Of a stretch of DNA of 64,000 bases, positions 1-64,000 are shown piece by piece. The position numbers and the translations under genes are program-made. The stretch is from Armatimonadota bacterium (GTDB lineage Bacteria; Armatimonadota; UBA5829; DTLH01). The notes beneath the pieces were generated by a model. That model searched no databases. It had not been told where the DNA came from and saw nothing but the letters and a program-made list of their open reading frames with translations. The stretch's first letter is position 1. Each line of letters starts with the position of its first letter. The DNA lies in contig JBBRAE010000009.1 of NCBI GenBank assembly GCA_038207085.1, positions 32,001-96,000 on the forward strand. The letters are read 5' to 3'.

Positions 1-426
1 GGCTTTCACAAAGCCGGAGAGGTCGGGGACTGCCATAGGTTCATCGCGGGGGATCACCCCGGGCATGCGGTCGACGTCTTGCATTTGCCCAATGAATCGG
101 CGGGGCACGTGGCGGTAGGGACGGTCCACCATATCGCCTGGCGCACTCCAACCGGCGATGAACAGCTTGAGTGGCGACGCGAGATCGAAGACGCGGGGAC
201 GAGCGTGACCCCGGTGATCGACCGGCAGTACTTTCACTCCATCTACTTCAGGGAGCCGGGCGGCGTGCTCTTTGAGATCGCGACCGACCCTCCGGGGTTC
301 ACCCTCGACGAGCCGCTTGAGGAGCTCGGGAGCGGTCTGATGCTCCCGCCGAGGTTCGAGCACATGAGAGGTGAGCTTGAGCGGGTGCTTCCGCCCGTTC
401 GTATGCCTGAGGTTAGCTACGCATGA
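1..426 (+). CDS. Ring-cleaving dioxygenase / glyoxalase (MhqA/O-like), 5'-truncated by the window edge
   Basis: Frame is open from base 1. Motifs GTVHHIAWR and IDRQYFHSIYFREPGGVLFEIATDPPGF. Overlaps the next start codon. Confidence 0.9.
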   Translation, partial: GFHKAGEVGDCHRFIAGDHPGHAVDVLHLPNESAGHVAVGTVHHIAWRTPTGDEQLEWRREIEDAGTSVTPVIDRQYFHSIYFREPGGVLFEIATDPPGFTLDEPLEELGSGLMLPPRFEHMRGELERVLPPVRMPEVSYA

Positions 427-1031
427 GCGAGTTTGTGCATAAGTTTGTCCCTGGGGAGGAGGGTGACACGCGCACCCTTCTCCTCCTGCACGGCACAGGC
501 GGAAGCGAGTCGGACCTGCTCGATATGGGGCGGGAGGTCGCGCCCTCGGCGAACCTGCTCTCTCCACGTGGCAAGGTGATGGAAGGGGATATGACGCGCT
601 TCTTTAGAAGGTTCTCAGAAGGCGTCTATGACATCGAAGACCTGAAGTTTCGGGCGGGGGAGCTCTCGGGGTTCGTTCGGGAGTCGGCGCTCACCTACGG
701 CTTTGACCCCGCAGATGTCTACGCCTTTGGTTACTCAAACGGCGCGAACATCGCTGCGGCGGTGCTGCTACTTCGTCCCAAGACGCTCGCAGGGGCCGTT
801 CTCCTTCGTCCTACGGTCCCTCTGACCCCTGACCCGCCTCCAGACCTGTCGGGCGCGAAAGTCTTGATCAGCGCGGGGCGTGGCGACAGGATGGTCTCTG
901 AAGGCCAGTCGGAGAGTCTCGCGGAGCTACTTCGGGCCTGCCGCGCGGAGGTCGAGCTCATCTGGCAGCCGACGGGGCACTCGCTCACTCGGGGTGATAT
1001 CGAGGTCGCGAGGCAGTGGTTCACACCATAA
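423..1031 (+). CDS. Phospholipase/carboxylesterase alpha/beta hydrolase (MhqD-like)
   Basis: LLLHGTGG, GYSNGA nucleophile elbow, C-terminal GH. Usual partner of the upstream dioxygenase. Confidence 0.9.
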   Translation: MSEFVHKFVPGEEGDTRTLLLLHGTGGSESDLLDMGREVAPSANLLSPRGKVMEGDMTRFFRRFSEGVYDIEDLKFRAGELSGFVRESALTYGFDPADVYAFGYSNGANIAAAVLLLRPKTLAGAVLLRPTVPLTPDPPPDLSGAKVLISAGRGDRMVSEGQSESLAELLRACRAEVELIWQPTGHSLTRGDIEVARQWFTP

Positions 1032-1034
1032 AGA

Positions 1035-1085
1035 AAAAGACGAGAACCCCGAAGGTGGCGGACCTTGCAGGTTTCTCGTCTTTTT
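1035..1085. terminator. Bidirectional intrinsic terminator between convergent genes
   Basis: AAAAGACGAGAACC...GGTTTCTCGTCTTTTT inverted repeat. Confidence 0.7.
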
Positions 1086-1145
1086 GCTAGCCTGGTTCCC
1101 GGAAAGTGGCGGTTCCCCGGGAGCCACGTCGTGTGGGTTACAGAG

Positions 1146-1718
1146 TTAGATTTTTCTCTTTCGGGCGACGAGCGCGCCGAGCCCTGCGGTGAGCGCGGCG
1201 AGCGTCATCGGCTCGGGGGTCGCGGGTGTCTCAGGCGCTGTGCCCGTGGCAGGCCAGGCATGAGACCAGCTCCAGCCGTCCCACGCACCGTCAGAAAGCA
1301 CCCTCTCGGACGACCCGACCCACGAGGATGTCCAGCTGGAGCCGTCGGTGCTAGTCCAGTACTCCCACCATCTGGTATTAGACCAATTGGAGCTGTCGTA
1401 GGACTCTTTGTAGCCGTGGTAGCTGAACGAGTTGAACAGAGGGCTTCCGTATTGTGTGTCTATGACAACATCGAGATCGGTCACGCCTGCGACTGCGGTC
1501 AGCATGTCGTATCCAGAGGCCTTGCCGTCCCAGCGATAGCCCCAGGCGAACGACTTGGAATCGAAATCGACTACAAGTATTGCCGAGTTGGCGGCGTTCA
1601 CGCTGCCGACCCAGCTCTCAATCACGACGTTGTCGTAGGACAGCGCAAACGCGCTGCTCGATAAAAGAACGGCTGTCAGAGCCACTGCGGTGATGGTCAG
1701 TTTGTTGATCGTCTTCAA
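1146..1718 (-). CDS. PEP-CTERM surface protein, Trp-rich; possible transcobalamin/DUF4430-like ligand-binding domain
   Basis: Signal peptide and C-terminal TPEPMTLAALTAGLGALVARKRKI. Internal motifs AWGYRWDG and WWEYW...VG...LSDGAWDGW. Confidence 0.8.
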   Translation of the reverse strand: MKTINKLTITAVALTAVLLSSSAFALSYDNVVIESWVGSVNAANSAILVVDFDSKSFAWGYRWDGKASGYDMLTAVAGVTDLDVVIDTQYGSPLFNSFSYHGYKESYDSSNWSNTRWWEYWTSTDGSSWTSSWVGSSERVLSDGAWDGWSWSHAWPATGTAPETPATPEPMTLAALTAGLGALVARKRKI

Positions 1719-1898
1719 TTTGCTCTTTTCTCCTGTAGAGTCATGGATTTTCGGCAGATAGCTTTACGGTCAGCCACAGAGTATTCGAGCCGAAAATCTC
1801 TCTCAACTTTCGGGTTGAAAACTGAGTGGATATACGTTAAGTCGTTGCCCGAAAGTCAACAGATTGTTAGTTTCATGATTTATTAGATTTCGCTCCCG

Positions 1899-3326
1899 TT
1901 AGCCGGCGAGATGCGTCTTCACATCACTTGCGCGCCGGATGCGAATGACTGGGAGCAGGCTTCCGCCTCCATCGGGCACACAGGTGCTTATCCCGGTGAC
2001 CGACACGTAGCTTCCAAGCGCAGGAAGGGCGCTTGCAGGCTGCAGGACGCACTTGACATCACGTCCGGAGCCGTCGCTTATCGTAAACGCAAGCGCTGCG
2101 CTGTCGACGGACTTCACACTGCCCCACGTGTGGACCAGAAGCCCGATGTTGTTTAGCCCGGAGCCGTCCTTTACTCCAAGCTGGCCCGACGAGGACGTCG
2201 ACGGGTCGAGCGAGACCGGCCCTCCGCCGATCGCTCTGTTCGAAAGCCCCAGAGGAAGAACCTCAGCAGGGCTTCCGGTCTCAAGCCAGGTCGCGCGGAT
2301 CGTCCTTTCTCCGCCGACCGTGGTCATGACACCGGACACTGTCGCAAGAACACCCCGTGGGGCGCTCTTGCCGACAACCTTGATGCCGCAGGACCGGTCC
2401 TGCGACTCAATATAGAAACAGTCACCAAGCTCTTCGCGTCCGGCGGTGACTACCTGAGGGCCAAGTGAAACGGGAACGCCGTCGGGCAGAGCCTTCGCCT
2501 GGCCGGACGACACAGGTTTGCTCACCCGAGAGAGGCCGTCCACCTCGCCGCCGTTGCTCCGCATCCTGATATACTTGATCGAGGAGAACCCCGACTCGGC
2601 GAGGTCAAATGCGGTCCCCCCCGCGCTGCCTTGATACATATCGATGGCGGCCACGACCGATTTGCCCGCAAAACTCGTGTAATCGAGCCAGTTTGGGACA
2701 GGTTTGGTCCAGTCCAGTTCGTCGCAGCTCCAAGCATGCGTTGTCTTGTCCCAGGCAAACGTGTTGATCGGCCAGTACATATCGGCTTTTGGCGTGGTGT
2801 AGGTATACCAGTTGATGAGGTCTGGGCTCACGCTTACAGAGACCGCCTCGTTCGACGTGCTGTTGACGGTACCGTTGTTCAGGTAGTAACTCTCCATGTT
2901 GGTCGCCATCTCGACGTAACCGTTGGACTTGAAAAACGAGTTGCCGTAGACGATGAACTCCTTGCCATACCAGTTGGCAGGGTCTTCGACTATGGGCTGG
3001 GCGAACTCCACGACGATCTCTCCCTGGGTGGAGACGTTGCCAAGGGTTGCAATGACTTTTGCGCCGCCTGGGTCGGTCGTGTGCGCTCCGTAGACCATCG
3101 AAATGGTGAATATTCCAGGTTCGCTTCCCATCCCCGCGGTGTCGTCGATCTTGGTCGACGGTTTTCCAAGGACCGCCGCAGCGTCGTTGTAGTAGAGCCC
3201 GGCGAGGTTTGCCGAGCTTATGACATCCGTCGCGAACCTGTTGTCGGTCCAGGCCGATACCGACCCCGCCGCCGCTGCGATGAGCGTTCCTGCTATGATT
3301 GTTTGAAGCGTTTTCACCAGTTTCAC
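1899..3326 (-). CDS. Secreted cell-surface protein with a C-terminal tandem OB-like domain
   Basis: Signal peptide ending in VSA. N-domain FATDVIS...TLG..GEIVVEF..PI.EDPAN.YG.EFIVYGN. C-domain FYIES.DRS.GIKV / GLNNIGLLV.TWG.V. Confidence 0.75.
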   Translation of the reverse strand: MKLVKTLQTIIAGTLIAAAAGSVSAWTDNRFATDVISSANLAGLYYNDAAAVLGKPSTKIDDTAGMGSEPGIFTISMVYGAHTTDPGGAKVIATLGNVSTQGEIVVEFAQPIVEDPANWYGKEFIVYGNSFFKSNGYVEMATNMESYYLNNGTVNSTSNEAVSVSVSPDLINWYTYTTPKADMYWPINTFAWDKTTHAWSCDELDWTKPVPNWLDYTSFAGKSVVAAIDMYQGSAGGTAFDLAESGFSSIKYIRMRSNGGEVDGLSRVSKPVSSGQAKALPDGVPVSLGPQVVTAGREELGDCFYIESQDRSCGIKVVGKSAPRGVLATVSGVMTTVGGERTIRATWLETGSPAEVLPLGLSNRAIGGGPVSLDPSTSSSGQLGVKDGSGLNNIGLLVHTWGSVKSVDSAALAFTISDGSGRDVKCVLQPASALPALGSYVSVTGISTCVPDGGGSLLPVIRIRRASDVKTHLAG

Positions 3327-4118
3327 CTACTTGAGATCGTACGCCGAGTCGTCATCCGAGAGCGCCCCGCACTCGGGCTCGGTTGGGTCGTAGAGATGCT
3401 TTGTTTTGGTAGAGCGGACGTGGCCGTCGGCGTATACCACGTCAGCCGCGCCATTATGTCTGAAGTGGACCTTGCCTGATGGGAAAAACTCCACATCGCC
3501 GGGTGCGCGCAGGTAGTTGTGCCCCTGCACAGGGTCGCCCCAGCCGCCTTCCGCGAATAGCACGGTGCGGGTAGGCGAGAGTATCTCCGAAATAAGGCAT
3601 GGGGTGTATCTGTAGATCGGGTCCGGATAGAACGATGGGTCATAGGCCGGGTCGCCGCCGATGTAGTCTATGTTGTACGCGTAGCCTGTAAAAGGCCGGT
3701 CGGAGTTCTTCGGCTTGAAGCTGGGGCAGGCGTTGATCTTGCCACTTCTGGTGTACTTGCCGAGCAGTCCGAGCTTATAGATGGAACCACCGCTTTGACG
3801 TATGGTAATGAAGTCCCAGGAATGCTGGACCTTTGTCCCTTGGGTGTAGTAGTATGCAGGACAGGCGCGGCTGTTGTTGTCGTCGGCGTACATCAGCCAG
3901 GCTTTGGCGATCTGGCTCATGTTGGACAAGCACTGGGACTGCTTGGCCGAGTCGCGCGCCGACGCAAGCACTGGAAAGAGGATAGCCGCAAGTATCGCGA
4001 TAATCGCGATGACGACCAAAAGCTCGATCAGTGTAAACCCATAGCATAAACGGGCTCTCGCCCGCTTCGCTTCAAATTGTGCGGTGAGAACCCGTGACAG
4101 GCAGTCTCGGTCCGCCAT
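3327..4118 (-). CDS. Prepilin-type N-terminal cleavage/methylation + H-X9-DG pseudopilin (DUF1559-like)
   Basis: [54 protein letters not shown] before the ATG at 4118. Stop abuts the next start. Confidence 0.92.
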   Translation of the reverse strand: MADRDCLSRVLTAQFEAKRARARLCYGFTLIELLVVIAIIAILAAILFPVLASARDSAKQSQCLSNMSQIAKAWLMYADDNNSRACPAYYYTQGTKVQHSWDFITIRQSGGSIYKLGLLGKYTRSGKINACPSFKPKNSDRPFTGYAYNIDYIGGDPAYDPSFYPDPIYRYTPCLISEILSPTRTVLFAEGGWGDPVQGHNYLRAPGDVEFFPSGKVHFRHNGAADVVYADGHVRSTKTKHLYDPTEPECGALSDDDSAYDLK

Positions 4119-4157
4119 CTTTGCCTCCGAAGATGAACATGTGTGACCACAAGACAT

Positions 4158-4345
4158 GAGGCAGGTCTTCTGACTTACGGATCGACCGGATCGCGGCTCC
4201 TTCCCATTCCAATTTGCATTGGAACAGTGGATATATGCCGTGTCCGTCCCCGATTACAGCGGCGGGCCCGTGATGGAATTACACCATCTTCCCTGTTCGG
4301 CTCAGCGTGTCTTTATTGCTGAGCAACCTCGTCTCGCAATATTCA
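4158..4345 (-). ncRNA. Cobalamin (B12) riboswitch
   Basis: Minus strand reads AGGTT...AACAGGGAAGATGGTGTAATTCCATCACGGGCCCGCCGCTGTAA...CCACTG...GGGAAGG...AAGTCAGAAGACCTGCC, i.e. the canonical blocks including the B12 box. Confidence 0.95.
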
Positions 4346-4354
4346 ATTTCCATC

Positions 4355-4383
4355 AGTTTACTCGCTTACAGTCCGCTTGTCAA
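4355..4383 (-). promoter_or_regulatory. Sigma70 promoter for the B12-riboswitch operon
   Basis: TTGACA-N17-TAAACT immediately upstream of the riboswitch. Confidence 0.75.
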
Positions 4384-4403
4384 GGGTCATGCAGTGGGGA
4401 ATT

Positions 4404-4498
4404 CTCCCCACAAAAAACTGTGGAAACATGTTGTAGATGCAGTTGGGGTCTGTTATAATCTGGAGGTCGCTGGGGGCGTCTTCTGATACTTTTCCACA
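4404..4498 (+). promoter_or_regulatory. dnaA promoter with DnaA-box-like sites
   Basis: TTGTAG-N17-TATAAT with extended TG (4431-4459). Boxes TGTGGAAAC (4419-4427), TTTTCCACA (4490-4498) and weaker CTCCCCACA (4404-4412). Confidence 0.65.
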
Positions 4499-4503
4499 GG
4501 GAG

Positions 4504-5907
4504 TTGGCGTATTTGGTTAAGCAGCTTCAACTAGGAGAGGATGACGCTGTCCTGGCACTTGAGAAGGCGTGGGAGGATGTGCGGGATGCACTTTCCTCTC
4601 GCATAAACAAGCCTTCTTTTGAGAGTTGGATCAAACCGATCATTCCGTTGTCCTTTGAAGACAATGTCGCAATTTTAGGCACCCCCAGCCGATTTGCCAA
4701 GCATTGGCTTGAAGGTAAACATCTCGAAGAGATAACGGGCATGCTCGGCGAAAGCCTCGGGCACGGAGTCCGGGTTGTGCTTCGTCAGACCTCCGACGAA
4801 CAACCGGAAATATGTAAAGATCCGTTGCCTATAGCGACCAAGAGAACCAATGGTCATGCCTCGGATGAAGCCGTCTCTGTTCCGTTGAACAGTCGATATG
4901 ACTTCGACTCGTTCATCGTCGGGCAGTGCAACAGGCTGGCGCACGCCACTGCGGTGGCTATATCGGATCGTCCCGGCGGGACGTATAACCCGTTTTTCGT
5001 CTACGGACGCGCCGGGCTCGGCAAGACACATCTCCTGCATGCCGTTGGGCTTGCCATTCAGGATACGCAGCCGAACCTTCGCATCGCCTATGTGCGCGGT
5101 GAGACTTTTACTTTTCAATATATAGCCGCAGTCCGCGAGCACCGCACGGCGGAGTTTCGTCGAAGGTATCGCAACATCGACGTCTGGCTTGTCGACGACG
5201 TTCAGTTTCTTGTAGGCAAAGAAAAGACCGAGGAAGAGTTCTTCCACACCTATAACGCGCTCTACGACAGCGGCAAGCAGGTGGTGCTTTCAAGCGACCG
5301 CTCGCCAAAGGAGCTGGAGCTCGACACGCGGCTATTGTCCCGCTTTGAGTGCGGGATGGTCACCGACATCGTCTCGCCCGACCTTGAGACCCGAATTGCA
5401 ATTTTGATGGCCAAAGCCGAGCGCGAGGGGATGGACCTTCCGGGCGACGTTGCAGAGTCGGTCGCAAAACTTATTACTACAAACATCCGCCAGCTCGAAG
5501 GCGCTTTGATAAAGCTGCACGCCTATGCGTCGCTTATGAAGACCCCAATCACGATTGACCTTGCCCAGGAGACGCTCGGCGGCTATTTCGTCGGCGAAAA
5601 CGATACGATGCCGCTTGACCCGAGGCTCGTGCAGATCGCCGTATCAGAGAAGTTCCGTGTAAGCGTCGACGAGATCCTCGGCACCAAGCGCAGCCAGAGC
5701 ATAGTGCTGCCCCGCCAGGTGGCGATGTACCTCTCCCGCGAGCTCACCAATTCCTCCCTCCCCTGCATAGGCCGGGCCTTTGGAGGGAAAGACCATACCA
5801 CAGTTATGCACTCGATCCAAAAGGTTCAGAAGCTGATGCAGACAGATAAGCAGCTCGCCGATATGGTCGAAGAGATTGCTCGGCACTTGAAAAACGGGAA
5901 GAAGTAA
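4504..5907 (+). CDS. dnaA: Chromosomal replication initiator DnaA
   Basis: YNPFFVYGRAGLGKTHLL Walker A, DDVQFL, RQLEGAL, RQVAMYL, FGGKDHTTVMHS. Confidence 0.97.
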   Translation: MAYLVKQLQLGEDDAVLALEKAWEDVRDALSSRINKPSFESWIKPIIPLSFEDNVAILGTPSRFAKHWLEGKHLEEITGMLGESLGHGVRVVLRQTSDEQPEICKDPLPIATKRTNGHASDEAVSVPLNSRYDFDSFIVGQCNRLAHATAVAISDRPGGTYNPFFVYGRAGLGKTHLLHAVGLAIQDTQPNLRIAYVRGETFTFQYIAAVREHRTAEFRRRYRNIDVWLVDDVQFLVGKEKTEEEFFHTYNALYDSGKQVVLSSDRSPKELELDTRLLSRFECGMVTDIVSPDLETRIAILMAKAEREGMDLPGDVAESVAKLITTNIRQLEGALIKLHAYASLMKTPITIDLAQETLGGYFVGENDTMPLDPRLVQIAVSEKFRVSVDEILGTKRSQSIVLPRQVAMYLSRELTNSSLPCIGRAFGGKDHTTVMHSIQKVQKLMQTDKQLADMVEEIARHLKNGKK

Positions 5908-5950
5908 GCTATCGGCAGGTTATTAGATCAATTGAGAGAGGTTTTTGGCT

Positions 5951-6514
5951 ATGAACACAAAAGACGTTATCTACACCCGCCGCTCTGTGCGCGGATACCA
6001 GGACAAACCGGTCGAGAAGGCTGTGATCGATGAGATCATCGCCGCCGCCGTCCAGGCGCCGACCGCTATGAACGCCCAGCCGTGGGCATTTGGGGTCATT
6101 CAGGACACCGAGGCGCTTCGGAGACTTTCTACTAACACCAAGGCATTCTTGTTGGGCTCGCTCGACAAATTTCCTATGCTCGATCGCTACAAAGAGGCGC
6201 TCGCAAACCCCGAGTTTAGCATCTTCTACGGCGCGACGGCGTTTGTCGTGATCTGCGCGAAAGCGGGAGTCGGGCCGACTCCTGAAGGCGATTGCTGCCT
6301 CGCCGCCGAAAACCTTATGCTGATGGCACGCGACCTGGGACTTGGCACCTGCTGGATCGGCTTCGCTGGGATGTACCTGATGACCGAAGAAGGCAAGCGC
6401 GAGATCGGCGTCCCCGACGGACTGAACGTAGTCGCTCCAATAGCCGTCGGCTACCCGATAAACGAGCCGTCGCAGATGGAGAAGAACCCGCCTGAGATAC
6501 TTTTTTGGAAATAG
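5951..6514 (+). CDS. Nitroreductase family protein
   Basis: [40 protein letters not shown]. Confidence 0.92.
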
Positions 6515-6524
6515 CTCTCAAATA

Positions 6525-6904
6525 GGGATAGAAGCTATCGAAGTGCTTTTCATCGGGAACAACTACACCTTCTATAACGAGATGCCCTCGGTTGCGGAGG
6601 CGTGTTCGGCAGCGTCTAAGCTTCTGAAGCCGATCCGCAAGGCGACTCCCGAGCAGAAACCAGCATTTGAACTTTTCACCGAAGACGGTTCCACCCGAAC
6701 CCCGCTGGTTCATGCCTGGCGGCATGTGCGTTCTATACTGCAATTGCCCAGAAGAGTCCAGTCGGCCTGCCCGGCAGGATTTTGATACGAGGTGAGGGCG
6801 ACAGCATCAGGGCGAAGATCGATCTGAAGCCCGAGGAGGCGCATTTCCTGCAAAAGGCGGCGCAGGAGGCGGTTAAACGGGAGAAATCCATAGGAAATAG
6901 ATAG
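6525..6904 (+). pseudogene. Degraded SGNH/GDSL-type hydrolase with an internal deletion and a frameshift
   Basis: Frame 3 gives VLFIGNNYTFYNEMP...ELFTEDG; frame 2 continues HPNPAGSCLAACAFY...SPVGLP...AHFLQKAA. The DGSHP motif is split by a 1-nt shift near 6690. Confidence 0.65.
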
Positions 6905-6942
6905 GAGCAAACACAGGTTTCGAGCGCAGACGGTTAGTCCGC

Positions 6943-7173
6943 TCAGTCGATCGTTACATTCCATTTCCACTTTCGTGGCCCGAGTTGCTCGAGCTTGCCA
7001 GAGTCGGTTAGTTTTTGCCACCGCGCCTTCAGTATATCTTCCAACAGCCGTTCTTTCTCGGAATCTCGGGGACGGCGGCCGGGCGTATGACCGGTGCGGG
7101 AAGATTCTGCCTGGACTTGCCTCTCCCACCTCACGCTTCTCTCTTGTTTCCACTGATTGTAGTCGATTTTCAT
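6943..7173 (-). CDS. Small basic hypothetical protein coupled to the nucleotidyltransferase
   Basis: ATGA overlap with the upstream gene; 76 aa. Confidence 0.55.
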   Translation of the reverse strand: MKIDYNQWKQERSVRWERQVQAESSRTGHTPGRRPRDSEKERLLEDILKARWQKLTDSGKLEQLGPRKWKWNVTID

Positions 7174-7727
7174 CTCGGCCTAGTTCTTTCAAACGCGACG
7201 GTAAGCTCTTCTGTGGCGACTTGTTCTTCAAGGTAACGCCAATCAATTATCTCACGGTGGATGAACATCAGGTTGTGAGCCCACCTGCCATCCTCTTCGG
7301 ATGTCCAGTATTCGAGCGCTCGGAGGCGGTCTAATATAAGGTCTTCAATTCCTATAACATACACCGGAAGCCCGTCGTAGTCCACCTCGTTCACTTTTTC
7401 AGAACTGCCGGCAAGAGGAGGCGCAGGCATCTCGATGAAGGCCCCGAGACCGGCGTTGTGCCAGTGGCGTCCCTCCTTGTCGAAACCGAGCTCAGTCATC
7501 ATTGTCTCTAGCTTACTTGTGTGGGATGCCACCATATCGATGTCTACGGTGGAATATCCCCCAGCGGTGTAAAACTCGACAGCCATTCCGCCGACCAAAA
7601 CTGGTCTTATGCCTACGCTCTGCAGAGCACGGGTCACGACAGCAATCACCGCCATTCGGCGGTCAATCTCGTTATCGATTTCGGCTGCCTGCGATAGGCG
7701 TTCCTTCAAAAATTCCATGTCGGTCAC
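7170..7727 (-). CDS. Nucleotidyltransferase-fold protein (DUF6036-like)
   Basis: VLVGGMAVEFY...STVDIDMV pol-beta motif; IGIEDLILDRL. Confidence 0.75.
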   Translation of the reverse strand: MTDMEFLKERLSQAAEIDNEIDRRMAVIAVVTRALQSVGIRPVLVGGMAVEFYTAGGYSTVDIDMVASHTSKLETMMTELGFDKEGRHWHNAGLGAFIEMPAPPLAGSSEKVNEVDYDGLPVYVIGIEDLILDRLRALEYWTSEEDGRWAHNLMFIHREIIDWRYLEEQVATEELTVAFERTRPR

Positions 7728-7867
7728 AGTAATACTATCTCCTGATGCAAAAGGACACTTAGATTATACAGTCAATCCCCCTTTTTGTCGCCTTCAACAA
7801 CCATCGCCTGAGTTCCGAATCGCCCCCGTTGCAAACACTGCGGCAAAAAAGGTATCCTATAGGTGTT

Positions 7868-8641
7868 ATGCTCGCAAAGAGAATCATCCCCTGCCTGGAT
7901 GTAAAGGAAGGTAGAGTAGTAAAAGGGACTAATTTCGTCAACCTGAAAGACGCCGGTGACCCGGTGGAGCTTGCGGCGCTCTATGATATCGAAGGGGCGG
8001 ATGAGGTTACGTTTCTGGACATCACGGCAAGCCACGAGAAGCGCAACATCATCCTCGATGTCGCGAGTCGCACAGCGGAGAAGTGTTTTATCCCCTTCAC
8101 CGTCGGCGGCGGGATTCGCAAAGTCGAGGATTTTCGCGAGGTCTTGAAGACCGGCGCGGACAAGGTCGGGGTCAACACTGCGGCGGTGGATAACCCGAGG
8201 CTGATGGCCGACGCGGCCGAGATGTTCGGCGCGCAGTGTGTGGTCCTTGCGATCGACGCCAAGCGCAAGATGGATGATGGCATCGGCTGGGAGGTTTACA
8301 CCCACGGAGGGCGCACACCTACCGGCATCGACGCCGTCGAGTGGGCGGTCCGGGCCGAAAAGCTCGGTGCGGGAGAGATTCTTCTGACCAGTATGGACGG
8401 TGACGGCACGCAGGCGGGCTATGACATAGAGCTCACGCGCGCGATCGCCGACTCGGTCAGCATACCCGTAATCGCTTCAGGCGGAGCGGGAACGCTCGAG
8501 CATATCTACGAAGCGTTGACCGCTGGCGGGGCCGACGCCGCGCTGATCGCCTCGATTGTGCACTATCAGATTTTCACCATCAAACAGATAAAAGACTATC
8601 TCGCCGAGCGCGGGGTGGTTGTGAGGAGTATTTGGAATTGA
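7868..8641 (+). CDS. hisF: Imidazole glycerol phosphate synthase cyclase subunit
   Basis: [43 protein letters not shown]. Confidence 0.98.
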
Positions 8642-9000
8642 GTCTTTACGACGTGCTTGTATTTAACGCTCAGGATATGATCCCCGCTGTGATCCAGGAC
8701 GACGCCTCGGGTGAGGTGCTGACGCTTTGCTATATGACCCGCGAAGCGCTGGACAAGACCCTTGAGACCGGCCTGGTCCACGTGTTCCGCCGCTCGCTCG
8801 GCAAGCTGATGATGAAGGGTGAGACCTCCGGGCATACCCAGGCTGTAAAGTCGGTCCACATCGACTGCGAGGGCAAATCGCTCGTGGTTAAAATCGATCA
8901 GAAGGTCGCCGCCTGCCACAAGAACTTCTTTACCTGCTACTTTAGAGAGTACAAAGTGGATTCAGGTGAGATCGTCACAAACGGGGAGCCGGTGAAGTAG
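8632..9000 (+). CDS. hisI: Phosphoribosyl-AMP cyclohydrolase
   Basis: PAVIQD, KGETSGH, DCEG, AACH...TCYF. Confidence 0.92.
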
Positions 9001-9279
9001 CTTTCAGCTGTCAGTTACGATAGCCCGGTAGATGTCTGCCGGGCCCTGCCAGATCGTGCGCGATGTGTATCGCGCACGCACGGAACAGCAAGGAATTCAC
9101 TCCCGTTCAATCAGCCTTCTTTTCCGGGCGGGAGCAATCTCCCGCCCGATCAATTCTGACTCTCAAGTATTGCCTGATCTGTCACAGCCGGATCAGTTGA
9201 GCGGGGCAAATGTCCCAAAGACATAAGACCGGGAGATATCTCCCGGCCTATCGTGGCCTATCGTCATCCATCGATCCAT

Positions 9280-10449
9280 CTATCTTCTCTCCGGCGCTTC
9301 CTCAAGCTTTACCGACTTTGTGACCTTCCCCTTGTCGCGCCAGACCGTGAACTTGACGGTTTGGTCGACCTTGGCCCGGAGCATAAACGCCTGCATGTCT
9401 GCGATCGTGTTGATCGGTGTTGTGTCGGCCTGCAGGATCACGTCCCAGGGTTCGATTCCGGCTTTGGCCGCCGGGCTGCCGGTCGCGATTTCGGCGACGA
9501 GCGCACCCTCGGGCTTTTCTAGTCCGAGCTGGCGGGCGGCGCGGGCTGAGAGGTCGTAGTAGTACATACCGGTCCAGCCTCGCCTCACGTGGCCGTATTT
9601 GGTCAGCTCGTCGATTACGCCCTTGATCGTTCCGGTCGAGATCGCGAACCCCAGCCCCTGGCCATAGGGGATGATCGCGGTGTTCAGGCCTATGATCCGT
9701 CCGTCGAGGTTTACGAGCGGCCCGCCGGAGTTGCCGGGGTTGATCGCGGCGTCGGTCTGGATCAGGTTTTCGAGCTTTGCGCCCTGCGGGGTGTCGAGCG
9801 TCCTCCCCGTTGCGCTGATGACGCCGACGGTTACGCTGTTTCGGAAGCCGAAGGGGTTGCCGATCGCGATCGCCGTGGTGCCGATTAAGAGCTCATCATC
9901 TGAAGAGAACTTCGCCTCGGGAAGCCCGGTGCCTTCGATCTTGACCAGTGCGAGGTCGGTCGTCGGGTCGGCGCCGAGGAGTTTGCCCTCGTAGGTCTGT
10001 CGGTTGGGGAGCGTCACCTTGATCTGACCCGTCCGAAGGCGCACGTCATTGATGACGTGTTCGTTTGTGAGGACGAGCCCGGCTTTGCCGTCGATCACTA
10101 CTCCTGAACCCTGTCCCTGGCGGGGCATTGGCTGGCTGAAGAACGTGTCGTCACCGAAAAAGTCCCCGAATATACTTGGAAACGCGCTTCGCCGCTCCAT
10201 CACGAGCGTATCGATGTTGACTACCGCCGGCCCGACTTTAGAGATCGCCCGCACGACGGGGTTGGACGAGTTTGACGCCGTCGGGGGAGTCGCCGAAGCG
10301 CCCGTCGACAGGGTCGCCGCACCGCCGGAGCTCATTTGCCACGCCTGGTTTGGTGTATCCCGGGGCGCTGTGATCTCGGTTGTGATCGCGACCGCGGAGA
10401 GCACCGCAAGTCCGCAGATTGCCGCAGTCAAAGTCTTCTCAGTTGACAT
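9280..10449 (-). CDS. htrA: HtrA/DegP-family serine protease with one PDZ domain
   Basis: GSGV, TNEHV, DLAL, GNPFG, QTDAAINPGNSGGPL, C-terminal PDZ. Confidence 0.93.
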   Translation of the reverse strand: MSTEKTLTAAICGLAVLSAVAITTEITAPRDTPNQAWQMSSGGAATLSTGASATPPTASNSSNPVVRAISKVGPAVVNIDTLVMERRSAFPSIFGDFFGDDTFFSQPMPRQGQGSGVVIDGKAGLVLTNEHVINDVRLRTGQIKVTLPNRQTYEGKLLGADPTTDLALVKIEGTGLPEAKFSSDDELLIGTTAIAIGNPFGFRNSVTVGVISATGRTLDTPQGAKLENLIQTDAAINPGNSGGPLVNLDGRIIGLNTAIIPYGQGLGFAISTGTIKGVIDELTKYGHVRRGWTGMYYYDLSARAARQLGLEKPEGALVAEIATGSPAAKAGIEPWDVILQADTTPINTIADMQAFMLRAKVDQTVKFTVWRDKGKVTKSVKLEEAPERR

Positions 10450-10485
10450 CTCTACCTCCAAAGTTTGCTTACTCATCTGTTTTAC

Positions 10486-10510
10486 TACGAATTACAGTCG
10501 GGTTGGTTCC
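10486..10510 (-). promoter_or_regulatory. ECF-sigma-type promoter upstream of htrA
   Basis: GGAAC-N16-CGTA on the minus strand. Confidence 0.55.
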
Positions 10511-10588
10511 CGTGAGATGGCCGTTTTTGGCTTTTCAACTGCGCCTGGCTCGGTTATTATAGTAGCAACTACAATTCGGAGGTGGGTC

Positions 10589-10807
10589 ATGGAGTTTCCG
10601 AAGAACAAGATGCATCTCGTGAGCACACACGATGGCAAAGAGTCGACCGAAGGATGGCTCGTGCTCGATCTTTCCAAGGTGGACACAGAAGGCGTAAGCC
10701 GCATATATATCGACCTCACGGATGTGAAAAGCCTCCAGTCAGAGAAGGGTGAGCAGGCCGATGTGTTCAAGAAGACGCTTGATCTGCTCAGTTTGGATGA
10801 AGAATAA
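10589..10807 (+). CDS. Small hypothetical protein (72 aa)
   Basis: GGAGGTG RBS before the ATG; globular composition; fills the gap between genes. Confidence 0.65.
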   Translation: MEFPKNKMHLVSTHDGKESTEGWLVLDLSKVDTEGVSRIYIDLTDVKSLQSEKGEQADVFKKTLDLLSLDEE

Positions 10808-10857
10808 TACTACTCAATTCCATATTGCAAACGCATTCCTCATGTGGTAAATTGAGC

Positions 10858-11730
10858 ATGGAGAGTTGAAGGGAGTATTGGGAGAAGAAGAAACACGGTG
10901 CGTTTACCCTGATTGAGCTGCTTGTGGTGATCGCCATCATCGCCATCTTGGCCGCGGTCATGTTTCCTGTGTTTGCGAGCGCAAGAGAGAAGGCCAAGCA
11001 GTCCATGTGTATTAGCAATTTGTCTCAGCTGGGCAAGGCTTTCAGGATGTACCTGGATGACAGCAACGGGACATACCCAGACGGAGCCGGTGCCTGGTAC
11101 CCTTCATCGCCAGGCCACAGTGTGGCTCGCGGTGACTGGGTGTGGTTTGATGGCAAATGGGCACAGCCGAGTCCTGGCGCAGGATTTGACTACAGCGTGA
11201 GCAAGCCGTGGGGGTGGCGGATTAACCCAGCCCTCGGCAGCCTCTGGAAGTACACCAGCAAGTCCCGAAAGATCTTTATATGCCCCTCAGACAAGCACTC
11301 GGTTAGTTCTGGCTTTACTAGATATGGAACAGGATTTGGCCTGAGCTATACTATGAATGCCGCCCTCGTCGAGGATGAAAGCTCATATGGTGACACAAGT
11401 GCATGAAGCAAGCTGGCAATTGAGGCTCAGTTACTTCGGCCGACCAAGACGGTGCTGCTTGCCGATCAGGGTGACGGGCCCATAAACCATAACCCTGTGC
11501 TCGAGAACAACCTCCAAAAGTACGGTGGGCTCGCTCCAAGCTATGATGGGATATTTATTTGGTTCCACGCCGGGCCAACAGGGATTCACAACGGCGGGCA
11601 GAACTGGTTGTTCTGCGACAGCCATGTCAAGTGGACAAGCATCAAGCAGTTCCGCGGACTTGCGTTCCGTCGAGACGGCATCCCGGGAGCGAGACAAGGT
11701 GTGATGGGTCAGTGGTGGTTCGATCTGTAA
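10858..11730 (+). pseudogene. Prepilin/H-X9-DG pseudopilin interrupted by in-frame TGA codons
   Basis: [15 protein letters not shown]...CISNLSQLG...CPSD, then TGA at 11404-11406; the same frame continues to HNGGQNWLFCDSH. The start region is also disrupted (TGA 10867-10869, out-of-frame TTG after the RBS). Confidence 0.75.
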
Positions 11731-11811
11731 TATCGCAATGATGAACAATGCCACAGGGCTTCCAATTGGGTAAATTTACAAGTGAGGAGCTTTTCTCAAG
11801 AGGTGAACGCG

Positions 11812-12069
11812 ATGGAAGTCCAGGTTGGGCATGTGACCCATTATTACAGTCATCTTGGAGTGGCAGCGGTGGCGGTTGAATCGGACCAGGTGAACGTTGG
11901 GGACCTGATCCACATCAAGGGACGCACCACCGATGTCGTGCAGCCGGTCGAGTCTCTGGAGCTCGAACACCACAGTATCGACCATGCTGAGCCCGGCCAA
12001 AACGTCGGGGTCAAGGTGAGGCAGCACGTGCGTGAACACGATGCGGTGATGAAAGTTATGGCGGCGTAA
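11812..12069 (+). CDS. Translation elongation factor-like beta-barrel protein
   Basis: VGHVTHYYSHLGVAAV, VGDLIHIKG, PGQNVGVKV. Confidence 0.8.
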   Translation: MEVQVGHVTHYYSHLGVAAVAVESDQVNVGDLIHIKGRTTDVVQPVESLELEHHSIDHAEPGQNVGVKVRQHVREHDAVMKVMAA

Positions 12070-12113
12070 GTGGGATGAGGGTGAGGTTCATCCCCATCCC
12101 ACTCCCATTGTTG

Positions 12114-13868
12114 CTACATCGGCGGCGACTGGATAGTGAAAGTGAAGGTCGTCCCGACACCGGGCTGCGACTCCACTGAAACTCGTCCTCCGTGGGCCTC
12201 CACCAGGTGCTTTACGATCGAGAGCCCGAGCCCTGTGCCTCCCGAGTCGCGGGAGCGCGCCTTGTCTACCCTGTAGAACCGCTCAAATATCCTCGGCAGG
12301 TCAGCGGAAGGTATTCCCATCCCAGTGTCCGACACCCGCACCGCCACATGTCCGCCAGCCTCTTCAGCCGAAACAAGCACCCGTCCGCCCTGAGGGGTAT
12401 ATTTGAGTGCGTTGTCGATCAGGTTCGCGAGGACTTGGTGGGTCACCTCTGAGTCGGCGTTGACCTTTAGGCCCGATGGAATTTCGATGGCGAGCTGAAT
12501 CTCTTTTCGCTCTGCCCGGTGTGCAAACCCCGAAAGCGTCCGCCCGGCGACCTCTGAGAGCGCGAACACCTCGGTTCGGATGGCGCGCCGTCCGGATTCT
12601 ATCTTGGCGAGGTCGAGCAAGTCTTCGGATATTGCTGTCAGGCGGTCGGCCTCGGTCATGATCTTGCGGGCGAAGTCGTCGGCAATCTGCGGGTCTTTTT
12701 TGGCTCGAAGGACGATTGTCTCGGCCATCGCCTTGATCGTCGCAAGCGGGGTGCGCAGCTCGTGGCTTACGTTTGCGACAAAGTCCCGGCGCAGAATGTC
12801 GGTGCGTTTGGCGGCTGTCAGATCGTGCATCACGACGACCACTCCCGCGTCGCCCAGTGGGGCGACGTAGACGTTCAAAAACGTATCTTTGGGCTGGGTG
12901 AGCTCGATCTCAAGGGAGGCGGGTTCGCCACTTTTCAGCACCCGTTCGACAAGCTTCGCAAGGTCGTGACTAAGCGACGACTCGATGATCGTTTTGCCCT
13001 TGAGCTGCCCGAGTGAGGTCTGGAAATACTCCGCGGCGGCGGGGTTTGCCATACGCACGCAGGCGTCGTGGTCGACGACCATAATGCCGTCGTCGGTGCG
13101 GTCGAGGATCGTCTGAAGCTTGCTTTTCTCGCCCGTAAGCTCCTCCATCATCCGCGTAAGCTCGATAGCGGATGCGTTCAGCGTTGCGGCGAGGTCGTCG
13201 ATCTCGTCGTGCGGGCCTTTGGGGATCTTGACGCTGTGTCCGAGCTCACCCCGGGCCATCCGCCGGGCTACCATTCCCATCTCGTGGATAGGCGCGCCTA
13301 TCCGTTTGGCGACCCACGCGCCTGCGATCCCGGCAAGGAGCACAGAGAGCATTGCGCCAAAGAGAAACACGTGGTGAATCGCGCTGCGGGCTTGGTCAAC
13401 CTTCTCAAGGCTTTTTGAGACTCGGGAGACCCCGGTTGGGTGGTCTTCTGAGCCGATCCTGGTCGCGACGTAAAGCATCCGCGTGCGAATCGTCTTGCTG
13501 TAGCGAATCGAGGTGCCGACGCCGTGCGCGAGCGCATCACGGACTTCCGGGCGGCCGCCGTGGTTTTCCATCGTGGTGATGTTGCGATGGCTGTCTGCTG
13601 TGACTTTGCCGTCGGGGCGAACTATCGTCACGCGCAGTTGCTCGTCTTCGCTGACGCTTCTTGCGAGTTTCCCGAGCTTTGGCAGGTCGTTCAGCAGGGG
13701 TGAGCTTAGCCTGCCGACGAGCTTGCTGTCGGCGACGAGGTCAGCCGTAAGCGCGCGCACGTAGTAGCCTTCGGCCCAGTTGGACAGATAAAGCCCAAGG
13801 ATGCCTATAGCCACCAGCGCAACCAGCAAAAACGCGGCGGTCAGTTTCCATCTGATTGTATAGAACAT
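12114..13868 (-). CDS. phoR: Phosphate regulon sensor histidine kinase (HAMP, PAS)
   Basis: FVANVSHELRTPL, NLIDNALKY, RIFERFYRVDKARSR, GTGLGL; lies next to the pst genes. Confidence 0.9.
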   Translation of the reverse strand: MFYTIRWKLTAAFLLVALVAIGILGLYLSNWAEGYYVRALTADLVADSKLVGRLSSPLLNDLPKLGKLARSVSEDEQLRVTIVRPDGKVTADSHRNITTMENHGGRPEVRDALAHGVGTSIRYSKTIRTRMLYVATRIGSEDHPTGVSRVSKSLEKVDQARSAIHHVFLFGAMLSVLLAGIAGAWVAKRIGAPIHEMGMVARRMARGELGHSVKIPKGPHDEIDDLAATLNASAIELTRMMEELTGEKSKLQTILDRTDDGIMVVDHDACVRMANPAAAEYFQTSLGQLKGKTIIESSLSHDLAKLVERVLKSGEPASLEIELTQPKDTFLNVYVAPLGDAGVVVVMHDLTAAKRTDILRRDFVANVSHELRTPLATIKAMAETIVLRAKKDPQIADDFARKIMTEADRLTAISEDLLDLAKIESGRRAIRTEVFALSEVAGRTLSGFAHRAERKEIQLAIEIPSGLKVNADSEVTHQVLANLIDNALKYTPQGGRVLVSAEEAGGHVAVRVSDTGMGIPSADLPRIFERFYRVDKARSRDSGGTGLGLSIVKHLVEAHGGRVSVESQPGVGTTFTFTIQSPPM

Positions 13869-13900
13869 AATTGGCGATCAGCTATCAGTATTAATCGGCA

Positions 13901-14578
13901 TTAATCGGCGAACTTGTAGCCCACACCCCTTACTGTGAGGATTCTTACTGGGCGGCTTGGGTCCGATTCGACCTTTTCGCGCAGGCGGCGGATGTGGACA
14001 TCCACGGTGCCGGGGTCGATATACTCGTCCTCTCCCCACACCCGGTCAAGGAGCGCCGAGCGCTGAAGCACGCGCCCGCGGTTGGACATCAAAACGCATA
14101 GCAGATCAAACTCTTTTGGGCGAAGGGAGACGTCCGCGCCATCGATCTTTACGACGTGGCGGGCGGTGTCAACCTCGATTCCGTGACTGGAGAGCACCTC
14201 GGACGCCTGGCTTTCACGTTGGGAGCGGCGAAGGGCCGCTCGCACGCGGGCTATCAACTCCATCATTCCAAACGGCTTGGTGATGTAGTCGTCCGCGCCG
14301 ACTTCAAGCCCCACAACCTTGTCTATCTCCCGTGATTTGGCCGTGAGCATAAGCACAGGCACGTCTGACTCCTTGCGGATCAGGCGGCAGACTTCGAGGC
14401 CGTCGATCCCCGGAAGCATCACGTCAAGGAGCACGATGTCGGGCTTCTCGGTTTTGAGCAGCTCAAGCGCTGAGAGGCCGTCGGGGGCTACATAGACCTT
14501 GTAGCCTTCCTCGCGCAAATTGTAGGCGACCGTTTCGGCAAGCGGAGCTTCGTCTTCAACAATAAGAATTCGTGACAT
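13901..14578 (-). CDS. phoB: OmpR/PhoB-family response regulator
   Basis: LLDVMLPG, GADDYITKPF, VDVHIRRLREK, TVRGVGY. Confidence 0.85.
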   Translation of the reverse strand: MSRILIVEDEAPLAETVAYNLREEGYKVYVAPDGLSALELLKTEKPDIVLLDVMLPGIDGLEVCRLIRKESDVPVLMLTAKSREIDKVVGLEVGADDYITKPFGMMELIARVRAALRRSQRESQASEVLSSHGIEVDTARHVVKIDGADVSLRPKEFDLLCVLMSNRGRVLQRSALLDRVWGEDEYIDPGTVDVHIRRLREKVESDPSRPVRILTVRGVGYKFAD

Positions 14579-14660
14579 ATTTTTGTCTGTAACCTAATCG
14601 AATATTCTCGCAGTCTTATTATAACACCCCTATATCTGCCATACAACGCGAAACAGTTGT

Positions 14661-14699
14661 GTTAGCTAACAGATAAGTGACGTGTAAGGTGCGTGTAAG
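14661..14699 (+). promoter_or_regulatory. Putative Pho boxes (11-bp periodic direct repeats)
   Basis: GTTAGC/GATAAG/TGTAAG/TGTAAG at 14661, 14672, 14683 and 14694. Confidence 0.65.
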
Positions 14700-14786
14700 G
14701 CTGCCTGTATATGCTGGTATTGTCGCGTTATGAACGCAAGACAAGAGTGCAGGAGCAAACCAGACACTTAAAAGGAGACTGAACAG

Positions 14787-15923
14787 TTGAAGAAGATTAT
14801 CATTGGATTGGCAGCAGTAGTGATGGCTGCCGGGCAGACTGCGTGGGCACAGGACACCAACGACGCAGCATCGATTAGCCAGCAGATGGAGCAGATGAAG
14901 GCGCAGCTTGAGGAGCTTCAGCAGAAGCTTAACACTCTTGACGCGGTCGTCACTGACCCCGAGGGCAAAGTAGAGACCGCGCTCTCCGACCTTTCCAAGG
15001 TGAAGAAAGTCACAGTGAGCGGCTACGCTCAGATTCGCTATGAGGCAGCCGACCAGAAAGAAGACGGCGGTAAGTTCGACGATGGCTACAATCTGCGCCG
15101 CGCCCGAATCAAGGTCACCGCAACCCCGACCCAAACGACATCGGCCGTGCTTCAGTTGGACATGGGCGGCAACAAGTTGAGCGTCAAAGATGCCTACCTC
15201 ACCTATGCTCCCAAGCCTATTTATCCCTTTACCATCGGCCAGATGAACTGGATCTTCGGCTACGAAATTCCCTATTCCTCAAGCCGCAGAGAGACCCCGG
15301 AGCGCGCGCTTGTTTTCCGCAGACTCTTTCAGGGCGAGCGCGACCGCGGCGCAAAGTTGGGTTTCCCGGTGGGCAAGTACGGAACAGGGCAGGTCGGCGC
15401 TTTTGACGGCACCGGTATCGAAAGCGGCATCGCAGGCGACTTCGACTCCAAGAAGGACTATCTCGCGAACGTCTCCTGGGCAAAGGGCGATATGGAGTGG
15501 GGCATCTCCGGTTACCTGGGCGGCAACATCCTGAACTCTGGCCGCACCGACACCGTCACGGCCGACAAAGACCGCTACGGCGCAGATTTCCGCTACTACG
15601 GCGAGAACTGGACGTTCAAGAGCGAGTACGTGCGGGGCAAAGGCGTCGACACCGCAGACCCGGCTTACACCAACTGGATCGACGGCTACTACACTCAGTT
15701 CAACTACAACACCAATGTGCAGAACACGCTCGTCGCGAGGTACTCCTCGATGTCCGAAGACCCCAAAAAGCTCACCCTGGGCCGCAGAAGCGCCTGGGAC
15801 CTGGGATGGATTCACTACTTTGACAACAACCTGAAGATGAAGATCTTCCAGACTATCAATCAGGAGTCGAAGGTGAAACTCCCGAACGACATTACTCGCC
15901 TTGAGTTTGTGGTTACTTACTAG
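14787..15923 (+). CDS. Phosphate-selective porin (OprO/OprP-like)
   Basis: Signal peptide, coiled coil, SGYAQIRY, LRRARIKV, terminal aromatic Y; lies upstream of pstS. Confidence 0.8.
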   Translation: MKKIIIGLAAVVMAAGQTAWAQDTNDAASISQQMEQMKAQLEELQQKLNTLDAVVTDPEGKVETALSDLSKVKKVTVSGYAQIRYEAADQKEDGGKFDDGYNLRRARIKVTATPTQTTSAVLQLDMGGNKLSVKDAYLTYAPKPIYPFTIGQMNWIFGYEIPYSSSRRETPERALVFRRLFQGERDRGAKLGFPVGKYGTGQVGAFDGTGIESGIAGDFDSKKDYLANVSWAKGDMEWGISGYLGGNILNSGRTDTVTADKDRYGADFRYYGENWTFKSEYVRGKGVDTADPAYTNWIDGYYTQFNYNTNVQNTLVARYSSMSEDPKKLTLGRRSAWDLGWIHYFDNNLKMKIFQTINQESKVKLPNDITRLEFVVTY

Positions 15924-15937
15924 ACCTGGACGAAAGA

Positions 15938-15963
15938 GGGCGGACACATTGGTCCGCCCCTAC
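15938..15963. repeat. GTAG-type REP palindrome
   Basis: GGGCGGACACATTGGTCCGCCCCTAC; identical copies at 36078 and 46974. Confidence 0.85.
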
Positions 15964-15993
15964 ATCCTATATATCGACACAGGAGATAACAAT

Positions 15994-16854
15994 ATGAAAC
16001 GAATGCTTAGGATTGCTCTTGCCGCGACCGCTTCTCTTGCGATTGTCGCAGGCGCGGCAGTCGCCGAACCCAAAGGGAGCCTGAAGATCGCGGGCTCCAC
16101 CACTGTCCTGCCGCTTTCACAGGTGTGGGCGGAGACCTTTATGATGAAGTATAACGGCGCGCGCATCTCCGTCTCGGGCGGCGGCACCGGCACCGGTATC
16201 TCAATGCTGACAAACGGCACCTGCGACATCGCAAACGCCAGCCGAGCCGCAAAGAAGAAAGAGATCGACGCAGCCCGCACCCGCAACACCAAGCTCGTTG
16301 AGACCAAGCTTGCAAAGGACGGCCTCGCAATCATCGTCCACTCGTCAAGCAACGTCAAGAACCTGACTATGGACCAGCTTCAGGCGATGTATAGCGGCAA
16401 GATTCAGAACTGGAAAGAGGTCGGCGGCAACTCCGGCAAGGGGATAGTGCTGGTCGGTCGAGACACAAGTTCCGGCACCTACGGGTTCTTCCAGGAAGCC
16501 GTGCTTGACGGTGGCAACTACGCAAAAGACATGCTCAGCATGCCAAGTAACGCTGCAATTGCCCAGGCGGTTGCTCAGTCCCGAGACGCGATCGGCTACG
16601 TCGGAATCGCCTACGCCGACGACTACGTGAAGAAGGGCAAGGTCAACATTGTCGCCATTTCGCTGAAGAAGGGGCAGAAGGGCATCTTGCCGACCCGATC
16701 GACGATCGACGACGGGTCGTACCCGCTCTTCAGATATCTCTACGCATACACCAACGGAACTCCCAAGGGACTCGTCGGCGACTTCCTGAAGTGGTGCACT
16801 GGCGCTGAAGGTCAGAGCCTCGTGCACAAGGCCGGTTACGAGCCGCTCAAGTAA
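15994..16854 (+). CDS. pstS: Phosphate ABC transporter substrate-binding protein
   Basis: IAGSTTVLP, GGGTGTGI, DIANASR, RDTSSGT, YPLFRYLY. Confidence 0.95.
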   Translation: MKRMLRIALAATASLAIVAGAAVAEPKGSLKIAGSTTVLPLSQVWAETFMMKYNGARISVSGGGTGTGISMLTNGTCDIANASRAAKKKEIDAARTRNTKLVETKLAKDGLAIIVHSSSNVKNLTMDQLQAMYSGKIQNWKEVGGNSGKGIVLVGRDTSSGTYGFFQEAVLDGGNYAKDMLSMPSNAAIAQAVAQSRDAIGYVGIAYADDYVKKGKVNIVAISLKKGQKGILPTRSTIDDGSYPLFRYLYAYTNGTPKGLVGDFLKWCTGAEGQSLVHKAGYEPLK

Positions 16855-16932
16855 AACGCTACACCGAATCGGCTGGTTTTCAGCCGTGATGGGCCTGGCC
16901 GATGACTCGCAATCGACCAGGCCTTTTGACTT

Positions 16933-18735
16933 CTACTGCTGTGTTGAAAGATCGAACTGCTGCTCGCAGAGCCTGGCGTAGAGCCCGCCCTGCGCGATAA
17001 GAGCGTCGTGGGGACCGAGCTCTATAACTCGTCCCTGGTCGACTACCGCTATCTGGTCGGCGTTTTTGATGGTTGAGAGCCTGTGGGCGACGACGATCGT
17101 GGTGCGCTCGACGGTGAGCTCCTCAAGCGCCTGCTGGACGATCCGCTCGCTTTCAGAGTCAAGTGCGCTTGTCGCTTCGTCAAGGACGATGATCGCGGGG
17201 TCTTTTAGAAACGTTCGGGCGATAGAAATCCTCTGGCGCTGGCCGCCTGAGAGACGCACTCCACGCTCCCCGAGCATCGTTTCGTAGCCGTCCTCCATCT
17301 CTTCGATAAACTCCTCGGCGTAGGCGCGCCGGGCGGCGTCGCACACTTCCTCAAAGCTTGCGTCAGGCCTGCCGTAGAGAATGTTTTCGGCGATCGTGCC
17401 GCTGAAGAGCACCGGCTCCTGGGGGACTAGCCCGATCTGGTGGCGGAGCGAGTAGATAGTATAGTCGCATGTGTCGCGCCCGTCGATCAGGATGCGCCCC
17501 GAGTCAAGCTCGTAGAACCTGTTCAGGAGGTGCGTGACGGTCGTCTTGCCGCCGCCAGAGGGGCCGACCAGGGCAAGTGTCGTCTTTGCCGGGATTACAA
17601 GGTCGAGCCTGTCAAAAATCAGGTTGTCCGAGGTCGGGTAGCTGAAGCAGACGCGCTCAAGGACGATCTCACCGCGGAACCTCGGAGCCCGCACCGCGCC
17701 GGGACGGTCGGCGACCTCGGGCTCGGTGTCGAATATCGAGAATATACGGTCGGTCGCTCCAAGCGCGCTTGCAGTGATCAGCTGCATCTCGTTCAGCCAC
17801 TCAAAAGGGGTGTATATCTGCCCCTGCATCAGGATAAACTGGATCAAAAGCCCGACCGTGATCTCTCCGGGGTGGAAAAGCGCGAGGTGTCCGCCGATCA
17901 GCACCACCACTAGCTGGGTACTGTAGCGGACGAAGTTCATGCTCGCCTCGCTCATCCCTGAGAGCTTGGAGTTTTTCACACCGAGGCCGACGAGCACGTT
18001 TGAGTCGTCGCTGAAGCGCTGGATCTCCTCATCTTCGCCCGTAAACGCCTTGACGACGGTCGCAGCGGCGAGCTTTTCCTGAGCGCTTCCCGAGAGGCGC
18101 GCGAGATGGTCGCGGATCGCTGTGGCGTTTCTCTTCACCCTCCAGCCGATCTTGCGCTGAATCAAAAGCTGCACCGGCAGAAGCGACACTGAAAGCAGGC
18201 CGAGGTAGACGCTCTTGGAGAAGAAATAGGTGAGGACCACCGAAATCAAGGCTATGCAGAGCCAGATCTGCACGAACGCTTTTCCGAGGAATGGCTGGAT
18301 CATCTCGGTGTCGCCGATGATGCGGCTTGTAAGCGAGCCCGAACGGTTGGAGTCAAAGAACGAATGTGAGAGCTTCTGGATGTGCGCGTAGAGGTCACAG
18401 CGCAGGCTTTTGATCACCTCTTGGGTCGCTCGCGCGGAGACAGCGCTTCGCCAGTAGACAAATATTGGAGAGGCAAGCACGATCCCTGCGCCGATCAATA
18501 GCAGCCGCTTGATCTCGATCCAACCCGCCTGGTTGCTCATCTTGCCAGCGTTTACCGAGCCCAGTGTGTCCACCGCCTGCCCAACAAGCCACGCAATTGC
18601 GACCGGCATCAGAAACTTCACAAGCCCGGCCGCTGTCGCGAGCGCGTACTGCGGCCAGTGGGGCTTTACATACGCAAGGAGCCTGCGCAGGTTGCTCGGT
18701 TTTCGCTCTTCCCGACTGAGCTTTCGGCCTATCAT
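16933..18735 (-). CDS. ABC exporter, fused permease/ATPase (MsbA/Sav1866-like)
   Basis: TM domain, GPSGGGKTT, LSGGQRQR, LDEATSALD, AHRLST. Confidence 0.93.
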   Translation of the reverse strand: MIGRKLSREERKPSNLRRLLAYVKPHWPQYALATAAGLVKFLMPVAIAWLVGQAVDTLGSVNAGKMSNQAGWIEIKRLLLIGAGIVLASPIFVYWRSAVSARATQEVIKSLRCDLYAHIQKLSHSFFDSNRSGSLTSRIIGDTEMIQPFLGKAFVQIWLCIALISVVLTYFFSKSVYLGLLSVSLLPVQLLIQRKIGWRVKRNATAIRDHLARLSGSAQEKLAAATVVKAFTGEDEEIQRFSDDSNVLVGLGVKNSKLSGMSEASMNFVRYSTQLVVVLIGGHLALFHPGEITVGLLIQFILMQGQIYTPFEWLNEMQLITASALGATDRIFSIFDTEPEVADRPGAVRAPRFRGEIVLERVCFSYPTSDNLIFDRLDLVIPAKTTLALVGPSGGGKTTVTHLLNRFYELDSGRILIDGRDTCDYTIYSLRHQIGLVPQEPVLFSGTIAENILYGRPDASFEEVCDAARRAYAEEFIEEMEDGYETMLGERGVRLSGGQRQRISIARTFLKDPAIIVLDEATSALDSESERIVQQALEELTVERTTIVVAHRLSTIKNADQIAVVDQGRVIELGPHDALIAQGGLYARLCEQQFDLSTQQ

Positions 18736-18841
18736 AAAACTAACTCCAAGTTGCCTTTGCGCCTGAACGACGCACGTTTTTGGGCATGGCCAGACGCCAG
18801 CCATAGTATAGCACTAATCAGCTCGCCTGCGTTTCGGATAT

Positions 18842-18869
18842 GTTAACTCCCCTGTAAGGAGGCTGTAAG
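18842..18869 (+). promoter_or_regulatory. Putative Pho boxes upstream of pstC
   Basis: GTTAAC/TGTAAG/TGTAAG at 18842, 18853 and 18864 (11-bp spacing). Confidence 0.65.
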
Positions 18870-18916
18870 AAACCGAGCATATAATCGATATAGAACGTGA
18901 TCTAACCTACATCTCC

Positions 18917-19885
18917 ATGGAGATATATGCTTCTATGTCTGACAATCTGACTGCAGAACCGGAAACCGTGGAGCGAAAAAGCTTTGTGCGGCAGGCCTCA
19001 CGGGCAAAGAAGACCCGCGACAACCTGATCGCCCGATTTGTCGCGATTAACGGCGGGGTGGGGATCCTCGCGATCCTGTTGATCTTCGGCTTCTTGCTGA
19101 AAGACGCGATTCCTACTTTTAAGCACGTGTCCCTCTGGAAGTTCCTGACCGGCGCGACTTGGCAGCCGGATCAGGATATCTTTGGGATCGTGCCACTTCT
19201 GGCCGGTTCGGCTGCTGTGACGATCGGCGCGGTCGTGATAGCAGTTCCCCTTGGTATTGCATGCGCCGTGTATTTGGCTGAGATCGCCCCCGTCCGGGTG
19301 CGCGAGATTCTGAAGCCGACGATTGAGGTGCTAGCGGGTATTCCCTCGGTTGTGATAGGGTTCATCGGGCTTACCATCGCTGCCCCTTTCATCCAGGAAG
19401 CGCTCCATTTGCAGACCGGGCTTACGGCTCTTACCGCCGCGGTAATGCTTGGGTTTATGGCGGTGCCGACGATCATCACAATCGCGGAAGATGCAATCAT
19501 CGCCGTTCCGGCGGCTTACCGTGAGGGCTCGCTTGCTCTTGGTTCGACCCGCTGGGAGACGATCTCCCGGGTGATCTTTCCAGCTGCAAAGAGCGGGGTC
19601 ATCGCAGGGTGCATGCTCGGAGTCGGGCGCGCGGTCGGTGAGACTATGACCGTCTTGATGGTCGCGGGCAACGCTTCAAACGTGCCTGAAGGGCTGAAGG
19701 GGATCGTGCCGTTCTTTCTGGGGTCGGTCAAGACGATGACGGCGCAGATCGCAAGTGAAGCGCCCGAGGCCGCAGTCAACTCACCCCATTACCACGCGCT
19801 TTTCGCTGTGGGGCTCACGCTATTTCTTATAACGTTTGGGATCAATCTCGTTGCGGACCTTGCGCTTTCAAAAGGGAGGCACTGA
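18917..19885 (+). CDS. pstC: Phosphate ABC transporter permease
   Basis: EVLAGIPSVVIG, EGSLALGSTRW, GRAVGETM. Confidence 0.95.
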   Translation: MEIYASMSDNLTAEPETVERKSFVRQASRAKKTRDNLIARFVAINGGVGILAILLIFGFLLKDAIPTFKHVSLWKFLTGATWQPDQDIFGIVPLLAGSAAVTIGAVVIAVPLGIACAVYLAEIAPVRVREILKPTIEVLAGIPSVVIGFIGLTIAAPFIQEALHLQTGLTALTAAVMLGFMAVPTIITIAEDAIIAVPAAYREGSLALGSTRWETISRVIFPAAKSGVIAGCMLGVGRAVGETMTVLMVAGNASNVPEGLKGIVPFFLGSVKTMTAQIASEAPEAAVNSPHYHALFAVGLTLFLITFGINLVADLALSKGRH

Positions 19886-20742
19886 TGGACGGCCACAAGA
19901 AGCGGCTCGCCAAAGAAAGACTCGTTTTTATTCTCCTTGGCCTGTCGGCGTTTGTGGTGGTCGCACCGGTCGTGGCTGTGATCTACTTTCTGATCGCCCG
20001 GGGCGCGTCGGCCATGAGCTGGGAGTTTATCTCGCAGCCACCGAGGATGTTCTTCCAAGAAGGCGGCATCTTCCCGGCGATTGTCGGGACGCTGTATCTT
20101 CTGGTAGGAACTATCGTCTTTGCGGTGCCGGTCGGGATACTCGCAGCCGTTTACTTGACCGAATATGCGAACAGAAACGCACTTACGCGCATCATCCGTC
20201 TGGCGATTGTGAACCTCGCGGGGGTGCCATCGATCGTCTTTGGGCTGTTTGGCCTTGGGCTTTTCGTATACTTCCTGCAGTTCGGAAAGTCGATTCTCGC
20301 GGGTTCGGCGACCCTTGCGATTCTTATTTTGCCTGTCATAATCACCTCTGCCGAAGAGGCGCTTTTGACGGTGCCGCAGTCGTTTCGGGAGGCGAGCCTT
20401 GCGCTTGGAGCGACCAAGTGGCAGACGATCCAGAAAGTCGTCCTTCCGAACTCATTTGCCGGGATTCTAACCGGCGTGATACTTGGGGTAGGGCGCGCAG
20501 CGGGGGAGACCGCCCCGATTATGCTTACCGCCGCGGCATTCTATATGCCGACCCTTCCAAAATCGGTCTTTCAGGACTGTATGGCGCTTCCCTATCAGCT
20601 TTGGGTGCTGACTTCCGAGTCTTTCAACCCGTCGCCCAAGTTCCAGTGGGGAACGGCACTTACTCTTTTGATTCTTGTCCTGGGTTTGAACCTGATCGCT
20701 TCGATCATCCGAACCCGCTTTAGGAGGAAGAGAGCTTGGTAA
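19885..20742 (+). CDS. pstA: Phosphate ABC transporter permease
   Basis: [33 protein letters not shown]. Confidence 0.95.
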
Positions 20743-21587
20743 TGACTTATGATCCTCTACTGGCAGTTGAAGTTCCCCGGGATTTCACCTCCGAGACCGG
20801 CCCTGTGCCTGAAGATACGGAGCAGGAGAATAACCCCGTGCTTATAAGCGTGCGGGGGCTGAACTTCTACTACGGGGACTTTCAGGCGCTTACAGGGATC
20901 ACCGCCGACATCCAGGAGCGGGCGATCACCGCGCTGATCGGGCCATCGGGATGCGGTAAATCGACCTTTCTGCGCTGCCTGAACCGAATGAACGACCTGA
21001 TACCCGGCACAAAGTGCGTGGGAGAGGCCCTGATTCACGGCGACGATATCCTCGCCCCAAGCGTGGACGTGGTGGAGCTTAGAAAACGCATTGGGATGGT
21101 ATTTCAGAGGCCAAACCCATTCCCGATGTCGATATTCGATAACGTCGCCTATGGCCCACGGATTCACGGGATGCGCGACCGGGGGAAGCTCTCTGAGCTT
21201 GTCGAGGAGAGCCTTGTCGGCGCGGCGCTCTGGGATGAAGTGAAGGACAAGCTCAAAGCTTCGGCGTTTGCGCTCTCAGGCGGGCAGCAGCAGAGGCTCT
21301 GCATCGCACGAGTGCTTGCGGTCGAGCCTGAGATTCTTCTTATGGACGAGCCCGCCTCGGCACTTGACCCGATCTCAACCTTGAAGATCGAGGAACTGAT
21401 GCGCGAGCTTGCCAAGAACTATACGATCATCATCGTCACCCACAACATGCAGCAGGCCGCGCGCGTATCTCGCTTTACCGGCTTCTTCCTGAACGGTGAG
21501 ATGGTGGAGTTTGGCAACACCGACAAGCTCTTTACCCGCCCCGACGATCAGAGAACTGAAGACTACATCACCGGCCGGTTCGGCTAG
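20742..21587 (+). CDS. pstB: Phosphate ABC transporter ATPase
   Basis: [39 protein letters not shown]. Confidence 0.97.
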
Positions 21588-21600
21588 AGGAGAGTGCGCA

Positions 21601-22263
21601 TTGGGTGAAGCTGTAAGGATAGCGTTTGCAGACGACATAAGATCGCTTCAGCAGGATCTGCTCAACATGGCGAGTGTCGTCGAGCAGATGCTGCACAAGT
21701 CCATTGAGGGCCTTATGAAGCGCGACGTCTCCCTCGCCCGGGAGGCGATTGATATGGACGACATCGTCGACGACTATAACATCTCGATCGAAAACAGGTG
21801 TCTGCGCCTGCTCGCGCTCCAGCAGCCGATGGCCAGGGACCTGCGGACGATCGCCGCCGCGCTCAAGGTCATAACCGACATCGAGCGAATGGGCGACTAC
21901 GTGGTCGATATCGCCAAGACCGCGATAAAGGTCGCCGACAAGCCTTTGTTCAAGCCGCTTGTAGACATCCCGAGGATGGCAGACCTCGTGAAAAAGATGC
22001 TTCGGGAGACCCTTGAAGCGTTCGTCAGCCGCGACCTTGCCCTGATCGAGCATATGATCCACGACGACGACCTGGTCGACGACCTCAATAGAACGCTGCG
22101 CGACGAATTGATCGCCTACATGCAGCGCGACTCCGAGGTCATCCCTCAGGCCGTTCATCTCTTGTTGATCACCCGGTACCTGGAGCGCCTCGCCGACCAC
22201 GTCACAAACGTCGGCGAGCGGGTCTACTATATGGAAACCGGCGAAATGAAGGAGCTTCACTGA
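21601..22263 (+). CDS. phoU: Phosphate signalling regulator PhoU
   Basis: QQPMARDLR, DIERMGD, YLERLADH; TTG start after a GAGGAG RBS. Confidence 0.95.
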   Translation: MGEAVRIAFADDIRSLQQDLLNMASVVEQMLHKSIEGLMKRDVSLAREAIDMDDIVDDYNISIENRCLRLLALQQPMARDLRTIAAALKVITDIERMGDYVVDIAKTAIKVADKPLFKPLVDIPRMADLVKKMLRETLEAFVSRDLALIEHMIHDDDLVDDLNRTLRDELIAYMQRDSEVIPQAVHLLLITRYLERLADHVTNVGERVYYMETGEMKELH

Positions 22264-22377
22264 GAGTTCTTACAGCTTTTCTTACCGAATCCTGTGCGTA
22301 GTACCAGTCTGGCGGGTTTCACAATAGTGGAAACAATAATCGGGCAAGCTGGATCGTGGGATTCGGGAGGGAATGTT

Positions 22378-22605
22378 ATGAAGATTAAAGTCAAAGGCTC
22401 AGTCTGGCTGATTTTAGGGACAGCGGCGATTGCATCGGTTATGTGCTCGGGTTGTGGTGGTGGAGGCGCTGCCGCGGGGGTTGGATCTCTCGCTGGAGGC
22501 TCCAGGATAACTACACCAGCGGACAACGACTACGAGACGCCACCGCCGCCGCCTGTTGACACACAGGACGAGATCGATGCGCCTCCGCCTCCTCCGGGGC
22601 TGTAA
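22378..22605 (+). CDS. Small Pro-rich putative lipoprotein
   Basis: GGAGG RBS, hydrophobic N-terminus with CSGC, two PPPPP tracts; followed by a terminator at about 22633-22657. Confidence 0.55.
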   Translation: MKIKVKGSVWLILGTAAIASVMCSGCGGGGAAAGVGSLAGGSRITTPADNDYETPPPPPVDTQDEIDAPPPPPGL

Positions 22606-22709
22606 GCGCTTATACAGACAGATAGATCAAACGCCCGGCTTTGTCCGGGCTTTTCTTATGTGACCAGGAAACCGACACCGGAGCCGGGTAGACTTCTATT
22701 TATTGATAC

Positions 22710-22747
22710 AAAAGGCGGCAAGGGAATATTCACCCTTGCCGCCTTTT
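22710..22747. terminator. Bidirectional intrinsic terminator
   Basis: AAAAGGCGGCAAGGG...CCCTTGCCGCCTTTT. Confidence 0.75.
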
Positions 22748-22791
22748 GGCGTTGTTGAGTCGAAACCGGGCGGAAATGGGTCCGCCCTTGG

Positions 22792-22830
22792 GAGCATTAT
22801 TCACGAAATAGCGTGAATAATGCGGGCTAG
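22792..22830 (-). repeat. Half copy of the 81-bp double-hairpin repeat
   Basis: Reverse complement is CTAGCCCGCATTATTCACG...CGTGAATAATGCTC, matching 29306 and 42992. Confidence 0.75.
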
Positions 22831-22843
22831 CGAGTTACCGGCC

Positions 22844-23461
22844 TCACTTAGCTCTTGATGTCTTTCGGCAAGCTTTCAGTTTCTCCTGCTGCTCGGGAGT
22901 GAGCACGGAAAGCACCGTCTGGTGGTTGGCCTTGCGGATCTCTTCAATCTTCGCGGCCTTCTGCTGCTGCGTCAGGGTCGTGTTGGCCCGGATCGCCTGC
23001 ACCTGGGTGCGGGTATCTGCGCGGAACGCTTTGATCTGCGCCATCTGGGAGTCGGTGAGGTTGAGGCTCTTCCAGCACTCGCTCATCTCCTCGCGAGTCT
23101 CCTGGCGGCCAGCCCTAATTTCTTTGAGTTTGGCTCTCTGCTCGGTGGTGAGCACTGCGTCGATCTTTGCTTGTACACCCGTCCGCAGTTCGGCCCTCTT
23201 GGCCTTTTTCTGGTCGGGGGTGAGATTTGACTGCATGACCTTCTGGACTTCGGCGCGGTGGGCTACCTTGATCGTCTTGATCTCGGCCTTCTGTGCATCG
23301 GTCAGGTTCAATTTTTTTGCGAGGCCCTGGAAATACTCGTTGCGTGCGCCTTGTTTTCCTGCATTGCCCCGTGGTGCGGCAAAGGCGACGGCGGCGATAA
23401 GCGCTACGGCGATTGCCAGCAGCATTGCGAATGCAAAGGGTGATCTGATTCTTGTTCTCAT
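22844..23461 (-). CDS. Spy/CpxP-family periplasmic chaperone (duplicated LTXXQ modules)
   Basis: Signal peptide; LTDAQ, LTPDQ, LTTEQ, LTDSQ, LTQQQ, LTPEQ. Confidence 0.85.
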   Translation of the reverse strand: MRTRIRSPFAFAMLLAIAVALIAAVAFAAPRGNAGKQGARNEYFQGLAKKLNLTDAQKAEIKTIKVAHRAEVQKVMQSNLTPDQKKAKRAELRTGVQAKIDAVLTTEQRAKLKEIRAGRQETREEMSECWKSLNLTDSQMAQIKAFRADTRTQVQAIRANTTLTQQQKAAKIEEIRKANHQTVLSVLTPEQQEKLKACRKTSRAK

Positions 23462-23512
23462 TCTGATTGTCCTCCAAATAAATAGGTGCTTTTCGAAAAG
23501 TCTTCGAAAGTA

Positions 23513-23539
23513 TAGACGAGTCGATTCCGGGCCGGTTAC
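23513..23539 (-). promoter_or_regulatory. ECF-sigma-type promoter
   Basis: GTAAC-N16-CGTCTA. Confidence 0.6.
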
Positions 23540-23629
23540 ACAGCAATCTCACAATATTTTTGGCAGATCATGCGGCAAAGGATTACCGCCCGCGCGCGCC
23601 TAAGGAGTCTTTGGAGTACAGAACGAACA

Positions 23630-24808
23630 ATGAAAACCACCAAAAGCCTTTCCATCCGCTGGGCATGCAGGGATATGAAGCTGATCTGGGCGGCTGCGTT
23701 TTTTGCACAACTTGGGTTTGGGATCTACATCACAACCTTCAACAACTTCGCTGTAAACTCGCTTCATATGAGCCAGACGCAGCTTGGACTCCTTGAGTCG
23801 ATCCGCGAGACGCCGGGTTTTGCGGTAGCGTTTATGCTCGCGCTTGCGATGCATGTGGCCGAGCCGCTGCTTGCAAGTTCGGCGATGTTTTTGATGGCGC
23901 TCGGATTCTACGGCTACTCGAGTCATCCGTCCTACGTCGAGCTTGTGGCGTTTTCGCTGCTTTGGTCGATCGGGTTGCACTGCTGGATGGCGATCCAGCC
24001 CGCGATGACCCTGGCGCTTGCCGAGGAGGGTCACAAGGGCAGGCGGCTTGGGCAGGTCGGAGCCTTTGGGGGGTTGGGGACGGCTGTGGGGATAGCCGCA
24101 GTGCTCATTATCGGGAATGGGGTGAGCTTTCCCGGGTGGTACGTCGTCACGGCTGGGACGATGCTTGTTTCGTCGGTGTTTGTGTTCTTCATCCGAAGGG
24201 ATCTCTCGCCTCCGGGCAAGACAGGGCTGGTTTTCAAGCGCAAATACGCGTTCTACTACGCGCTTACGTTCCTTGAGGGCTGCCGCAAGCAGGTGTTTAT
24301 CACTTGGGCGCCTTTTGTGCTTGTGAAGGTCTACGGCACGGAGCTTCGGATGGTCGCGCTACTTATGCTCATAAACAACATCGTCAACGTCTTTGGAAGC
24401 CCGATAGTGGGGAAGATCGTCGACCGGCGCGGCGAAAGCCGGATGCTGAGTGTAAGCTACGCGCTCTTGATTCTGGTGTTCATAGGCTACGCTACAGTGC
24501 GCCAGGCGCCACTGCTTTACGTGCTCTATTGCCTGGACAACCTGCTCTACTTCTCATCGATCGGCCTTACGAGTTACATCAACCGCATCGCCGAGAAAAA
24601 CGATCTTAGGCCGAGCATCAGTATGGGGGTCACGACCAATCACCTGGGCGCAGTAATCGTCCCGATCCTGGGTGGGTTCCTTTGGGTGAAGTCCGACTAC
24701 CCGATCGTGTTTGTGCTTGGAGCGGGTGTGGTCGCTGTGTCGCTCGTTCTTGCGATCATGATGAAGGGGCGGCTGCGGCTTGATGGGAATGCGTTGCCCC
24801 AAAAGTAA
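23630..24808 (+). CDS. MFS transporter
   Basis: About 12 hydrophobic segments; LESIRETPG and GKIVDRRGE loop motifs. Confidence 0.88.
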   Translation: MKTTKSLSIRWACRDMKLIWAAAFFAQLGFGIYITTFNNFAVNSLHMSQTQLGLLESIRETPGFAVAFMLALAMHVAEPLLASSAMFLMALGFYGYSSHPSYVELVAFSLLWSIGLHCWMAIQPAMTLALAEEGHKGRRLGQVGAFGGLGTAVGIAAVLIIGNGVSFPGWYVVTAGTMLVSSVFVFFIRRDLSPPGKTGLVFKRKYAFYYALTFLEGCRKQVFITWAPFVLVKVYGTELRMVALLMLINNIVNVFGSPIVGKIVDRRGESRMLSVSYALLILVFIGYATVRQAPLLYVLYCLDNLLYFSSIGLTSYINRIAEKNDLRPSISMGVTTNHLGAVIVPILGGFLWVKSDYPIVFVLGAGVVAVSLVLAIMMKGRLRLDGNALPQK

Positions 24809-24842
24809 TATCGGCGGTGGCATATTCACCGTCGTCGGGTGA

Positions 24843-24868
24843 GGGCGGACACGCTGGTCCGCCACTAC
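24843..24868. repeat. GTAG-type REP, variant copy
   Basis: GGGCGGACACGCTGGTCCGCCACTAC. Confidence 0.75.
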
Positions 24869-24889
24869 ACCCCTGGCTGACAGCTTTCG

Positions 24890-26698
24890 CTACGGTTTTG
24901 CTGTGGGCGCGGCTGCAGGCTTGGGGTTCTGCGGTGTGGAGACCTGCCAGGTTTTGTCAACGTGGGCAGGGTCCACCACGGTTCCGTCGGGGCGAAGCCA
25001 CGACAGGGTGAGCATGAATTGCCTCGACTTCGTCTTCTCGTCCACCTCCATACGCAGCGCATAGCAGGGGATTAGGTCTTCCTGTTTGTCGGTCTGCGGT
25101 GTGGTGAGCTTTTTTGCAACCGACGGCTCAAGCGCCGCGAAATACGGCCACTGCGCGTCTGAGAGAGTCGAGACATTGATGCCTGATTGTGTTTGCAGGG
25201 CGGTCTTCTGTCCAGGTGTCAGGGCGGCGTACAGGCGGAGCACGTTTTTGCTGCGGTTGATTCCAAAACCCATCACGGGCAGAAGCTTCCGCTCAGCCAG
25301 GATTGTGTGCTGTATCTGACCGTCGGTGAGGCAGGCGACGGAAACCAGATCGTCGAAGGTGAACTTTCCTTCCTTGGCGCGTGTCCGCCAGGTCTCAAGC
25401 CAGGCCTCAGGGACCTCCCAGCTGCGTTTTTCATACCACTTCGGGTCTTCAAAAGTGATCAGACCCTCAGAGTATTTTACTTGTTTGCCGTAGGTCGCGG
25501 CGATCAGTTTTAGCGCATCGCGAAGCTTGCAGGTGGTCTGAGACATGCGAGGGCTGCGCGCGTCGATAAAGTAGTCGGATACCACGTTTGTCTTGGCCTC
25601 TTTGGCAAGGGTCTCAAGCACCGCCGGCATCGACGGATCTTTGGCCTCAAGCTTGATCTCTTTGTCGAGCGCTGGGTTGTCCTTGGGCAGATCGTCCTCA
25701 GCCTGAACTGTGGGCGGCTGGGAGAAGAGCTTTGTGCTATCGGCCATCATCTGGGCCTTGATACTTTCCGGGCTTTGCCCTTCGGATGCCATGATCATCG
25801 CCTTGGCTATCATGTTGGCCATGTGGCTTGTGGGGTCGAAAATCGGCATGTCGAAGCGTTCGCTGTTTGGAGCAGTCACTTGGATCATGCCTATCATCCC
25901 TGCCTGGCGTGCCTCTTCGGGCATATCCTCGCCGGAGAGTTTCATTTTGATCTCCGCCTGCGAAAGATTGTTCAGAAGCTTGGTGTGTGCGTTGTTGTGG
26001 CCGATGTCCAGCTTGGAGACAAGCTCATCAAGGCCGGTGATCAGCCCTTCGGTCGCGTTCACTCCGTGCTGAGTCATCTTGGAAAGCGGCAGGTTCACGT
26101 CGCGGCCATCGGTGAATGCGGCTCGGGCGTCGGGAATCGCGGTGAGCATCTGCCCAAGCGATTTGCCGAACGGCTCCGTTGCCATCACATATAGAAACGG
26201 CGACTCGTCTTTGAGCTTGGCGATCTCTTCAGGGGAAAGCTTATCGAGCTGTTCTATCTGGTCGATGACCCCTGTTCGCTTTTCGGCCAGTTTCTTGGCT
26301 TCGGCCTCGGCGCTTCCCGCAAGGAGCGCTTCTTCCTCTTTCCTTGATTTCAAGTCCTGAAACAGTCGGTAGGTGTGGACCCCATCCTTCTTTCCCCGGG
26401 CCCAGGTGAAACGAAGGAGCTTTGCGAGTGTCTTTTGAACGTCGTCGAGCTTCATGTCGGTTACGAAAAGGGCTACCTTGCGGTCGCGCACCTTCCAGTC
26501 TCCGGCGTTCATTCCCGCGGTCATTGCGACATCTGTCTTTTCCGAAAGCTCCTCAAGGACGACGTGGAGCAGCGTACCTTTGGCTTGGTAGGTGACTTTC
26601 TGGTCGAGCCGTGTGTCGGGGGCCGCGGCCTCTTCGGCGCAGGCGGCGGAAAACAGGCAGAGCAGAACTAACACGGCGGCAGACTTGAGTCTCATCAT
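24890..26698 (-). CDS. Secreted protein with two STN/N0-like domains; paralog of 39782..41707
   Basis: Signal peptide; DTRLDQKVTYQAKG..L..VLEELSEKT and a second unit ALDKEIKL...VLETLAKEAK.NVVSDY. Confidence 0.75.
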   Translation of the reverse strand: MMRLKSAAVLVLLCLFSAACAEEAAAPDTRLDQKVTYQAKGTLLHVVLEELSEKTDVAMTAGMNAGDWKVRDRKVALFVTDMKLDDVQKTLAKLLRFTWARGKKDGVHTYRLFQDLKSRKEEEALLAGSAEAEAKKLAEKRTGVIDQIEQLDKLSPEEIAKLKDESPFLYVMATEPFGKSLGQMLTAIPDARAAFTDGRDVNLPLSKMTQHGVNATEGLITGLDELVSKLDIGHNNAHTKLLNNLSQAEIKMKLSGEDMPEEARQAGMIGMIQVTAPNSERFDMPIFDPTSHMANMIAKAMIMASEGQSPESIKAQMMADSTKLFSQPPTVQAEDDLPKDNPALDKEIKLEAKDPSMPAVLETLAKEAKTNVVSDYFIDARSPRMSQTTCKLRDALKLIAATYGKQVKYSEGLITFEDPKWYEKRSWEVPEAWLETWRTRAKEGKFTFDDLVSVACLTDGQIQHTILAERKLLPVMGFGINRSKNVLRLYAALTPGQKTALQTQSGINVSTLSDAQWPYFAALEPSVAKKLTTPQTDKQEDLIPCYALRMEVDEKTKSRQFMLTLSWLRPDGTVVDPAHVDKTWQVSTPQNPKPAAAPTAKP

Positions 26699-26746
26699 GT
26701 TTCATCCTCGATTCGGTACAGACAAGTATCAGGCACTGTTATCTAC

Positions 26747-26773
26747 TAGACGCAAGAAAGCGGGCCCTGTTAC
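26747..26773 (-). promoter_or_regulatory. ECF-sigma-type promoter
   Basis: GTAAC-N16-CGTCTA, the same boxes as at 23513. Confidence 0.6.
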
Positions 26774-26935
26774 CACCGGGCGAGCTGGTTGATTATACCC
26801 AGTAACCAGAAGAGTGTCTCAGAAACGGCGAAAATCCTGTAAGCATTCCAAAGGAGGGAAAACCGCTATAAAACGCCAAGAGTTTCATGGAAGCGGGACA
26901 GGCCCGCCAAATCGTCTAATTATCAGAGGTTAACT

Positions 26936-28060
26936 GTGGATACTATCACACCTATTCGCCCGAAGTGGAAGGGCACAATGACGGACCGCGAGCGGTTCAA
27001 CAACCAGATGCACTACAAGCCGGTTGACCGCAGCTTCAATATGGAGTTCGGCTACTGGGATGAGAACTTCCACCTGTGGCCGCTTTTCGTCGATAACGGG
27101 ATCACGAACAACGACGAGGCCGACAAGTTCTTCAACTTCGACCGGATCGACGTTTTTGTGCCGAACGTGTGGCTCTACCCCGTGTTTCCCAGCGATACCG
27201 TCGGTGAGACCGAGACCAACTACATTCGGATGAACGGTGACGGGCTCCTTGCAGAGGTCCCTAAGGACGGGCACGACACGATTCCCCACTACATACAGGC
27301 GACTGTCGTTACCCCGGAGGACTGGAAGAAGTGCAAAGAGGAGCGCCTGCGGCTCGATGACCCCGGTCGCGTGATAGATATCCCAGCGCTTCAAGAGCAG
27401 TATCCCAGCGACCGCGATTACCCGCTTGGAGTATGGTGCGGCTCGATGATCGGGAAAATCCGCGACATGCTCACATTCGAGGGCCTCGCCTACGCGACGT
27501 ACGACTACCCGGATATGGTCGAGGACATGGTGGAGACCTCCTGCCAGCTCGTCGAGCACGCGCTTGACCAGGTGCTTCCCCATGTTCAGTTCGACTATGC
27601 TTCGGGTTGGGAGGACATCTGCTTCAAGAACGGCCCGATCGTCTCGGTCGACTTCTTTAACAGCATCGTGGTGCCGAGGTACAAGCGTATCGGCAAGAAG
27701 ATTCGGGATGCGGGTATCGATATCTGGTACACGGACTGCGACGGCGACGTGCGGCCCATTATGAGTGGGTTCCTCGAAGGCGGCATCAACTGCCTGTTCC
27801 CCTTTGAAGTGATGGGTTGCGCTCGCCCCGGCGAGCTTTTGGACCAGTATGGCGAGCAGCTCCGAATTATGGGCGGGGTCGACAAGATCCAGCTCGGGAA
27901 CGGCCGGGAGGCTATCAAGGCATACCTTGAGACGCTTGTGCCCTACGTCGAGCGAGGCGGGTATATCCCGTTCTGTGACCACCGCTGCCCTCCAAACGTT
28001 ACACCTGATGATTATCTCTACTATCTCGACCTCAAAGAGAAGATGTTTGGAATGAAGTAG
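26936..28060 (+). CDS. Uroporphyrinogen decarboxylase-like (URO-D/MtaA fold) protein
   Basis: MTDRERF, WEDICFKNGP, TDCDGD, GGVDK, GGYIPFCDHRCPP. Confidence 0.82.
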   Translation: MDTITPIRPKWKGTMTDRERFNNQMHYKPVDRSFNMEFGYWDENFHLWPLFVDNGITNNDEADKFFNFDRIDVFVPNVWLYPVFPSDTVGETETNYIRMNGDGLLAEVPKDGHDTIPHYIQATVVTPEDWKKCKEERLRLDDPGRVIDIPALQEQYPSDRDYPLGVWCGSMIGKIRDMLTFEGLAYATYDYPDMVEDMVETSCQLVEHALDQVLPHVQFDYASGWEDICFKNGPIVSVDFFNSIVVPRYKRIGKKIRDAGIDIWYTDCDGDVRPIMSGFLEGGINCLFPFEVMGCARPGELLDQYGEQLRIMGGVDKIQLGNGREAIKAYLETLVPYVERGGYIPFCDHRCPPNVTPDDYLYYLDLKEKMFGMK

Positions 28061-28184
28061 TTCTTATCAAAGATCGCGCCAAGCATAGTGCTCGGCGCGA
28101 TCTTTGTTTGTACGCTTGTCGAGCGGGTTTCGGGGTATACTAAGATTACAATGGGATCAGCGCTTTGTTCGGAGAGGCGGTTCT

Positions 28185-28643
28185 ATGAAGCAACGAGTGT
28201 GGAACCTGACCCTTGGGCTGGCGGGGGCGGGACTTGTCGACTCGCTCTACCTGCTGCTCTTTCAGACCGGCAAGATAGAGCACTTGGCGTGCCCGGTGTT
28301 TCGAGGTGGGTGCGAGACGGTGGCGAGTTCGGCGGTCGCTTATCCAAGGGGCATACCAGACGCCGTCTTTGGGGTCATCGGCTACTCAGCCGCGGCGTTG
28401 ACGGCGTTTGCGATACCGCGGTCGGGAGGCAGGGTCAGAAGGACGCTTGCAGGGTTCGCAGTAGCAGGCTCGATCGGCGCGCTCGCAATATCGGCGTTTC
28501 TCACATACGCCCAGCCCAAGTTGACCGGCGCGTGGTGCTTCTGGTGCCTCAGTTCTGCTGTGATATCCTCCGCAATGGCTTTCACCGCTATCTACGGAGC
28601 GAGCATAATCCTCAAAGATTCGCAGGGGGAACCCACAATATGA
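28185..28643 (+). CDS. Vitamin K epoxide reductase (VKOR) family protein
   Basis: CPVFRGGC Cys pair, CFWC CxxC motif, four TM segments. Confidence 0.88.
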   Translation: MKQRVWNLTLGLAGAGLVDSLYLLLFQTGKIEHLACPVFRGGCETVASSAVAYPRGIPDAVFGVIGYSAAALTAFAIPRSGGRVRRTLAGFAVAGSIGALAISAFLTYAQPKLTGAWCFWCLSSAVISSAMAFTAIYGASIILKDSQGEPTI

Positions 28644-29329
28644 AAGATCGCCACGAACCTGAGATAGACAAGTCCGATGTGCCGTCGCACAACCTGATTG
28701 GCGCGGTTAGATACGTCCTTGCAGGCAGCCCGGAGGTGAACGCGGGGAGCATCACTGTGAATGCGTCAAACGGTGTCGTGTACCTGACCGGGGCCGTAGA
28801 CACGCTTCGGGAAAAAGAGATGGCAAGCGCGCTTGCGACGAAATCTTCGGGGGTTACATACGTCGAAAACGACCTTGTGGTCTCTCCTGCCAAGCCCTCA
28901 AGTGACCATGAACTCCTCTCGCGTGCCCAGCAGGCTCTTGGAGGTTTCGTCGAGCCAAAGATTGGGGTTCGGATGGTCGAAAGCGGGCAGGCATATGTAA
29001 CTGGGACTGCGGAAAGCGCATACATCGCAGAGGCGGCGGTGCGGGTTGTGGAGTCGGTGCCGGGGATCAGTCAGGTCATAAACGAAATCGACATCGCCTC
29101 GGGTGAGCCGATCGACGACATCGACATCGCAAACCGCGTCCTTGATCGCCTCGCCGACGACCCTCGCCTTCACTACGCAGGTATCGCTGTCCGCGCCGAC
29201 CGGGGTGAAGTTATCCTCGACGGTGAAGTCGACAACCATAGCATGGTCGAGTCGGCGGGGGACCTCGCGAACCGCGCTGAGGGTGTGCGCCGCGTCGTCA
29301 ACAGACTAACCCGCATTATTCACGAGTAG
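28640..29329 (+). CDS. BON-domain protein (three BON domains)
   Basis: Repeated GxVxLxGxV...GV..V.N.L units; ATGA overlap with the VKOR gene. Confidence 0.88.
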   Translation: MKDRHEPEIDKSDVPSHNLIGAVRYVLAGSPEVNAGSITVNASNGVVYLTGAVDTLREKEMASALATKSSGVTYVENDLVVSPAKPSSDHELLSRAQQALGGFVEPKIGVRMVESGQAYVTGTAESAYIAEAAVRVVESVPGISQVINEIDIASGEPIDDIDIANRVLDRLADDPRLHYAGIAVRADRGEVILDGEVDNHSMVESAGDLANRAEGVRRVVNRLTRIIHE

Positions 29330-29386
29330 CGTGAATAATGCTCTGTTAGCGAAAGCTTTATTCACTTCACGAATAAAGCGGGCTAA
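29306..29386 (+). repeat. 81-bp double-hairpin repeat element
   Basis: CTAACCCGCATTATTCACG...GAATAAAGCGGGCTAA; near-identical to 42992..43072. Confidence 0.85.
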
Positions 29387-29456
29387 AGGCCAGGGGGTCG
29401 CATTGATATTGATATTGATCGTGCCAAGTCTCCCGACTTGGCACGCATTCTTTACT

Positions 29457-30110
29457 TTAGTCGGCTTTCTTTTTCGCGAGCGCTATCCAGTGGACGGGTC
29501 GCCCTGGCTCCATGCTTTCTTCGAGCGCCATTATCTCGAAGTCCGCGAGCAGATCGTCGCGCACCTCAGTTTCGTCTGAGAAGTGGTGGGAGATGCCCGC
29601 GTCGGGGACGTCGCCGCCCTTGATCAGGGTAAAGGGCTCGATCTCCTCGGCTCCGGGAAGATTCTTCTCACTCTCCCACTCCTTGCGCGAGAGCAGCCAG
29701 ACCAGAAAATACCCACCGGGGCGAAGCGCTCGGGCCACCTCGGCGATCGAACGCCGAAGGCCGTCGAGCTTGTTGTGATATATCGCGAGGACGCTTATCA
29801 CCGCATCGAAGCTTGCGTCGGGGAAGGGGATCTGCTCCATATCGGCCTCGACAAGCTCAGCACTGACGGCGTGGCGTGCCATCGCCTTTCTGGAGAGATG
29901 AAGCGCGGTGTCCGAGGAGTCCTGCCCCGTCACCTCAAAGCCTTCGCGTGCGAGCCAAACCACGTGCCGACCCGCGCCGCAACCGAGGTCGAGAATCCGC
30001 GTTGTGTCGTTTCCGTGCAGGATCGGGATCACCCCGACCACATGCCAGTCCGGGTCCTCCCACCTCATATCTTGTCGTTCAAAAACATCGTTCCAGGTCT
30101 GCTGGGGCAA
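29457..30110 (-). CDS. Class I SAM-dependent methyltransferase
   Basis: ILDLGCGAGRH, PFPDASFDAV, LRPGG. Confidence 0.9.
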   Translation of the reverse strand: MPQQTWNDVFERQDMRWEDPDWHVVGVIPILHGNDTTRILDLGCGAGRHVVWLAREGFEVTGQDSSDTALHLSRKAMARHAVSAELVEADMEQIPFPDASFDAVISVLAIYHNKLDGLRRSIAEVARALRPGGYFLVWLLSRKEWESEKNLPGAEEIEPFTLIKGGDVPDAGISHHFSDETEVRDDLLADFEIMALEESMEPGRPVHWIALAKKKAD

Positions 30111-30244
30111 GTTCTTCGTCCTCCTTGATCGTGTGCAGTGTCAAATATACGGCATGGAGACTTTTGAGTCAAGGAGATGCGCGAAGTGGATGCATGTAGT
30201 AAGAGATACCCACGCCCTTGTGGCGGTGGAGTTGGCTCACCTTT

Positions 30245-30661
30245 CTACCACCCCAGCAGCCGATACGACGCCCCGGCCCACCACTGTTCGCTCCCGACGA
30301 TGCCGGTGATCCAGTTGAAGCCGTCGTAGATTGCGGTGATGTTCCAGCCGCCGACGGAGATGTCTGGGAGCTCGCGCGTCTCTTTCAATACCTTGTAGTA
30401 GAACGAAACGAGCGTGGAGTCCTTGTCGCCGTCGGCGTCGATGTAGAGCGCGTCGATCTCAAGCTTGCCGGTCACTCCCACGGCGAGCTCCTCAAGATAT
30501 GCGTGCTGGGGGAAAGATGGGGGTGTCTGGAGCTTTACGTAGTATGTGCCAAGCTCAACCTCGCCGCCTCTGAGCTGGTTCGCGGCCGGCATAGTGACGA
30601 TATCGATCGCAAAAGCTCCCTGGCATAGAGCGACACAGGCCAAGGCAACAACCCAACGCAT
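30245..30661 (-). CDS. Secreted beta-strand-rich hypothetical protein, possibly a shortened outer-membrane barrel
   Basis: Signal peptide ending AFA; amphipathic strands; WAGASYRL near the C-terminus. Confidence 0.5.
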   Translation of the reverse strand: MRWVVALACVALCQGAFAIDIVTMPAANQLRGGEVELGTYYVKLQTPPSFPQHAYLEELAVGVTGKLEIDALYIDADGDKDSTLVSFYYKVLKETRELPDISVGGWNITAIYDGFNWITGIVGSEQWWAGASYRLLGW

Positions 30662-30716
30662 CTCACAGCCTCCAGACAATAAGATGTGCTATGAGATACC
30701 CGCTGGGGGCGAAACT

Positions 30717-31718
30717 CTAACCCCGTTTGGCAAGTGGCTCGGAGGCTCTCGCGTCCATATCAAGGGCCGAGCGCTCTCCACCAATGAATCTGTAATACCC
30801 GGCGGCGGCGGCCATCGCGGCGTTGTCGGTGCAGAGCTTTGGAGGCGGAGCGCTCACGGTGATCCCAAGCTCCGCGCCTCGCTCCTTCATTCTCGCCTGA
30901 AGCCCGCGGTTTGCGGCGACTCCACCGGCGATCAAGACCCGCTTTGCGCCCTTCATCTCGGCGGCTTTAAATGTGTTGTTGACGAGCACGTCGATCACGG
31001 CTGCCTGGAAGCTCGCCGCCACGTCCTCTACGGGCACAGAGTCACCCGCTTTCTCGATGTGGCGCACGACGGAGGTCTTGAGTCCCGAAAAGCTGAAGTC
31101 GAGCGTCCCATCGATCCTGGCGCGCGGGAACCTGATCGCTTTGGGGTTCCCCTGGCTTGCGAGCTTGTCGATGATCGGGCCGCCGGGGTAGCCGAGGCCC
31201 ATCGCACGTGCGGACTTGTCAAACGCCTCACCGGCGGCGTCGTCGCGCGTGCGGGCGATCATCTCATACTCACCGTGACCGGTCATATAGACGATATCGG
31301 AGTGCCCGCCTGAGACTATCAGGCAGATAAAGGGGAACTCGATCTCAGTGTCTGTCAGGAAGTTTGCGTAGATGTGGCCTTCGAGGTGATGCACCCCGAT
31401 GATCGGGAGCCCCGCCGCCCACGCGATCGCCTTTGCAGCCGACACCCCGACGATCAGCGCGGGGATCAGCCCGGGGCGGTTGATGATCGCGATTGCGTCG
31501 ATGTCTGAGAGCGCGCACCCGGCTTCGTCGAGCGCCTGGCTGACGGTCGGGCAGATCAGCTCCACGTGCCTGCGCGAAGCGATTTCCGGGACTACTCCGC
31601 CGAACTTCTGGAAAAGGTCGATCTGGGAGGCGACTATGTTGGAGAGGATTGTCCTGCCGTCCTCGACGACTGCGGCGCTGGTCTCGTCGCAGCTCGTCTC
31701 AATACCTAAAATCTTCAT
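30717..31718 (-). CDS. tsaD: tRNA N6-threonylcarbamoyltransferase
   Basis: LGIETSCDET, GGVVPEIASRRH, HHLEGH, DDAAGEAFDK, CTDNAAM. Confidence 0.98.
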   Translation of the reverse strand: MKILGIETSCDETSAAVVEDGRTILSNIVASQIDLFQKFGGVVPEIASRRHVELICPTVSQALDEAGCALSDIDAIAIINRPGLIPALIVGVSAAKAIAWAAGLPIIGVHHLEGHIYANFLTDTEIEFPFICLIVSGGHSDIVYMTGHGEYEMIARTRDDAAGEAFDKSARAMGLGYPGGPIIDKLASQGNPKAIRFPRARIDGTLDFSFSGLKTSVVRHIEKAGDSVPVEDVAASFQAAVIDVLVNNTFKAAEMKGAKRVLIAGGVAANRGLQARMKERGAELGITVSAPPPKLCTDNAAMAAAAGYYRFIGGERSALDMDARASEPLAKRG

Positions 31719-32269
31719 CAGCAAACGTGTGTCCTTGTCTTTTCGGTTTCGTCGGGCACTTCGGTGTTCTCGATCAGGCGCTGTTTCAGCTCGGAGAAGC
31801 ATCGCTGGTAGTCCGGGGAGTGGATGTCGTCCACCCACATCACGATCGCGTTTTCGTTGTTGTCGCTGTAGTATCCGCGCCGGATAGCCGCCGCGACAAA
31901 GCCGTATTTTCGATACAGCCCCTGGGCGACGTTGTTGCTTTCGCGCACTTCGAGGGTTGCGCGCCTGGCTCTGCGGCGATGGGCCTCTTCGAGCATCGAA
32001 AAGAGAATCTGCTCGCCGATCTTTCGCCCGCGGTAGTCCGGGTCGACTCCAATCGTGGTGATGTGCGCCTCATCTATGATGATCCACATGCCCGAGAACC
32101 CGACGATCTTGTCGCCGATTCGCGCCACGATGTAATGCGCCGAGCGGTTGGCAAGCTCGGTGAGGTACGCGCTCTCACTCCAGGGAGTTGTGAAGCACTG
32201 TCTCTCGATTTCCATTACCCTGGTAACATCCTCGCGCTGCATCTTATCTATTTTGACGAGCTCGATCAC
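31718..32269 (-). CDS. rimI: Ribosomal protein S18 N-acetyltransferase
   Basis: CFTTPWS, EAHITT, TLEVRESN, RRGYY. Confidence 0.93.
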   Translation of the reverse strand: MIELVKIDKMQREDVTRVMEIERQCFTTPWSESAYLTELANRSAHYIVARIGDKIVGFSGMWIIIDEAHITTIGVDPDYRGRKIGEQILFSMLEEAHRRRARRATLEVRESNNVAQGLYRKYGFVAAAIRRGYYSDNNENAIVMWVDDIHSPDYQRCFSELKQRLIENTEVPDETEKTRTHVC

Positions 32270-32465
32270 TCCCCACGCACCTCTAAATATAATGCCTACC
32301 TAACAGGAGTATACCCGATTGTTATAGGGGAAAACAAGCTTGGTAGGTATCAGCTGGATATGCCCGGTGGTAGTTGAAAAAACTTGGGCCATATTGTAAA
32401 GTTAAGGGTGTTATATCACTTATATCATTATTGAGGAAAAATCACTTGAAAGGAGGTGAGAACGT

Positions 32466-33632
32466 ATGTCTAAACGAACAGTCTGGCCGATCATCGCGAT
32501 CCTTTTTGCGGGAGCGGGTGTGATCGGCGGCATCTGGCTTGCTCAGAGCTACATTACCATGCTCGATCAGGGGCAGGTATGGGGGCTTGATGTATCAGCC
32601 GGCAAGAGGTTTACCGGCTCCGAAAGGTTCCTCGCCAAGCTCGCATTCGCCGTTGGAGGCATGCTGCTCGGGTTTTTGTCATCCACAATCGTTTATACCG
32701 AGCTTCAGCGGCTGCGAGTGGCTATTGAGAAGATGTCCGTTCAGGACAAGCTTGCGGGCGTCGCAGGGCTTATCGTCGGGTTGCTCTTGACGGTGCTTAT
32801 TGCGATCAGTATGAGGCCACCGACCTGGGCGAACCTCGCTATTGCTGTATTTCTATGCTATCTTGGCGTAACTGCCACACTTTCTATGAAAGAACAGTTG
32901 CGCATCTACTTCCCAGGCAGTAACATGCCGGGCAAATATCCGACCGCAAGCCCGATGATGCCCAAGATTCTTGATACCAACGTCATCATAGACGGGCGTA
33001 TTGCCGACATTTGTAAAGCCGGATTCGTTGACGGGCCCATTTATATCCCGCGCTTCGTGCTGGAAGAGCTGCAGCAGATCGCTGACTCAAGCGATTCATT
33101 GAAGCGCGCCCGGGGACGGCGCGGGCTCGACATTCTAAACCAAATGCGGGTTGAGATGAGTTTGCAGGTCGAGACTTATGAGTCAGCTCTTAGCATCATG
33201 CCCGACGAGGTGGATGCCAAACTCGTGCAGCTCGCAAAAGAGCTCGGCGGGTCCATCGTCACCAACGATTACAACCTGAACAAGGTCGCAGCGATCCAGG
33301 GGATCAAGGTGCTGAACGTAAACGAGCTCGCAAACGCCCTGAAGCCGGTCGTGCTTCCGGGCGAAGAGATGATCGTCATGATCGTCAAAGAGGGCAAGGA
33401 GTCGAACCAGGGCGTCGGCTATCTCGACGACGGCACGATGATCGTAGTCGAGCGCGGGCGGCGCAATATGGGCGACACGGTCAACGTCATTGTAACGAGC
33501 ATCCTGCAGACCGCCGCGGGGAAGATGATCTTCGCGAACATCAAGCAGGACCATCAGCAGGAAGAGGAAGACGATGTTGAGCGGAGCGTCCGCGGTTATT
33601 CCGGCGGCAGGCCGAGGCGAAAGATTCGGTAG
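32466..33632 (+). CDS. PIN/TRAM-domain membrane protein (YacL-like)
   Basis: [42 protein letters not shown]. Confidence 0.93.
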
Positions 33633-34746
33633 GGGGCAGAACAAGGTCTTTACCCCCGCCGCAGGGATCCCCTTGCTTGGCCACACACTGGGCGCGTTCG
33701 AGCGCTCGGAATCGATTAGTGAGATAGTCGTCGTAGTCGGCGCGCATGAGCTGGACGAAGCGCGCGCGGTTATCGAGGGCTTTGGATTGAAAAAGATAAA
33801 GGCGGTGGTTGCCGGTGGCGGCCACCGCCAGGACTCCGTACGCCTGGGGATCGAGGCCGCGAGCCCCGACACGGAGATCATCGCGGTGCACGACGGCGCG
33901 CGGTGTCTCGTCACTCCCGAGGTGATAGAGTCGACGATCGCCGAAGCTCGCGCAAGCGGCGCGGCTGTCGCGGCGGTCCCTGTGATCGACACGATCAAGA
34001 CCGCCACCCCGGACGGGCTCGTCGATCAGACGCTTGACCGCGACAGGCTCTGGGCGATCCAGACCCCCCAGACGTTTTGCCGCGACCTGATCACCCGCGC
34101 AATGCGGGAGGCGACCGAGGCAGGGTTCTACGCAACCGACGACGCGGCCCTGGTCGAGCGCGTCGGGCACGGCGTGAAGCTTGTGATGGGAAGCTACGAC
34201 AACATCAAGGTGACGACTCCGCGCGACCTGGAGTACGTCGAGTCAAAGCTTGGAGGACGCGTGAAGGGTGAGATTCGCACCGGGTTCGGTTACGATATAC
34301 ACAGGTTTTTGGAGGGGCGAAGGCTCTTCCTCGGCGGCGTAGAGTTTCCGGGCGAGACGGGCCTTGACGGCCACTCCGACGCGGACGTGATCCTCCACGC
34401 CATAGCCGACGCGATGCTAGGCGCGGCAGCCCTCGGCGACATCGGCGTTCATTTCCCGAACACCGACCCGCGCTTCAAAGGCAGCTCCAGCCTGCTCTTG
34501 CTCGAACACACCGCAGGGGTCCTGAAATCCGCAGGCTGGCAGGTGGTAAATGTCGATTCAACCCTTGTCTCGGAGCGCCCCAAGATCATGGGCCGCGCGC
34601 TTGAGATGCGTGAGAAGATCGGCGCGTCGCTCGGGATAGACTCGGGGCGGGTGAGCATCAAGGCGACTACGGCGGAGAAGCTCGGGGATATCGGCAGAGG
34701 CGACGGGGCGGCGTGTTACGCAATTGCGACGATTGAGAGGATCTGA
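33574..34746 (+). CDS. ispDF: Bifunctional IspD/IspF
   Basis: [23 protein letters not shown], then GYDIHR, GHSDADV, GDIG. Confidence 0.95.
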
Positions 34747-34771
34747 CGGCTGGTAGCTGCAATATAATACA

Positions 34772-35734
34772 ATGATCAAAACCTACTTATTTACAAAACA
34801 AGACACGCGGGAAGACGTTTCGCTTGAGGACTGGAAGTCACTCGCCAAGGACGAAGGGGCGATGATCTGGGTGGACGTTCGCTCGGTGAAGAAAGATGAG
34901 CTCGACCAGCTTGCGGGGCTCTTTGGGCTGCATCCGATCGCGCTCGATTCGTGCCTGGACGGCTACCGGCGGCCGCACCTGTTTGAGTTTGGCGATCACC
35001 TCTACGTCAACCTGACAGTCATCGCGTCCGGCGGGCACAACGGGCTGCACCCATCGGAACTGAACCTGTTTGCGGGTGAAAAGTTCATCATCACGGTCTC
35101 AAAGCAGGGGAAGTCCGAGGCTGTCGACCGGGCGCTATCTGAGTTCAAAGCTGAGCCAAAACTCTGCGAACGGGGAACGATCTATGCAGTCTATCTACTT
35201 ACAGAAGACCTGGTCGAGACATATTTCCCAGTGGTCGAAAAGCTCGACGACGCAGCCGATCAGCTTGAAACCGAAATGCTCGATGGAGCCGATCAAAAAT
35301 CGCTCAAACGCCAGCTTGAACTGAAACGAAAAGTCTTTGAGCTTCGAAAGATCCTCGGGCCGCAGCGCGATATCCTGAACGAACTCTCCCGGCGCGATTT
35401 CCCGTTTATGCAGGGAGAGAACACCGTCTACTTTCAGGATATCTATAACCGGATGATCAGGCTCTTCGACATGCTCGACACCATCCGGGAGATTCTCTCC
35501 GGCAGCCTCGACATCTACCTCTCAAGCGTCTCAAACAGGCTAAACGAGGTCATGAAGGTGCTGACGGGCGTTGCGACGATACTTGTTATCCTCTCGGTCG
35601 TCACGGGGTTCTTCGGGATGAATGTGCCCATCCCCGGGCAGAACTCGCCGTGGGCGTGGGTCGGCATCACAGGCGGAATGGCGGCGATTGTCGGCTACCT
35701 CGGCTGGTATCTGCATCGTAAGGGGTGGCTGTGA
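34772..35734 (+). CDS. corA: Mg/Co transporter CorA
   Basis: LNEVMKVLT, GFFGMN, two C-terminal TM segments. Confidence 0.92.
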   Translation: MIKTYLFTKQDTREDVSLEDWKSLAKDEGAMIWVDVRSVKKDELDQLAGLFGLHPIALDSCLDGYRRPHLFEFGDHLYVNLTVIASGGHNGLHPSELNLFAGEKFIITVSKQGKSEAVDRALSEFKAEPKLCERGTIYAVYLLTEDLVETYFPVVEKLDDAADQLETEMLDGADQKSLKRQLELKRKVFELRKILGPQRDILNELSRRDFPFMQGENTVYFQDIYNRMIRLFDMLDTIREILSGSLDIYLSSVSNRLNEVMKVLTGVATILVILSVVTGFFGMNVPIPGQNSPWAWVGITGGMAAIVGYLGWYLHRKGWL

Positions 35735-35812
35735 GGTTGTGGGATGTGTGATCCCTATATTGTGATCGGACGGGAGATTGCTCCCGATCGAAATAGAACA
35801 ACGAGGACCTTG

Positions 35813-35996
35813 GAGCATGTCTGAGAAGTGTAGTGGCCGTCCGCCGTGACGGCTATCGGCTCCGAAGGAGCCGGAAAACGGTGGGATTTCGTGCCAATTG
35901 AGCATTGATACGAGATTGCGCCGTAGGGCAGCGCCTACGGCGCTGATGGCCGGCACGGCGACCGGCCACTACAATCGAGATTTCTTAGACACGCTC
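35813..35996. mobile_element. MITE-like element with 15-bp imperfect TIRs, a TTG direct repeat and internal GTAG REPs
   Basis: GAGCATGTCTGAGAA ... TTCTTAGACACGCTC with TTG on both flanks. Confidence 0.6.
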
Positions 35997-36077
35997 TTGG
36001 TCCGGGGCAAGGGTTTGAGTCGACAGAGCGGGAGCTAAGCTCCCTTATTCTTCTTTGCGTGCGCGATAAATATAAAA

Positions 36078-36103
36078 GGGCGGACACATTGGTCCGCCCC
36101 TAC
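36078..36103. repeat. GTAG-type REP palindrome
   Basis: Identical to the copy at 15938. Confidence 0.85.
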
Positions 36104-36109
36104 GTTAGT

Positions 36110-37072
36110 CTAGGCCCACCACATTTCGCCGGTGGCTTCGCTTGTCATGACCTGCTTCAGGAACGAGACGGCCTTCTGGAAGCCTTCGTTCACCGACATC
36201 AAGCTGTCCTCATGCTCGATTGAGAGCACGTCGTCGTAGCCTACCATCCTAAGAGCACTTATGATGTCTTTCCAGACCGAATAATCGTGGCCGTAGCCGC
36301 AGGTGCGGAATATCCAGCTGCGGTTGATCTCGTCGCCGTAACTCTTGGTGTCGAGGACGCCGTTTACGCTGGTGTTGATCGCGTCGACTTTGGTGTCTTT
36401 GGCGTGGAAGTGATAGATCGCGTCGCCGAGCTTGCGGATCGAGGCGACAGGGTCCATCCCCTGCCAGAACAGGTGGCTTGGGTCGAAGTTTGCGCCGATG
36501 GTGTCGCCGCAGGCCTCGCGGATTCTTAGCATCGTCTCGGTGTTGTAGACCATAAAGCCGGGGTGCATCTCAAAACATATCTTTACGCCGTGCTCTTTGG
36601 CAAACGCCGCCTCTTCTTTCCAGTAGGGGATCGCGATCTCGTTCCACTGCCAGTCGAGGATTTCAGTGAAGTCCGGCGGCCAGGGGCAAGTGACCCAGTT
36701 CGGGCGCTCGGAGTTCGGCCCGTCGCCGGGGCAGCCGGAGAAATCGATCACGCGGTCGATATCGAGCATCTCTGCGAGCTCTATCGTCTTGCGGCGAATC
36801 TCGTGGTGCGCGCGGGCTATCTCTTTGTTAGGATGAAGCGAGTTGCCGTGGCAGGAGAGCGCGCTGATCGAAAGCCCCCTGGACTCCACAGCGTGAATGA
36901 GCGCCTTGCGCTCAGAATCGCTCTCAAGCATCTGGTCAACTGCCACATGCGCGCCGCCGGGATAGTTTCCCGTGCCAAGCTCCACGGCCGCAACGCCGGA
37001 CGCGGCGATGTAGTCAAACGCCTGCTCGCGCGACTGCTGGCTAAACAGTGCGGTAAACACACCTATCTTCAT
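36110..37072 (-). CDS. Sugar phosphate isomerase/epimerase (xylose-isomerase-like TIM barrel)
   Basis: FEMHPG, NFDPSH, HFHAKD, LSIEHED. Confidence 0.88.
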   Translation of the reverse strand: MKIGVFTALFSQQSREQAFDYIAASGVAAVELGTGNYPGGAHVAVDQMLESDSERKALIHAVESRGLSISALSCHGNSLHPNKEIARAHHEIRRKTIELAEMLDIDRVIDFSGCPGDGPNSERPNWVTCPWPPDFTEILDWQWNEIAIPYWKEEAAFAKEHGVKICFEMHPGFMVYNTETMLRIREACGDTIGANFDPSHLFWQGMDPVASIRKLGDAIYHFHAKDTKVDAINTSVNGVLDTKSYGDEINRSWIFRTCGYGHDYSVWKDIISALRMVGYDDVLSIEHEDSLMSVNEGFQKAVSFLKQVMTSEATGEMWWA

Positions 37073-37281
37073 TTGTATCGTCTCCCTTGTAAATGGCGGT
37101 TTGTGCCATTTACATTCCCGTTGTGATGACGACGACAGTAGCGCGGGTTTTGCGCTGCGAGAGTCTTCAACACAACTCCCTTGTAATTGTTTTTGTCTAT
37201 CTTCGGCATTATAGAGGGCGACGTTAAAGCAGTCAAGCGAAATGCGGGAACATTTAGCAGTCGAGCGACGTATAATATATA

Positions 37282-37425
37282 TCAGACGACAAGAAATCTA
37301 TTCACCAAGAATGAGCCGATCGTTGAATGGGCCAATTTTGTAGTGGCAGTGGTTGCGGGTAGTTCGGCAATCGTTGTGTTTTTCCCTGAGGGTCGATCGC
37401 ACCGGATAGCGATTGGCCCTCTTTT
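37282..37425 (+). ncRNA. Candidate small RNA
   Basis: GGAAC-N17-CGTATA at 37247-37274; 13-bp stem plus T-tract at 37388-37425; no credible ORF. Confidence 0.35.
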
Positions 37426-37519
37426 GGTTTGTATCAGGCAGCCAGCAAACAGTTCGCAATTTATTTCACATTTTTGAGTTCTGACCGGAACAATCCGCCC
37501 GCTTCGGCAGTCTAGTAAC

Positions 37520-37609
37520 TAGACGACCCTATGGGGTCGGATATTTCTCCTTTCTATCTCCTTTGGAGCCCGGACGGACACTACGCAAGCCTGCCGGGCT
37601 TCCTCTTTT
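37520..37609 (+). ncRNA. Candidate CU-rich small RNA
   Basis: GGAAC-N17-AGTCTA at 37487-37514; 5' hairpin; two TCTCCTTT motifs; plus-oriented terminator. Confidence 0.5.
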
Positions 37610-39547
37610 CTATCCCTCAAGAAACTCCCCAATTCGCCCGAGGTCGTGCGTCCCCTTGCAGTGTGGCAGGTATTTCAAGAACTCTTTGCCGTAGTGTTTT
37701 TTGACGATGCGGGAGTCGAGGATCGCTACGATGCCCCGGTCGGTCTTGGTGCGGATAAGGCGACCGAAACCCTGTTTTAGCCGAATCTGCGCCTGCGGGA
37801 CGGCGTAATCGCGGAACCAGTCGCCCCCGGCGGCAACGATTGCGTCGCAGCGGGCCTTGTTGATCGGGCTGTCGGGCACGGCGAATGGCAGCTTGTCGAT
37901 GATCACGCAGGAAAGCGCCTCGCCCTTTACGTCGACCCCTTCCCAGAAGCTGTGGACCCCCAGAAGGCACGCGCCGTCGGATGTGCGAAACTCTTCAAGA
38001 AGCTTGTCGTTTGACATATCGCCCTGCTTGAGAAGCTTGTAGTCGAGCCTGTCTATCAACAGGTCGTAGACTGAGTTTAGCATCCGGTAGCTTGTGAAGA
38101 GCAAGAATGCGCGGCCGCCAGAGAGCTTGACGATCTCCTCGATGCGACCCGCGACACGCTCGGTGTACTCGGGCGTGGTCGAGGGAAACTCAAAGTCCTT
38201 GGGCACGTAAATAAGCGCCTGCTCTTTGTAGTTGAATGGTGAGCCAAGCACCCGCTCGATCGCCTCATCAGGAGTCCCAAGGCGCTTTCGTATGTAGGTG
38301 AAGCCACCTGAGTTCGAAAGCGTCGCAGATGTCATGACGACCGACTCAAGCCGGTTCCAGAGCGAGTCGCGAAACGCGGTGGAGATGTCTACCGGAGTCA
38401 GGTGCAGACAGCAGTTGACGTGCCTGCCTCCCGTGGGACGGTCGCACCACTTGAAATAGTTGTCGTGATCGCGCAGAAAGAGGTTCATAAGGTCGTCTTT
38501 GATGCGCGCGAGGATCCTTCGGAAGCCTTCTATCCGAAACTTCAGGTCTTCGTCTTCGGCGGGGTCCTGGTCGGCAAGCTCGCGGGCCAGTCCGTCGACA
38601 AGCGACATAAGCTCTTCGGCCTTGGTGCGGGTTTGGGCGAGTTTGGCGACGCTCAGCTCCTCGTCCAAAAAGAACTCAGAGCGGCGGATCTCTTCAAACG
38701 CGGTGAAAAGCTCTTTATTTGCCTGGTCGATCACGTCGAGTTCCGAGGCCGTCACTGCGATGTCGCGGCGCTTTTTGATGCGGTTTAGAATATGCTGCAC
38801 CCGGTAGTTGCTGAACTCGACTCCAAACACCTTGCTTGCGACGTCTTCGAGGTGGTGTGCCTCGTCGAATATGACCGAGCTGTAATCGGGCAGGATCGCG
38901 GCCTTTGGGTCGCTCATCCTGATACCGAGGTCGGCGAAGAAAAGCGAATGGTTTGCGATGACGATATCGGCCTCGGCTGCGGCGCGGCGCATCTTGTAGT
39001 AGAAGCACCTCTGGTGGTAGTAGCACTCCTGATGGCGGCAGGTGTCCTGGTTGCTGCAGACCTCGCCCCAGCCCGGAAACGAGAAGCCTAGCTCTGAGAC
39101 ATCGCCCGTTTCGGTGGTCGATGCCCATTTGAGGAGCTTGTTGAAGATCGGGTCGCCCTGGAAGGTGATGTCCCCGCGCGCCTGATCGAGCTCCCACTGG
39201 CAGAGGTAGTTGGACCTGCCCTTGACGAGCATCGCCTTGAACGGTGTGTCGGGCATCGCCAGGCGCATCATCGGGATGTCTTTGCCGACGAGCTGCTCCT
39301 GAAGGTTGATGGTGTGGGTCGATATGATGACGGGCCTGCCGCGCAGGCTGTGGATGATCGCCGGGGCGAGGTAGGCGACCGTCTTGCCGACTCCGGTGCC
39401 CGCCTCGATCAGACAGTGTTTTCGCTCATCAAGAGCCTCCGCGACGGCGTTTGCCATCTCGATCTGCTCCTCGCGGTATTCATACGCGTCGCATATCCGC
39501 GAAAACGCGCCATCTTCTCCGATTATTTCACTTACCCAGTCATTCAC
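37610..39547 (-). CDS. dinG: DinG/YoaA-family Fe-S DNA helicase
   Basis: EAGTGVGKT, KGRSNYLC, DEAH, SATL, FWEGVD, QGFGRLIR. Confidence 0.92.
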   Translation of the reverse strand: MNDWVSEIIGEDGAFSRICDAYEYREEQIEMANAVAEALDERKHCLIEAGTGVGKTVAYLAPAIIHSLRGRPVIISTHTINLQEQLVGKDIPMMRLAMPDTPFKAMLVKGRSNYLCQWELDQARGDITFQGDPIFNKLLKWASTTETGDVSELGFSFPGWGEVCSNQDTCRHQECYYHQRCFYYKMRRAAAEADIVIANHSLFFADLGIRMSDPKAAILPDYSSVIFDEAHHLEDVASKVFGVEFSNYRVQHILNRIKKRRDIAVTASELDVIDQANKELFTAFEEIRRSEFFLDEELSVAKLAQTRTKAEELMSLVDGLARELADQDPAEDEDLKFRIEGFRRILARIKDDLMNLFLRDHDNYFKWCDRPTGGRHVNCCLHLTPVDISTAFRDSLWNRLESVVMTSATLSNSGGFTYIRKRLGTPDEAIERVLGSPFNYKEQALIYVPKDFEFPSTTPEYTERVAGRIEEIVKLSGGRAFLLFTSYRMLNSVYDLLIDRLDYKLLKQGDMSNDKLLEEFRTSDGACLLGVHSFWEGVDVKGEALSCVIIDKLPFAVPDSPINKARCDAIVAAGGDWFRDYAVPQAQIRLKQGFGRLIRTKTDRGIVAILDSRIVKKHYGKEFLKYLPHCKGTHDLGRIGEFLEG

Positions 39548-39781
39548 ACCTGAATTCTAACCGATGTATAGCGCTCGGCGCAAGGGGCGGGTTTTTACGC
39601 GCGGAAACATTTGGAGTGTTTGCGGCGTCTAGCCTTCGGCTGGCTGCTAAGGTCGAGGCTGCTTGTGTCATTTGGTCTGCAGATACAGAATGGAGCATCT
39701 GGCTTCGGTAAAGCATCATCCCGGAGGAATGCCGGGTTGCTACGTCGAACTACACAATTAGCTGTTACAGGGGGACTTGCT

Positions 39782-41707
39782 ATGCGACTGCACATTTTCT
39801 TTCTTGCCACACTGGTTCTCACGACCACACTTGTCGCCGCTGAGGACGCACCTGACGCTCGCCTCGACCAGAAGGTCACCTACCAGGCCAAAGGCGCACT
39901 GCTCCACACCGTTTGCGAGGAACTCACCCAAAAGACCGGCGTCGCAATGCGCTCGGGGTCTAGCCTGAAAGACTGGCAGGTGCGCGACCGCAAGGTGACT
40001 CTATTCGTCAAAGACATGCCGCTTCGGGATGTGCATGCCAACCTCGCTAAGCTTTTGCGCTTCCGGTGGACCAAGTTCGACTCCAAGGGGTTGACCAGCT
40101 ACAGGATCATCCAGGACGCCAAAGCGCGGACCGAGGAGGAGTCGCTGCGAGTGGCGGCGGCTGAAGAAAAGACGCAGAAGAGAACCAAAGCGCTCGCAAA
40201 CGCTCTTGGTGAGATCCATTCTATCGGGTCGCTCAAGCCCGAAGATATCGACAAGCTCAAGGAGACAAACCCCTGGCTGCATGTGCTTGCGACCCAGCCC
40301 ATCGGGCGGTCTCTCTCTCAGCTTATCAAGCAGGTGCCGGAGGTGCGCGCAGCGCTTCAGGAGCGGAGAAAAGCGAGTATCGAGGTATCGAGCCTTTCGC
40401 CTGAAGCCCAGGAAGCAGTGCAGGCCTACGCCAAGGCATCAATGGAGCTTATGGGCAAATTGGTTTCCGGGCACCAAGGCGAACCCGGGTTCGAGCTCGT
40501 GAAGCTGACCCGGCTTGAGGTGAACAAGATGGTGGTTGCCGACCCTGATGGGCAGGAAGCCGACTTCTTCCTGGGCGATGTGTCGACGGATCAGGGTCCC
40601 GGGATTCCCCTGTTCGACAGTACAAGCCAGGTCGGCAGGTTCACCGGTAAGCTTTTTCAACACGTCATAGACACAGACCAGACCCCTGATCAGGCCGAAA
40701 ACCAGCGGCTCAACACTGAGATGGAAGCCCTGATGCAGAAACAGTGGGCGGGGTGGCTCGTCAAACTGCCTGAGGACGACCCCGACCTTGTGAAGACGAT
40801 CGACTACAAAGACGTCAAAAAGCGGCTCGTCACACTGCCCGACTATCTTGAGATACTGGCAGAGAAGTCCGACCTGCAGCTATTCTCAGACCACTTCCGA
40901 CCCGAATACGGCACGGGAAACCAGCCCACCCTGGCAGAGTCCAAGCTAAAAGCGATCATCGAGGCGATCGCTATTTCGTTTGAGAAGCAGCCAACAAAGA
41001 CGGGCAAGATCATTCGCCTGGAGGATCACCGCTGGTTCGAAAAGCGCAGTTGGGAGGTCTCCGAGGCGCAGCTTGAGCGGTGGAAGAAGCTTGCCAAGCA
41101 GTACAAGCTGACTCTTTCAGAGCTTGTGGAGATGGCGAGCCTATCCGACGCACAGATCGAGCATACGCTCTATGGGGATGGGGAGATGGGTGAGTATATT
41201 GATGTTTGCGTTTTTTGTGATGAACGGAATCGGCAAGTCCTGCGTTTCTTCGGGGCGCTCAGCTCGGCACAGCAACTTGCCTCTCAGGCCGAACAGGGGC
41301 TGTCGATCGAGGCGCTCACCCCGGCGCAGCTTGTGAGCCTGCAGGGTATGGCCAAGTTCGATCCCGCCAAGCCGCTTGTCTTTAGACTGGGAAGCGATGA
41401 GATCGACGGCTACAGATGGCATACCTTTACCCTTGTTGACTTATCCCTATACCTGGAGCCGTCTTCGGAGCCGCAGGAAGATACCGTGGAAGCTCCCGCC
41501 GAAGACACGGATACGGATGACGAGACACATGTGGTCCCTGATGGGGATGATTCGTGGAAAGAGGAACTTGCGCAGGGTGTGGCCGGAGAGTGGTCGATTC
41601 GCATCCCGACCAAAGCCCCCGAGCCTTGCGACGAGAGTTACGAACCGGAGCCAGGCGAGGATGTGCCGGAGATCAGTCCCGCGCCGGATGCGGCTCCCTC
41701 AGAGTAG
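39782..41707 (+). CDS. Secreted STN/N0-like protein with an acidic tail; paralog of 24890..26698
   Basis: Signal peptide; DARLDQKVTYQAKG, DWQVRDRKV, WFEKRSWEV. Confidence 0.75.
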   Translation: MRLHIFFLATLVLTTTLVAAEDAPDARLDQKVTYQAKGALLHTVCEELTQKTGVAMRSGSSLKDWQVRDRKVTLFVKDMPLRDVHANLAKLLRFRWTKFDSKGLTSYRIIQDAKARTEEESLRVAAAEEKTQKRTKALANALGEIHSIGSLKPEDIDKLKETNPWLHVLATQPIGRSLSQLIKQVPEVRAALQERRKASIEVSSLSPEAQEAVQAYAKASMELMGKLVSGHQGEPGFELVKLTRLEVNKMVVADPDGQEADFFLGDVSTDQGPGIPLFDSTSQVGRFTGKLFQHVIDTDQTPDQAENQRLNTEMEALMQKQWAGWLVKLPEDDPDLVKTIDYKDVKKRLVTLPDYLEILAEKSDLQLFSDHFRPEYGTGNQPTLAESKLKAIIEAIAISFEKQPTKTGKIIRLEDHRWFEKRSWEVSEAQLERWKKLAKQYKLTLSELVEMASLSDAQIEHTLYGDGEMGEYIDVCVFCDERNRQVLRFFGALSSAQQLASQAEQGLSIEALTPAQLVSLQGMAKFDPAKPLVFRLGSDEIDGYRWHTFTLVDLSLYLEPSSEPQEDTVEAPAEDTDTDDETHVVPDGDDSWKEELAQGVAGEWSIRIPTKAPEPCDESYEPEPGEDVPEISPAPDAAPSE

Positions 41708-41764
41708 CTTTTCCATCTCGGCGCACAAAAAGTCGAGTCCTGAGGCGCTTCTCGGACCGGGGGG

Positions 41765-42967
41765 CTACTGCTCAAGCTTGAACCCCTCGGGCCAGAGTGT
41801 TGCGTCGCTCGCGTTTACACCGTTCATCGACGCCTCCCCGATCCCCCCGGAGCCCCGGAAGTCGGCGCCTTCCACATTTGCCGAGTCAAGAGTCGCATCG
41901 TCGAGGTCGACTGAGGCAAGAGTCGCGCCTGAGAGATTGGCCCCGGCGAGGTTCGCGCCACGGAGATCGCAGTTTGACATCACGGCGTTTGAGAGATCGG
42001 TGTTTTCGAAGCGGACGCCTCTTAGATCGGCTCCGCGGAGGCTTGAGCCGGGCATGACGGCGTTTGTGAAGTCGGCGGCGTTTGAGTCGCCGTGGAGGTC
42101 GGCGTCATCGAAGCGCGCGCGGGAGAGTTGAGCGCCCGAGAAGTCCGCGCCACGGAGGTTTGCACCTCGGAAATCGGCGCGTTCGAGGTCGGAATTGGCG
42201 AAGTTTGCGCCTACCAGGCTCGATCCCGCAAAGTTTACGCCCCCGAGGTCCTGGCCTGAGAAATCTCGGCCGTTCAGGTTCTTGCCACGGTAGCTTTTGG
42301 GGGCCTGAGAAGCTTTCACGCGCGCAGGTTTTTTGGACTTGCCATACTCCGGATGCTTGCTCCAGACCTTGTGTTCGTCATGTGATGCGGCAGTCGTCGC
42401 CGCCTTGGTCTTTGCGACGGGCTCGACGGCGTTCTTCTTAAGAAGCACTGGAAGTCCGACACCGGCGCACACCGCGAGTGTGATGCAGAGGAATATCGCG
42501 GTCCCGCGCCAGCCGTTCTTCTCGGACTGAACCGGCACGCCTCGCTTGAGCGCTGTAACACGCGAAGGCGGCGGTTGATGTGCGGCCGACCACCCCGGGG
42601 ACTTTCCTCCAACGAGCGCTCGGACCTCGTGAAGGAGCTTGCGTGCTTTGTCGTAGCCGGGGTCGATGTGGATCGCGGCGTTCAGCCGCTCAATCGAGTC
42701 TTCGAGCTCTCCCGCCTGATACAGCAGTTTGCCGAAGTTATACTGCACCTGTGCGGAGTGGGGGTTCAGACTTGCAGCCTGGTTCATTGCGCGCATCCCC
42801 TCGGTGATGCGCCCGGTGCGCCCGAGGCACGCGCCAAGGAGCATATACCCCTCGTAGCCCTCAGGGGAGTATATGACGATATCTTTCAGTATCTTGACGG
42901 CGTGCGCGAAGTCCTCACGCGCGATCGCCTCTTTTGCAGTGTTGATCAAACGGACATCTTCGCTCAA
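41765..42967 (-). CDS. TPR + TM + pentapeptide-repeat protein
   Basis: N-terminal TPR-like helices, one TM segment, a long run of A(D/N)(L/F)xG pentapeptides. Confidence 0.85.
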   Translation of the reverse strand: MSEDVRLINTAKEAIAREDFAHAVKILKDIVIYSPEGYEGYMLLGACLGRTGRITEGMRAMNQAASLNPHSAQVQYNFGKLLYQAGELEDSIERLNAAIHIDPGYDKARKLLHEVRALVGGKSPGWSAAHQPPPSRVTALKRGVPVQSEKNGWRGTAIFLCITLAVCAGVGLPVLLKKNAVEPVAKTKAATTAASHDEHKVWSKHPEYGKSKKPARVKASQAPKSYRGKNLNGRDFSGQDLGGVNFAGSSLVGANFANSDLERADFRGANLRGADFSGAQLSRARFDDADLHGDSNAADFTNAVMPGSSLRGADLRGVRFENTDLSNAVMSNCDLRGANLAGANLSGATLASVDLDDATLDSANVEGADFRGSGGIGEASMNGVNASDATLWPEGFKLEQ

Positions 42968-42991
42968 CTCTTGGCCCTCCCGGGCGCGTGG

Positions 42992-43072
42992 CTAACCCGC
43001 ATTATTCACGAGAAGCGTGAATGATGCTCTCTTAGCAAGAGCTTTATTCGCTTCACGAATAAAGCGGGCTAA
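42992..43072 (+). repeat. 81-bp double-hairpin repeat element
   Basis: Near-identical to 29306..29386. Confidence 0.85.
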
Positions 43073-43073
43073 G

Positions 43074-46000
43074 CTACTCCGTCCACACTCTTTCCGCTCC
43101 TACAAGGTCTCGGATAGCGGCCAGAAATTGCGGAGAAGGAGCCACGCAGCACCCCGTGCATACCTTCGCAGTGTCGCCTCGATCAGGAACATGTATATAT
43201 ACCGGCAGTTGGCCGGGATGACTCGATATTGCAGATCTCAGGCCCGGGAGCCTGTTTCGCAGCTCCTCAGAGAGCCTTATGTGCACCTCGCTTGCGGTGT
43301 GCGCCATAGACGAGCCTGCTGCAGTGATGGGCCGCACGCTCTCGGCGGAAAACGCAGTCGTCGGAACGCCCCAGGACGCAATCTGAGGCTGCGCCGTTTC
43401 CTCTAAGGGAGCCGGTTTGTAGCCGTTTTTGAGCACGCTGATGCTGTCGGCCAGAACTTCGACCGTGTATGATCTCTCTTCGTCGTCGCCCGAGCTCTTT
43501 CCTCCCATGCGTTCACGGTGGCTCGCTTTGCCCCGGATAATAACGATGCGGTCGGCCTCAAGCGTCTGTCCGAACTCTTTGAAGACCTTGGGGAAGATCG
43601 TGACTGAGATCGTGCCGGTCAGGTCTTCGATGCGCACAAACGCCATCTTATCCTGGTTGCGCTTGGTCAGGTGGTGCTTGACCTCGCAAATCAGGCCGCC
43701 GACCACGCAGTCCTGCTCGTCGGCAAGCTCCTGGAGCCGCTCGCTTGTGACAGAGACTCGCCGCTCCAGCTGCTCGCGCACATGCATAAGCGGATGGTCG
43801 GAAACAAAGAGCCCGAGGAGATCTTTTTCCATCGCCAAAAGTTCGTCGTTATGAAACTCCGGGACGTTTTCGTATTTGGACGCGTCCATCGCGTGGGAAT
43901 GGTCCTCGTCGTCGTGCGAGCCGCCAAAGAGCGCAGCCTGGCCGTTTAGCTTGTCGCGGTTGATCGCCGTTGCGATCGACATCGCCTCGTCGAGCATCTC
44001 AAGGCCCATCTTGCGCCCCGGGATAATCGATGCAAACGCGCCTGCGCGAATAAGTGTGTCGACGACGCTTTTTCCTACCTGTCCAGTTTCCATCACCCGC
44101 ACGCAGAAGTCAAGCAGGCTCAAGAACGGCCCACCGCTTTCTCGCGCGGCGACGATCGCCTCGACCACGCCTTTGCCGACGTTTTTGATAGCTGCCAGGC
44201 CAAAGCGCACCTTGCCGTCTTCTACGCGGAAGTCGACCGCGCTTGCGTTTACATCAGGAGGCAGCACCTCGATCTTGAGCCTGCGGCACTCTTCGATGTA
44301 GAGCGCGATTTTTTCTTTGTTGTCAAAATGCGTGGCAAGCATCGCGGCGAAGTATTCGACTGGGTAGTTTGCCTTGAGGTACGCTGTCTGGTAAGCTACA
44401 TGGGCGTAGCAGACCGCGTGGGCTTTGTTGAAACCATAGCCTGCGAACGGCTCGACCAAGTCAAAGATGGAGGCGGCGATTTTCTTCGAGATGCCCTTGG
44501 CCTGGGCGCCTTCGAAGAACTTGGCCTTCATTTTGTCCATCTCTTCTTTTTTCTTCTTACCCATAGCCCGGCGCAGAATGTCCGCCTGACCGAGAGAGAA
44601 GCCCGCAACGGCGCGCGCGATATACATGACGTCGTCCTGATAAACGACTACGCCGTAGGAGTCCTTGAGCAGCGGCTCAAGACAGGGATGGAGGAATTCG
44701 ATCTTCTCCTGGCCGTTCTTACACCTGATATACTGCGGGATGTTCGCCATCGGGCCTGGCCGGTAAAGCGCGATCATAGCCGCGAGTTCTTTGATCGAGG
44801 TGGGCCGCAGTTCCTGGATATACTTGCGCATCCCCGCGCTTTCAAGCTGAAAGACGCCTGTGGTGTCGCCTTTGCTCAGCATCTCAAAGGCACTCCGGTC
44901 GTCGTGGGGGATATTCAGGATATCGATATGCTCCCCACGGCTCTGCTTGACGTTTTTGATGCAGCGGGCAAGGATCGTCAGGTTGGCTAAGCCAAGGAAG
45001 TCCATCTTGAGCAGGCCGACCATTTCAAGGCCGTGGGCGTCAAACTGGGAGATGATTTCTCCGCGTGACCCCTTCATCACCGGGCTGCTCTCTACAAGTG
45101 GGTCGCCTGAGATGATGATGCCCGCCGCGTGCGTGCTGGAGTGACGCGACACCCCTTCGAGCATCTTCGCGGTGTCGATCAGCTTCTTTACAGCCGGGTC
45201 GGCCTTGTAAGCCGCGTCAAACTCGGGGTTTTCTCTCATCGCCTTGCTGATAGAGATACCAACTGGGATGCTTGGGATCATCTTACAGATCTTGTCGACG
45301 TCAGCAAGCGGCATGCCAAGAGCGCGCCCAACGTCACGGACAGCAGCTTTTGCGCCGAGCGTTCCAAAAGTGATAATCTGGGAGACGTGGTCCGCGCCGT
45401 ACTTCTCGGTGACGTAGCGGATAACCTCGTCGCGGCGGTCGTCCTGAAAGTCCATATCGATATCAGGCATGGACACGCGCTCGATGTTAAGGAATCGCTC
45501 GAAAGGTAGCGCATACTCGATCGGGTCGACGTCTGTAATCCCCAGGCAATACCCGACGATCGCTCCCGCCGCGGAACCTCTGACACCGATACAAATCCCC
45601 TGCTGGCGCGAGAACAGGGCAAAGTCGCGCACGATCAGGAAATACTTGGGGTAGCCCATCGTCTTGATGACGTCGAGCTCCATTTTGACGCGCTCCCTGA
45701 TCTCGTCGGTAGGCTCCGCGTAGCGCTCGTTCATCCCTTCCCACGCGAGCTGTTCGAGGTAATCGTCGGCGCTCATCCCCTCGGGGATGCCGGGCTCAGG
45801 CATCTGACTTCGCGAGAAATCGAGCTCCACGTTGCAGCGTTCAGCGATCTCAAGCGTGTTTTCAAGCGCGCCGGGGATGTGGCCGAAGCGCTCGGCCATC
45901 TCTGCCTGGCTTTTGAAATAGAACTCCTGGCTGCCGAACCTGAATCGCTTGGGGTCGTCGATCGTCGTGCTGGTCTGGATGCAAAGCAGCACGTCGTGTG

Positions 46001-46655
46001 CGGATGCGTCGGCTTTGGTCAGATAATGGTTGTCGTTGGTGCAGATCAGTTTGACGTCGAGCTCCTGGCTCATCCTGATGATCGCTTCGTTGACGGCTTT
46101 TTGCTCGGGCAGGTCGTGGTCCTGAAGCTCGAGGTAGATGTTGTCTTTGCCGAATATCTCGCGGTACTCGCAGAACGACTTGACCGCCGCGTCGTAGTCG
46201 CCGCGGTTGATCATCTCAGGGACCTCGCCTCCAAGGCACGCCGTAGCGGCGATTATCCCTTTGGAGTGGCGTGAGAGAAACTCTTTGTCGACGCGGGGCT
46301 TGTAGTAGAACCCGTCCGTCCACCCGACCGAGCAGATCTTGAGCAGGTTCTGGTAGCCTTCCAGGTTTTCGGCAAGGAGCAGGAGGTGAAACTGTTTTTT
46401 GTCTTTGCCGGGGTTGCGGTCGCTCATCTTGCGCGGGGCGACGTAGACCTCGCAGCCGAGGATCGGCTTGATCCCTTCCCTCAGGCACGTCTCGTAGAAG
46501 TTGATCGTGCCGAACATCACCCCGTGGTCAGTGAGCGCCAGAGCAGACATGCCGTATTCTTTGGCGAGCCTGACCATATCCCTGATGCGGGTCGCCCCGT
46601 CAAGGAGACTAAACTCGGAGTGTGTATGAAGATGAACGAAGTTAGACGTGCTCAC
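43074..46655 (-). CDS. dnaE: DNA polymerase III alpha subunit
   Basis: PHP domain HLHTHSEFSLLDG, RGSAAG, PDIDMDF, KMDFLGL, YGFNKAHA, OB fold. Confidence 0.98.
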   Translation of the reverse strand: MSTSNFVHLHTHSEFSLLDGATRIRDMVRLAKEYGMSALALTDHGVMFGTINFYETCLREGIKPILGCEVYVAPRKMSDRNPGKDKKQFHLLLLAENLEGYQNLLKICSVGWTDGFYYKPRVDKEFLSRHSKGIIAATACLGGEVPEMINRGDYDAAVKSFCEYREIFGKDNIYLELQDHDLPEQKAVNEAIIRMSQELDVKLICTNDNHYLTKADASAHDVLLCIQTSTTIDDPKRFRFGSQEFYFKSQAEMAERFGHIPGALENTLEIAERCNVELDFSRSQMPEPGIPEGMSADDYLEQLAWEGMNERYAEPTDEIRERVKMELDVIKTMGYPKYFLIVRDFALFSRQQGICIGVRGSAAGAIVGYCLGITDVDPIEYALPFERFLNIERVSMPDIDMDFQDDRRDEVIRYVTEKYGADHVSQIITFGTLGAKAAVRDVGRALGMPLADVDKICKMIPSIPVGISISKAMRENPEFDAAYKADPAVKKLIDTAKMLEGVSRHSSTHAAGIIISGDPLVESSPVMKGSRGEIISQFDAHGLEMVGLLKMDFLGLANLTILARCIKNVKQSRGEHIDILNIPHDDRSAFEMLSKGDTTGVFQLESAGMRKYIQELRPTSIKELAAMIALYRPGPMANIPQYIRCKNGQEKIEFLHPCLEPLLKDSYGVVVYQDDVMYIARAVAGFSLGQADILRRAMGKKKKEEMDKMKAKFFEGAQAKGISKKIAASIFDLVEPFAGYGFNKAHAVCYAHVAYQTAYLKANYPVEYFAAMLATHFDNKEKIALYIEECRRLKIEVLPPDVNASAVDFRVEDGKVRFGLAAIKNVGKGVVEAIVAARESGGPFLSLLDFCVRVMETGQVGKSVVDTLIRAGAFASIIPGRKMGLEMLDEAMSIATAINRDKLNGQAALFGGSHDDEDHSHAMDASKYENVPEFHNDELLAMEKDLLGLFVSDHPLMHVREQLERRVSVTSERLQELADEQDCVVGGLICEVKHHLTKRNQDKMAFVRIEDLTGTISVTIFPKVFKEFGQTLEADRIVIIRGKASHRERMGGKSSGDDEERSYTVEVLADSISVLKNGYKPAPLEETAQPQIASWGVPTTAFSAESVRPITAAGSSMAHTASEVHIRLSEELRNRLPGLRSAISSHPGQLPVYIHVPDRGDTAKVCTGCCVAPSPQFLAAIRDLVGAERVWTE

Positions 46656-46784
46656 AGTTCCGCGCTTCCTGTCCGGTGGCGCAAGCGCCACTGGATCTAC
46701 GGCGCTATCTGCGCCGTCTCTTAAAGACTGGCGCTATGCGCCACGGGTATCGCGAGCTTACGCGCAGGCAAATGCGCCCACGCA

Positions 46785-46831
46785 ACCCAAGATATGGTGC
46801 TCGCCGGGGAACAATCACCAACATATTGTGC
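46785..46831. promoter_or_regulatory. Tandem NrdR-box-like operators
   Basis: ACCCAAGATATGGTGC (46785) and CACCAACATATTGTGC (46816), 31 bp apart; both fit acaCwAtATaTwGtg. Confidence 0.7.
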
Positions 46832-46846
46832 CAGCAAGCAACTTAG

Positions 46847-46875
46847 ATTGTACACCAAGCAGACGGTGATTTCAA
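46847..46875 (-). promoter_or_regulatory. Sigma70 promoter for dnaE
   Basis: TTGAAA-N17-TACAAT. Confidence 0.65.
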
Positions 46876-46973
46876 GCGCGGGAGGGCCATTCCAGCCCGT
46901 TTGGTATGGTGAGTTTTTACCCAGCGGAGGAGCTTGTGAAGCTTGTTTGTGGAAAGTGGAATACTTGCGGAAA

Positions 46974-46999
46974 GGGCGGACACATTGGTCCGCCCCTAC
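46974..46999. repeat. GTAG-type REP palindrome
   Basis: Identical to the copy at 15938. Confidence 0.85.
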
Positions 47000-47016
47000 G
47001 ATAGCGTCCGCACCAT

Positions 47017-47793
47017 TTAGAACATCGCCGCCATTCCCTTGGGCTCTGTGATTTCGCCCTGCAGGGATACGGTCCTGACGATCACGGGAATGCTCTTGCC
47101 GGAGGCCTCGACAGCCTGTTTGGCCGCGGCGACTATCCCAAAGCAGCAGGGGACCTCCATGTGGAGCACCGTGACACTCTTGATGTTGTTCTGCGTGACT
47201 ATTGCGTGTAGTTTTGCGACGTAGGCGTCGATGTCATCGAACTTCGGGCAGCCGATCACAAGTGCTTTGCCACGCAAAAAGTCGGGATGAAGCGAGCCGT
47301 AGGCAAACGCTGTGCAGTCGGCTGCGACAAGCAGGTCGGCGTCCTGGAAGTAGGGCGCTCCCGGGTTGACGAGGTTCAGCTTGACCGGCCACTGCCGAAG
47401 TTCGCTTTCGATCTGGACGCTCTCGCCTGCGGGCTTGGCCACTTCGTCTTTGGCGCGGAAATCGAACATCTTTGCGGACGGGCAGCCGCCTCCGCCGTGA
47501 TGGGCGTGGGGTTTGGGCGCGGCGTGAGGCTGCGGGGCGCGACCGATCTTCTTCAGGTGCTCCTCTACCGCGGACTCATCGTACTCCTCAGTATCGCGTT
47601 CTTCGAAAGAAAGCGCTCCCTGCGGGCACTCGCCAAGGCAGGCGCCGAGCCCGTCGCAGTAGCGGTCCTGCACAAGCTTCGCCTTGCCGTCTATGATCTG
47701 AATAGCCCCTTCGGCGCAACTCGGAACGCACAGACCGCACCCGTTGCAGAGCTCCTCGTCAATTTTGATAACCTGCCTTGTAACCTTTGCCAT
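47017..47793 (-). CDS. 4Fe-4S ferredoxin-domain protein
   Basis: CNGCGLCVPSC, CDGLGACLGECP, AADC, GCPKFD, MEVPCC. Confidence 0.9.
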   Translation of the reverse strand: MAKVTRQVIKIDEELCNGCGLCVPSCAEGAIQIIDGKAKLVQDRYCDGLGACLGECPQGALSFEERDTEEYDESAVEEHLKKIGRAPQPHAAPKPHAHHGGGGCPSAKMFDFRAKDEVAKPAGESVQIESELRQWPVKLNLVNPGAPYFQDADLLVAADCTAFAYGSLHPDFLRGKALVIGCPKFDDIDAYVAKLHAIVTQNNIKSVTVLHMEVPCCFGIVAAAKQAVEASGKSIPVIVRTVSLQGEITEPKGMAAMF

Positions 47794-47861
47794 TTTCGAT
47801 GTCCTCGCTTCTTGTATAATCACTTTCTAATACGATTATAGACCAGGCGGAGTCGCAAAAC

Positions 47862-47877
47862 CTTGACCCAGGTCAAG
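47862..47877. promoter_or_regulatory. Crp/Fnr-family (HcpR-like) palindrome
   Basis: CTTGACCCAGGTCAAG upstream of the ferredoxin gene. Confidence 0.6.
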
Positions 47878-47968
47878 AACAGTAAATATCTCGATCTATT
47901 TTCCTGGGAGCAGGTCTCTGGAAATACTTATGGAGATTTGCGCCTGTAAGTTACTGCTGAGGTAGTAA

Positions 47969-47984
47969 TGGCACGATTCTTGCA
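47969..47984 (+). promoter_or_regulatory. Sigma54 -24/-12 promoter
   Basis: TGGCACGATTCTTGCA matches the consensus. Confidence 0.8.
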
Positions 47985-48038
47985 CCAATCACCAGTAACA
48001 CGCCCCTCAGGTAATGGGCACGAGGAGGGACATCCGAA

Positions 48039-48161
48039 ATGAGTAAGTTTAGCAAGGCAATAAGAACAACCGCCCATATAGCGGTGCTCTGCCCCGTGAC
48101 AATCGCGATGGGAACCTATATGCTCTTCGCCCGCAAAAGGCTGTTCGAGCAGTTCCTGTGA
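48039..48161 (+). CDS. 40-aa putative membrane microprotein (absent from the ORF track)
   Basis: GAGGAGG RBS; MSKFSKAIRTTAHIAVLCPVTIAMGTYMLFARKRLFEQFL; lies downstream of the sigma54 promoter. Confidence 0.6.
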   Translation: MSKFSKAIRTTAHIAVLCPVTIAMGTYMLFARKRLFEQFL

Positions 48162-48449
48162 TATCGAAGTAACAATGCAATTTTGAGAGGGAAATTCCAG
48201 CCGCGCCTGATGATTTCAGGCGCGGTTTGTTCTTGTACCGGCCGCCATCTGTTAAGCTTGACGCTTGCCGGCAAGATACGGAACGAAGAAAGCTGGAAAG
48301 ATGAGAAACCGAAAAAGTCTTCTTTCGTGTTTCTCCCGTTTCGTAATTTCATAGTCAAGACTTGTTGGGTGGCGATTTTCGAATCGCCACCCCAAAGCTA
48401 AGACGGGGTTTCCGAATCCCGAAGGGCGTAATGCATGGCAATTGACCCA

Positions 48450-49037
48450 CTAGAGCGTACCCTTGGTGCTCGGAATGCCCTTCACTCGGTCGCTCTTTGA
48501 GACAGCCTCGCCGAGAGCGCGTGCGAACGACTTGAACGCCCCTTCTACAATGTGATGTGCGTTGGAGCCGACGATCTGCCTGATGTGGACGGTCATCTTG
48601 GCGTTTCGGGCAAGGGCCGTGAAAAACTCCTCAACAAGCTCGCTTGGAAACTCGCCGATCATCTCCGCTGGGACATCAAGCGACAATTCAAGGAGTCCCC
48701 GACCGCTGATGTCGATCGAGGTCATCACAAGCGCCTCGTCCATCGGCACTGTTGCTGTGCCGTAGCGGCAAATGCCTTCTTTGGAGCCAAGCGCCTGGTC
48801 TATCACCTGCCCGAGCGCTATTCCCACGTCCTCAACTGTGTGGTGGGCGTCGATCTCAAGGTCGCCTTTGGCAGAGATATCGAGGTCGATCAGGCTGTGA
48901 CGCCCGATCTGGTCGAGCATGTGGTCGAAGAATCCGATGCCGGTCGAGACAGAGGTGTTCCCCTCGCCGTCGAGGTTCACTTTGACCCGGATGTCGGTCT
49001 CTTTGGTTTTTCGCGCGATTTCAGCGGTTCGTGACAT
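48450..49037 (-). CDS. hisB: Imidazoleglycerol-phosphate dehydratase
   Basis: RKTKETDI, FFDHML, HHTVED, NAHHIVE, PSTKG. Confidence 0.97.
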   Translation of the reverse strand: MSRTAEIARKTKETDIRVKVNLDGEGNTSVSTGIGFFDHMLDQIGRHSLIDLDISAKGDLEIDAHHTVEDVGIALGQVIDQALGSKEGICRYGTATVPMDEALVMTSIDISGRGLLELSLDVPAEMIGEFPSELVEEFFTALARNAKMTVHIRQIVGSNAHHIVEGAFKSFARALGEAVSKSDRVKGIPSTKGTL

Positions 49038-49038
49038 G

Positions 49039-50334
49039 TTAGCTCTCCTGCCCGGGCCGGACCCTGGCCTTGATCGTCTCTGCGTGAGCGTAGAAGCCTT
49101 CAGCCTCAGCGATATTGATCACGGTGTCTGCGATATCCTCAAGCGACTTTTTGTCGTAGCAAACGAGGCTGCTCTTCTTTAGAAAATCGTCTACGGTCAC
49201 AGGCGAACTAAATCTTGCCGTGCCGCCCGTCGGGAGCGTGTGGCTCGGGCCCGCGGCGTAGTCTCCAAGCGGGACCGGCGAGTTAGCGCCGAGCATGATC
49301 GCGCCTGCGTTTTTGATCAGAGGAAGCACGCCCCAGGGGTCTGCAACCAGGAGTTCAAGGTGCTCTGGCGCGAAACGGTTTACCATCTCAGCGGCCTCTT
49401 CGATGCTTCGGGCGATGATCACAGCGCCTGAGGCATCAAGCGACTGCTCTATGATCTCCCGTCGAGGCGATGTGGCCTTCAGGCGTTTCACTTCAATGAG
49501 CACTTTGTCGGCAAGCTGTCTGTCGGTCGTGACGAGCACGGTTCTGGAGTCGTCGGCGTGCTCGGCCTGAGAGAGCACGTCGGCTGCGACGTAGGTCGGG
49601 TTGGCTGTGGAGTCGGCGACGATCATAATCTCGCTCGGCCCCGCCATCATATCGATCCCGATGATCCCGTAGAGCTGGCGCTTGGCCTCGGTGACAAACG
49701 GGTTCCCCGGCCCGACTACCTTGTCGACCTTGGGGACGCTTGCGGTGCCGTAGGCCATCGCTGCGACAGCCTGAGCGCCACCGACCTTGAACACGGCGTC
49801 GATCCCCGACTCGCGCGCGGCGACAAGCATCAGTGGGTCGATGCCTCCGTCGGCCTGCGCGGGGGAGCACATCACGAAAAACGGCACGCCTGCGACCTTG
49901 GCCGGAATCGCGGTCATCAAAACAGAGCTTGGGTAAACAGCCTTGCCGCCGGGGGCGTAAAGCCCGACCCGCTCGATCGGTCGGATGATCTGGCCTAGGG
50001 TGATACCGCCCTGAATATCGATCCACGAAGTGCGAAGCTGCTTTTTGTGGTATTCCTCGATGTTGGTCTTCGCGCGTCGGATCGCCTCGACGAGTTTCGG
50101 GTCGGCTGAAGCGTACGCCGCCTCAAACTCGGTTTCGGTCACTTTGAGCGCGGAAAGCTTGGGGGAATCAAACTTCTGTCCAAGCTCAAAGAGCGCTTCA
50201 TCGCCCCGCGTGTGAACGTCGGCGATTATCCCGCGAACGGTGTCCTCGACGGACTGGGTCGATGGCTGCTCTGGCGGAGCAAGCACCGCGTCGATCGCCT
50301 CCCGAGGGTCCCTACCGGATTCAAATATCTTCAT
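49039..50334 (-). CDS. hisD: Histidinol dehydrogenase
   Basis: YAPGGKAVYPSS, GPGN, AGPSE, QAEH, APEHL, SHTLPT. Confidence 0.97.
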   Translation of the reverse strand: MKIFESGRDPREAIDAVLAPPEQPSTQSVEDTVRGIIADVHTRGDEALFELGQKFDSPKLSALKVTETEFEAAYASADPKLVEAIRRAKTNIEEYHKKQLRTSWIDIQGGITLGQIIRPIERVGLYAPGGKAVYPSSVLMTAIPAKVAGVPFFVMCSPAQADGGIDPLMLVAARESGIDAVFKVGGAQAVAAMAYGTASVPKVDKVVGPGNPFVTEAKRQLYGIIGIDMMAGPSEIMIVADSTANPTYVAADVLSQAEHADDSRTVLVTTDRQLADKVLIEVKRLKATSPRREIIEQSLDASGAVIIARSIEEAAEMVNRFAPEHLELLVADPWGVLPLIKNAGAIMLGANSPVPLGDYAAGPSHTLPTGGTARFSSPVTVDDFLKKSSLVCYDKKSLEDIADTVINIAEAEGFYAHAETIKARVRPGQES

Positions 50335-50494
50335 AAGGCCAAGATCTCCTGTAACTGCTGCCAAATTATACCAAGCAGGAGGGCCAAGGGCAAGTCGTGA
50401 GTTTGAACGGGGGCAGGTGAGGTGGAATCGGCTCGTTCGATCGCGCCGCGTCAGGAGACACGGCGCGATCCAATCCCAATTTGCGAATCGTCCG

Positions 50495-50722
50495 CTACTT
50501 GCTCTGTGGGATGTCGGTGTGCCGGTGGAGTCCCATTTCGGTCGGGGTCTCTTCGTCGGGCTCCGGCGGCTCTTCCAGTTCTTCGTGCTGTGTGAAGACG
50601 GGAGTATCGTCGTCCACGTCGTTTCGGACGCTGTCTTCGAGCACGCGTTCGCGCTCATCGGCGGACAGGACATTTTGGAGTCTGCTGCTTATGTTGGTTC
50701 GGATAGGTTTTCGAGTTGCCAT
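50495..50722 (-). CDS. Small acidic hypothetical protein
   Basis: RBS-like AAGGGTG; 75 aa with a basic N-terminus and an acidic, disordered C-terminus. Confidence 0.5.
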   Translation of the reverse strand: MATRKPIRTNISSRLQNVLSADERERVLEDSVRNDVDDDTPVFTQHEELEEPPEPDEETPTEMGLHRHTDIPQSK

Positions 50723-50854
50723 GGTATCACACCCTTTTGCTAGACTACTCAAGTTGTGCTGGGATTATACCGCCGTGCACCCTGCGCCAATCTTTTTTCA
50801 GAATAATTCTCTAAAACACTTGACGAGCAGGCATATACCTAGTAAAATTACTAG

Positions 50855-50922
50855 TGCTTCTTTTTCTCCTTTCACTACCTCTGTAGGGCTTGGCTGGCCG
50901 CCCTCTAGCCAAGTCTTTTTTT
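50855..50922 (+). ncRNA. Candidate CU-rich small RNA
   Basis: TTGACG-N17-TAAAAT at 50820-50848; TTTCTCCTTTC; terminator stem plus T7. Confidence 0.55.
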
Positions 50923-51149
50923 CCAAATCCACGTAATAAAGGCCCCTCTGCGTACTGTTGAATGGGTAGCTGTGGGAGTCTGTAGTAAGCACTTTGATTT
51001 GTGGAGCGCACCCTTCGAGAGCCTCAGGGTGAGGGGTTTGGCTTGGGTGGATGTATGAGAAGATTGTGCCTCCACCCAAACCATCGACACAGGCCAATCC
51101 CCCGAAGCTAATTCCAAACCATAAGCACAAGCCAGCCCCCGAACAAACA

Positions 51150-51250
51150 ATGGCCCCGCACCTGCGCTTGGGTTTTACTCGCTTCGTACCCAACCCTGGC
51201 TTAACCAGAGCCGACTAATGGCGAAGAACCATACGCAGATGCGGGACCAT
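51150..51250 (-). ncRNA. Candidate structured RNA (long closing stem with internal hairpins)
   Basis: ATGGTCCCGCATCTGCG pairs with CGCAGGTGCGGGGCCAT; the G-U pairs work only on the minus strand. Confidence 0.4.
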
Positions 51251-51307
51251 ATTCAATCTCTCTTTATCAGTATATCCCTATTGTACCATGCACAAACATT
51301 CACCGGC

Positions 51308-51350
51308 ACAAAAAAACGGCCGCCTGAACAATGGGCGGCCGTTTTTTTGT
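51308..51350. terminator. Intrinsic terminator after the S55 gene
   Basis: ACAAAAAAACGGCCGCC...GGCGGCCGTTTTTTTGT. Confidence 0.85.
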
Positions 51351-51367
51351 GGCTCTGTTAGCTGTGA

Positions 51368-54300
51368 CTACTTAACGTTCGCGGTGACCTTGTCCGCGGC
51401 TGAGTTGCCTGCGGCGTCGATCGCCTTCACTTCGATCGTGTGCGCGCCTTTGGAGAGCGCATCGGTCGTGATTGTAAACGCTTCGGAGGTCGTGTCGAAG
51501 ATACCGTCCGTGGCCGACGCAGACATCCAATCTCCGCTGTCGACTTTGAACTGCACTCCGGCAAGGGCGACGTTGTTGCCGTAGGCGTAACCCTCCACCG
51601 ACACCGTGCCGTCAACTGCGACTGTGACCGTCTTCTTGAAGACCGACACCCGCGGTGGGGTGTTTGCGACCACTACCGGCCCGACCACCTTCTCGCCGGT
51701 CTGGAAGCCGCTGGCGTTGCTTACGCGGTCGGTTGCGACTACTTTGATCATATAGCTGCCGTCGGGCACTTTGGTCGTATCCCAGTTATAGCTCGTCTGC
51801 TTGATCGAAGCGCCGCCGTTTGACGCTGGCGCGGTGTCTGCGGGCTCGGACTCGTCACCTGACGCCGAAACCGCCTTGTCGATCGCTGAGGGCGCGTCCT
51901 CGATCATCTGGTCTTTGACTTCCTGAGGGATCTCAGGGTGCTGATCGAGCTCGGTCCTTAGCTGCGCCATCATATCCGCCTTGCTCGGCTGCGCAGCCGC
52001 GGCGACTTTCTTAGGCTCGATGGGCTTTGCTGCGGCTTTGGCTTCAGACTTGGGCGCGAGAGCCGCAAGCGGGGCAGTCGACGCGGACGCCGACTTGACG
52101 CCACTTCCGATCCTCTGCCAGGTCTTACCTGAGTCCGCCGAGTAGTAGATATCGTAAGTGAGCGTGTCTTTGTCCGGGTCGCTTCCCGACCACCGGATGC
52201 TCTGATTGTGGGAGATGACCGCGCCCAACTGAGGCTCACTTATGGTCACCTTCGGGCCGCGGTTCTCCGGCAGATATGCGACCGTCACCTGCTGAAGCGC
52301 AGGGGAGGCTTCGTTTGTGCCTGAGAGTATCGCCCGGTACTGAATATACCGCGCAGCCGGGCTTGTAACGCTCTGACCGGGGCCACGCGCCTCTGACCAG
52401 GTGTTCCAAGAGCTGTCGGGCTCTGAAACGTTGCCGGTGCGGGTCAAAAGCCGGGTCGCCGCCCCCTCGGGGGTGCTTGCGATCCAGTTGATGACGCCCC
52501 ATCGGCTGGTCGTCCCTGCGTCCCGAACGCTCGACTCATAGGTCGACTGAGCGGCGGGCTTGCCGACGTAAAGCGCGGCGGAGTTGGCTGTGCCTGCGAG
52601 CACTGTGCCGTCGCCGGCGACCGCGACGCTCACGAACTGAGCTCCCGCGCGACCGCTGTCAAGCGTCATCACTTTCTCGTCCGGCGTGATCTTGATGATC
52701 TGCTCGTCGCTTGCCACATATATGTTGTCGTGCGAGTCGACGGCCATCGAGAGCGCCTTGGGGGCCTTGTCGTAGACCGTGCTGACCTCACCCGAGGGCT
52801 TGATCTTGTAGACGTTGCCTTTGGCAGTGCCTGTCGCCGCGTAGACGTTGCCGCGCGAGTCGACCGCAACGCTTGCAATCGAGTCCTCAGCCGCGTTATA
52901 GAGCGGGCTCGCCTTGCCGTCCGGGCTGATCTTGTAGACCACCCCGTCGCGTCCTGCCCCTGCGTAGATGTTACCTGAAGCGTCGATCGCAAGCGCAAGG
53001 ATCGAAGCGTCGTTCACGCTCGCGAACAGCTCACCCTTGCCGCCGGGGCTGATCTTGTAGACCTTGCCCGCGTCGCCCACGCCCGCGAAGATATTTTCAC
53101 CGGACGCTGCGAGTGCGAGCACATACTTTTCGCTCGTGGTAAAGAGCAGGCTCCCTTTGCCCGAGGAGTCGATCTTGAACACCTTGCCGTGGGGGCTCGT
53201 TCCTGCGTAGAGGTTCCCCGAGCCGTCTCGCGCAAGCGACTGAACAGCGATCTCGCCGGTCTTGAACACCACCGACGCCTTGCCGTCCCCGCTCACATGA
53301 TAGACGTTTCCGTTGGAGCCTGTGCCGATATATGCGCCGCCCGTCCCGTCGGGGAGGACCTTCCAAGCGTACATCTCAGGAAGCTCCGCGAGCTTGGCGA
53401 GCGCCGGAACCATTACAACCTCGTCCGAGGTCGAAACCGCCGTGCCACTGAAAGTCCCGTTTGCAAAGTCCTTGTAGGTGGTCTGCTTCCAGACCGCTGG
53501 CTGGCGTCCTACGGGCTTTTCTGCGGGTTTGGCGTCACTGCCTGCGTTTGGCGTGACAGGGGCGTCTACGGGGTTGGCAGGTGTTGCTACGCCTGCCGGT
53601 GGCGCGTCCACGGGTGACTCGTCGACCGAAACTGACGGCTGAGCCGGCGTTGCGAGCTGAACGGGTGTGCTCGCCGAGTAGCCGCCGAAGTCATCGTTCA
53701 TCATCTCATCGCCGTCGGGTGGCTGAGGAGGCGTGGGCTGGCTGTCGGGTGGGCCGTCGGGGCCGCCTGATGGCGGCTGCATTGCTCGTTTCTCACCGTG
53801 GCGCACGCGCTCGATCTTGATCGGCACGCTCTGCTCGCCCATCATAACGTAGTCCATCGGGACGACGGTCTTCACTTCCTCGCGCTCGGTGCGCCCGGCG
53901 CTCGCTCGCGGGTTTTTCATCACCCCGGCGATCGCGTCAGGGAGCCCCGAGAGCTTCTCACCGCCGACACTGACCGAGCTTGAGGGCAACAGAAGCTTTG
54001 CGACGAGGTCGTTGTTCTTCTCGCGCTCAAGGAACTTGTCGATCACCTGCTGGACGTTGTCCGCCGAGCTTCCGCCGCCCGAAGACATTCTAGGAGCGCC
54101 GTCTGCTGCGATGACGATCATCGGCCCATCACCGCCGCCGGACATGCCGCCCTTGACCTGCAGGGTGACCCGTCCGTCGGGCGCGTTTTCGGGGATCTTG
54201 ATCGCAATCGTCTTGGTGAATCGGTCACCCTTGTACGGCCTCATCTCGACCGCAACTTTGACGGTGTCGCCCGGCTCATATTTGCTCCGGTCGACGATAA

Positions 54301-55663
54301 TGCGTTCCACGCTCGCCGTCTTGCGCCCGGACCGAATCGTAACCGACATATTGACCGATTTGACGTTAATCGGATGGAACTTGTTGTTGGAGAGAATATT
54401 GACGAGCCCCTGCATATCATCGAGCGCCGCCGCTTCGATGGTTGTGGGGTCGAAGAACTCGTTTTCGCGGACGATCTTGCCGACCTCGTCTGCGTTGATC
54501 TCTGTTCGGACCTCGGCCATCGCGTCGTTCGGGATGCCGTTTAGCTCGGTGATCGCTTCAGCCGCCGAAAGGACGATCAGCTTGGGCGCGAGCATGGGGT
54601 GGTTGATCACGTTGACGTGCAGCGTCTTTTTTCGCCCGATCGCCTGGTTGTCGACGTTGATCGTAAGCGGGATGGTGTCGGCCATCTTGCCGATCTCGCC
54701 GCCCACCGACCAGGGCCTGTCCTGTGTGATGTGCCCGACGACCTTCATCGGCATTGCGAGCTTGAACGACACCTGGTAGCTCGGGAACACGTCTAGGACG
54801 TAAGCGGTTGAAAGCGGTGCGTCGATCGGCCCGATGTTGAACATCGGGTGACCGAAGCCGACCATCTTGTTCCCTCGCCTGTATGTGAGCGTTCCGGTCG
54901 CGGTCATATCGATATCGCCTGTTGTAAGCGACAGACCAAATGCGCTTCCGGGCCTAAGCTCTGTCGGGACGATGTCTGTCTTGCCACCGGGGCCTGCCAC
55001 GGGCTGGAGGCCGAACGGCTCGAATATCTCAGCGAGCTTGTTCAGTCCGCGCGCGCTTATGCCGCTCACCGAGACCGGGGTCATAAGCGGGGTCATGACA
55101 AGCGTGCCGACGCCCGCTGCCGTGCCTGCGTCCGCGGGATTTCTGATCTCGATCCTGTTATAGGTGCTCGCGCCGCTTTTGACCGGCGTGTCGAGTGTAG
55201 ATAGTCCCGAGGGCTTTGACGGAAGCTTGGGGTCGAGTGAGTCGAGCATATCCTCGATCGGCGTCAGCATAGCAAGCGGTTCTTTGGAGAACCCGCCGGG
55301 GCCGTAGGCGACCGCGCCGATGATCTTGCCGTTGATGTACACCGGGCTTCCGCTCATCCCCTGCATGATGTTGGCCTGGCGTTCAGTGATCGGCCCGCCT
55401 GACATGCGAGCGAGGATGAGGTCCTTGCCGTTGTTCATCTTGCGCATCAGGCCGATGATCTCGACGTTGAACTTCTCGATTTTTGTGCCTTTGAATACGG
55501 TCAGGCCATAGGCTTTCATGCCCGGCTTGACCTGCGACAAGGGCATAATATCCTTGTAGTCTGCCTGGACAACGCCCGGGGGCAGTGCGGCCGCCGGAAG
55601 AACAGCAGCAAGCGATGCCACCATCGCCACTGCGATAAACAATCTGATTGGCTTTCGCAACAT
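51368..55663 (-). CDS. Secreted SpoIVB/peptidase S55-domain protein fused to beta-propeller and Ig-like domains
   Basis: QGMSGSPVY, GFGHP, repeated LAxDxxGNxYAG.GxVYKI blades, C-terminal Ig-like AIDAAGN. Confidence 0.85.
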   Translation of the reverse strand: MLRKPIRLFIAVAMVASLAAVLPAAALPPGVVQADYKDIMPLSQVKPGMKAYGLTVFKGTKIEKFNVEIIGLMRKMNNGKDLILARMSGGPITERQANIMQGMSGSPVYINGKIIGAVAYGPGGFSKEPLAMLTPIEDMLDSLDPKLPSKPSGLSTLDTPVKSGASTYNRIEIRNPADAGTAAGVGTLVMTPLMTPVSVSGISARGLNKLAEIFEPFGLQPVAGPGGKTDIVPTELRPGSAFGLSLTTGDIDMTATGTLTYRRGNKMVGFGHPMFNIGPIDAPLSTAYVLDVFPSYQVSFKLAMPMKVVGHITQDRPWSVGGEIGKMADTIPLTINVDNQAIGRKKTLHVNVINHPMLAPKLIVLSAAEAITELNGIPNDAMAEVRTEINADEVGKIVRENEFFDPTTIEAAALDDMQGLVNILSNNKFHPINVKSVNMSVTIRSGRKTASVERIIVDRSKYEPGDTVKVAVEMRPYKGDRFTKTIAIKIPENAPDGRVTLQVKGGMSGGGDGPMIVIAADGAPRMSSGGGSSADNVQQVIDKFLEREKNNDLVAKLLLPSSSVSVGGEKLSGLPDAIAGVMKNPRASAGRTEREEVKTVVPMDYVMMGEQSVPIKIERVRHGEKRAMQPPSGGPDGPPDSQPTPPQPPDGDEMMNDDFGGYSASTPVQLATPAQPSVSVDESPVDAPPAGVATPANPVDAPVTPNAGSDAKPAEKPVGRQPAVWKQTTYKDFANGTFSGTAVSTSDEVVMVPALAKLAELPEMYAWKVLPDGTGGAYIGTGSNGNVYHVSGDGKASVVFKTGEIAVQSLARDGSGNLYAGTSPHGKVFKIDSSGKGSLLFTTSEKYVLALAASGENIFAGVGDAGKVYKISPGGKGELFASVNDASILALAIDASGNIYAGAGRDGVVYKISPDGKASPLYNAAEDSIASVAVDSRGNVYAATGTAKGNVYKIKPSGEVSTVYDKAPKALSMAVDSHDNIYVASDEQIIKITPDEKVMTLDSGRAGAQFVSVAVAGDGTVLAGTANSAALYVGKPAAQSTYESSVRDAGTTSRWGVINWIASTPEGAATRLLTRTGNVSEPDSSWNTWSEARGPGQSVTSPAARYIQYRAILSGTNEASPALQQVTVAYLPENRGPKVTISEPQLGAVISHNQSIRWSGSDPDKDTLTYDIYYSADSGKTWQRIGSGVKSASASTAPLAALAPKSEAKAAAKPIEPKKVAAAAQPSKADMMAQLRTELDQHPEIPQEVKDQMIEDAPSAIDKAVSASGDESEPADTAPASNGGASIKQTSYNWDTTKVPDGSYMIKVVATDRVSNASGFQTGEKVVGPVVVANTPPRVSVFKKTVTVAVDGTVSVEGYAYGNNVALAGVQFKVDSGDWMSASATDGIFDTTSEAFTITTDALSKGAHTIEVKAIDAAGNSAADKVTANVK

Positions 55664-56178
55664 GAGTCTGTACGTCTCCTGATTTAACGCCGAAGCGGGG
55701 ATTTCGCGACCACCCCGTCATAACTAAGTGTCGGTTCCCTTAGACCTTATCTATAAAATAATACGCGCGACGGCGACAAAACGGCACCGTCCCGCAAAAA
55801 TTTCGCGCGCCTGCCACTGCGGCGCTAGTATATGATAAATTATATCACGTTTCGTTCACGGGGGGTATTGGGAGCTGTTAGCTGTTAATTATTAGCTTCG
55901 TGATCGCGCCGGTTCTCCAGAACCGGTGTGGACATTCCATGGGTCTCTGACCCCGCACGGATGTTTCATATTTGGCCGAATTGTTGGGGGATGGCGCAAC
56001 TCGTTCGCTCTGGTTAATTGTTGTGAGCTTGGGCGGTGGTATATTCGTTAGGGCCGCACGTGAAGCTAAATCATCACGCTAAAGATTCAGAAAGCAAGCT
56101 GAAGCAAGCTCGGGATTCATAATGTCAAGCTTGCTTGATGGTTTGCCAGCCTGATCCTTTACGGTCAGGTGCTCTACG

Positions 56179-56207
56179 TTGACACCCCTTTCGCCCCTTG
56201 CTATACT
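56179..56207 (+). promoter_or_regulatory. Sigma70 promoter for hemL
   Basis: TTGACA-N17-TATACT. Confidence 0.75.
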
Positions 56208-56222
56208 TGCCACGGTGATAAT

Positions 56223-57506
56223 ATGAACTTTACTCGCTCGGAAGAGCTTTTCGAAAAGGCCAAGCGCCTGATTCCCGGTGGGGTGAACAGCCCTGTGCGG
56301 GCATTTAAATCGGTCGGTGGGACGCCGGTGTTCATTGAACGCGGGCAGGGGGCCAGGGTGACCGATGTCGACGGCAACGAGTTTGTCGACTACGTCTGCT
56401 CGTGGGGGCCGCTCATCTTCGGGCATGCGCACCCCAGGATCGTCGAGGCCGTCAAACGCGCCGCAGAGTGGGGGTCGACCTTTGGCGCGCCGACCGAGGC
56501 CGAGGTGACGCTTGCGCAGATGATCGTCGACGCGGTGCCGTCGGTCGAGATGGTGCGCCTCGTTAGCTCCGGCACTGAGGCCGTGATGAGCGCGATCAGG
56601 CTTGCCCGCGGGTTCACCCGGCGAGACAAGATCATCAAGTTTGAAGGCGGATACCACGGGCACAGCGACAGCCTGCTTGCGAAGGCGGGTTCAGGCATTG
56701 CGACCCTTGGGATGCCCGACAGTGCGGGCGTCTCACCGAACCTCACCGTCGACACGATCACCGTCCCCTATAACAACTCCGACGCCGTGCGCGCCGCGGT
56801 CGCTATGAACGGCAAGAGCGTCGCGGCGATCATCGTCGAGCCGATCGCGGGAAATATGGGAGTCGTTGCGCCCAAGCCGGGGTTCTTAGAGGAGCTTCGG
56901 GCGGTCGCCGACGAATACGGGATCGTTTTGATATTTGACGAGGTCATCTCAGGCTTTCGGGCGTCCTACGGCGGGGCCCAGGCGCGCCTTGGGGTGCTGC
57001 CGGACCTGACGACGATGGGCAAGATCATCGGCGGTGGGCTCCCGATGGGCGCTTACGGCGGTCGCCGCGAGATTATGGATTATGTCGCGCCATCAGGCCC
57101 CGTCTACCAGGCGGGGACGCTTTCCGGGAACCCCGTCGCGGTCGCAGCGGGGATCGAGACGCTTCGCATGCTCGCCGAGCCCGGCGTGTACGACCAACTT
57201 GAGGCAAAAGCCCTGATGCTTGAGGATGGTCTGAGGGACGCGGCGGAGTCATCCGGCGTCGACGTGCGCTTGAACCGGGTAGGCTCGCTTTCCACGGTGT
57301 TTTTCACCTCCGAAGAGGTGACGGACTACGCATCGGCCAAGACTTCCGACACCACAAAATACGGCGCATTTTTCCACGGCATGCTCCAGCGCGGCTTCTA
57401 CTTTGCCCCGTCACAGTTTGAGGCGGCGTTTGTGTCGACCGCTCACAGCAGCGAGGACATCGCGGGCACCATCGAAGCGGCAAGAGACGTTTTTGGAAAG
57501 CTTTAG
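56223..57506 (+). CDS. hemL: Glutamate-1-semialdehyde 2,1-aminomutase
   Basis: [41 protein letters not shown]. Confidence 0.97.
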
Positions 57507-57515
57507 GCAGCCCAA

Positions 57516-58634
57516 CTAACTCCTAACCCCAGCGGGCCCCGTAGACCTTCGCACGATGAGTTCCGGCGCAAGCTTGATGTTCTTGTCCTGGGTCTCTTTG
57601 CCGAGAATTCGGTCGACCAGGAGCAGCGTCCCCTGCCGTCCCACCTCAAAAAGCGGCATTTTGACGGTGGTCAGGATGTTGTTGCTCCGATCATTGAGGA
57701 TGACCTCGGTGTCGTCGTAGCTTACCAGGCTGATATCCTCCGGGACACGCAGCCCCATCTTGACCAGCCGTTCGTGAATCTGAACTGCCTGCTCATCGTT
57801 GTGGGTGATCATCGCCGTGATATCTTTGCGCTCCGCTAGAAGCTTCACAAGCGCCTGTTCCTCGTCCTGGGGTGACTCCGGGGAGTAGACCCCTTTGATC
57901 AGGCACTCGTTCTCATCGAGTCCGCGCTCGCGGATCGCCCTGATGTAGGTAGCGAGGCGCGAATCGTGGGTTTGTGTGGACTGGAACAAGTCTCCATCGT
58001 GGACAGGAGTGTGAAAATGGACTATTCTCTTGTGCCCGAGGTCCAGCAGATGATCTATCACAGCCCGCGCCGCTGCCGCATTGTCAGGATACACCGCCGA
58101 GCACCCCGCCAGTGGCTCGACGAGCCCGACGATGGGACGAGTGCCGTAGTTCGGTTCGGCTCGGAGCATCTTGCAGGTGTTTTCCCACGCGTAGCCCTCG
58201 ATTATCGCAAGAATTCCATCGATATCGGCGCGCCTGTAGGCTCCCGGCAGTTCTCCGCGCTTTTCGGCCTTGCACTGGTCGCTTGTAAATATCTCGAAGT
58301 CCACTTCGTTGATCGCGTGCAGAACGCCCTGGTTGACTTTGGTAAAGTAGTTGGACTGGGTGAACCCGAGGTGGGTGAAGAAATACCCGATGGTATTGTT
58401 CAGCATCGGCTGGCCCCATTTGATGCTTGCGAGGCGGCGGGCGACCTGGTTACGCATTGGGTCATACCCAAGCTCACGGGCGGCGGTGCGGATCCTCTCG
58501 ATGGTGTCTTTCCCGAGTCTGCTGTCGTTTCTGAGCCCCCGCGACACTGTCGACTGGTTTACACCGCAGACTCTTGCGACATCTCTCATCGTTGGTGTCT
58601 TGCTTCCGTTGTTGTCCAGGCCAGTTGGTTTCAT
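57516..58634 (-). CDS. LacI-family transcriptional regulator
   Basis: TMRDVARVCGVNQSTVSRGL HTH, LGHKRI, VPEDISLVSYDD, LIVRRST. Confidence 0.93.
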   Translation of the reverse strand: MKPTGLDNNGSKTPTMRDVARVCGVNQSTVSRGLRNDSRLGKDTIERIRTAARELGYDPMRNQVARRLASIKWGQPMLNNTIGYFFTHLGFTQSNYFTKVNQGVLHAINEVDFEIFTSDQCKAEKRGELPGAYRRADIDGILAIIEGYAWENTCKMLRAEPNYGTRPIVGLVEPLAGCSAVYPDNAAAARAVIDHLLDLGHKRIVHFHTPVHDGDLFQSTQTHDSRLATYIRAIRERGLDENECLIKGVYSPESPQDEEQALVKLLAERKDITAMITHNDEQAVQIHERLVKMGLRVPEDISLVSYDDTEVILNDRSNNILTTVKMPLFEVGRQGTLLLVDRILGKETQDKNIKLAPELIVRRSTGPAGVRS

Positions 58635-58884
58635 TTATTATGGTATCCTCGCGTCAAAAGGTCATAAGCTCGCCATACTATCAGCTTGCTTGGTAGGATG
58701 TTATTAGAATTGTAACAGACACAACTATCATAGTCAAGGTTAAGCAATCGTATGCGCAAACATACTGTAGCCAATATGCTCGGCAATAACTCTGCTTTGG
58801 GGGCGTCCATATAGCATGTGAGGTGCGCCGGTTTTTGCAAGGCATGGAACCGGTGGACCAGAGAGCATAAGGAGGAGTTCAATC

Positions 58885-61800
58885 GTGATATCAAGGATTT
58901 TCAAGCTGACTTTGTCAGCCGCAGTGGGGCTTTCGCTGCTGACTGCAACGGGGGCTTTCGCCGCAGACCGGCACTGGGTCGCAAAAGAGGCCGGGAAATG
59001 GTCAGAACCAGCCAACTGGACCGGAGGAGTGCCCGGGCCCAAAGACACCGCCGTGTTTGACGCAGGCGGCGCGGGCAACGCGACCGTCGACGCGGCATCT
59101 TCCGGGGCTGTCGGAAGCGTAAGCGTCCTTGCCGGCTACAAAGGGACAATCACCCAGGAGCGCGGCCTCTCCGTCAATGGCAATATGAAACTTGCGGGCG
59201 GCTCAGCTACGGGTTGGACGTTTGCCGAAGACAAGCCCGCCGGGCTTGCCGTAAAGGGGAACCTTTCTATCGCTCTTGGCAGATCTATCACCTGCACCCG
59301 CTCCTCTACCAACAGTTTTGGCGCTGGCCGGCTGATCACCGTGGGCGGCAACCTGACCGTCGACGGCGCGATCACAGCCGACGGCAAGGGCTTTATGCGC
59401 GGTCCCGGCACTCCGGTCCTCCCGGTTGTGGCGGAGACCAAGGATCCTTCTGGCGTGCAGGACAGATACGTGTCTGGTGCGGACATTGAGCAGTACAAAA
59501 ACGCCGCTCCGATCTCCCCTGCGGGCCCGGGCCACGGTGGCCGCGGGGCAGGCATCCACCACAACCCCAACGGCCAGTACACCGTGCAGCCTCACTCCTA
59601 CTATTGGACAGAACCCCTCGGCTCAGGCACCTGGAAGTTCCCGGGTGGCGACACCTACGGCTCTGTTACCGCTCCGACAAGCCTCGGAAGCGGGACCGAC
59701 GCCGACACCAGCTTCGACCCGAGGAACTCCTATCCATTTGACGCTGAGAACACCTTTTGGACCCACAAGGGCGCGTTCGGCGGCGGGGCGATCAAGCTCG
59801 TAGTCGGCGGTGTGACCACAGTAACCGGGCGCATCAGCGCAAACGGCGCGCCTTCAGGTGAAACTGGCGCAAGCGGCGGCTCGGTATACATTATTACCGG
59901 AAAGCTCGCGGGCGACGGCCTAGTCCGCGCCAACGGAAGCGACGGCCCCGGCCAGGGGCACGGACGGGGCGCAGGCGGCGGCGGACGCGTCGCAGTGGTG
60001 CTGAAGAACGCATCGAGCGTATTGGGCGTCATCCTGCAGGCCTACGGCGGCGAGGGCAGATGGTCCCCGGCCGCCGCAGCAGGCACGATCTACCTCGAAG
60101 GCCCGAAAGACAAGGGGCACGGCACGCTCGTCGTCGACAACCGCAACAGCCTGGTGCGCAGTATGTTCGACATTTGCACCTCGCTTTCCGACAAAGAAAA
60201 AGCAAGCTACACTTTTAAAAGCGTCGAGCTCAAAAACCACGCAGTCTTATACGTCGGCAAGGACGACTCGCTCACCTCATCATCCGTATCGAGCCGCAAC
60301 GCAAACTTGCTTGTAGAAGGCAAGCTCGCAAGCCCGAAACTAGTCGGGCTTAAGTCAAAGCAGCTTGTCAAACCCCAGGACGAGATCACTCGCACGTCCG
60401 GCGCGGCTGTGACTGAGCTTACCTTTGGCTCGGCCTACACGATGAAGCAGGAGCTCCTCAACCGAAGCTTTCAGATGTCGCTTTACCCCTACAAGGGCAA
60501 GATCGACGTTGCGGGCGACCTCAGCACCTACGCTTACCAAAACGAAGTCGCGGGCGTCAAGACCGCCGACGTTGCGCTCGTTGCAAAGTCCGGTGAAGTC
60601 GTCTCAACCGGCAGGCTCGTCTTCAACGACAAACGCTTCGGCGAGACCTCGCTTGATGCGAACATGAAAGAGGGCGCTTACCAGATCAAGATCACCCTGG
60701 ACAACGGCCTCACCATGCGTCCGCTCGTCTTTGACCGCAAGGTCTTCCCGTGGGAGCGCAACACGCTTGGCCTGACGGATAAGATCTACCCGCCGTTTGC
60801 CCCGATTACGGTATCCGGGCGCGACATCAACCTTTGCGCCGACCGGGTCTACACGATGAACGGCTTTGGCCTGTTCGACAAGATCGTAAGCCAGGGGAAA
60901 GTCATCTCAAGCGGGCCTGCCGTGGTCAAACTTGTGACCGCAAGCGGTGAAAAGAGCTGGAAGCTCACCCAGGGCAGCTTCACAAGCGTCAAGCCTAATG
61001 TCGTCGAGTATGTCGCACAGGCCGACGGAGGAGCTGCAAAGCTCTCAACCAAGTCGACAACCGAGTTCGACGGCTGCGCCAAGGTCGAGATGGACATCAC
61101 CCCCGGCACGACAGGTGAAACTATCGAGTCGATGTACATTGAGATCCCTTTGAAGGACTCCGAAACGCCACTCATGCACGCCTGCCAGCCTCAGGCTATG
61201 AGATTCAACTATGCCGGCAAGACCCCCCGCGGAGGACAAATCGCCTGGGAGGACGGCGTCTGCCCGTGGAACGACCGTCGCCCACCGCTTTGGAGCGTCA
61301 AACCCGGCACCGAAGGGCAGAACGACGGCGTCATCTGGGACTCGCGCAACATCCGAAACGTAGCATTCTGGACCGCGATCCCCTGGATACCATACTTCTG
61401 GGTAGGCGGCGGCGAGCGCGGACTCTCCTACTTTGCCGACAGCTCAAGCGGCTGCGTTCTCGACCCCGAAAAGCCGAGTCAGCAGATCGTCCGGCAGGGC
61501 GACCAACTGATTCTGCGCATTTATCTCGTCAACAAACCAAGCGTCGTCACAAGCGCGCGCCGTGTCGTCTTCGGCCTGCAGGCAAGCCCCGCCAAGCCGA
61601 TGATGCCGGACTGGAGGCAGGTCGACCGCTTCGCCATCTGGGGCTACATGACCCCGGCGATGGGCATGTTCTGCTGCACCAAGTACCCGGTAGACCGGGA
61701 TATGTCCTTGGTCGACAAACTCATCCAGAACGGCCGCGACACCAAGGCAGGCAAAGAGGTCAACTCGCAGTTTATCTACGACAAGGTGGACACGCTTACG

Positions 61801-62949
61801 GCCAGGGGATGGAATGAGAGCATGACCCCCGACGCCTACATCCGCCGCTGGGCGCAAGACCCCTGGAACCAGGCATGGAAGAACGGGCCGATGAAGAGCG
61901 TCTACTTTGAGGAGCACTGGACCGATCCCGGTCACTCAGACGTAGACATGTTCGGTAACGAGTGGGCCGCGCGCAGGTATCTGGGCTACTGGCCGATCCG
62001 CGACAAGGACCGCGTCGTCTACGACTCTCCCTACGCCGTGGAAATGGGCCTGACAGGCAAGTTCATAAACGGCGTCTACCCCGAGAGCCTGGTCGACTAC
62101 TCGGTTTACTACGGCAACGAGTATCTGAAGCGCGGGATAGGGCTCTACTTCGACAACACCTACCCGCACATCAGCATGAACCCGAGCGTCTCCGACGCCT
62201 ACATAACCGACGAGGGCAAGATTCAGCCCGCCGATAACATCTGGAACCAGCGCGATTACTACAAGCGCATCTGGAACCTGATCAACTACTACAACGAGCG
62301 TGGGATGAACCCGCCGGTGTGGTTCAGTCAGCACATGACCAACACGATGATCATCCCCTGGACCGAGTGGACGACGTGTAATCTCGATAACGAGAACACC
62401 TGGACAGATGTCGCCCGCGGCATACGTCCGGCGATGTTCCCCTGGGACTATGCGCTCACCGAGACCGCAGGCCGCCAGGCCGGGACCCCCTGCCACAGCC
62501 ACTACGCGATGGCGGGCAAGGACGGAACGCCACTCCGCGAGTGGGGAATTCGCATGGTCCATGAGATCACCAACCGGGAGAACACTGAATACGAGAAGAT
62601 GATTCGGGAGTTCGGCTACGGCCGGGACGGCGTTCAGGTGATCAACTACTGGTCGGGCGACCTGTCGGTTAAGGTCTCAAACGAGGACGTGAAGTGGCTT
62701 GCGGTGGTTCGTAAGAGTGACCCGACGACTATGCTCGTCCTTCAAAGCTGGTCATTTGACCCAACCACCACCAAGATCAGCCTGCCCGGCTGCCGCGTGT
62801 GGAAAAATGCCCTGACCGGCGAGACGATCCACGCAAATTACTATGGGGCAGCCGAGGTAAGCTTCAAGGATAGCTACGGCACGCTGATACTCGTAGGCGC
62901 GGAGACCTCCTACGACCTCGCAGACTGGAAAACCCCTCTGGCCAAGTAG
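58885..62949 (+). CDS. Large secreted protein: Gly-rich beta-solenoid-like N-region plus a putative glycoside-hydrolase-like (DUF6067-like) C-region
   Basis: Signal peptide; GGGAIKL, GGSVYI, GGGGRVAV repeats; GLQASPAKP, GLYFDN; divergent from the LacI gene. Confidence 0.65.
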   Translation: MISRIFKLTLSAAVGLSLLTATGAFAADRHWVAKEAGKWSEPANWTGGVPGPKDTAVFDAGGAGNATVDAASSGAVGSVSVLAGYKGTITQERGLSVNGNMKLAGGSATGWTFAEDKPAGLAVKGNLSIALGRSITCTRSSTNSFGAGRLITVGGNLTVDGAITADGKGFMRGPGTPVLPVVAETKDPSGVQDRYVSGADIEQYKNAAPISPAGPGHGGRGAGIHHNPNGQYTVQPHSYYWTEPLGSGTWKFPGGDTYGSVTAPTSLGSGTDADTSFDPRNSYPFDAENTFWTHKGAFGGGAIKLVVGGVTTVTGRISANGAPSGETGASGGSVYIITGKLAGDGLVRANGSDGPGQGHGRGAGGGGRVAVVLKNASSVLGVILQAYGGEGRWSPAAAAGTIYLEGPKDKGHGTLVVDNRNSLVRSMFDICTSLSDKEKASYTFKSVELKNHAVLYVGKDDSLTSSSVSSRNANLLVEGKLASPKLVGLKSKQLVKPQDEITRTSGAAVTELTFGSAYTMKQELLNRSFQMSLYPYKGKIDVAGDLSTYAYQNEVAGVKTADVALVAKSGEVVSTGRLVFNDKRFGETSLDANMKEGAYQIKITLDNGLTMRPLVFDRKVFPWERNTLGLTDKIYPPFAPITVSGRDINLCADRVYTMNGFGLFDKIVSQGKVISSGPAVVKLVTASGEKSWKLTQGSFTSVKPNVVEYVAQADGGAAKLSTKSTTEFDGCAKVEMDITPGTTGETIESMYIEIPLKDSETPLMHACQPQAMRFNYAGKTPRGGQIAWEDGVCPWNDRRPPLWSVKPGTEGQNDGVIWDSRNIRNVAFWTAIPWIPYFWVGGGERGLSYFADSSSGCVLDPEKPSQQIVRQGDQLILRIYLVNKPSVVTSARRVVFGLQASPAKPMMPDWRQVDRFAIWGYMTPAMGMFCCTKYPVDRDMSLVDKLIQNGRDTKAGKEVNSQFIYDKVDTLTARGWNESMTPDAYIRRWAQDPWNQAWKNGPMKSVYFEEHWTDPGHSDVDMFGNEWAARRYLGYWPIRDKDRVVYDSPYAVEMGLTGKFINGVYPESLVDYSVYYGNEYLKRGIGLYFDNTYPHISMNPSVSDAYITDEGKIQPADNIWNQRDYYKRIWNLINYYNERGMNPPVWFSQHMTNTMIIPWTEWTTCNLDNENTWTDVARGIRPAMFPWDYALTETAGRQAGTPCHSHYAMAGKDGTPLREWGIRMVHEITNRENTEYEKMIREFGYGRDGVQVINYWSGDLSVKVSNEDVKWLAVVRKSDPTTMLVLQSWSFDPTTTKISLPGCRVWKNALTGETIHANYYGAAEVSFKDSYGTLILVGAETSYDLADWKTPLAK

Positions 62950-63004
62950 AGCTTGGGGTTCTAGCGATTGGGGGCCGGCAAGCGTCGGCCCCCATACAAC
63001 AAGT

Positions 63005-63892
63005 CTACTGGTTACTTGCCTCTGCCTGCATTTCCTTCGCGATCTCCTGCATCTCTTCATTGAGCTGCTTCATTTGCTCCGGTGACATCGACTTCATCGA
63101 CTCCTGCTGCTGGGTCATCTGTTGTTTGAGAAGCTTCTTTCGGGATTCCGGGGGGAGGTTCATCATCGCCGTCACTGCGCGTTTGCTGACGTCTGAGAGA
63201 TACTGCGGGTCAAGCTCTGTCATTGAGCTCATCATCTCCTGCATAAGCTCAGGGCTGACCTGGCTTGACATTGCCATACCCTCCTTGAGCGCCGCCATGC
63301 GCTCCTCCGGGGTCATTTCGATGAACGTGTTCATCATCTTCTTCTGCTCATCGATATAGCCCGCGACTTTCTTCTTGGACGCGTCGGCGAGATCTTTTTT
63401 GTAGGCCTTGGCGTCATCGGTCACCAGGTACACGGCGACCATTCCCGCCGAGGCCGGAACGGTCTTCGTAAGCTCGTTTGCGGCCGTCGCTTTCTGCACA
63501 TGCATAAACGACCCGCCCGAGCCCTCTTGGCCTATGATGATATCTGGAAATCGAAGCGCGAGCACCGTTCTCATCTGAGCCGCGAGCGCGTCGGCGTCTT
63601 TGGCGAGAGACGACCCCTGAAGCACATAGATTCTCCTCCACTGCAGCCTTGAGGCCTTTGTGATAGCGTCGATCGCGTCCTCTGCTGTGAGTTCCTTCAC
63701 ATTGGCGGTCACAGTCCCGCCGACAAGCTTTTCGACGAGCACCGTCTCCCCGCTTGTCTCAGCGATCTGTTTCAGCACCTCAACCACGGGCTTGTTGGCG
63801 GCGTCAAGGGTAACGGTCTTTGTTTCAGTCGGCACGGCAAACGCGCTCATGCTTACAAGTAGCAGTGGCAGTGTGACAAGTGGCAATCTCAT
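63005..63892 (-). CDS. Secreted protein with an STN/N0-like N-domain and a Met/Gln-rich helical C-domain
   Basis: Signal peptide ending AFA; VTLDAANKPVVEVLKQIA. Confidence 0.65.
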   Translation of the reverse strand: MRLPLVTLPLLLVSMSAFAVPTETKTVTLDAANKPVVEVLKQIAETSGETVLVEKLVGGTVTANVKELTAEDAIDAITKASRLQWRRIYVLQGSSLAKDADALAAQMRTVLALRFPDIIIGQEGSGGSFMHVQKATAANELTKTVPASAGMVAVYLVTDDAKAYKKDLADASKKKVAGYIDEQKKMMNTFIEMTPEERMAALKEGMAMSSQVSPELMQEMMSSMTELDPQYLSDVSKRAVTAMMNLPPESRKKLLKQQMTQQQESMKSMSPEQMKQLNEEMQEIAKEMQAEASNQ

Positions 63893-64000
63893 GTTTATCC
63901 CTCATTCTTCTGAATCAACGTTCAGCGTCTGGCTTTTAGATCAAAGGGGTGCATGTAAAGATTGTCGGCTTTATGTGGAGTGCGGCGAGCAATCGCCGCT

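Follow-up and report, generated by a model that had tools for sequence, protein, structure and literature searches.

A cobalamin-riboswitch-linked pseudopilin cassette with two candidate B12-binder families in Armatimonadota, Planctomycetota and Verrucomicrobiota

Organization of the riboswitch-led unit

The window analysed here, a 64-kb stretch of an Armatimonadota genome taken as a whole, carries next to dnaA a three-gene unit headed by a cobalamin riboswitch (table 1). The sequence-only reading had placed such an element ahead of a pseudopilin gene, and the RF00174 covariance model bears this out far above its gathering score (31.5; E 7.2e-28), along model positions 1–189 of 189. This is the sole Rfam match at gathering score within the window, and a whole-genome search found RF00174 once in the complete 3.35-Mb genome, which is rated 100% complete. 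The aptamer lies in the 5′ leader, on the same strand as the pseudopilin gene: the pseudopilin frame (3327–4157) is open from 4157, and translation probably begins at ATG 4118, preceded by GGAGG and beyond the end of the aptamer at 4143. As for the sigma70 promoter also claimed at this place, the hexamers and their spacing are indeed present, but with 1.5 promoter-like sites expected in the region and three seen, they amount to a consensus match only.

As had been read, the stop codon of the pseudopilin (TAG, 3329–3327) directly adjoins the GTG start (3326) of a 475-aa secreted protein, and a PEP-CTERM protein follows on the same strand (TIGR02595, 23.6 bits for a cut-off of 16). No terminator-like site was called within the gap preceding this last gene; given the 180 nt that separate it from the second, its co-transcription is assumed. 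The hairpin that closes the unit reaches −48.3 kcal/mol for a 121-nt stretch (z −4.37), a value equalled by none of 200 shuffles. On the two sides, open reading frames 1–426 and 423–1031 occupy the opposite strand and dnaA (4504–5907) is divergent, so that no btuB, btuCDF, tonB or ECF gene falls within the riboswitch-controlled unit among the frames of the window, again in agreement with the first reading.

The unit is most likely repressed by B12, as predicted from the riboswitch. In the minimum-free-energy fold, the B12-box UGCCUC pairs with the GAGGCA ribosome-binding site, but this pairing (z −0.22) is no better than that of shuffled sequences, and thus no particular switching mechanism is claimed.

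Table 1. Features of the riboswitch-led unit, in window coordinates.
Feature	Position	Strand	Basis
Sigma-70-like promoter match TTGACA-17-TAAACT	4355..4383	-	10/12 consensus positions
Cobalamin riboswitch aptamer (RF00174)	4143..4346	-	114.2 bits, full model
H-X9-DG (DUF1559-like) prepilin-type pseudopilin, riboswitch-linked subfamily	3327..4118	-	N_methyl, TIGR02532, motif by eye; orthologues behind riboswitches elsewhere
Secreted 475-aa protein: signal peptide, BtuH-like B12-binding-domain fold (~24-270), two OB folds (~290-475)	1899..3326	-	Predicted fold
Intergenic gap, 180 nt, between genes 2 and 3	1719..1898	-	
190-aa protein: signal peptide, transcobalamin-beta-domain/DUF4430-like (SLBB) fold (~37-158), PEP-CTERM sorting signal	1146..1718	-	Predicted fold
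Terminator-like hairpin and U-run closing the unit	1032..1088	-	Folding versus shuffles

A pseudopilin and two predicted surface proteins

The assignment of the first product as a prepilin of the H-X9-DG type was sustained by some models and not by others. The general prepilin models match it (Pfam N_methyl, 33.1 bits, cut-off 21.2; TIGR02532, 33.1 bits, cut-off 16.3), the N-terminus has the prepilin motif G/FTLIE, including Glu5, and a hydrophobic helix, and the C-terminal H, nine residues and DG are legible in the translation; the two dedicated models, however, stay below their cut-offs (DUF1559 PF07596, 18.6 versus 23.3; TIGR04294 H-X9-DG, 16.8 versus 19). H195, D205 and G206 are kept in 34, 36 and 33, respectively, of 36 linked homologues. 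The Atlas neighbours of the protein are N_methyl and SBP_bac_10 (DUF1559) clusters (0.98), and in a PDB profile search the match to solved pilins was confined to the N-terminal helix, with no solved relative of the globular domain.

Judged from sequence comparison, the riboswitch-linked pseudopilin is a dedicated subfamily. The best match of the window protein is the riboswitch-linked copy in 14 of 15 PVC genomes, where it is picked out among up to 53 paralogues. Linked copies from other genomes reach 268 bits (172–268 for the ten closest, approximately 95–122 for most PVC copies), and the paralogues encoded in the window genome itself at most 75 bits. On the pseudopilin tree the 36 linked copies require two label changes, and none of 500 shuffles was as low; the clade uniting all of them, obtained from a quick tree and with four unlinked copies inside, has an SH-aLRT of 85.

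The second product begins with a stretch resembling a signal peptide and matches nothing in Pfam or NCBIfam. Its predicted fold is that of the C-terminal globular, B12-binding domain of BtuH2, for which PMC8941943 names Tyr510, Trp511, Trp577, His476, Asn399 and Gln333 as B12-contact residues. When the model was submitted to Foldseek, OB/HIN matches dominated and 8blw_B came at rank 4 (E 8.4e-4; TM 0.21/0.16), a hit that is uninformative alone. On the strength of the modelled structure, a BtuH-like module is here found outside Bacteroidota.

The C-terminus of the third product shows by eye PEP, a hydrophobic stretch and RKRK; the Pfam PEP-CTERM model gives 14.9, under its cut-off of 20.7. The rest is predicted to adopt a beta-grasp SLBB fold of the transcobalamin type, the structures compared being those of the transcobalamin, intrinsic factor and haptocorrin beta-domains and of DUF4430 (PDB 2pmv, 4kkj, 2bb6, 5no0 and 3u7z). 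DUF4430 is not among the Pfam matches of the protein or of 24 family members scanned, and the family profile retrieved neither transcobalamin nor 3u7z from the PDB at E ≤ 10. At E ≤ 0.001 the family itself comprises 2,576 representative clusters, and it matches no Pfam domain family beyond the sorting signal.

Taken together, Pfam and NCBIfam searches with the three proteins and Pfam searches with the 24 family members yielded sorting and pilin motifs only. BtuH (7biz) was not found from the candidate-binder family profiles in the PDB, and neither family is detectably related by sequence to transcobalamin/DUF4430 or BtuH in the Pfam/NCBIfam and PDB profile searches. The folds modelled for the two predicted surface proteins are those of domains proven to bind B12, a point that the letters alone could not reveal and that fits the earlier proposal of corrinoid capture by these proteins. 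Although a fold shared with known B12 binders is not proof of a shared ligand, the 475-aa and 190-aa proteins quite probably bind corrinoid, and the models designate two new candidate B12-binder families.

Host requirement, recurrence and the BtuB contrast

Eight B12-binding-domain matches were found in the genome, six of them over the cut-off, together with none for CobS, CbiB or MetE. From this combination of B12-dependent enzymes and absent genes, the host is an apparent B12 auxotroph that would depend on imported B12. One BtuC-like and one BtuF-like gene are present, both away from the cassette, and the genome also matches two secretins and two exosortases. Its one TonB-dependent receptor does not reach TIGR01779 (BtuB) at E ≤ 1e-5, and no riboswitch is found there.

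The sequence-only reading had suggested looking for the same trio of genes in other genomes. Our comparison set consisted of the loci of the best 80 of 219 relatives of the PEP-CTERM family, and the riboswitch with all three genes recurs at 30 of these 80, in Armatimonadota, Planctomycetota and Verrucomicrobiota. Within this best 80 of 219, a cobalamin riboswitch lies upstream at 71 loci (nhmmer with Infernal coordinates), and where Rfam was applied a cobalamin-clan riboswitch was upstream on the same strand at 11 of the 12 loci tested. A pseudopilin belongs to the cluster at 45 of the 80 loci at E < 1e-15 and at 55 at E < 1e-5, the latter threshold giving 15/17 loci in Armatimonadota, 19/25 in Planctomycetota and 18/21 in Verrucomicrobiota; in these three phyla, 52 of 63 loci have it on the same strand.

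Gene order varies by phylum, and at seven loci the two binder domains are fused in one reading frame. BtuF-like genes follow the cassette in seven loci and BtuCD-like genes in three; counted by family, only BtuF-like (seven loci), FecCD, ABC and PQQ-type propeller genes (three loci each) and an unnamed family of approximately 400 aa (six loci) recur behind the riboswitches, and no pilus or T2SS assembly gene recurs in the cassette clusters. Two genomes, G004 and G025, possess second riboswitch operons that again encode a pseudopilin and homologues of the binders; BtuF is present in one, that of G025, where the order is binder, pseudopilin, BtuF. A single cobalamin riboswitch was found in 46 of the 79 compared genomes, and the cassette locus holds one in 44 of those 46.

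Whether such genomes have a BtuB had also been raised from the sequence. The cut-off of TIGR01779 is narrow, E. coli alone passing it among the controls, and E-values and riboswitch adjacency were thus used instead. A riboswitch-linked BtuB-like receptor exists in neither the window genome nor the 30 trio genomes, 22 of which have no TIGR01779 match at E ≤ 1e-10; as most compared genomes are MAGs, this absence is soft evidence. Conversely, Desulfobacterota and Cloacimonadota carry the same candidate binder domains without pseudopilin linkage (0/6 and 0/2 loci, respectively, in the best 80 of 219), and among the eight genomes with candidate binders and no pseudopilin, seven match TIGR01779 at ≤ 1e-30, six of them beside a riboswitch. 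The pseudopilin therefore tracks the lack of BtuB rather than the presence of binders, in a contrast that comes from few phyla and thus from few independent comparisons. With no BtuB evident and the cassette holding a riboswitch in nearly all single-riboswitch genomes, it may be chiefly through the cassette that these bacteria acquire B12.

A candidate route for corrinoid acquisition

On balance, we favour reading the cassette as a B12-repressed unit for corrinoid acquisition or capture, in which the pseudopilin would supply the outer-membrane step that is the job of BtuB in other bacteria. At low B12, the riboswitch would permit expression of three exported proteins. A BtuH-like binder carried on a two-OB-fold stalk, and a transcobalamin-beta-like (SLBB) binder sorted to the surface through its PEP-CTERM signal and an exosortase, would both take corrinoids outside the cell. 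The dedicated pseudopilin would be processed like a pilin and inserted in a secretin-based machine of T2SS/T4P type encoded elsewhere; preferably, extension and retraction would bring the corrinoid, or a loaded binder, via the secretin to the periplasm, where the single BtuF-like and BtuC-like proteins would finish import. The parts of this scheme differ in strength. That the pseudopilin takes some part in the envelope step is reasonably likely; that it works in the direction of import is somewhat doubtful; and the most specific version, in which the H-X9-DG clade forms or tips a retractile pseudopilus that hauls B12 itself, or a binder charged with it, through a secretin as TonB- and BtuB-independent import of a small-molecule nutrient across the outer membrane, is tentative and, if anything, rather unlikely. 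The ligand-specific tip or adaptor of the sequence-only reading is a candidate role for the protein.

The subunit could also work outwards, as a cargo-matched adaptor that lets a shared T2SS export or display the two B12 binders while B12 enters otherwise. T2SS pseudopili normally export proteins, and we know of no route by which a PEP-CTERM protein crosses the outer membrane; moreover, genes for secreted candidate binders invariably accompany the pseudopilin gene, and secretins are encoded in the window genome. Yet the Desulfobacterota and Cloacimonadota loci pair the binders with riboswitch-linked BtuB-like receptors and dispense with a linked pseudopilin, and the G025 operon puts the pseudopilin among uptake genes; we regard this explanation as unlikely. 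A periplasmic receptor, forming no fibre, tethered to the inner membrane through its N-terminal helix, binding corrinoid in the periplasm and passing it to BtuF/BtuCD, is less probable still. The clusters lack pilus assembly genes, the residues conserved specifically in the subfamily (T118, G119, R194, G189 and Y234, mature numbering) could be a ligand site, and the Pfam identifier of DUF1559 is SBP_bac_10, a name that we take to place it among solute-binding-protein families; but a BtuF-like binding protein already exists in the window genome and at seven loci, the outer-membrane step would be left unaccounted for, and the conserved G/FTLIE with E5 points to processing by a prepilin peptidase and to assembly.

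Surface hoarding or withholding of corrinoids, for competition or storage, with the pseudopilin as a scaffold and no import, has a precedent in BtuJ1 of Bacteroides, for which bioRxiv 10.1101/2025.07.01.662609 proposes a role as surface B12 reservoir. Against it, the cassette is the sole B12-regulated unit of an apparent B12 auxotroph, and BtuF/BtuCD genes lie alongside in several genomes, which makes it very improbable here. Finally, with up to approximately 50 paralogues in Verrucomicrobiota and some Planctomycetota genomes, one pseudopilin might stand beside B12 genes by chance; this is hardly credible when the linked copy is the best cross-phylum match in nearly every genome compared, linked copies group in the tree, the same-strand linkage holds across three phyla and the association persists through changes of gene order.

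Several known systems share parts of this arrangement. In E. coli, BtuB-TonB with BtuFCD performs the riboswitch-controlled first step of B12 uptake; the cassette is likewise riboswitch-controlled, and a BtuF/BtuC-like inner-membrane route exists in the genome, but the regulated unit has no TonB-dependent receptor and no riboswitch-linked one occurs in any of the 30 trio genomes. Type IV competence pili take up DNA through a secretin, and their retraction would be a mechanistic analogy for the preferred reading. The cassette shares with them and with T2SS pseudopili the pilin-type N-terminus with E5 and a genome encoding secretins; unlike in competence pili, what is carried would be a vitamin or vitamin–protein complex, and no assembly genes are linked. 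We know of no demonstration that an H-X9-DG pseudopilin mediates uptake.

The btu loci of Bacteroides thetaiotaomicron combine riboswitch-controlled BtuB-BtuG with the accessory surface binders BtuH and BtuJ (PMC8941943, PMC10404256, PMC13398666, PMC13616437). As in those loci, a B12 riboswitch (here with predicted repression) precedes several extracellular proteins, here candidate B12 binders, one of which is modelled with the fold of the BtuH B12-binding domain, and BtuF/BtuCD genes are sometimes alongside. In contrast, BtuB and BtuG are missing, anchoring is by PEP-CTERM/exosortase or the OB-fold stalk instead of lipidation, the second candidate binder is modelled with a transcobalamin-beta fold, the third component to be conserved is a dedicated pseudopilin, and the phyla differ. 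Bacterial DUF4430/SLBB proteins resemble the 190-aa protein in being secreted or at the cell surface of hosts without B12 synthesis, as noted in PMC1796856. The 190-aa family differs from transcobalamin/DUF4430 in having no DUF4430 Pfam match or PDB profile match, and the protein lacks an alpha/alpha toroid partner domain; unlike in the bacterial SLBB proteins, its anchor is PEP-CTERM, not a Gram-positive one, and it is encoded with a pseudopilin and a BtuH-like protein, not with CbiO/CbiQ.

A literature search, partly judged from titles, found no paper on a B12-riboswitch pseudopilin cassette, nor any linking DUF1559, H-X9-DG or pseudopilins with B12, and the literature naming DUF1559 was found to do so only in passing. 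The cassette looks like an undescribed route of B12 scavenging in bacteria without recognisable BtuB. Few protein families without an assigned function are as large in Planctomycetota, Verrucomicrobiota and Armatimonadota as the H-X9-DG/DUF1559 pseudopilins, and the linked subfamily gives this orphan family its first candidate ligand: because the riboswitch fixes the ligand context, it offers the whole family a testable substrate. Should the retractile-pseudopilus version hold, the further H-X9-DG paralogues in PVC bacteria and Armatimonadota, which number in the hundreds, would serve that machine as uptake adaptors, each specific for its own substrate. Armatimonadota, Planctomycetota and Verrucomicrobiota are widespread B12 users, and the two candidate binder families bear on the prediction of B12 exchange in sediments, soils and waters.

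Layout of the unit and its recurrence

The cobalamin riboswitch recognized by the sequence-only reading was recovered with Infernal as a match to the full RF00174 model, the sole gathering-score Rfam match in a whole-window scan; no second copy was found in a whole-genome search of the 3.35-Mb assembly (83 contigs; rated completeness 100%, contamination 1.99%). The three same-strand genes read behind it, a pseudopilin (gene 1), a 475-aa protein (gene 2) and a 190-aa PEP-CTERM protein (gene 3), were confirmed as open reading frames (ORFs) in that order. The proposed sigma70 promoter is less secure: the consensus match exists, but three such sites were seen in the region against 1.5 expected. 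At its end, the unit displays a strong terminator-like hairpin, past which genes lie on the other strand.

Features of the riboswitch unit, with three members of an unnamed family from other riboswitch-linked loci
Feature	Position	Strand	Remarks
Promoter-like TTGACA-17-TAAACT	4383-4355	minus	just upstream of riboswitch; consensus match only
Cobalamin riboswitch RF00174	4143-4346	minus	114.2 bits (gathering 31.5), E 7.2e-28, full model
Gene 1 ORF	3327-4157	minus	likely start ATG 4118, GGAGG ahead
Gene 2 ORF	1899-3326	minus	GTG start abuts gene 1 TAG stop
Gene 3 ORF	1146-1718	minus	180-nt gap to gene 2
Terminator-like hairpin and U-run	1032-1088	minus	z -4.37; 0/200 shuffles as good
Unnamed family, L029	7617-8792
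Unnamed family, L066	1097-2395
Unnamed family, L078	7567-8718

Approximately 120 bases past the promoter-like site starts a divergent ORF (4504-5907, plus strand, 467 aa), recognized by eye and which we take to be DnaA-like; the cassette would therefore adjoin a probable replication-origin region. Elsewhere in the window, two long ORFs each gave one weak domain match, to SpoIVB peptidase S55 (51368-55663, minus strand, 1431 aa) and to the GH123 N-terminal domain (58885-62949, plus strand, 1354 aa).

Among 1.84 billion proteins, relatives of the 190-aa protein make up 2,576 representative clusters with a threshold of E ≤ 0.001 (1,551 at ≤ 1e-10; 599 at ≤ 1e-30). One genome per species was scanned, yielding 219 relatives, and the best 80 loci were retained (Armatimonadota 17, Planctomycetota 25, Verrucomicrobiota 21, Desulfobacterota 6, Cloacimonadota 2, others 9). 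Rfam searches of 12 loci detected a same-strand upstream riboswitch of the cobalamin clan in 11 (10 RF00174, one AdoCbl-II), the twelfth having just 960 bases upstream. An nhmmer profile built from these riboswitches hit 67 of the best 80, always on the gene's own strand, and whole-genome Infernal searches mapped by coordinates identified five further riboswitch loci. Overall, 71 of the best 80 loci have an upstream riboswitch; among the other nine, five (L011, L018, L019, L063, L064) end less than 1 kb upstream, three (L014, L021, L023) are devoid of it and one (L070) has it downstream instead. Exactly one RF00174 match was found in 46 of 79 genomes, 44 of which have a riboswitch hit within the locus.

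The trio itself recurs: riboswitch and all three genes are complete in 30 of the best 80 loci, including Armatimonadota and the Planctomycetota/Verrucomicrobiota (PVC) group. Carriers of the cassette that are in culture include those of the Gemmata (L068) and Chthoniobacter (L065) records and the isolate Pontiellaceae B12227 (L050). Taken separately, a same-strand BtuH-like domain occurs in 43 and a close pseudopilin homologue in 45 (E < 1e-15) to 55 (E < 1e-5) of these 80 loci, all these counts being lower bounds because loci meet contig ends. The pseudopilin follows a phylum pattern. With the E < 1e-5 threshold, it was detected in 15/17 Armatimonadota, 19/25 Planctomycetota and 18/21 Verrucomicrobiota loci, and in none of the six Desulfobacterota and two Cloacimonadota loci. 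In Armatimonadota, the riboswitch is followed by the pseudopilin, BtuH-like and SLBB genes in turn; in PVC, the SLBB gene comes first, then the BtuH-like gene and finally the pseudopilin. In seven loci, both binder domains are joined in one ORF.

Two predicted binders and their known counterparts

The 190-aa protein possesses a signal peptide, and TIGR02595 recognizes its PEP-CTERM signal (23.6 bits against a cut-off of 16), with no family match for its body; the 475-aa protein has a signal-peptide-like N-terminus and no match among Pfam and NCBIfam families. The transcobalamin-like and BtuH-like relationships, respectively, were not detected by sequence profiles. Compared with the PDB by Foldseek, a model of the 190-aa protein built with 23 homologues (mean pLDDT 79.7, pTM 0.70) has as its top 18 hits exclusively chains of transcobalamin, haptocorrin or intrinsic factor, the beta-domain of transcobalamin in isolation, and 3u7z, a DUF4430 protein (E-values from 2.8e-3; TM on target up to 0.70-0.77). 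By this model, its predicted fold is that of the SLBB transcobalamin clade, proposed by Burroughs et al. (PMC1796856) to scavenge B12 in bacteria lacking B12 synthesis. The modelled protein is similar to the transcobalamin-like proteins that these authors described from bacteria, but differs from them in its partners and in having no detectable sequence membership.

The 475-aa protein, modelled with 38 homologues, reached a pLDDT of 91.9 and a pTM of 0.88. The B12-binding C-terminal domain of BtuH2 spans residues 317-593 (PMC8941943), and BtuG1 carries a C-terminal 'H-domain' of approximately 250 residues, a BtuH2 homologue termed a second B12 site (PMC10404256), to which residues 388-660 of 8blw_B fit.

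The Bacteroides extracellular relay, in which BtuH, BtuJ and BtuG lead to BtuB (PMC8941943, PMC10404256, PMC13398666, PMC13616437), is the closest system in working principle and shares riboswitch control with the cassette. The cassette, however, is without BtuB and BtuG, has different anchors and includes the pseudopilin as a conserved third part; it is not a member of the Bacteroides Btu system. Riboswitch-controlled surface B12 scavenging in general is already known. Full-text literature searches retrieved no paper tying DUF1559, H-X9-DG or pseudopilins to B12.

A riboswitch-linked pseudopilin and the apparent lack of BtuB

Gene 1 contains a prepilin cleavage/methylation motif (N_methyl and TIGR02532, 33.1 bits each, both above cut-offs); it scores below the family cut-offs for DUF1559 (18.6 versus 23.3) and the H-X9-DG model (16.8 versus 19), the H-X9-DG motif being visible by reading the translation. 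Its language-model neighbours are N_methyl and SBP_bac_10 clusters (0.98). Paralogues are abundant in the compared PVC genomes, the highest count being 53 matches with E ≤ 1e-12. In 14 of 15 of these genomes, the best match to the window pseudopilin is the copy linked to the riboswitch, located 2-4 kb downstream on the same contig and strand, the remaining genome (G038) being not clear-cut. Furthermore, in two genomes with two riboswitches each (G004, G025), the two top matches are the two linked copies. The ten closest linked pseudopilins elsewhere, mostly from Armatimonadota, score 172-268 bits against the window copy and those of PVC mostly approximately 95-122 bits (with a tail to approx. 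65), versus at most 75 bits for the window genome's own paralogues.

A quick maximum-likelihood tree was computed from 71 pseudopilins (36 linked, 20 PVC paralogues, eight unlinked locus copies and seven own-genome paralogues, with three more own-genome paralogues left out because they had no trimming motif). Two changes suffice to explain the linked label (0/500 shuffles as low), linked PVC copies form a clade (SH-aLRT 97), and all linked copies fall within a 40-row group that includes four unlinked ones (SH-aLRT 85, moderate support). Residues kept in the linked group and not in paralogues include T118, G119, G189, R194 and Y234 (mature numbering). Chance adjacency of the pseudopilin is thus effectively excluded by best matches, scores, second operons and tree grouping. 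Another ORF of the window (10924-11406, plus strand, 160 aa; C9_42924_43406) is similar to the pseudopilin of the cassette (E 1e-17), has no Pfam match at 1e-8, and is probably, from its sequence, a short pilin-like paralogue.

The window genome displays eight B12-binding-domain matches (six above cut-off), two secretins and two exosortases; CobS, CbiB and MetE were not found in it. Single genes for a BtuC-like permease and a BtuF-like protein lie away from the cassette. In L083 (G000:C35), a 480-aa ORF (4134-5576, minus strand) with no Pfam family and a faint LptD-like NCBIfam match comes immediately downstream of the sole BtuC-like permease gene of this genome; a pilin-like ORF (10486-11226) is also close by.

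The single TonB-dependent receptor of the window genome is not behind a riboswitch and misses the BtuB model (TIGR01779) at E ≤ 1e-5. Of the 30 genomes with riboswitch and trio, none has a TIGR01779 match adjoining a riboswitch, 22 have no match at E ≤ 1e-10, and none passes the cut-off, a narrow one, E. coli being the sole control to pass. Binder genes without the pseudopilin occur in eight genomes, seven of which have TIGR01779 matches at ≤ 1e-30, adjoining a riboswitch in six (G036, G059, G062, G068, G071, G075). Therefore, the pseudopilin tracks the lack of a B12-regulated BtuB rather than the presence of binders, in a comparison of mostly MAGs with few independent lineages in the contrast.

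Candidate mechanism and variant operons

The best-supported reading, in line with the earlier proposal of BtuB-independent cobalamin capture, is that of a B12-repressed corrinoid capture unit, in which two predicted extracellular binders of differing folds would capture corrinoid and a dedicated pseudopilin would supply the envelope-crossing step. Import by a pseudopilus through a secretin is a possible role, which we advance tentatively. Alternatively, the pseudopilin could act in export or display of the binders, which we regard as less likely; import is favoured because of the complementarity with BtuB and because the cassette lies directly alongside BtuF/BtuCD in some operons. BtuF-like genes were found in seven loci (three tested, all Peripla_BP_2), and FecCD, an ABC ATPase and a PQQ-type propeller in three each. 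Rival explanations would make the pseudopilin an inner-membrane-anchored periplasmic receptor, or the cassette a surface reservoir. That the cassette constitutes a categorically new import route seems rather doubtful.

An unnamed family of approximately 400 aa (about 260-525) occurs in six riboswitch-linked loci (L029, L066, L078, L050, L070, L072) and may be a further cassette component; the three members scanned had no Pfam match. Two Planctomycetota have second riboswitch operons. That of L105 (G004:C107) encodes an SLBB-PEP-CTERM homologue and a dockerin-bearing BtuH-like protein together with a pseudopilin, whereas L106 (G025:C165) combines a BtuH-like protein and a pseudopilin with a BtuF-like protein. 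In Cloacimonadota, an SLBB-like domain lies inside proteins of 728 aa (L046 6929-9115) and 891 aa (L073 6464-9139) that directly follow a cobalamin riboswitch and bear a C-terminal sorting domain of the T9SS; here the binder module is thus combined with another surface-sorting system. Finally, in a Desulfosarcina locus (L070), a DUF4465 gene (8973-9782; BtuJ-type B12 binder, E 7.8e-53) follows a second riboswitch and shortly precedes SLBB and BtuH-like genes, and three binder types therefore share one unit.
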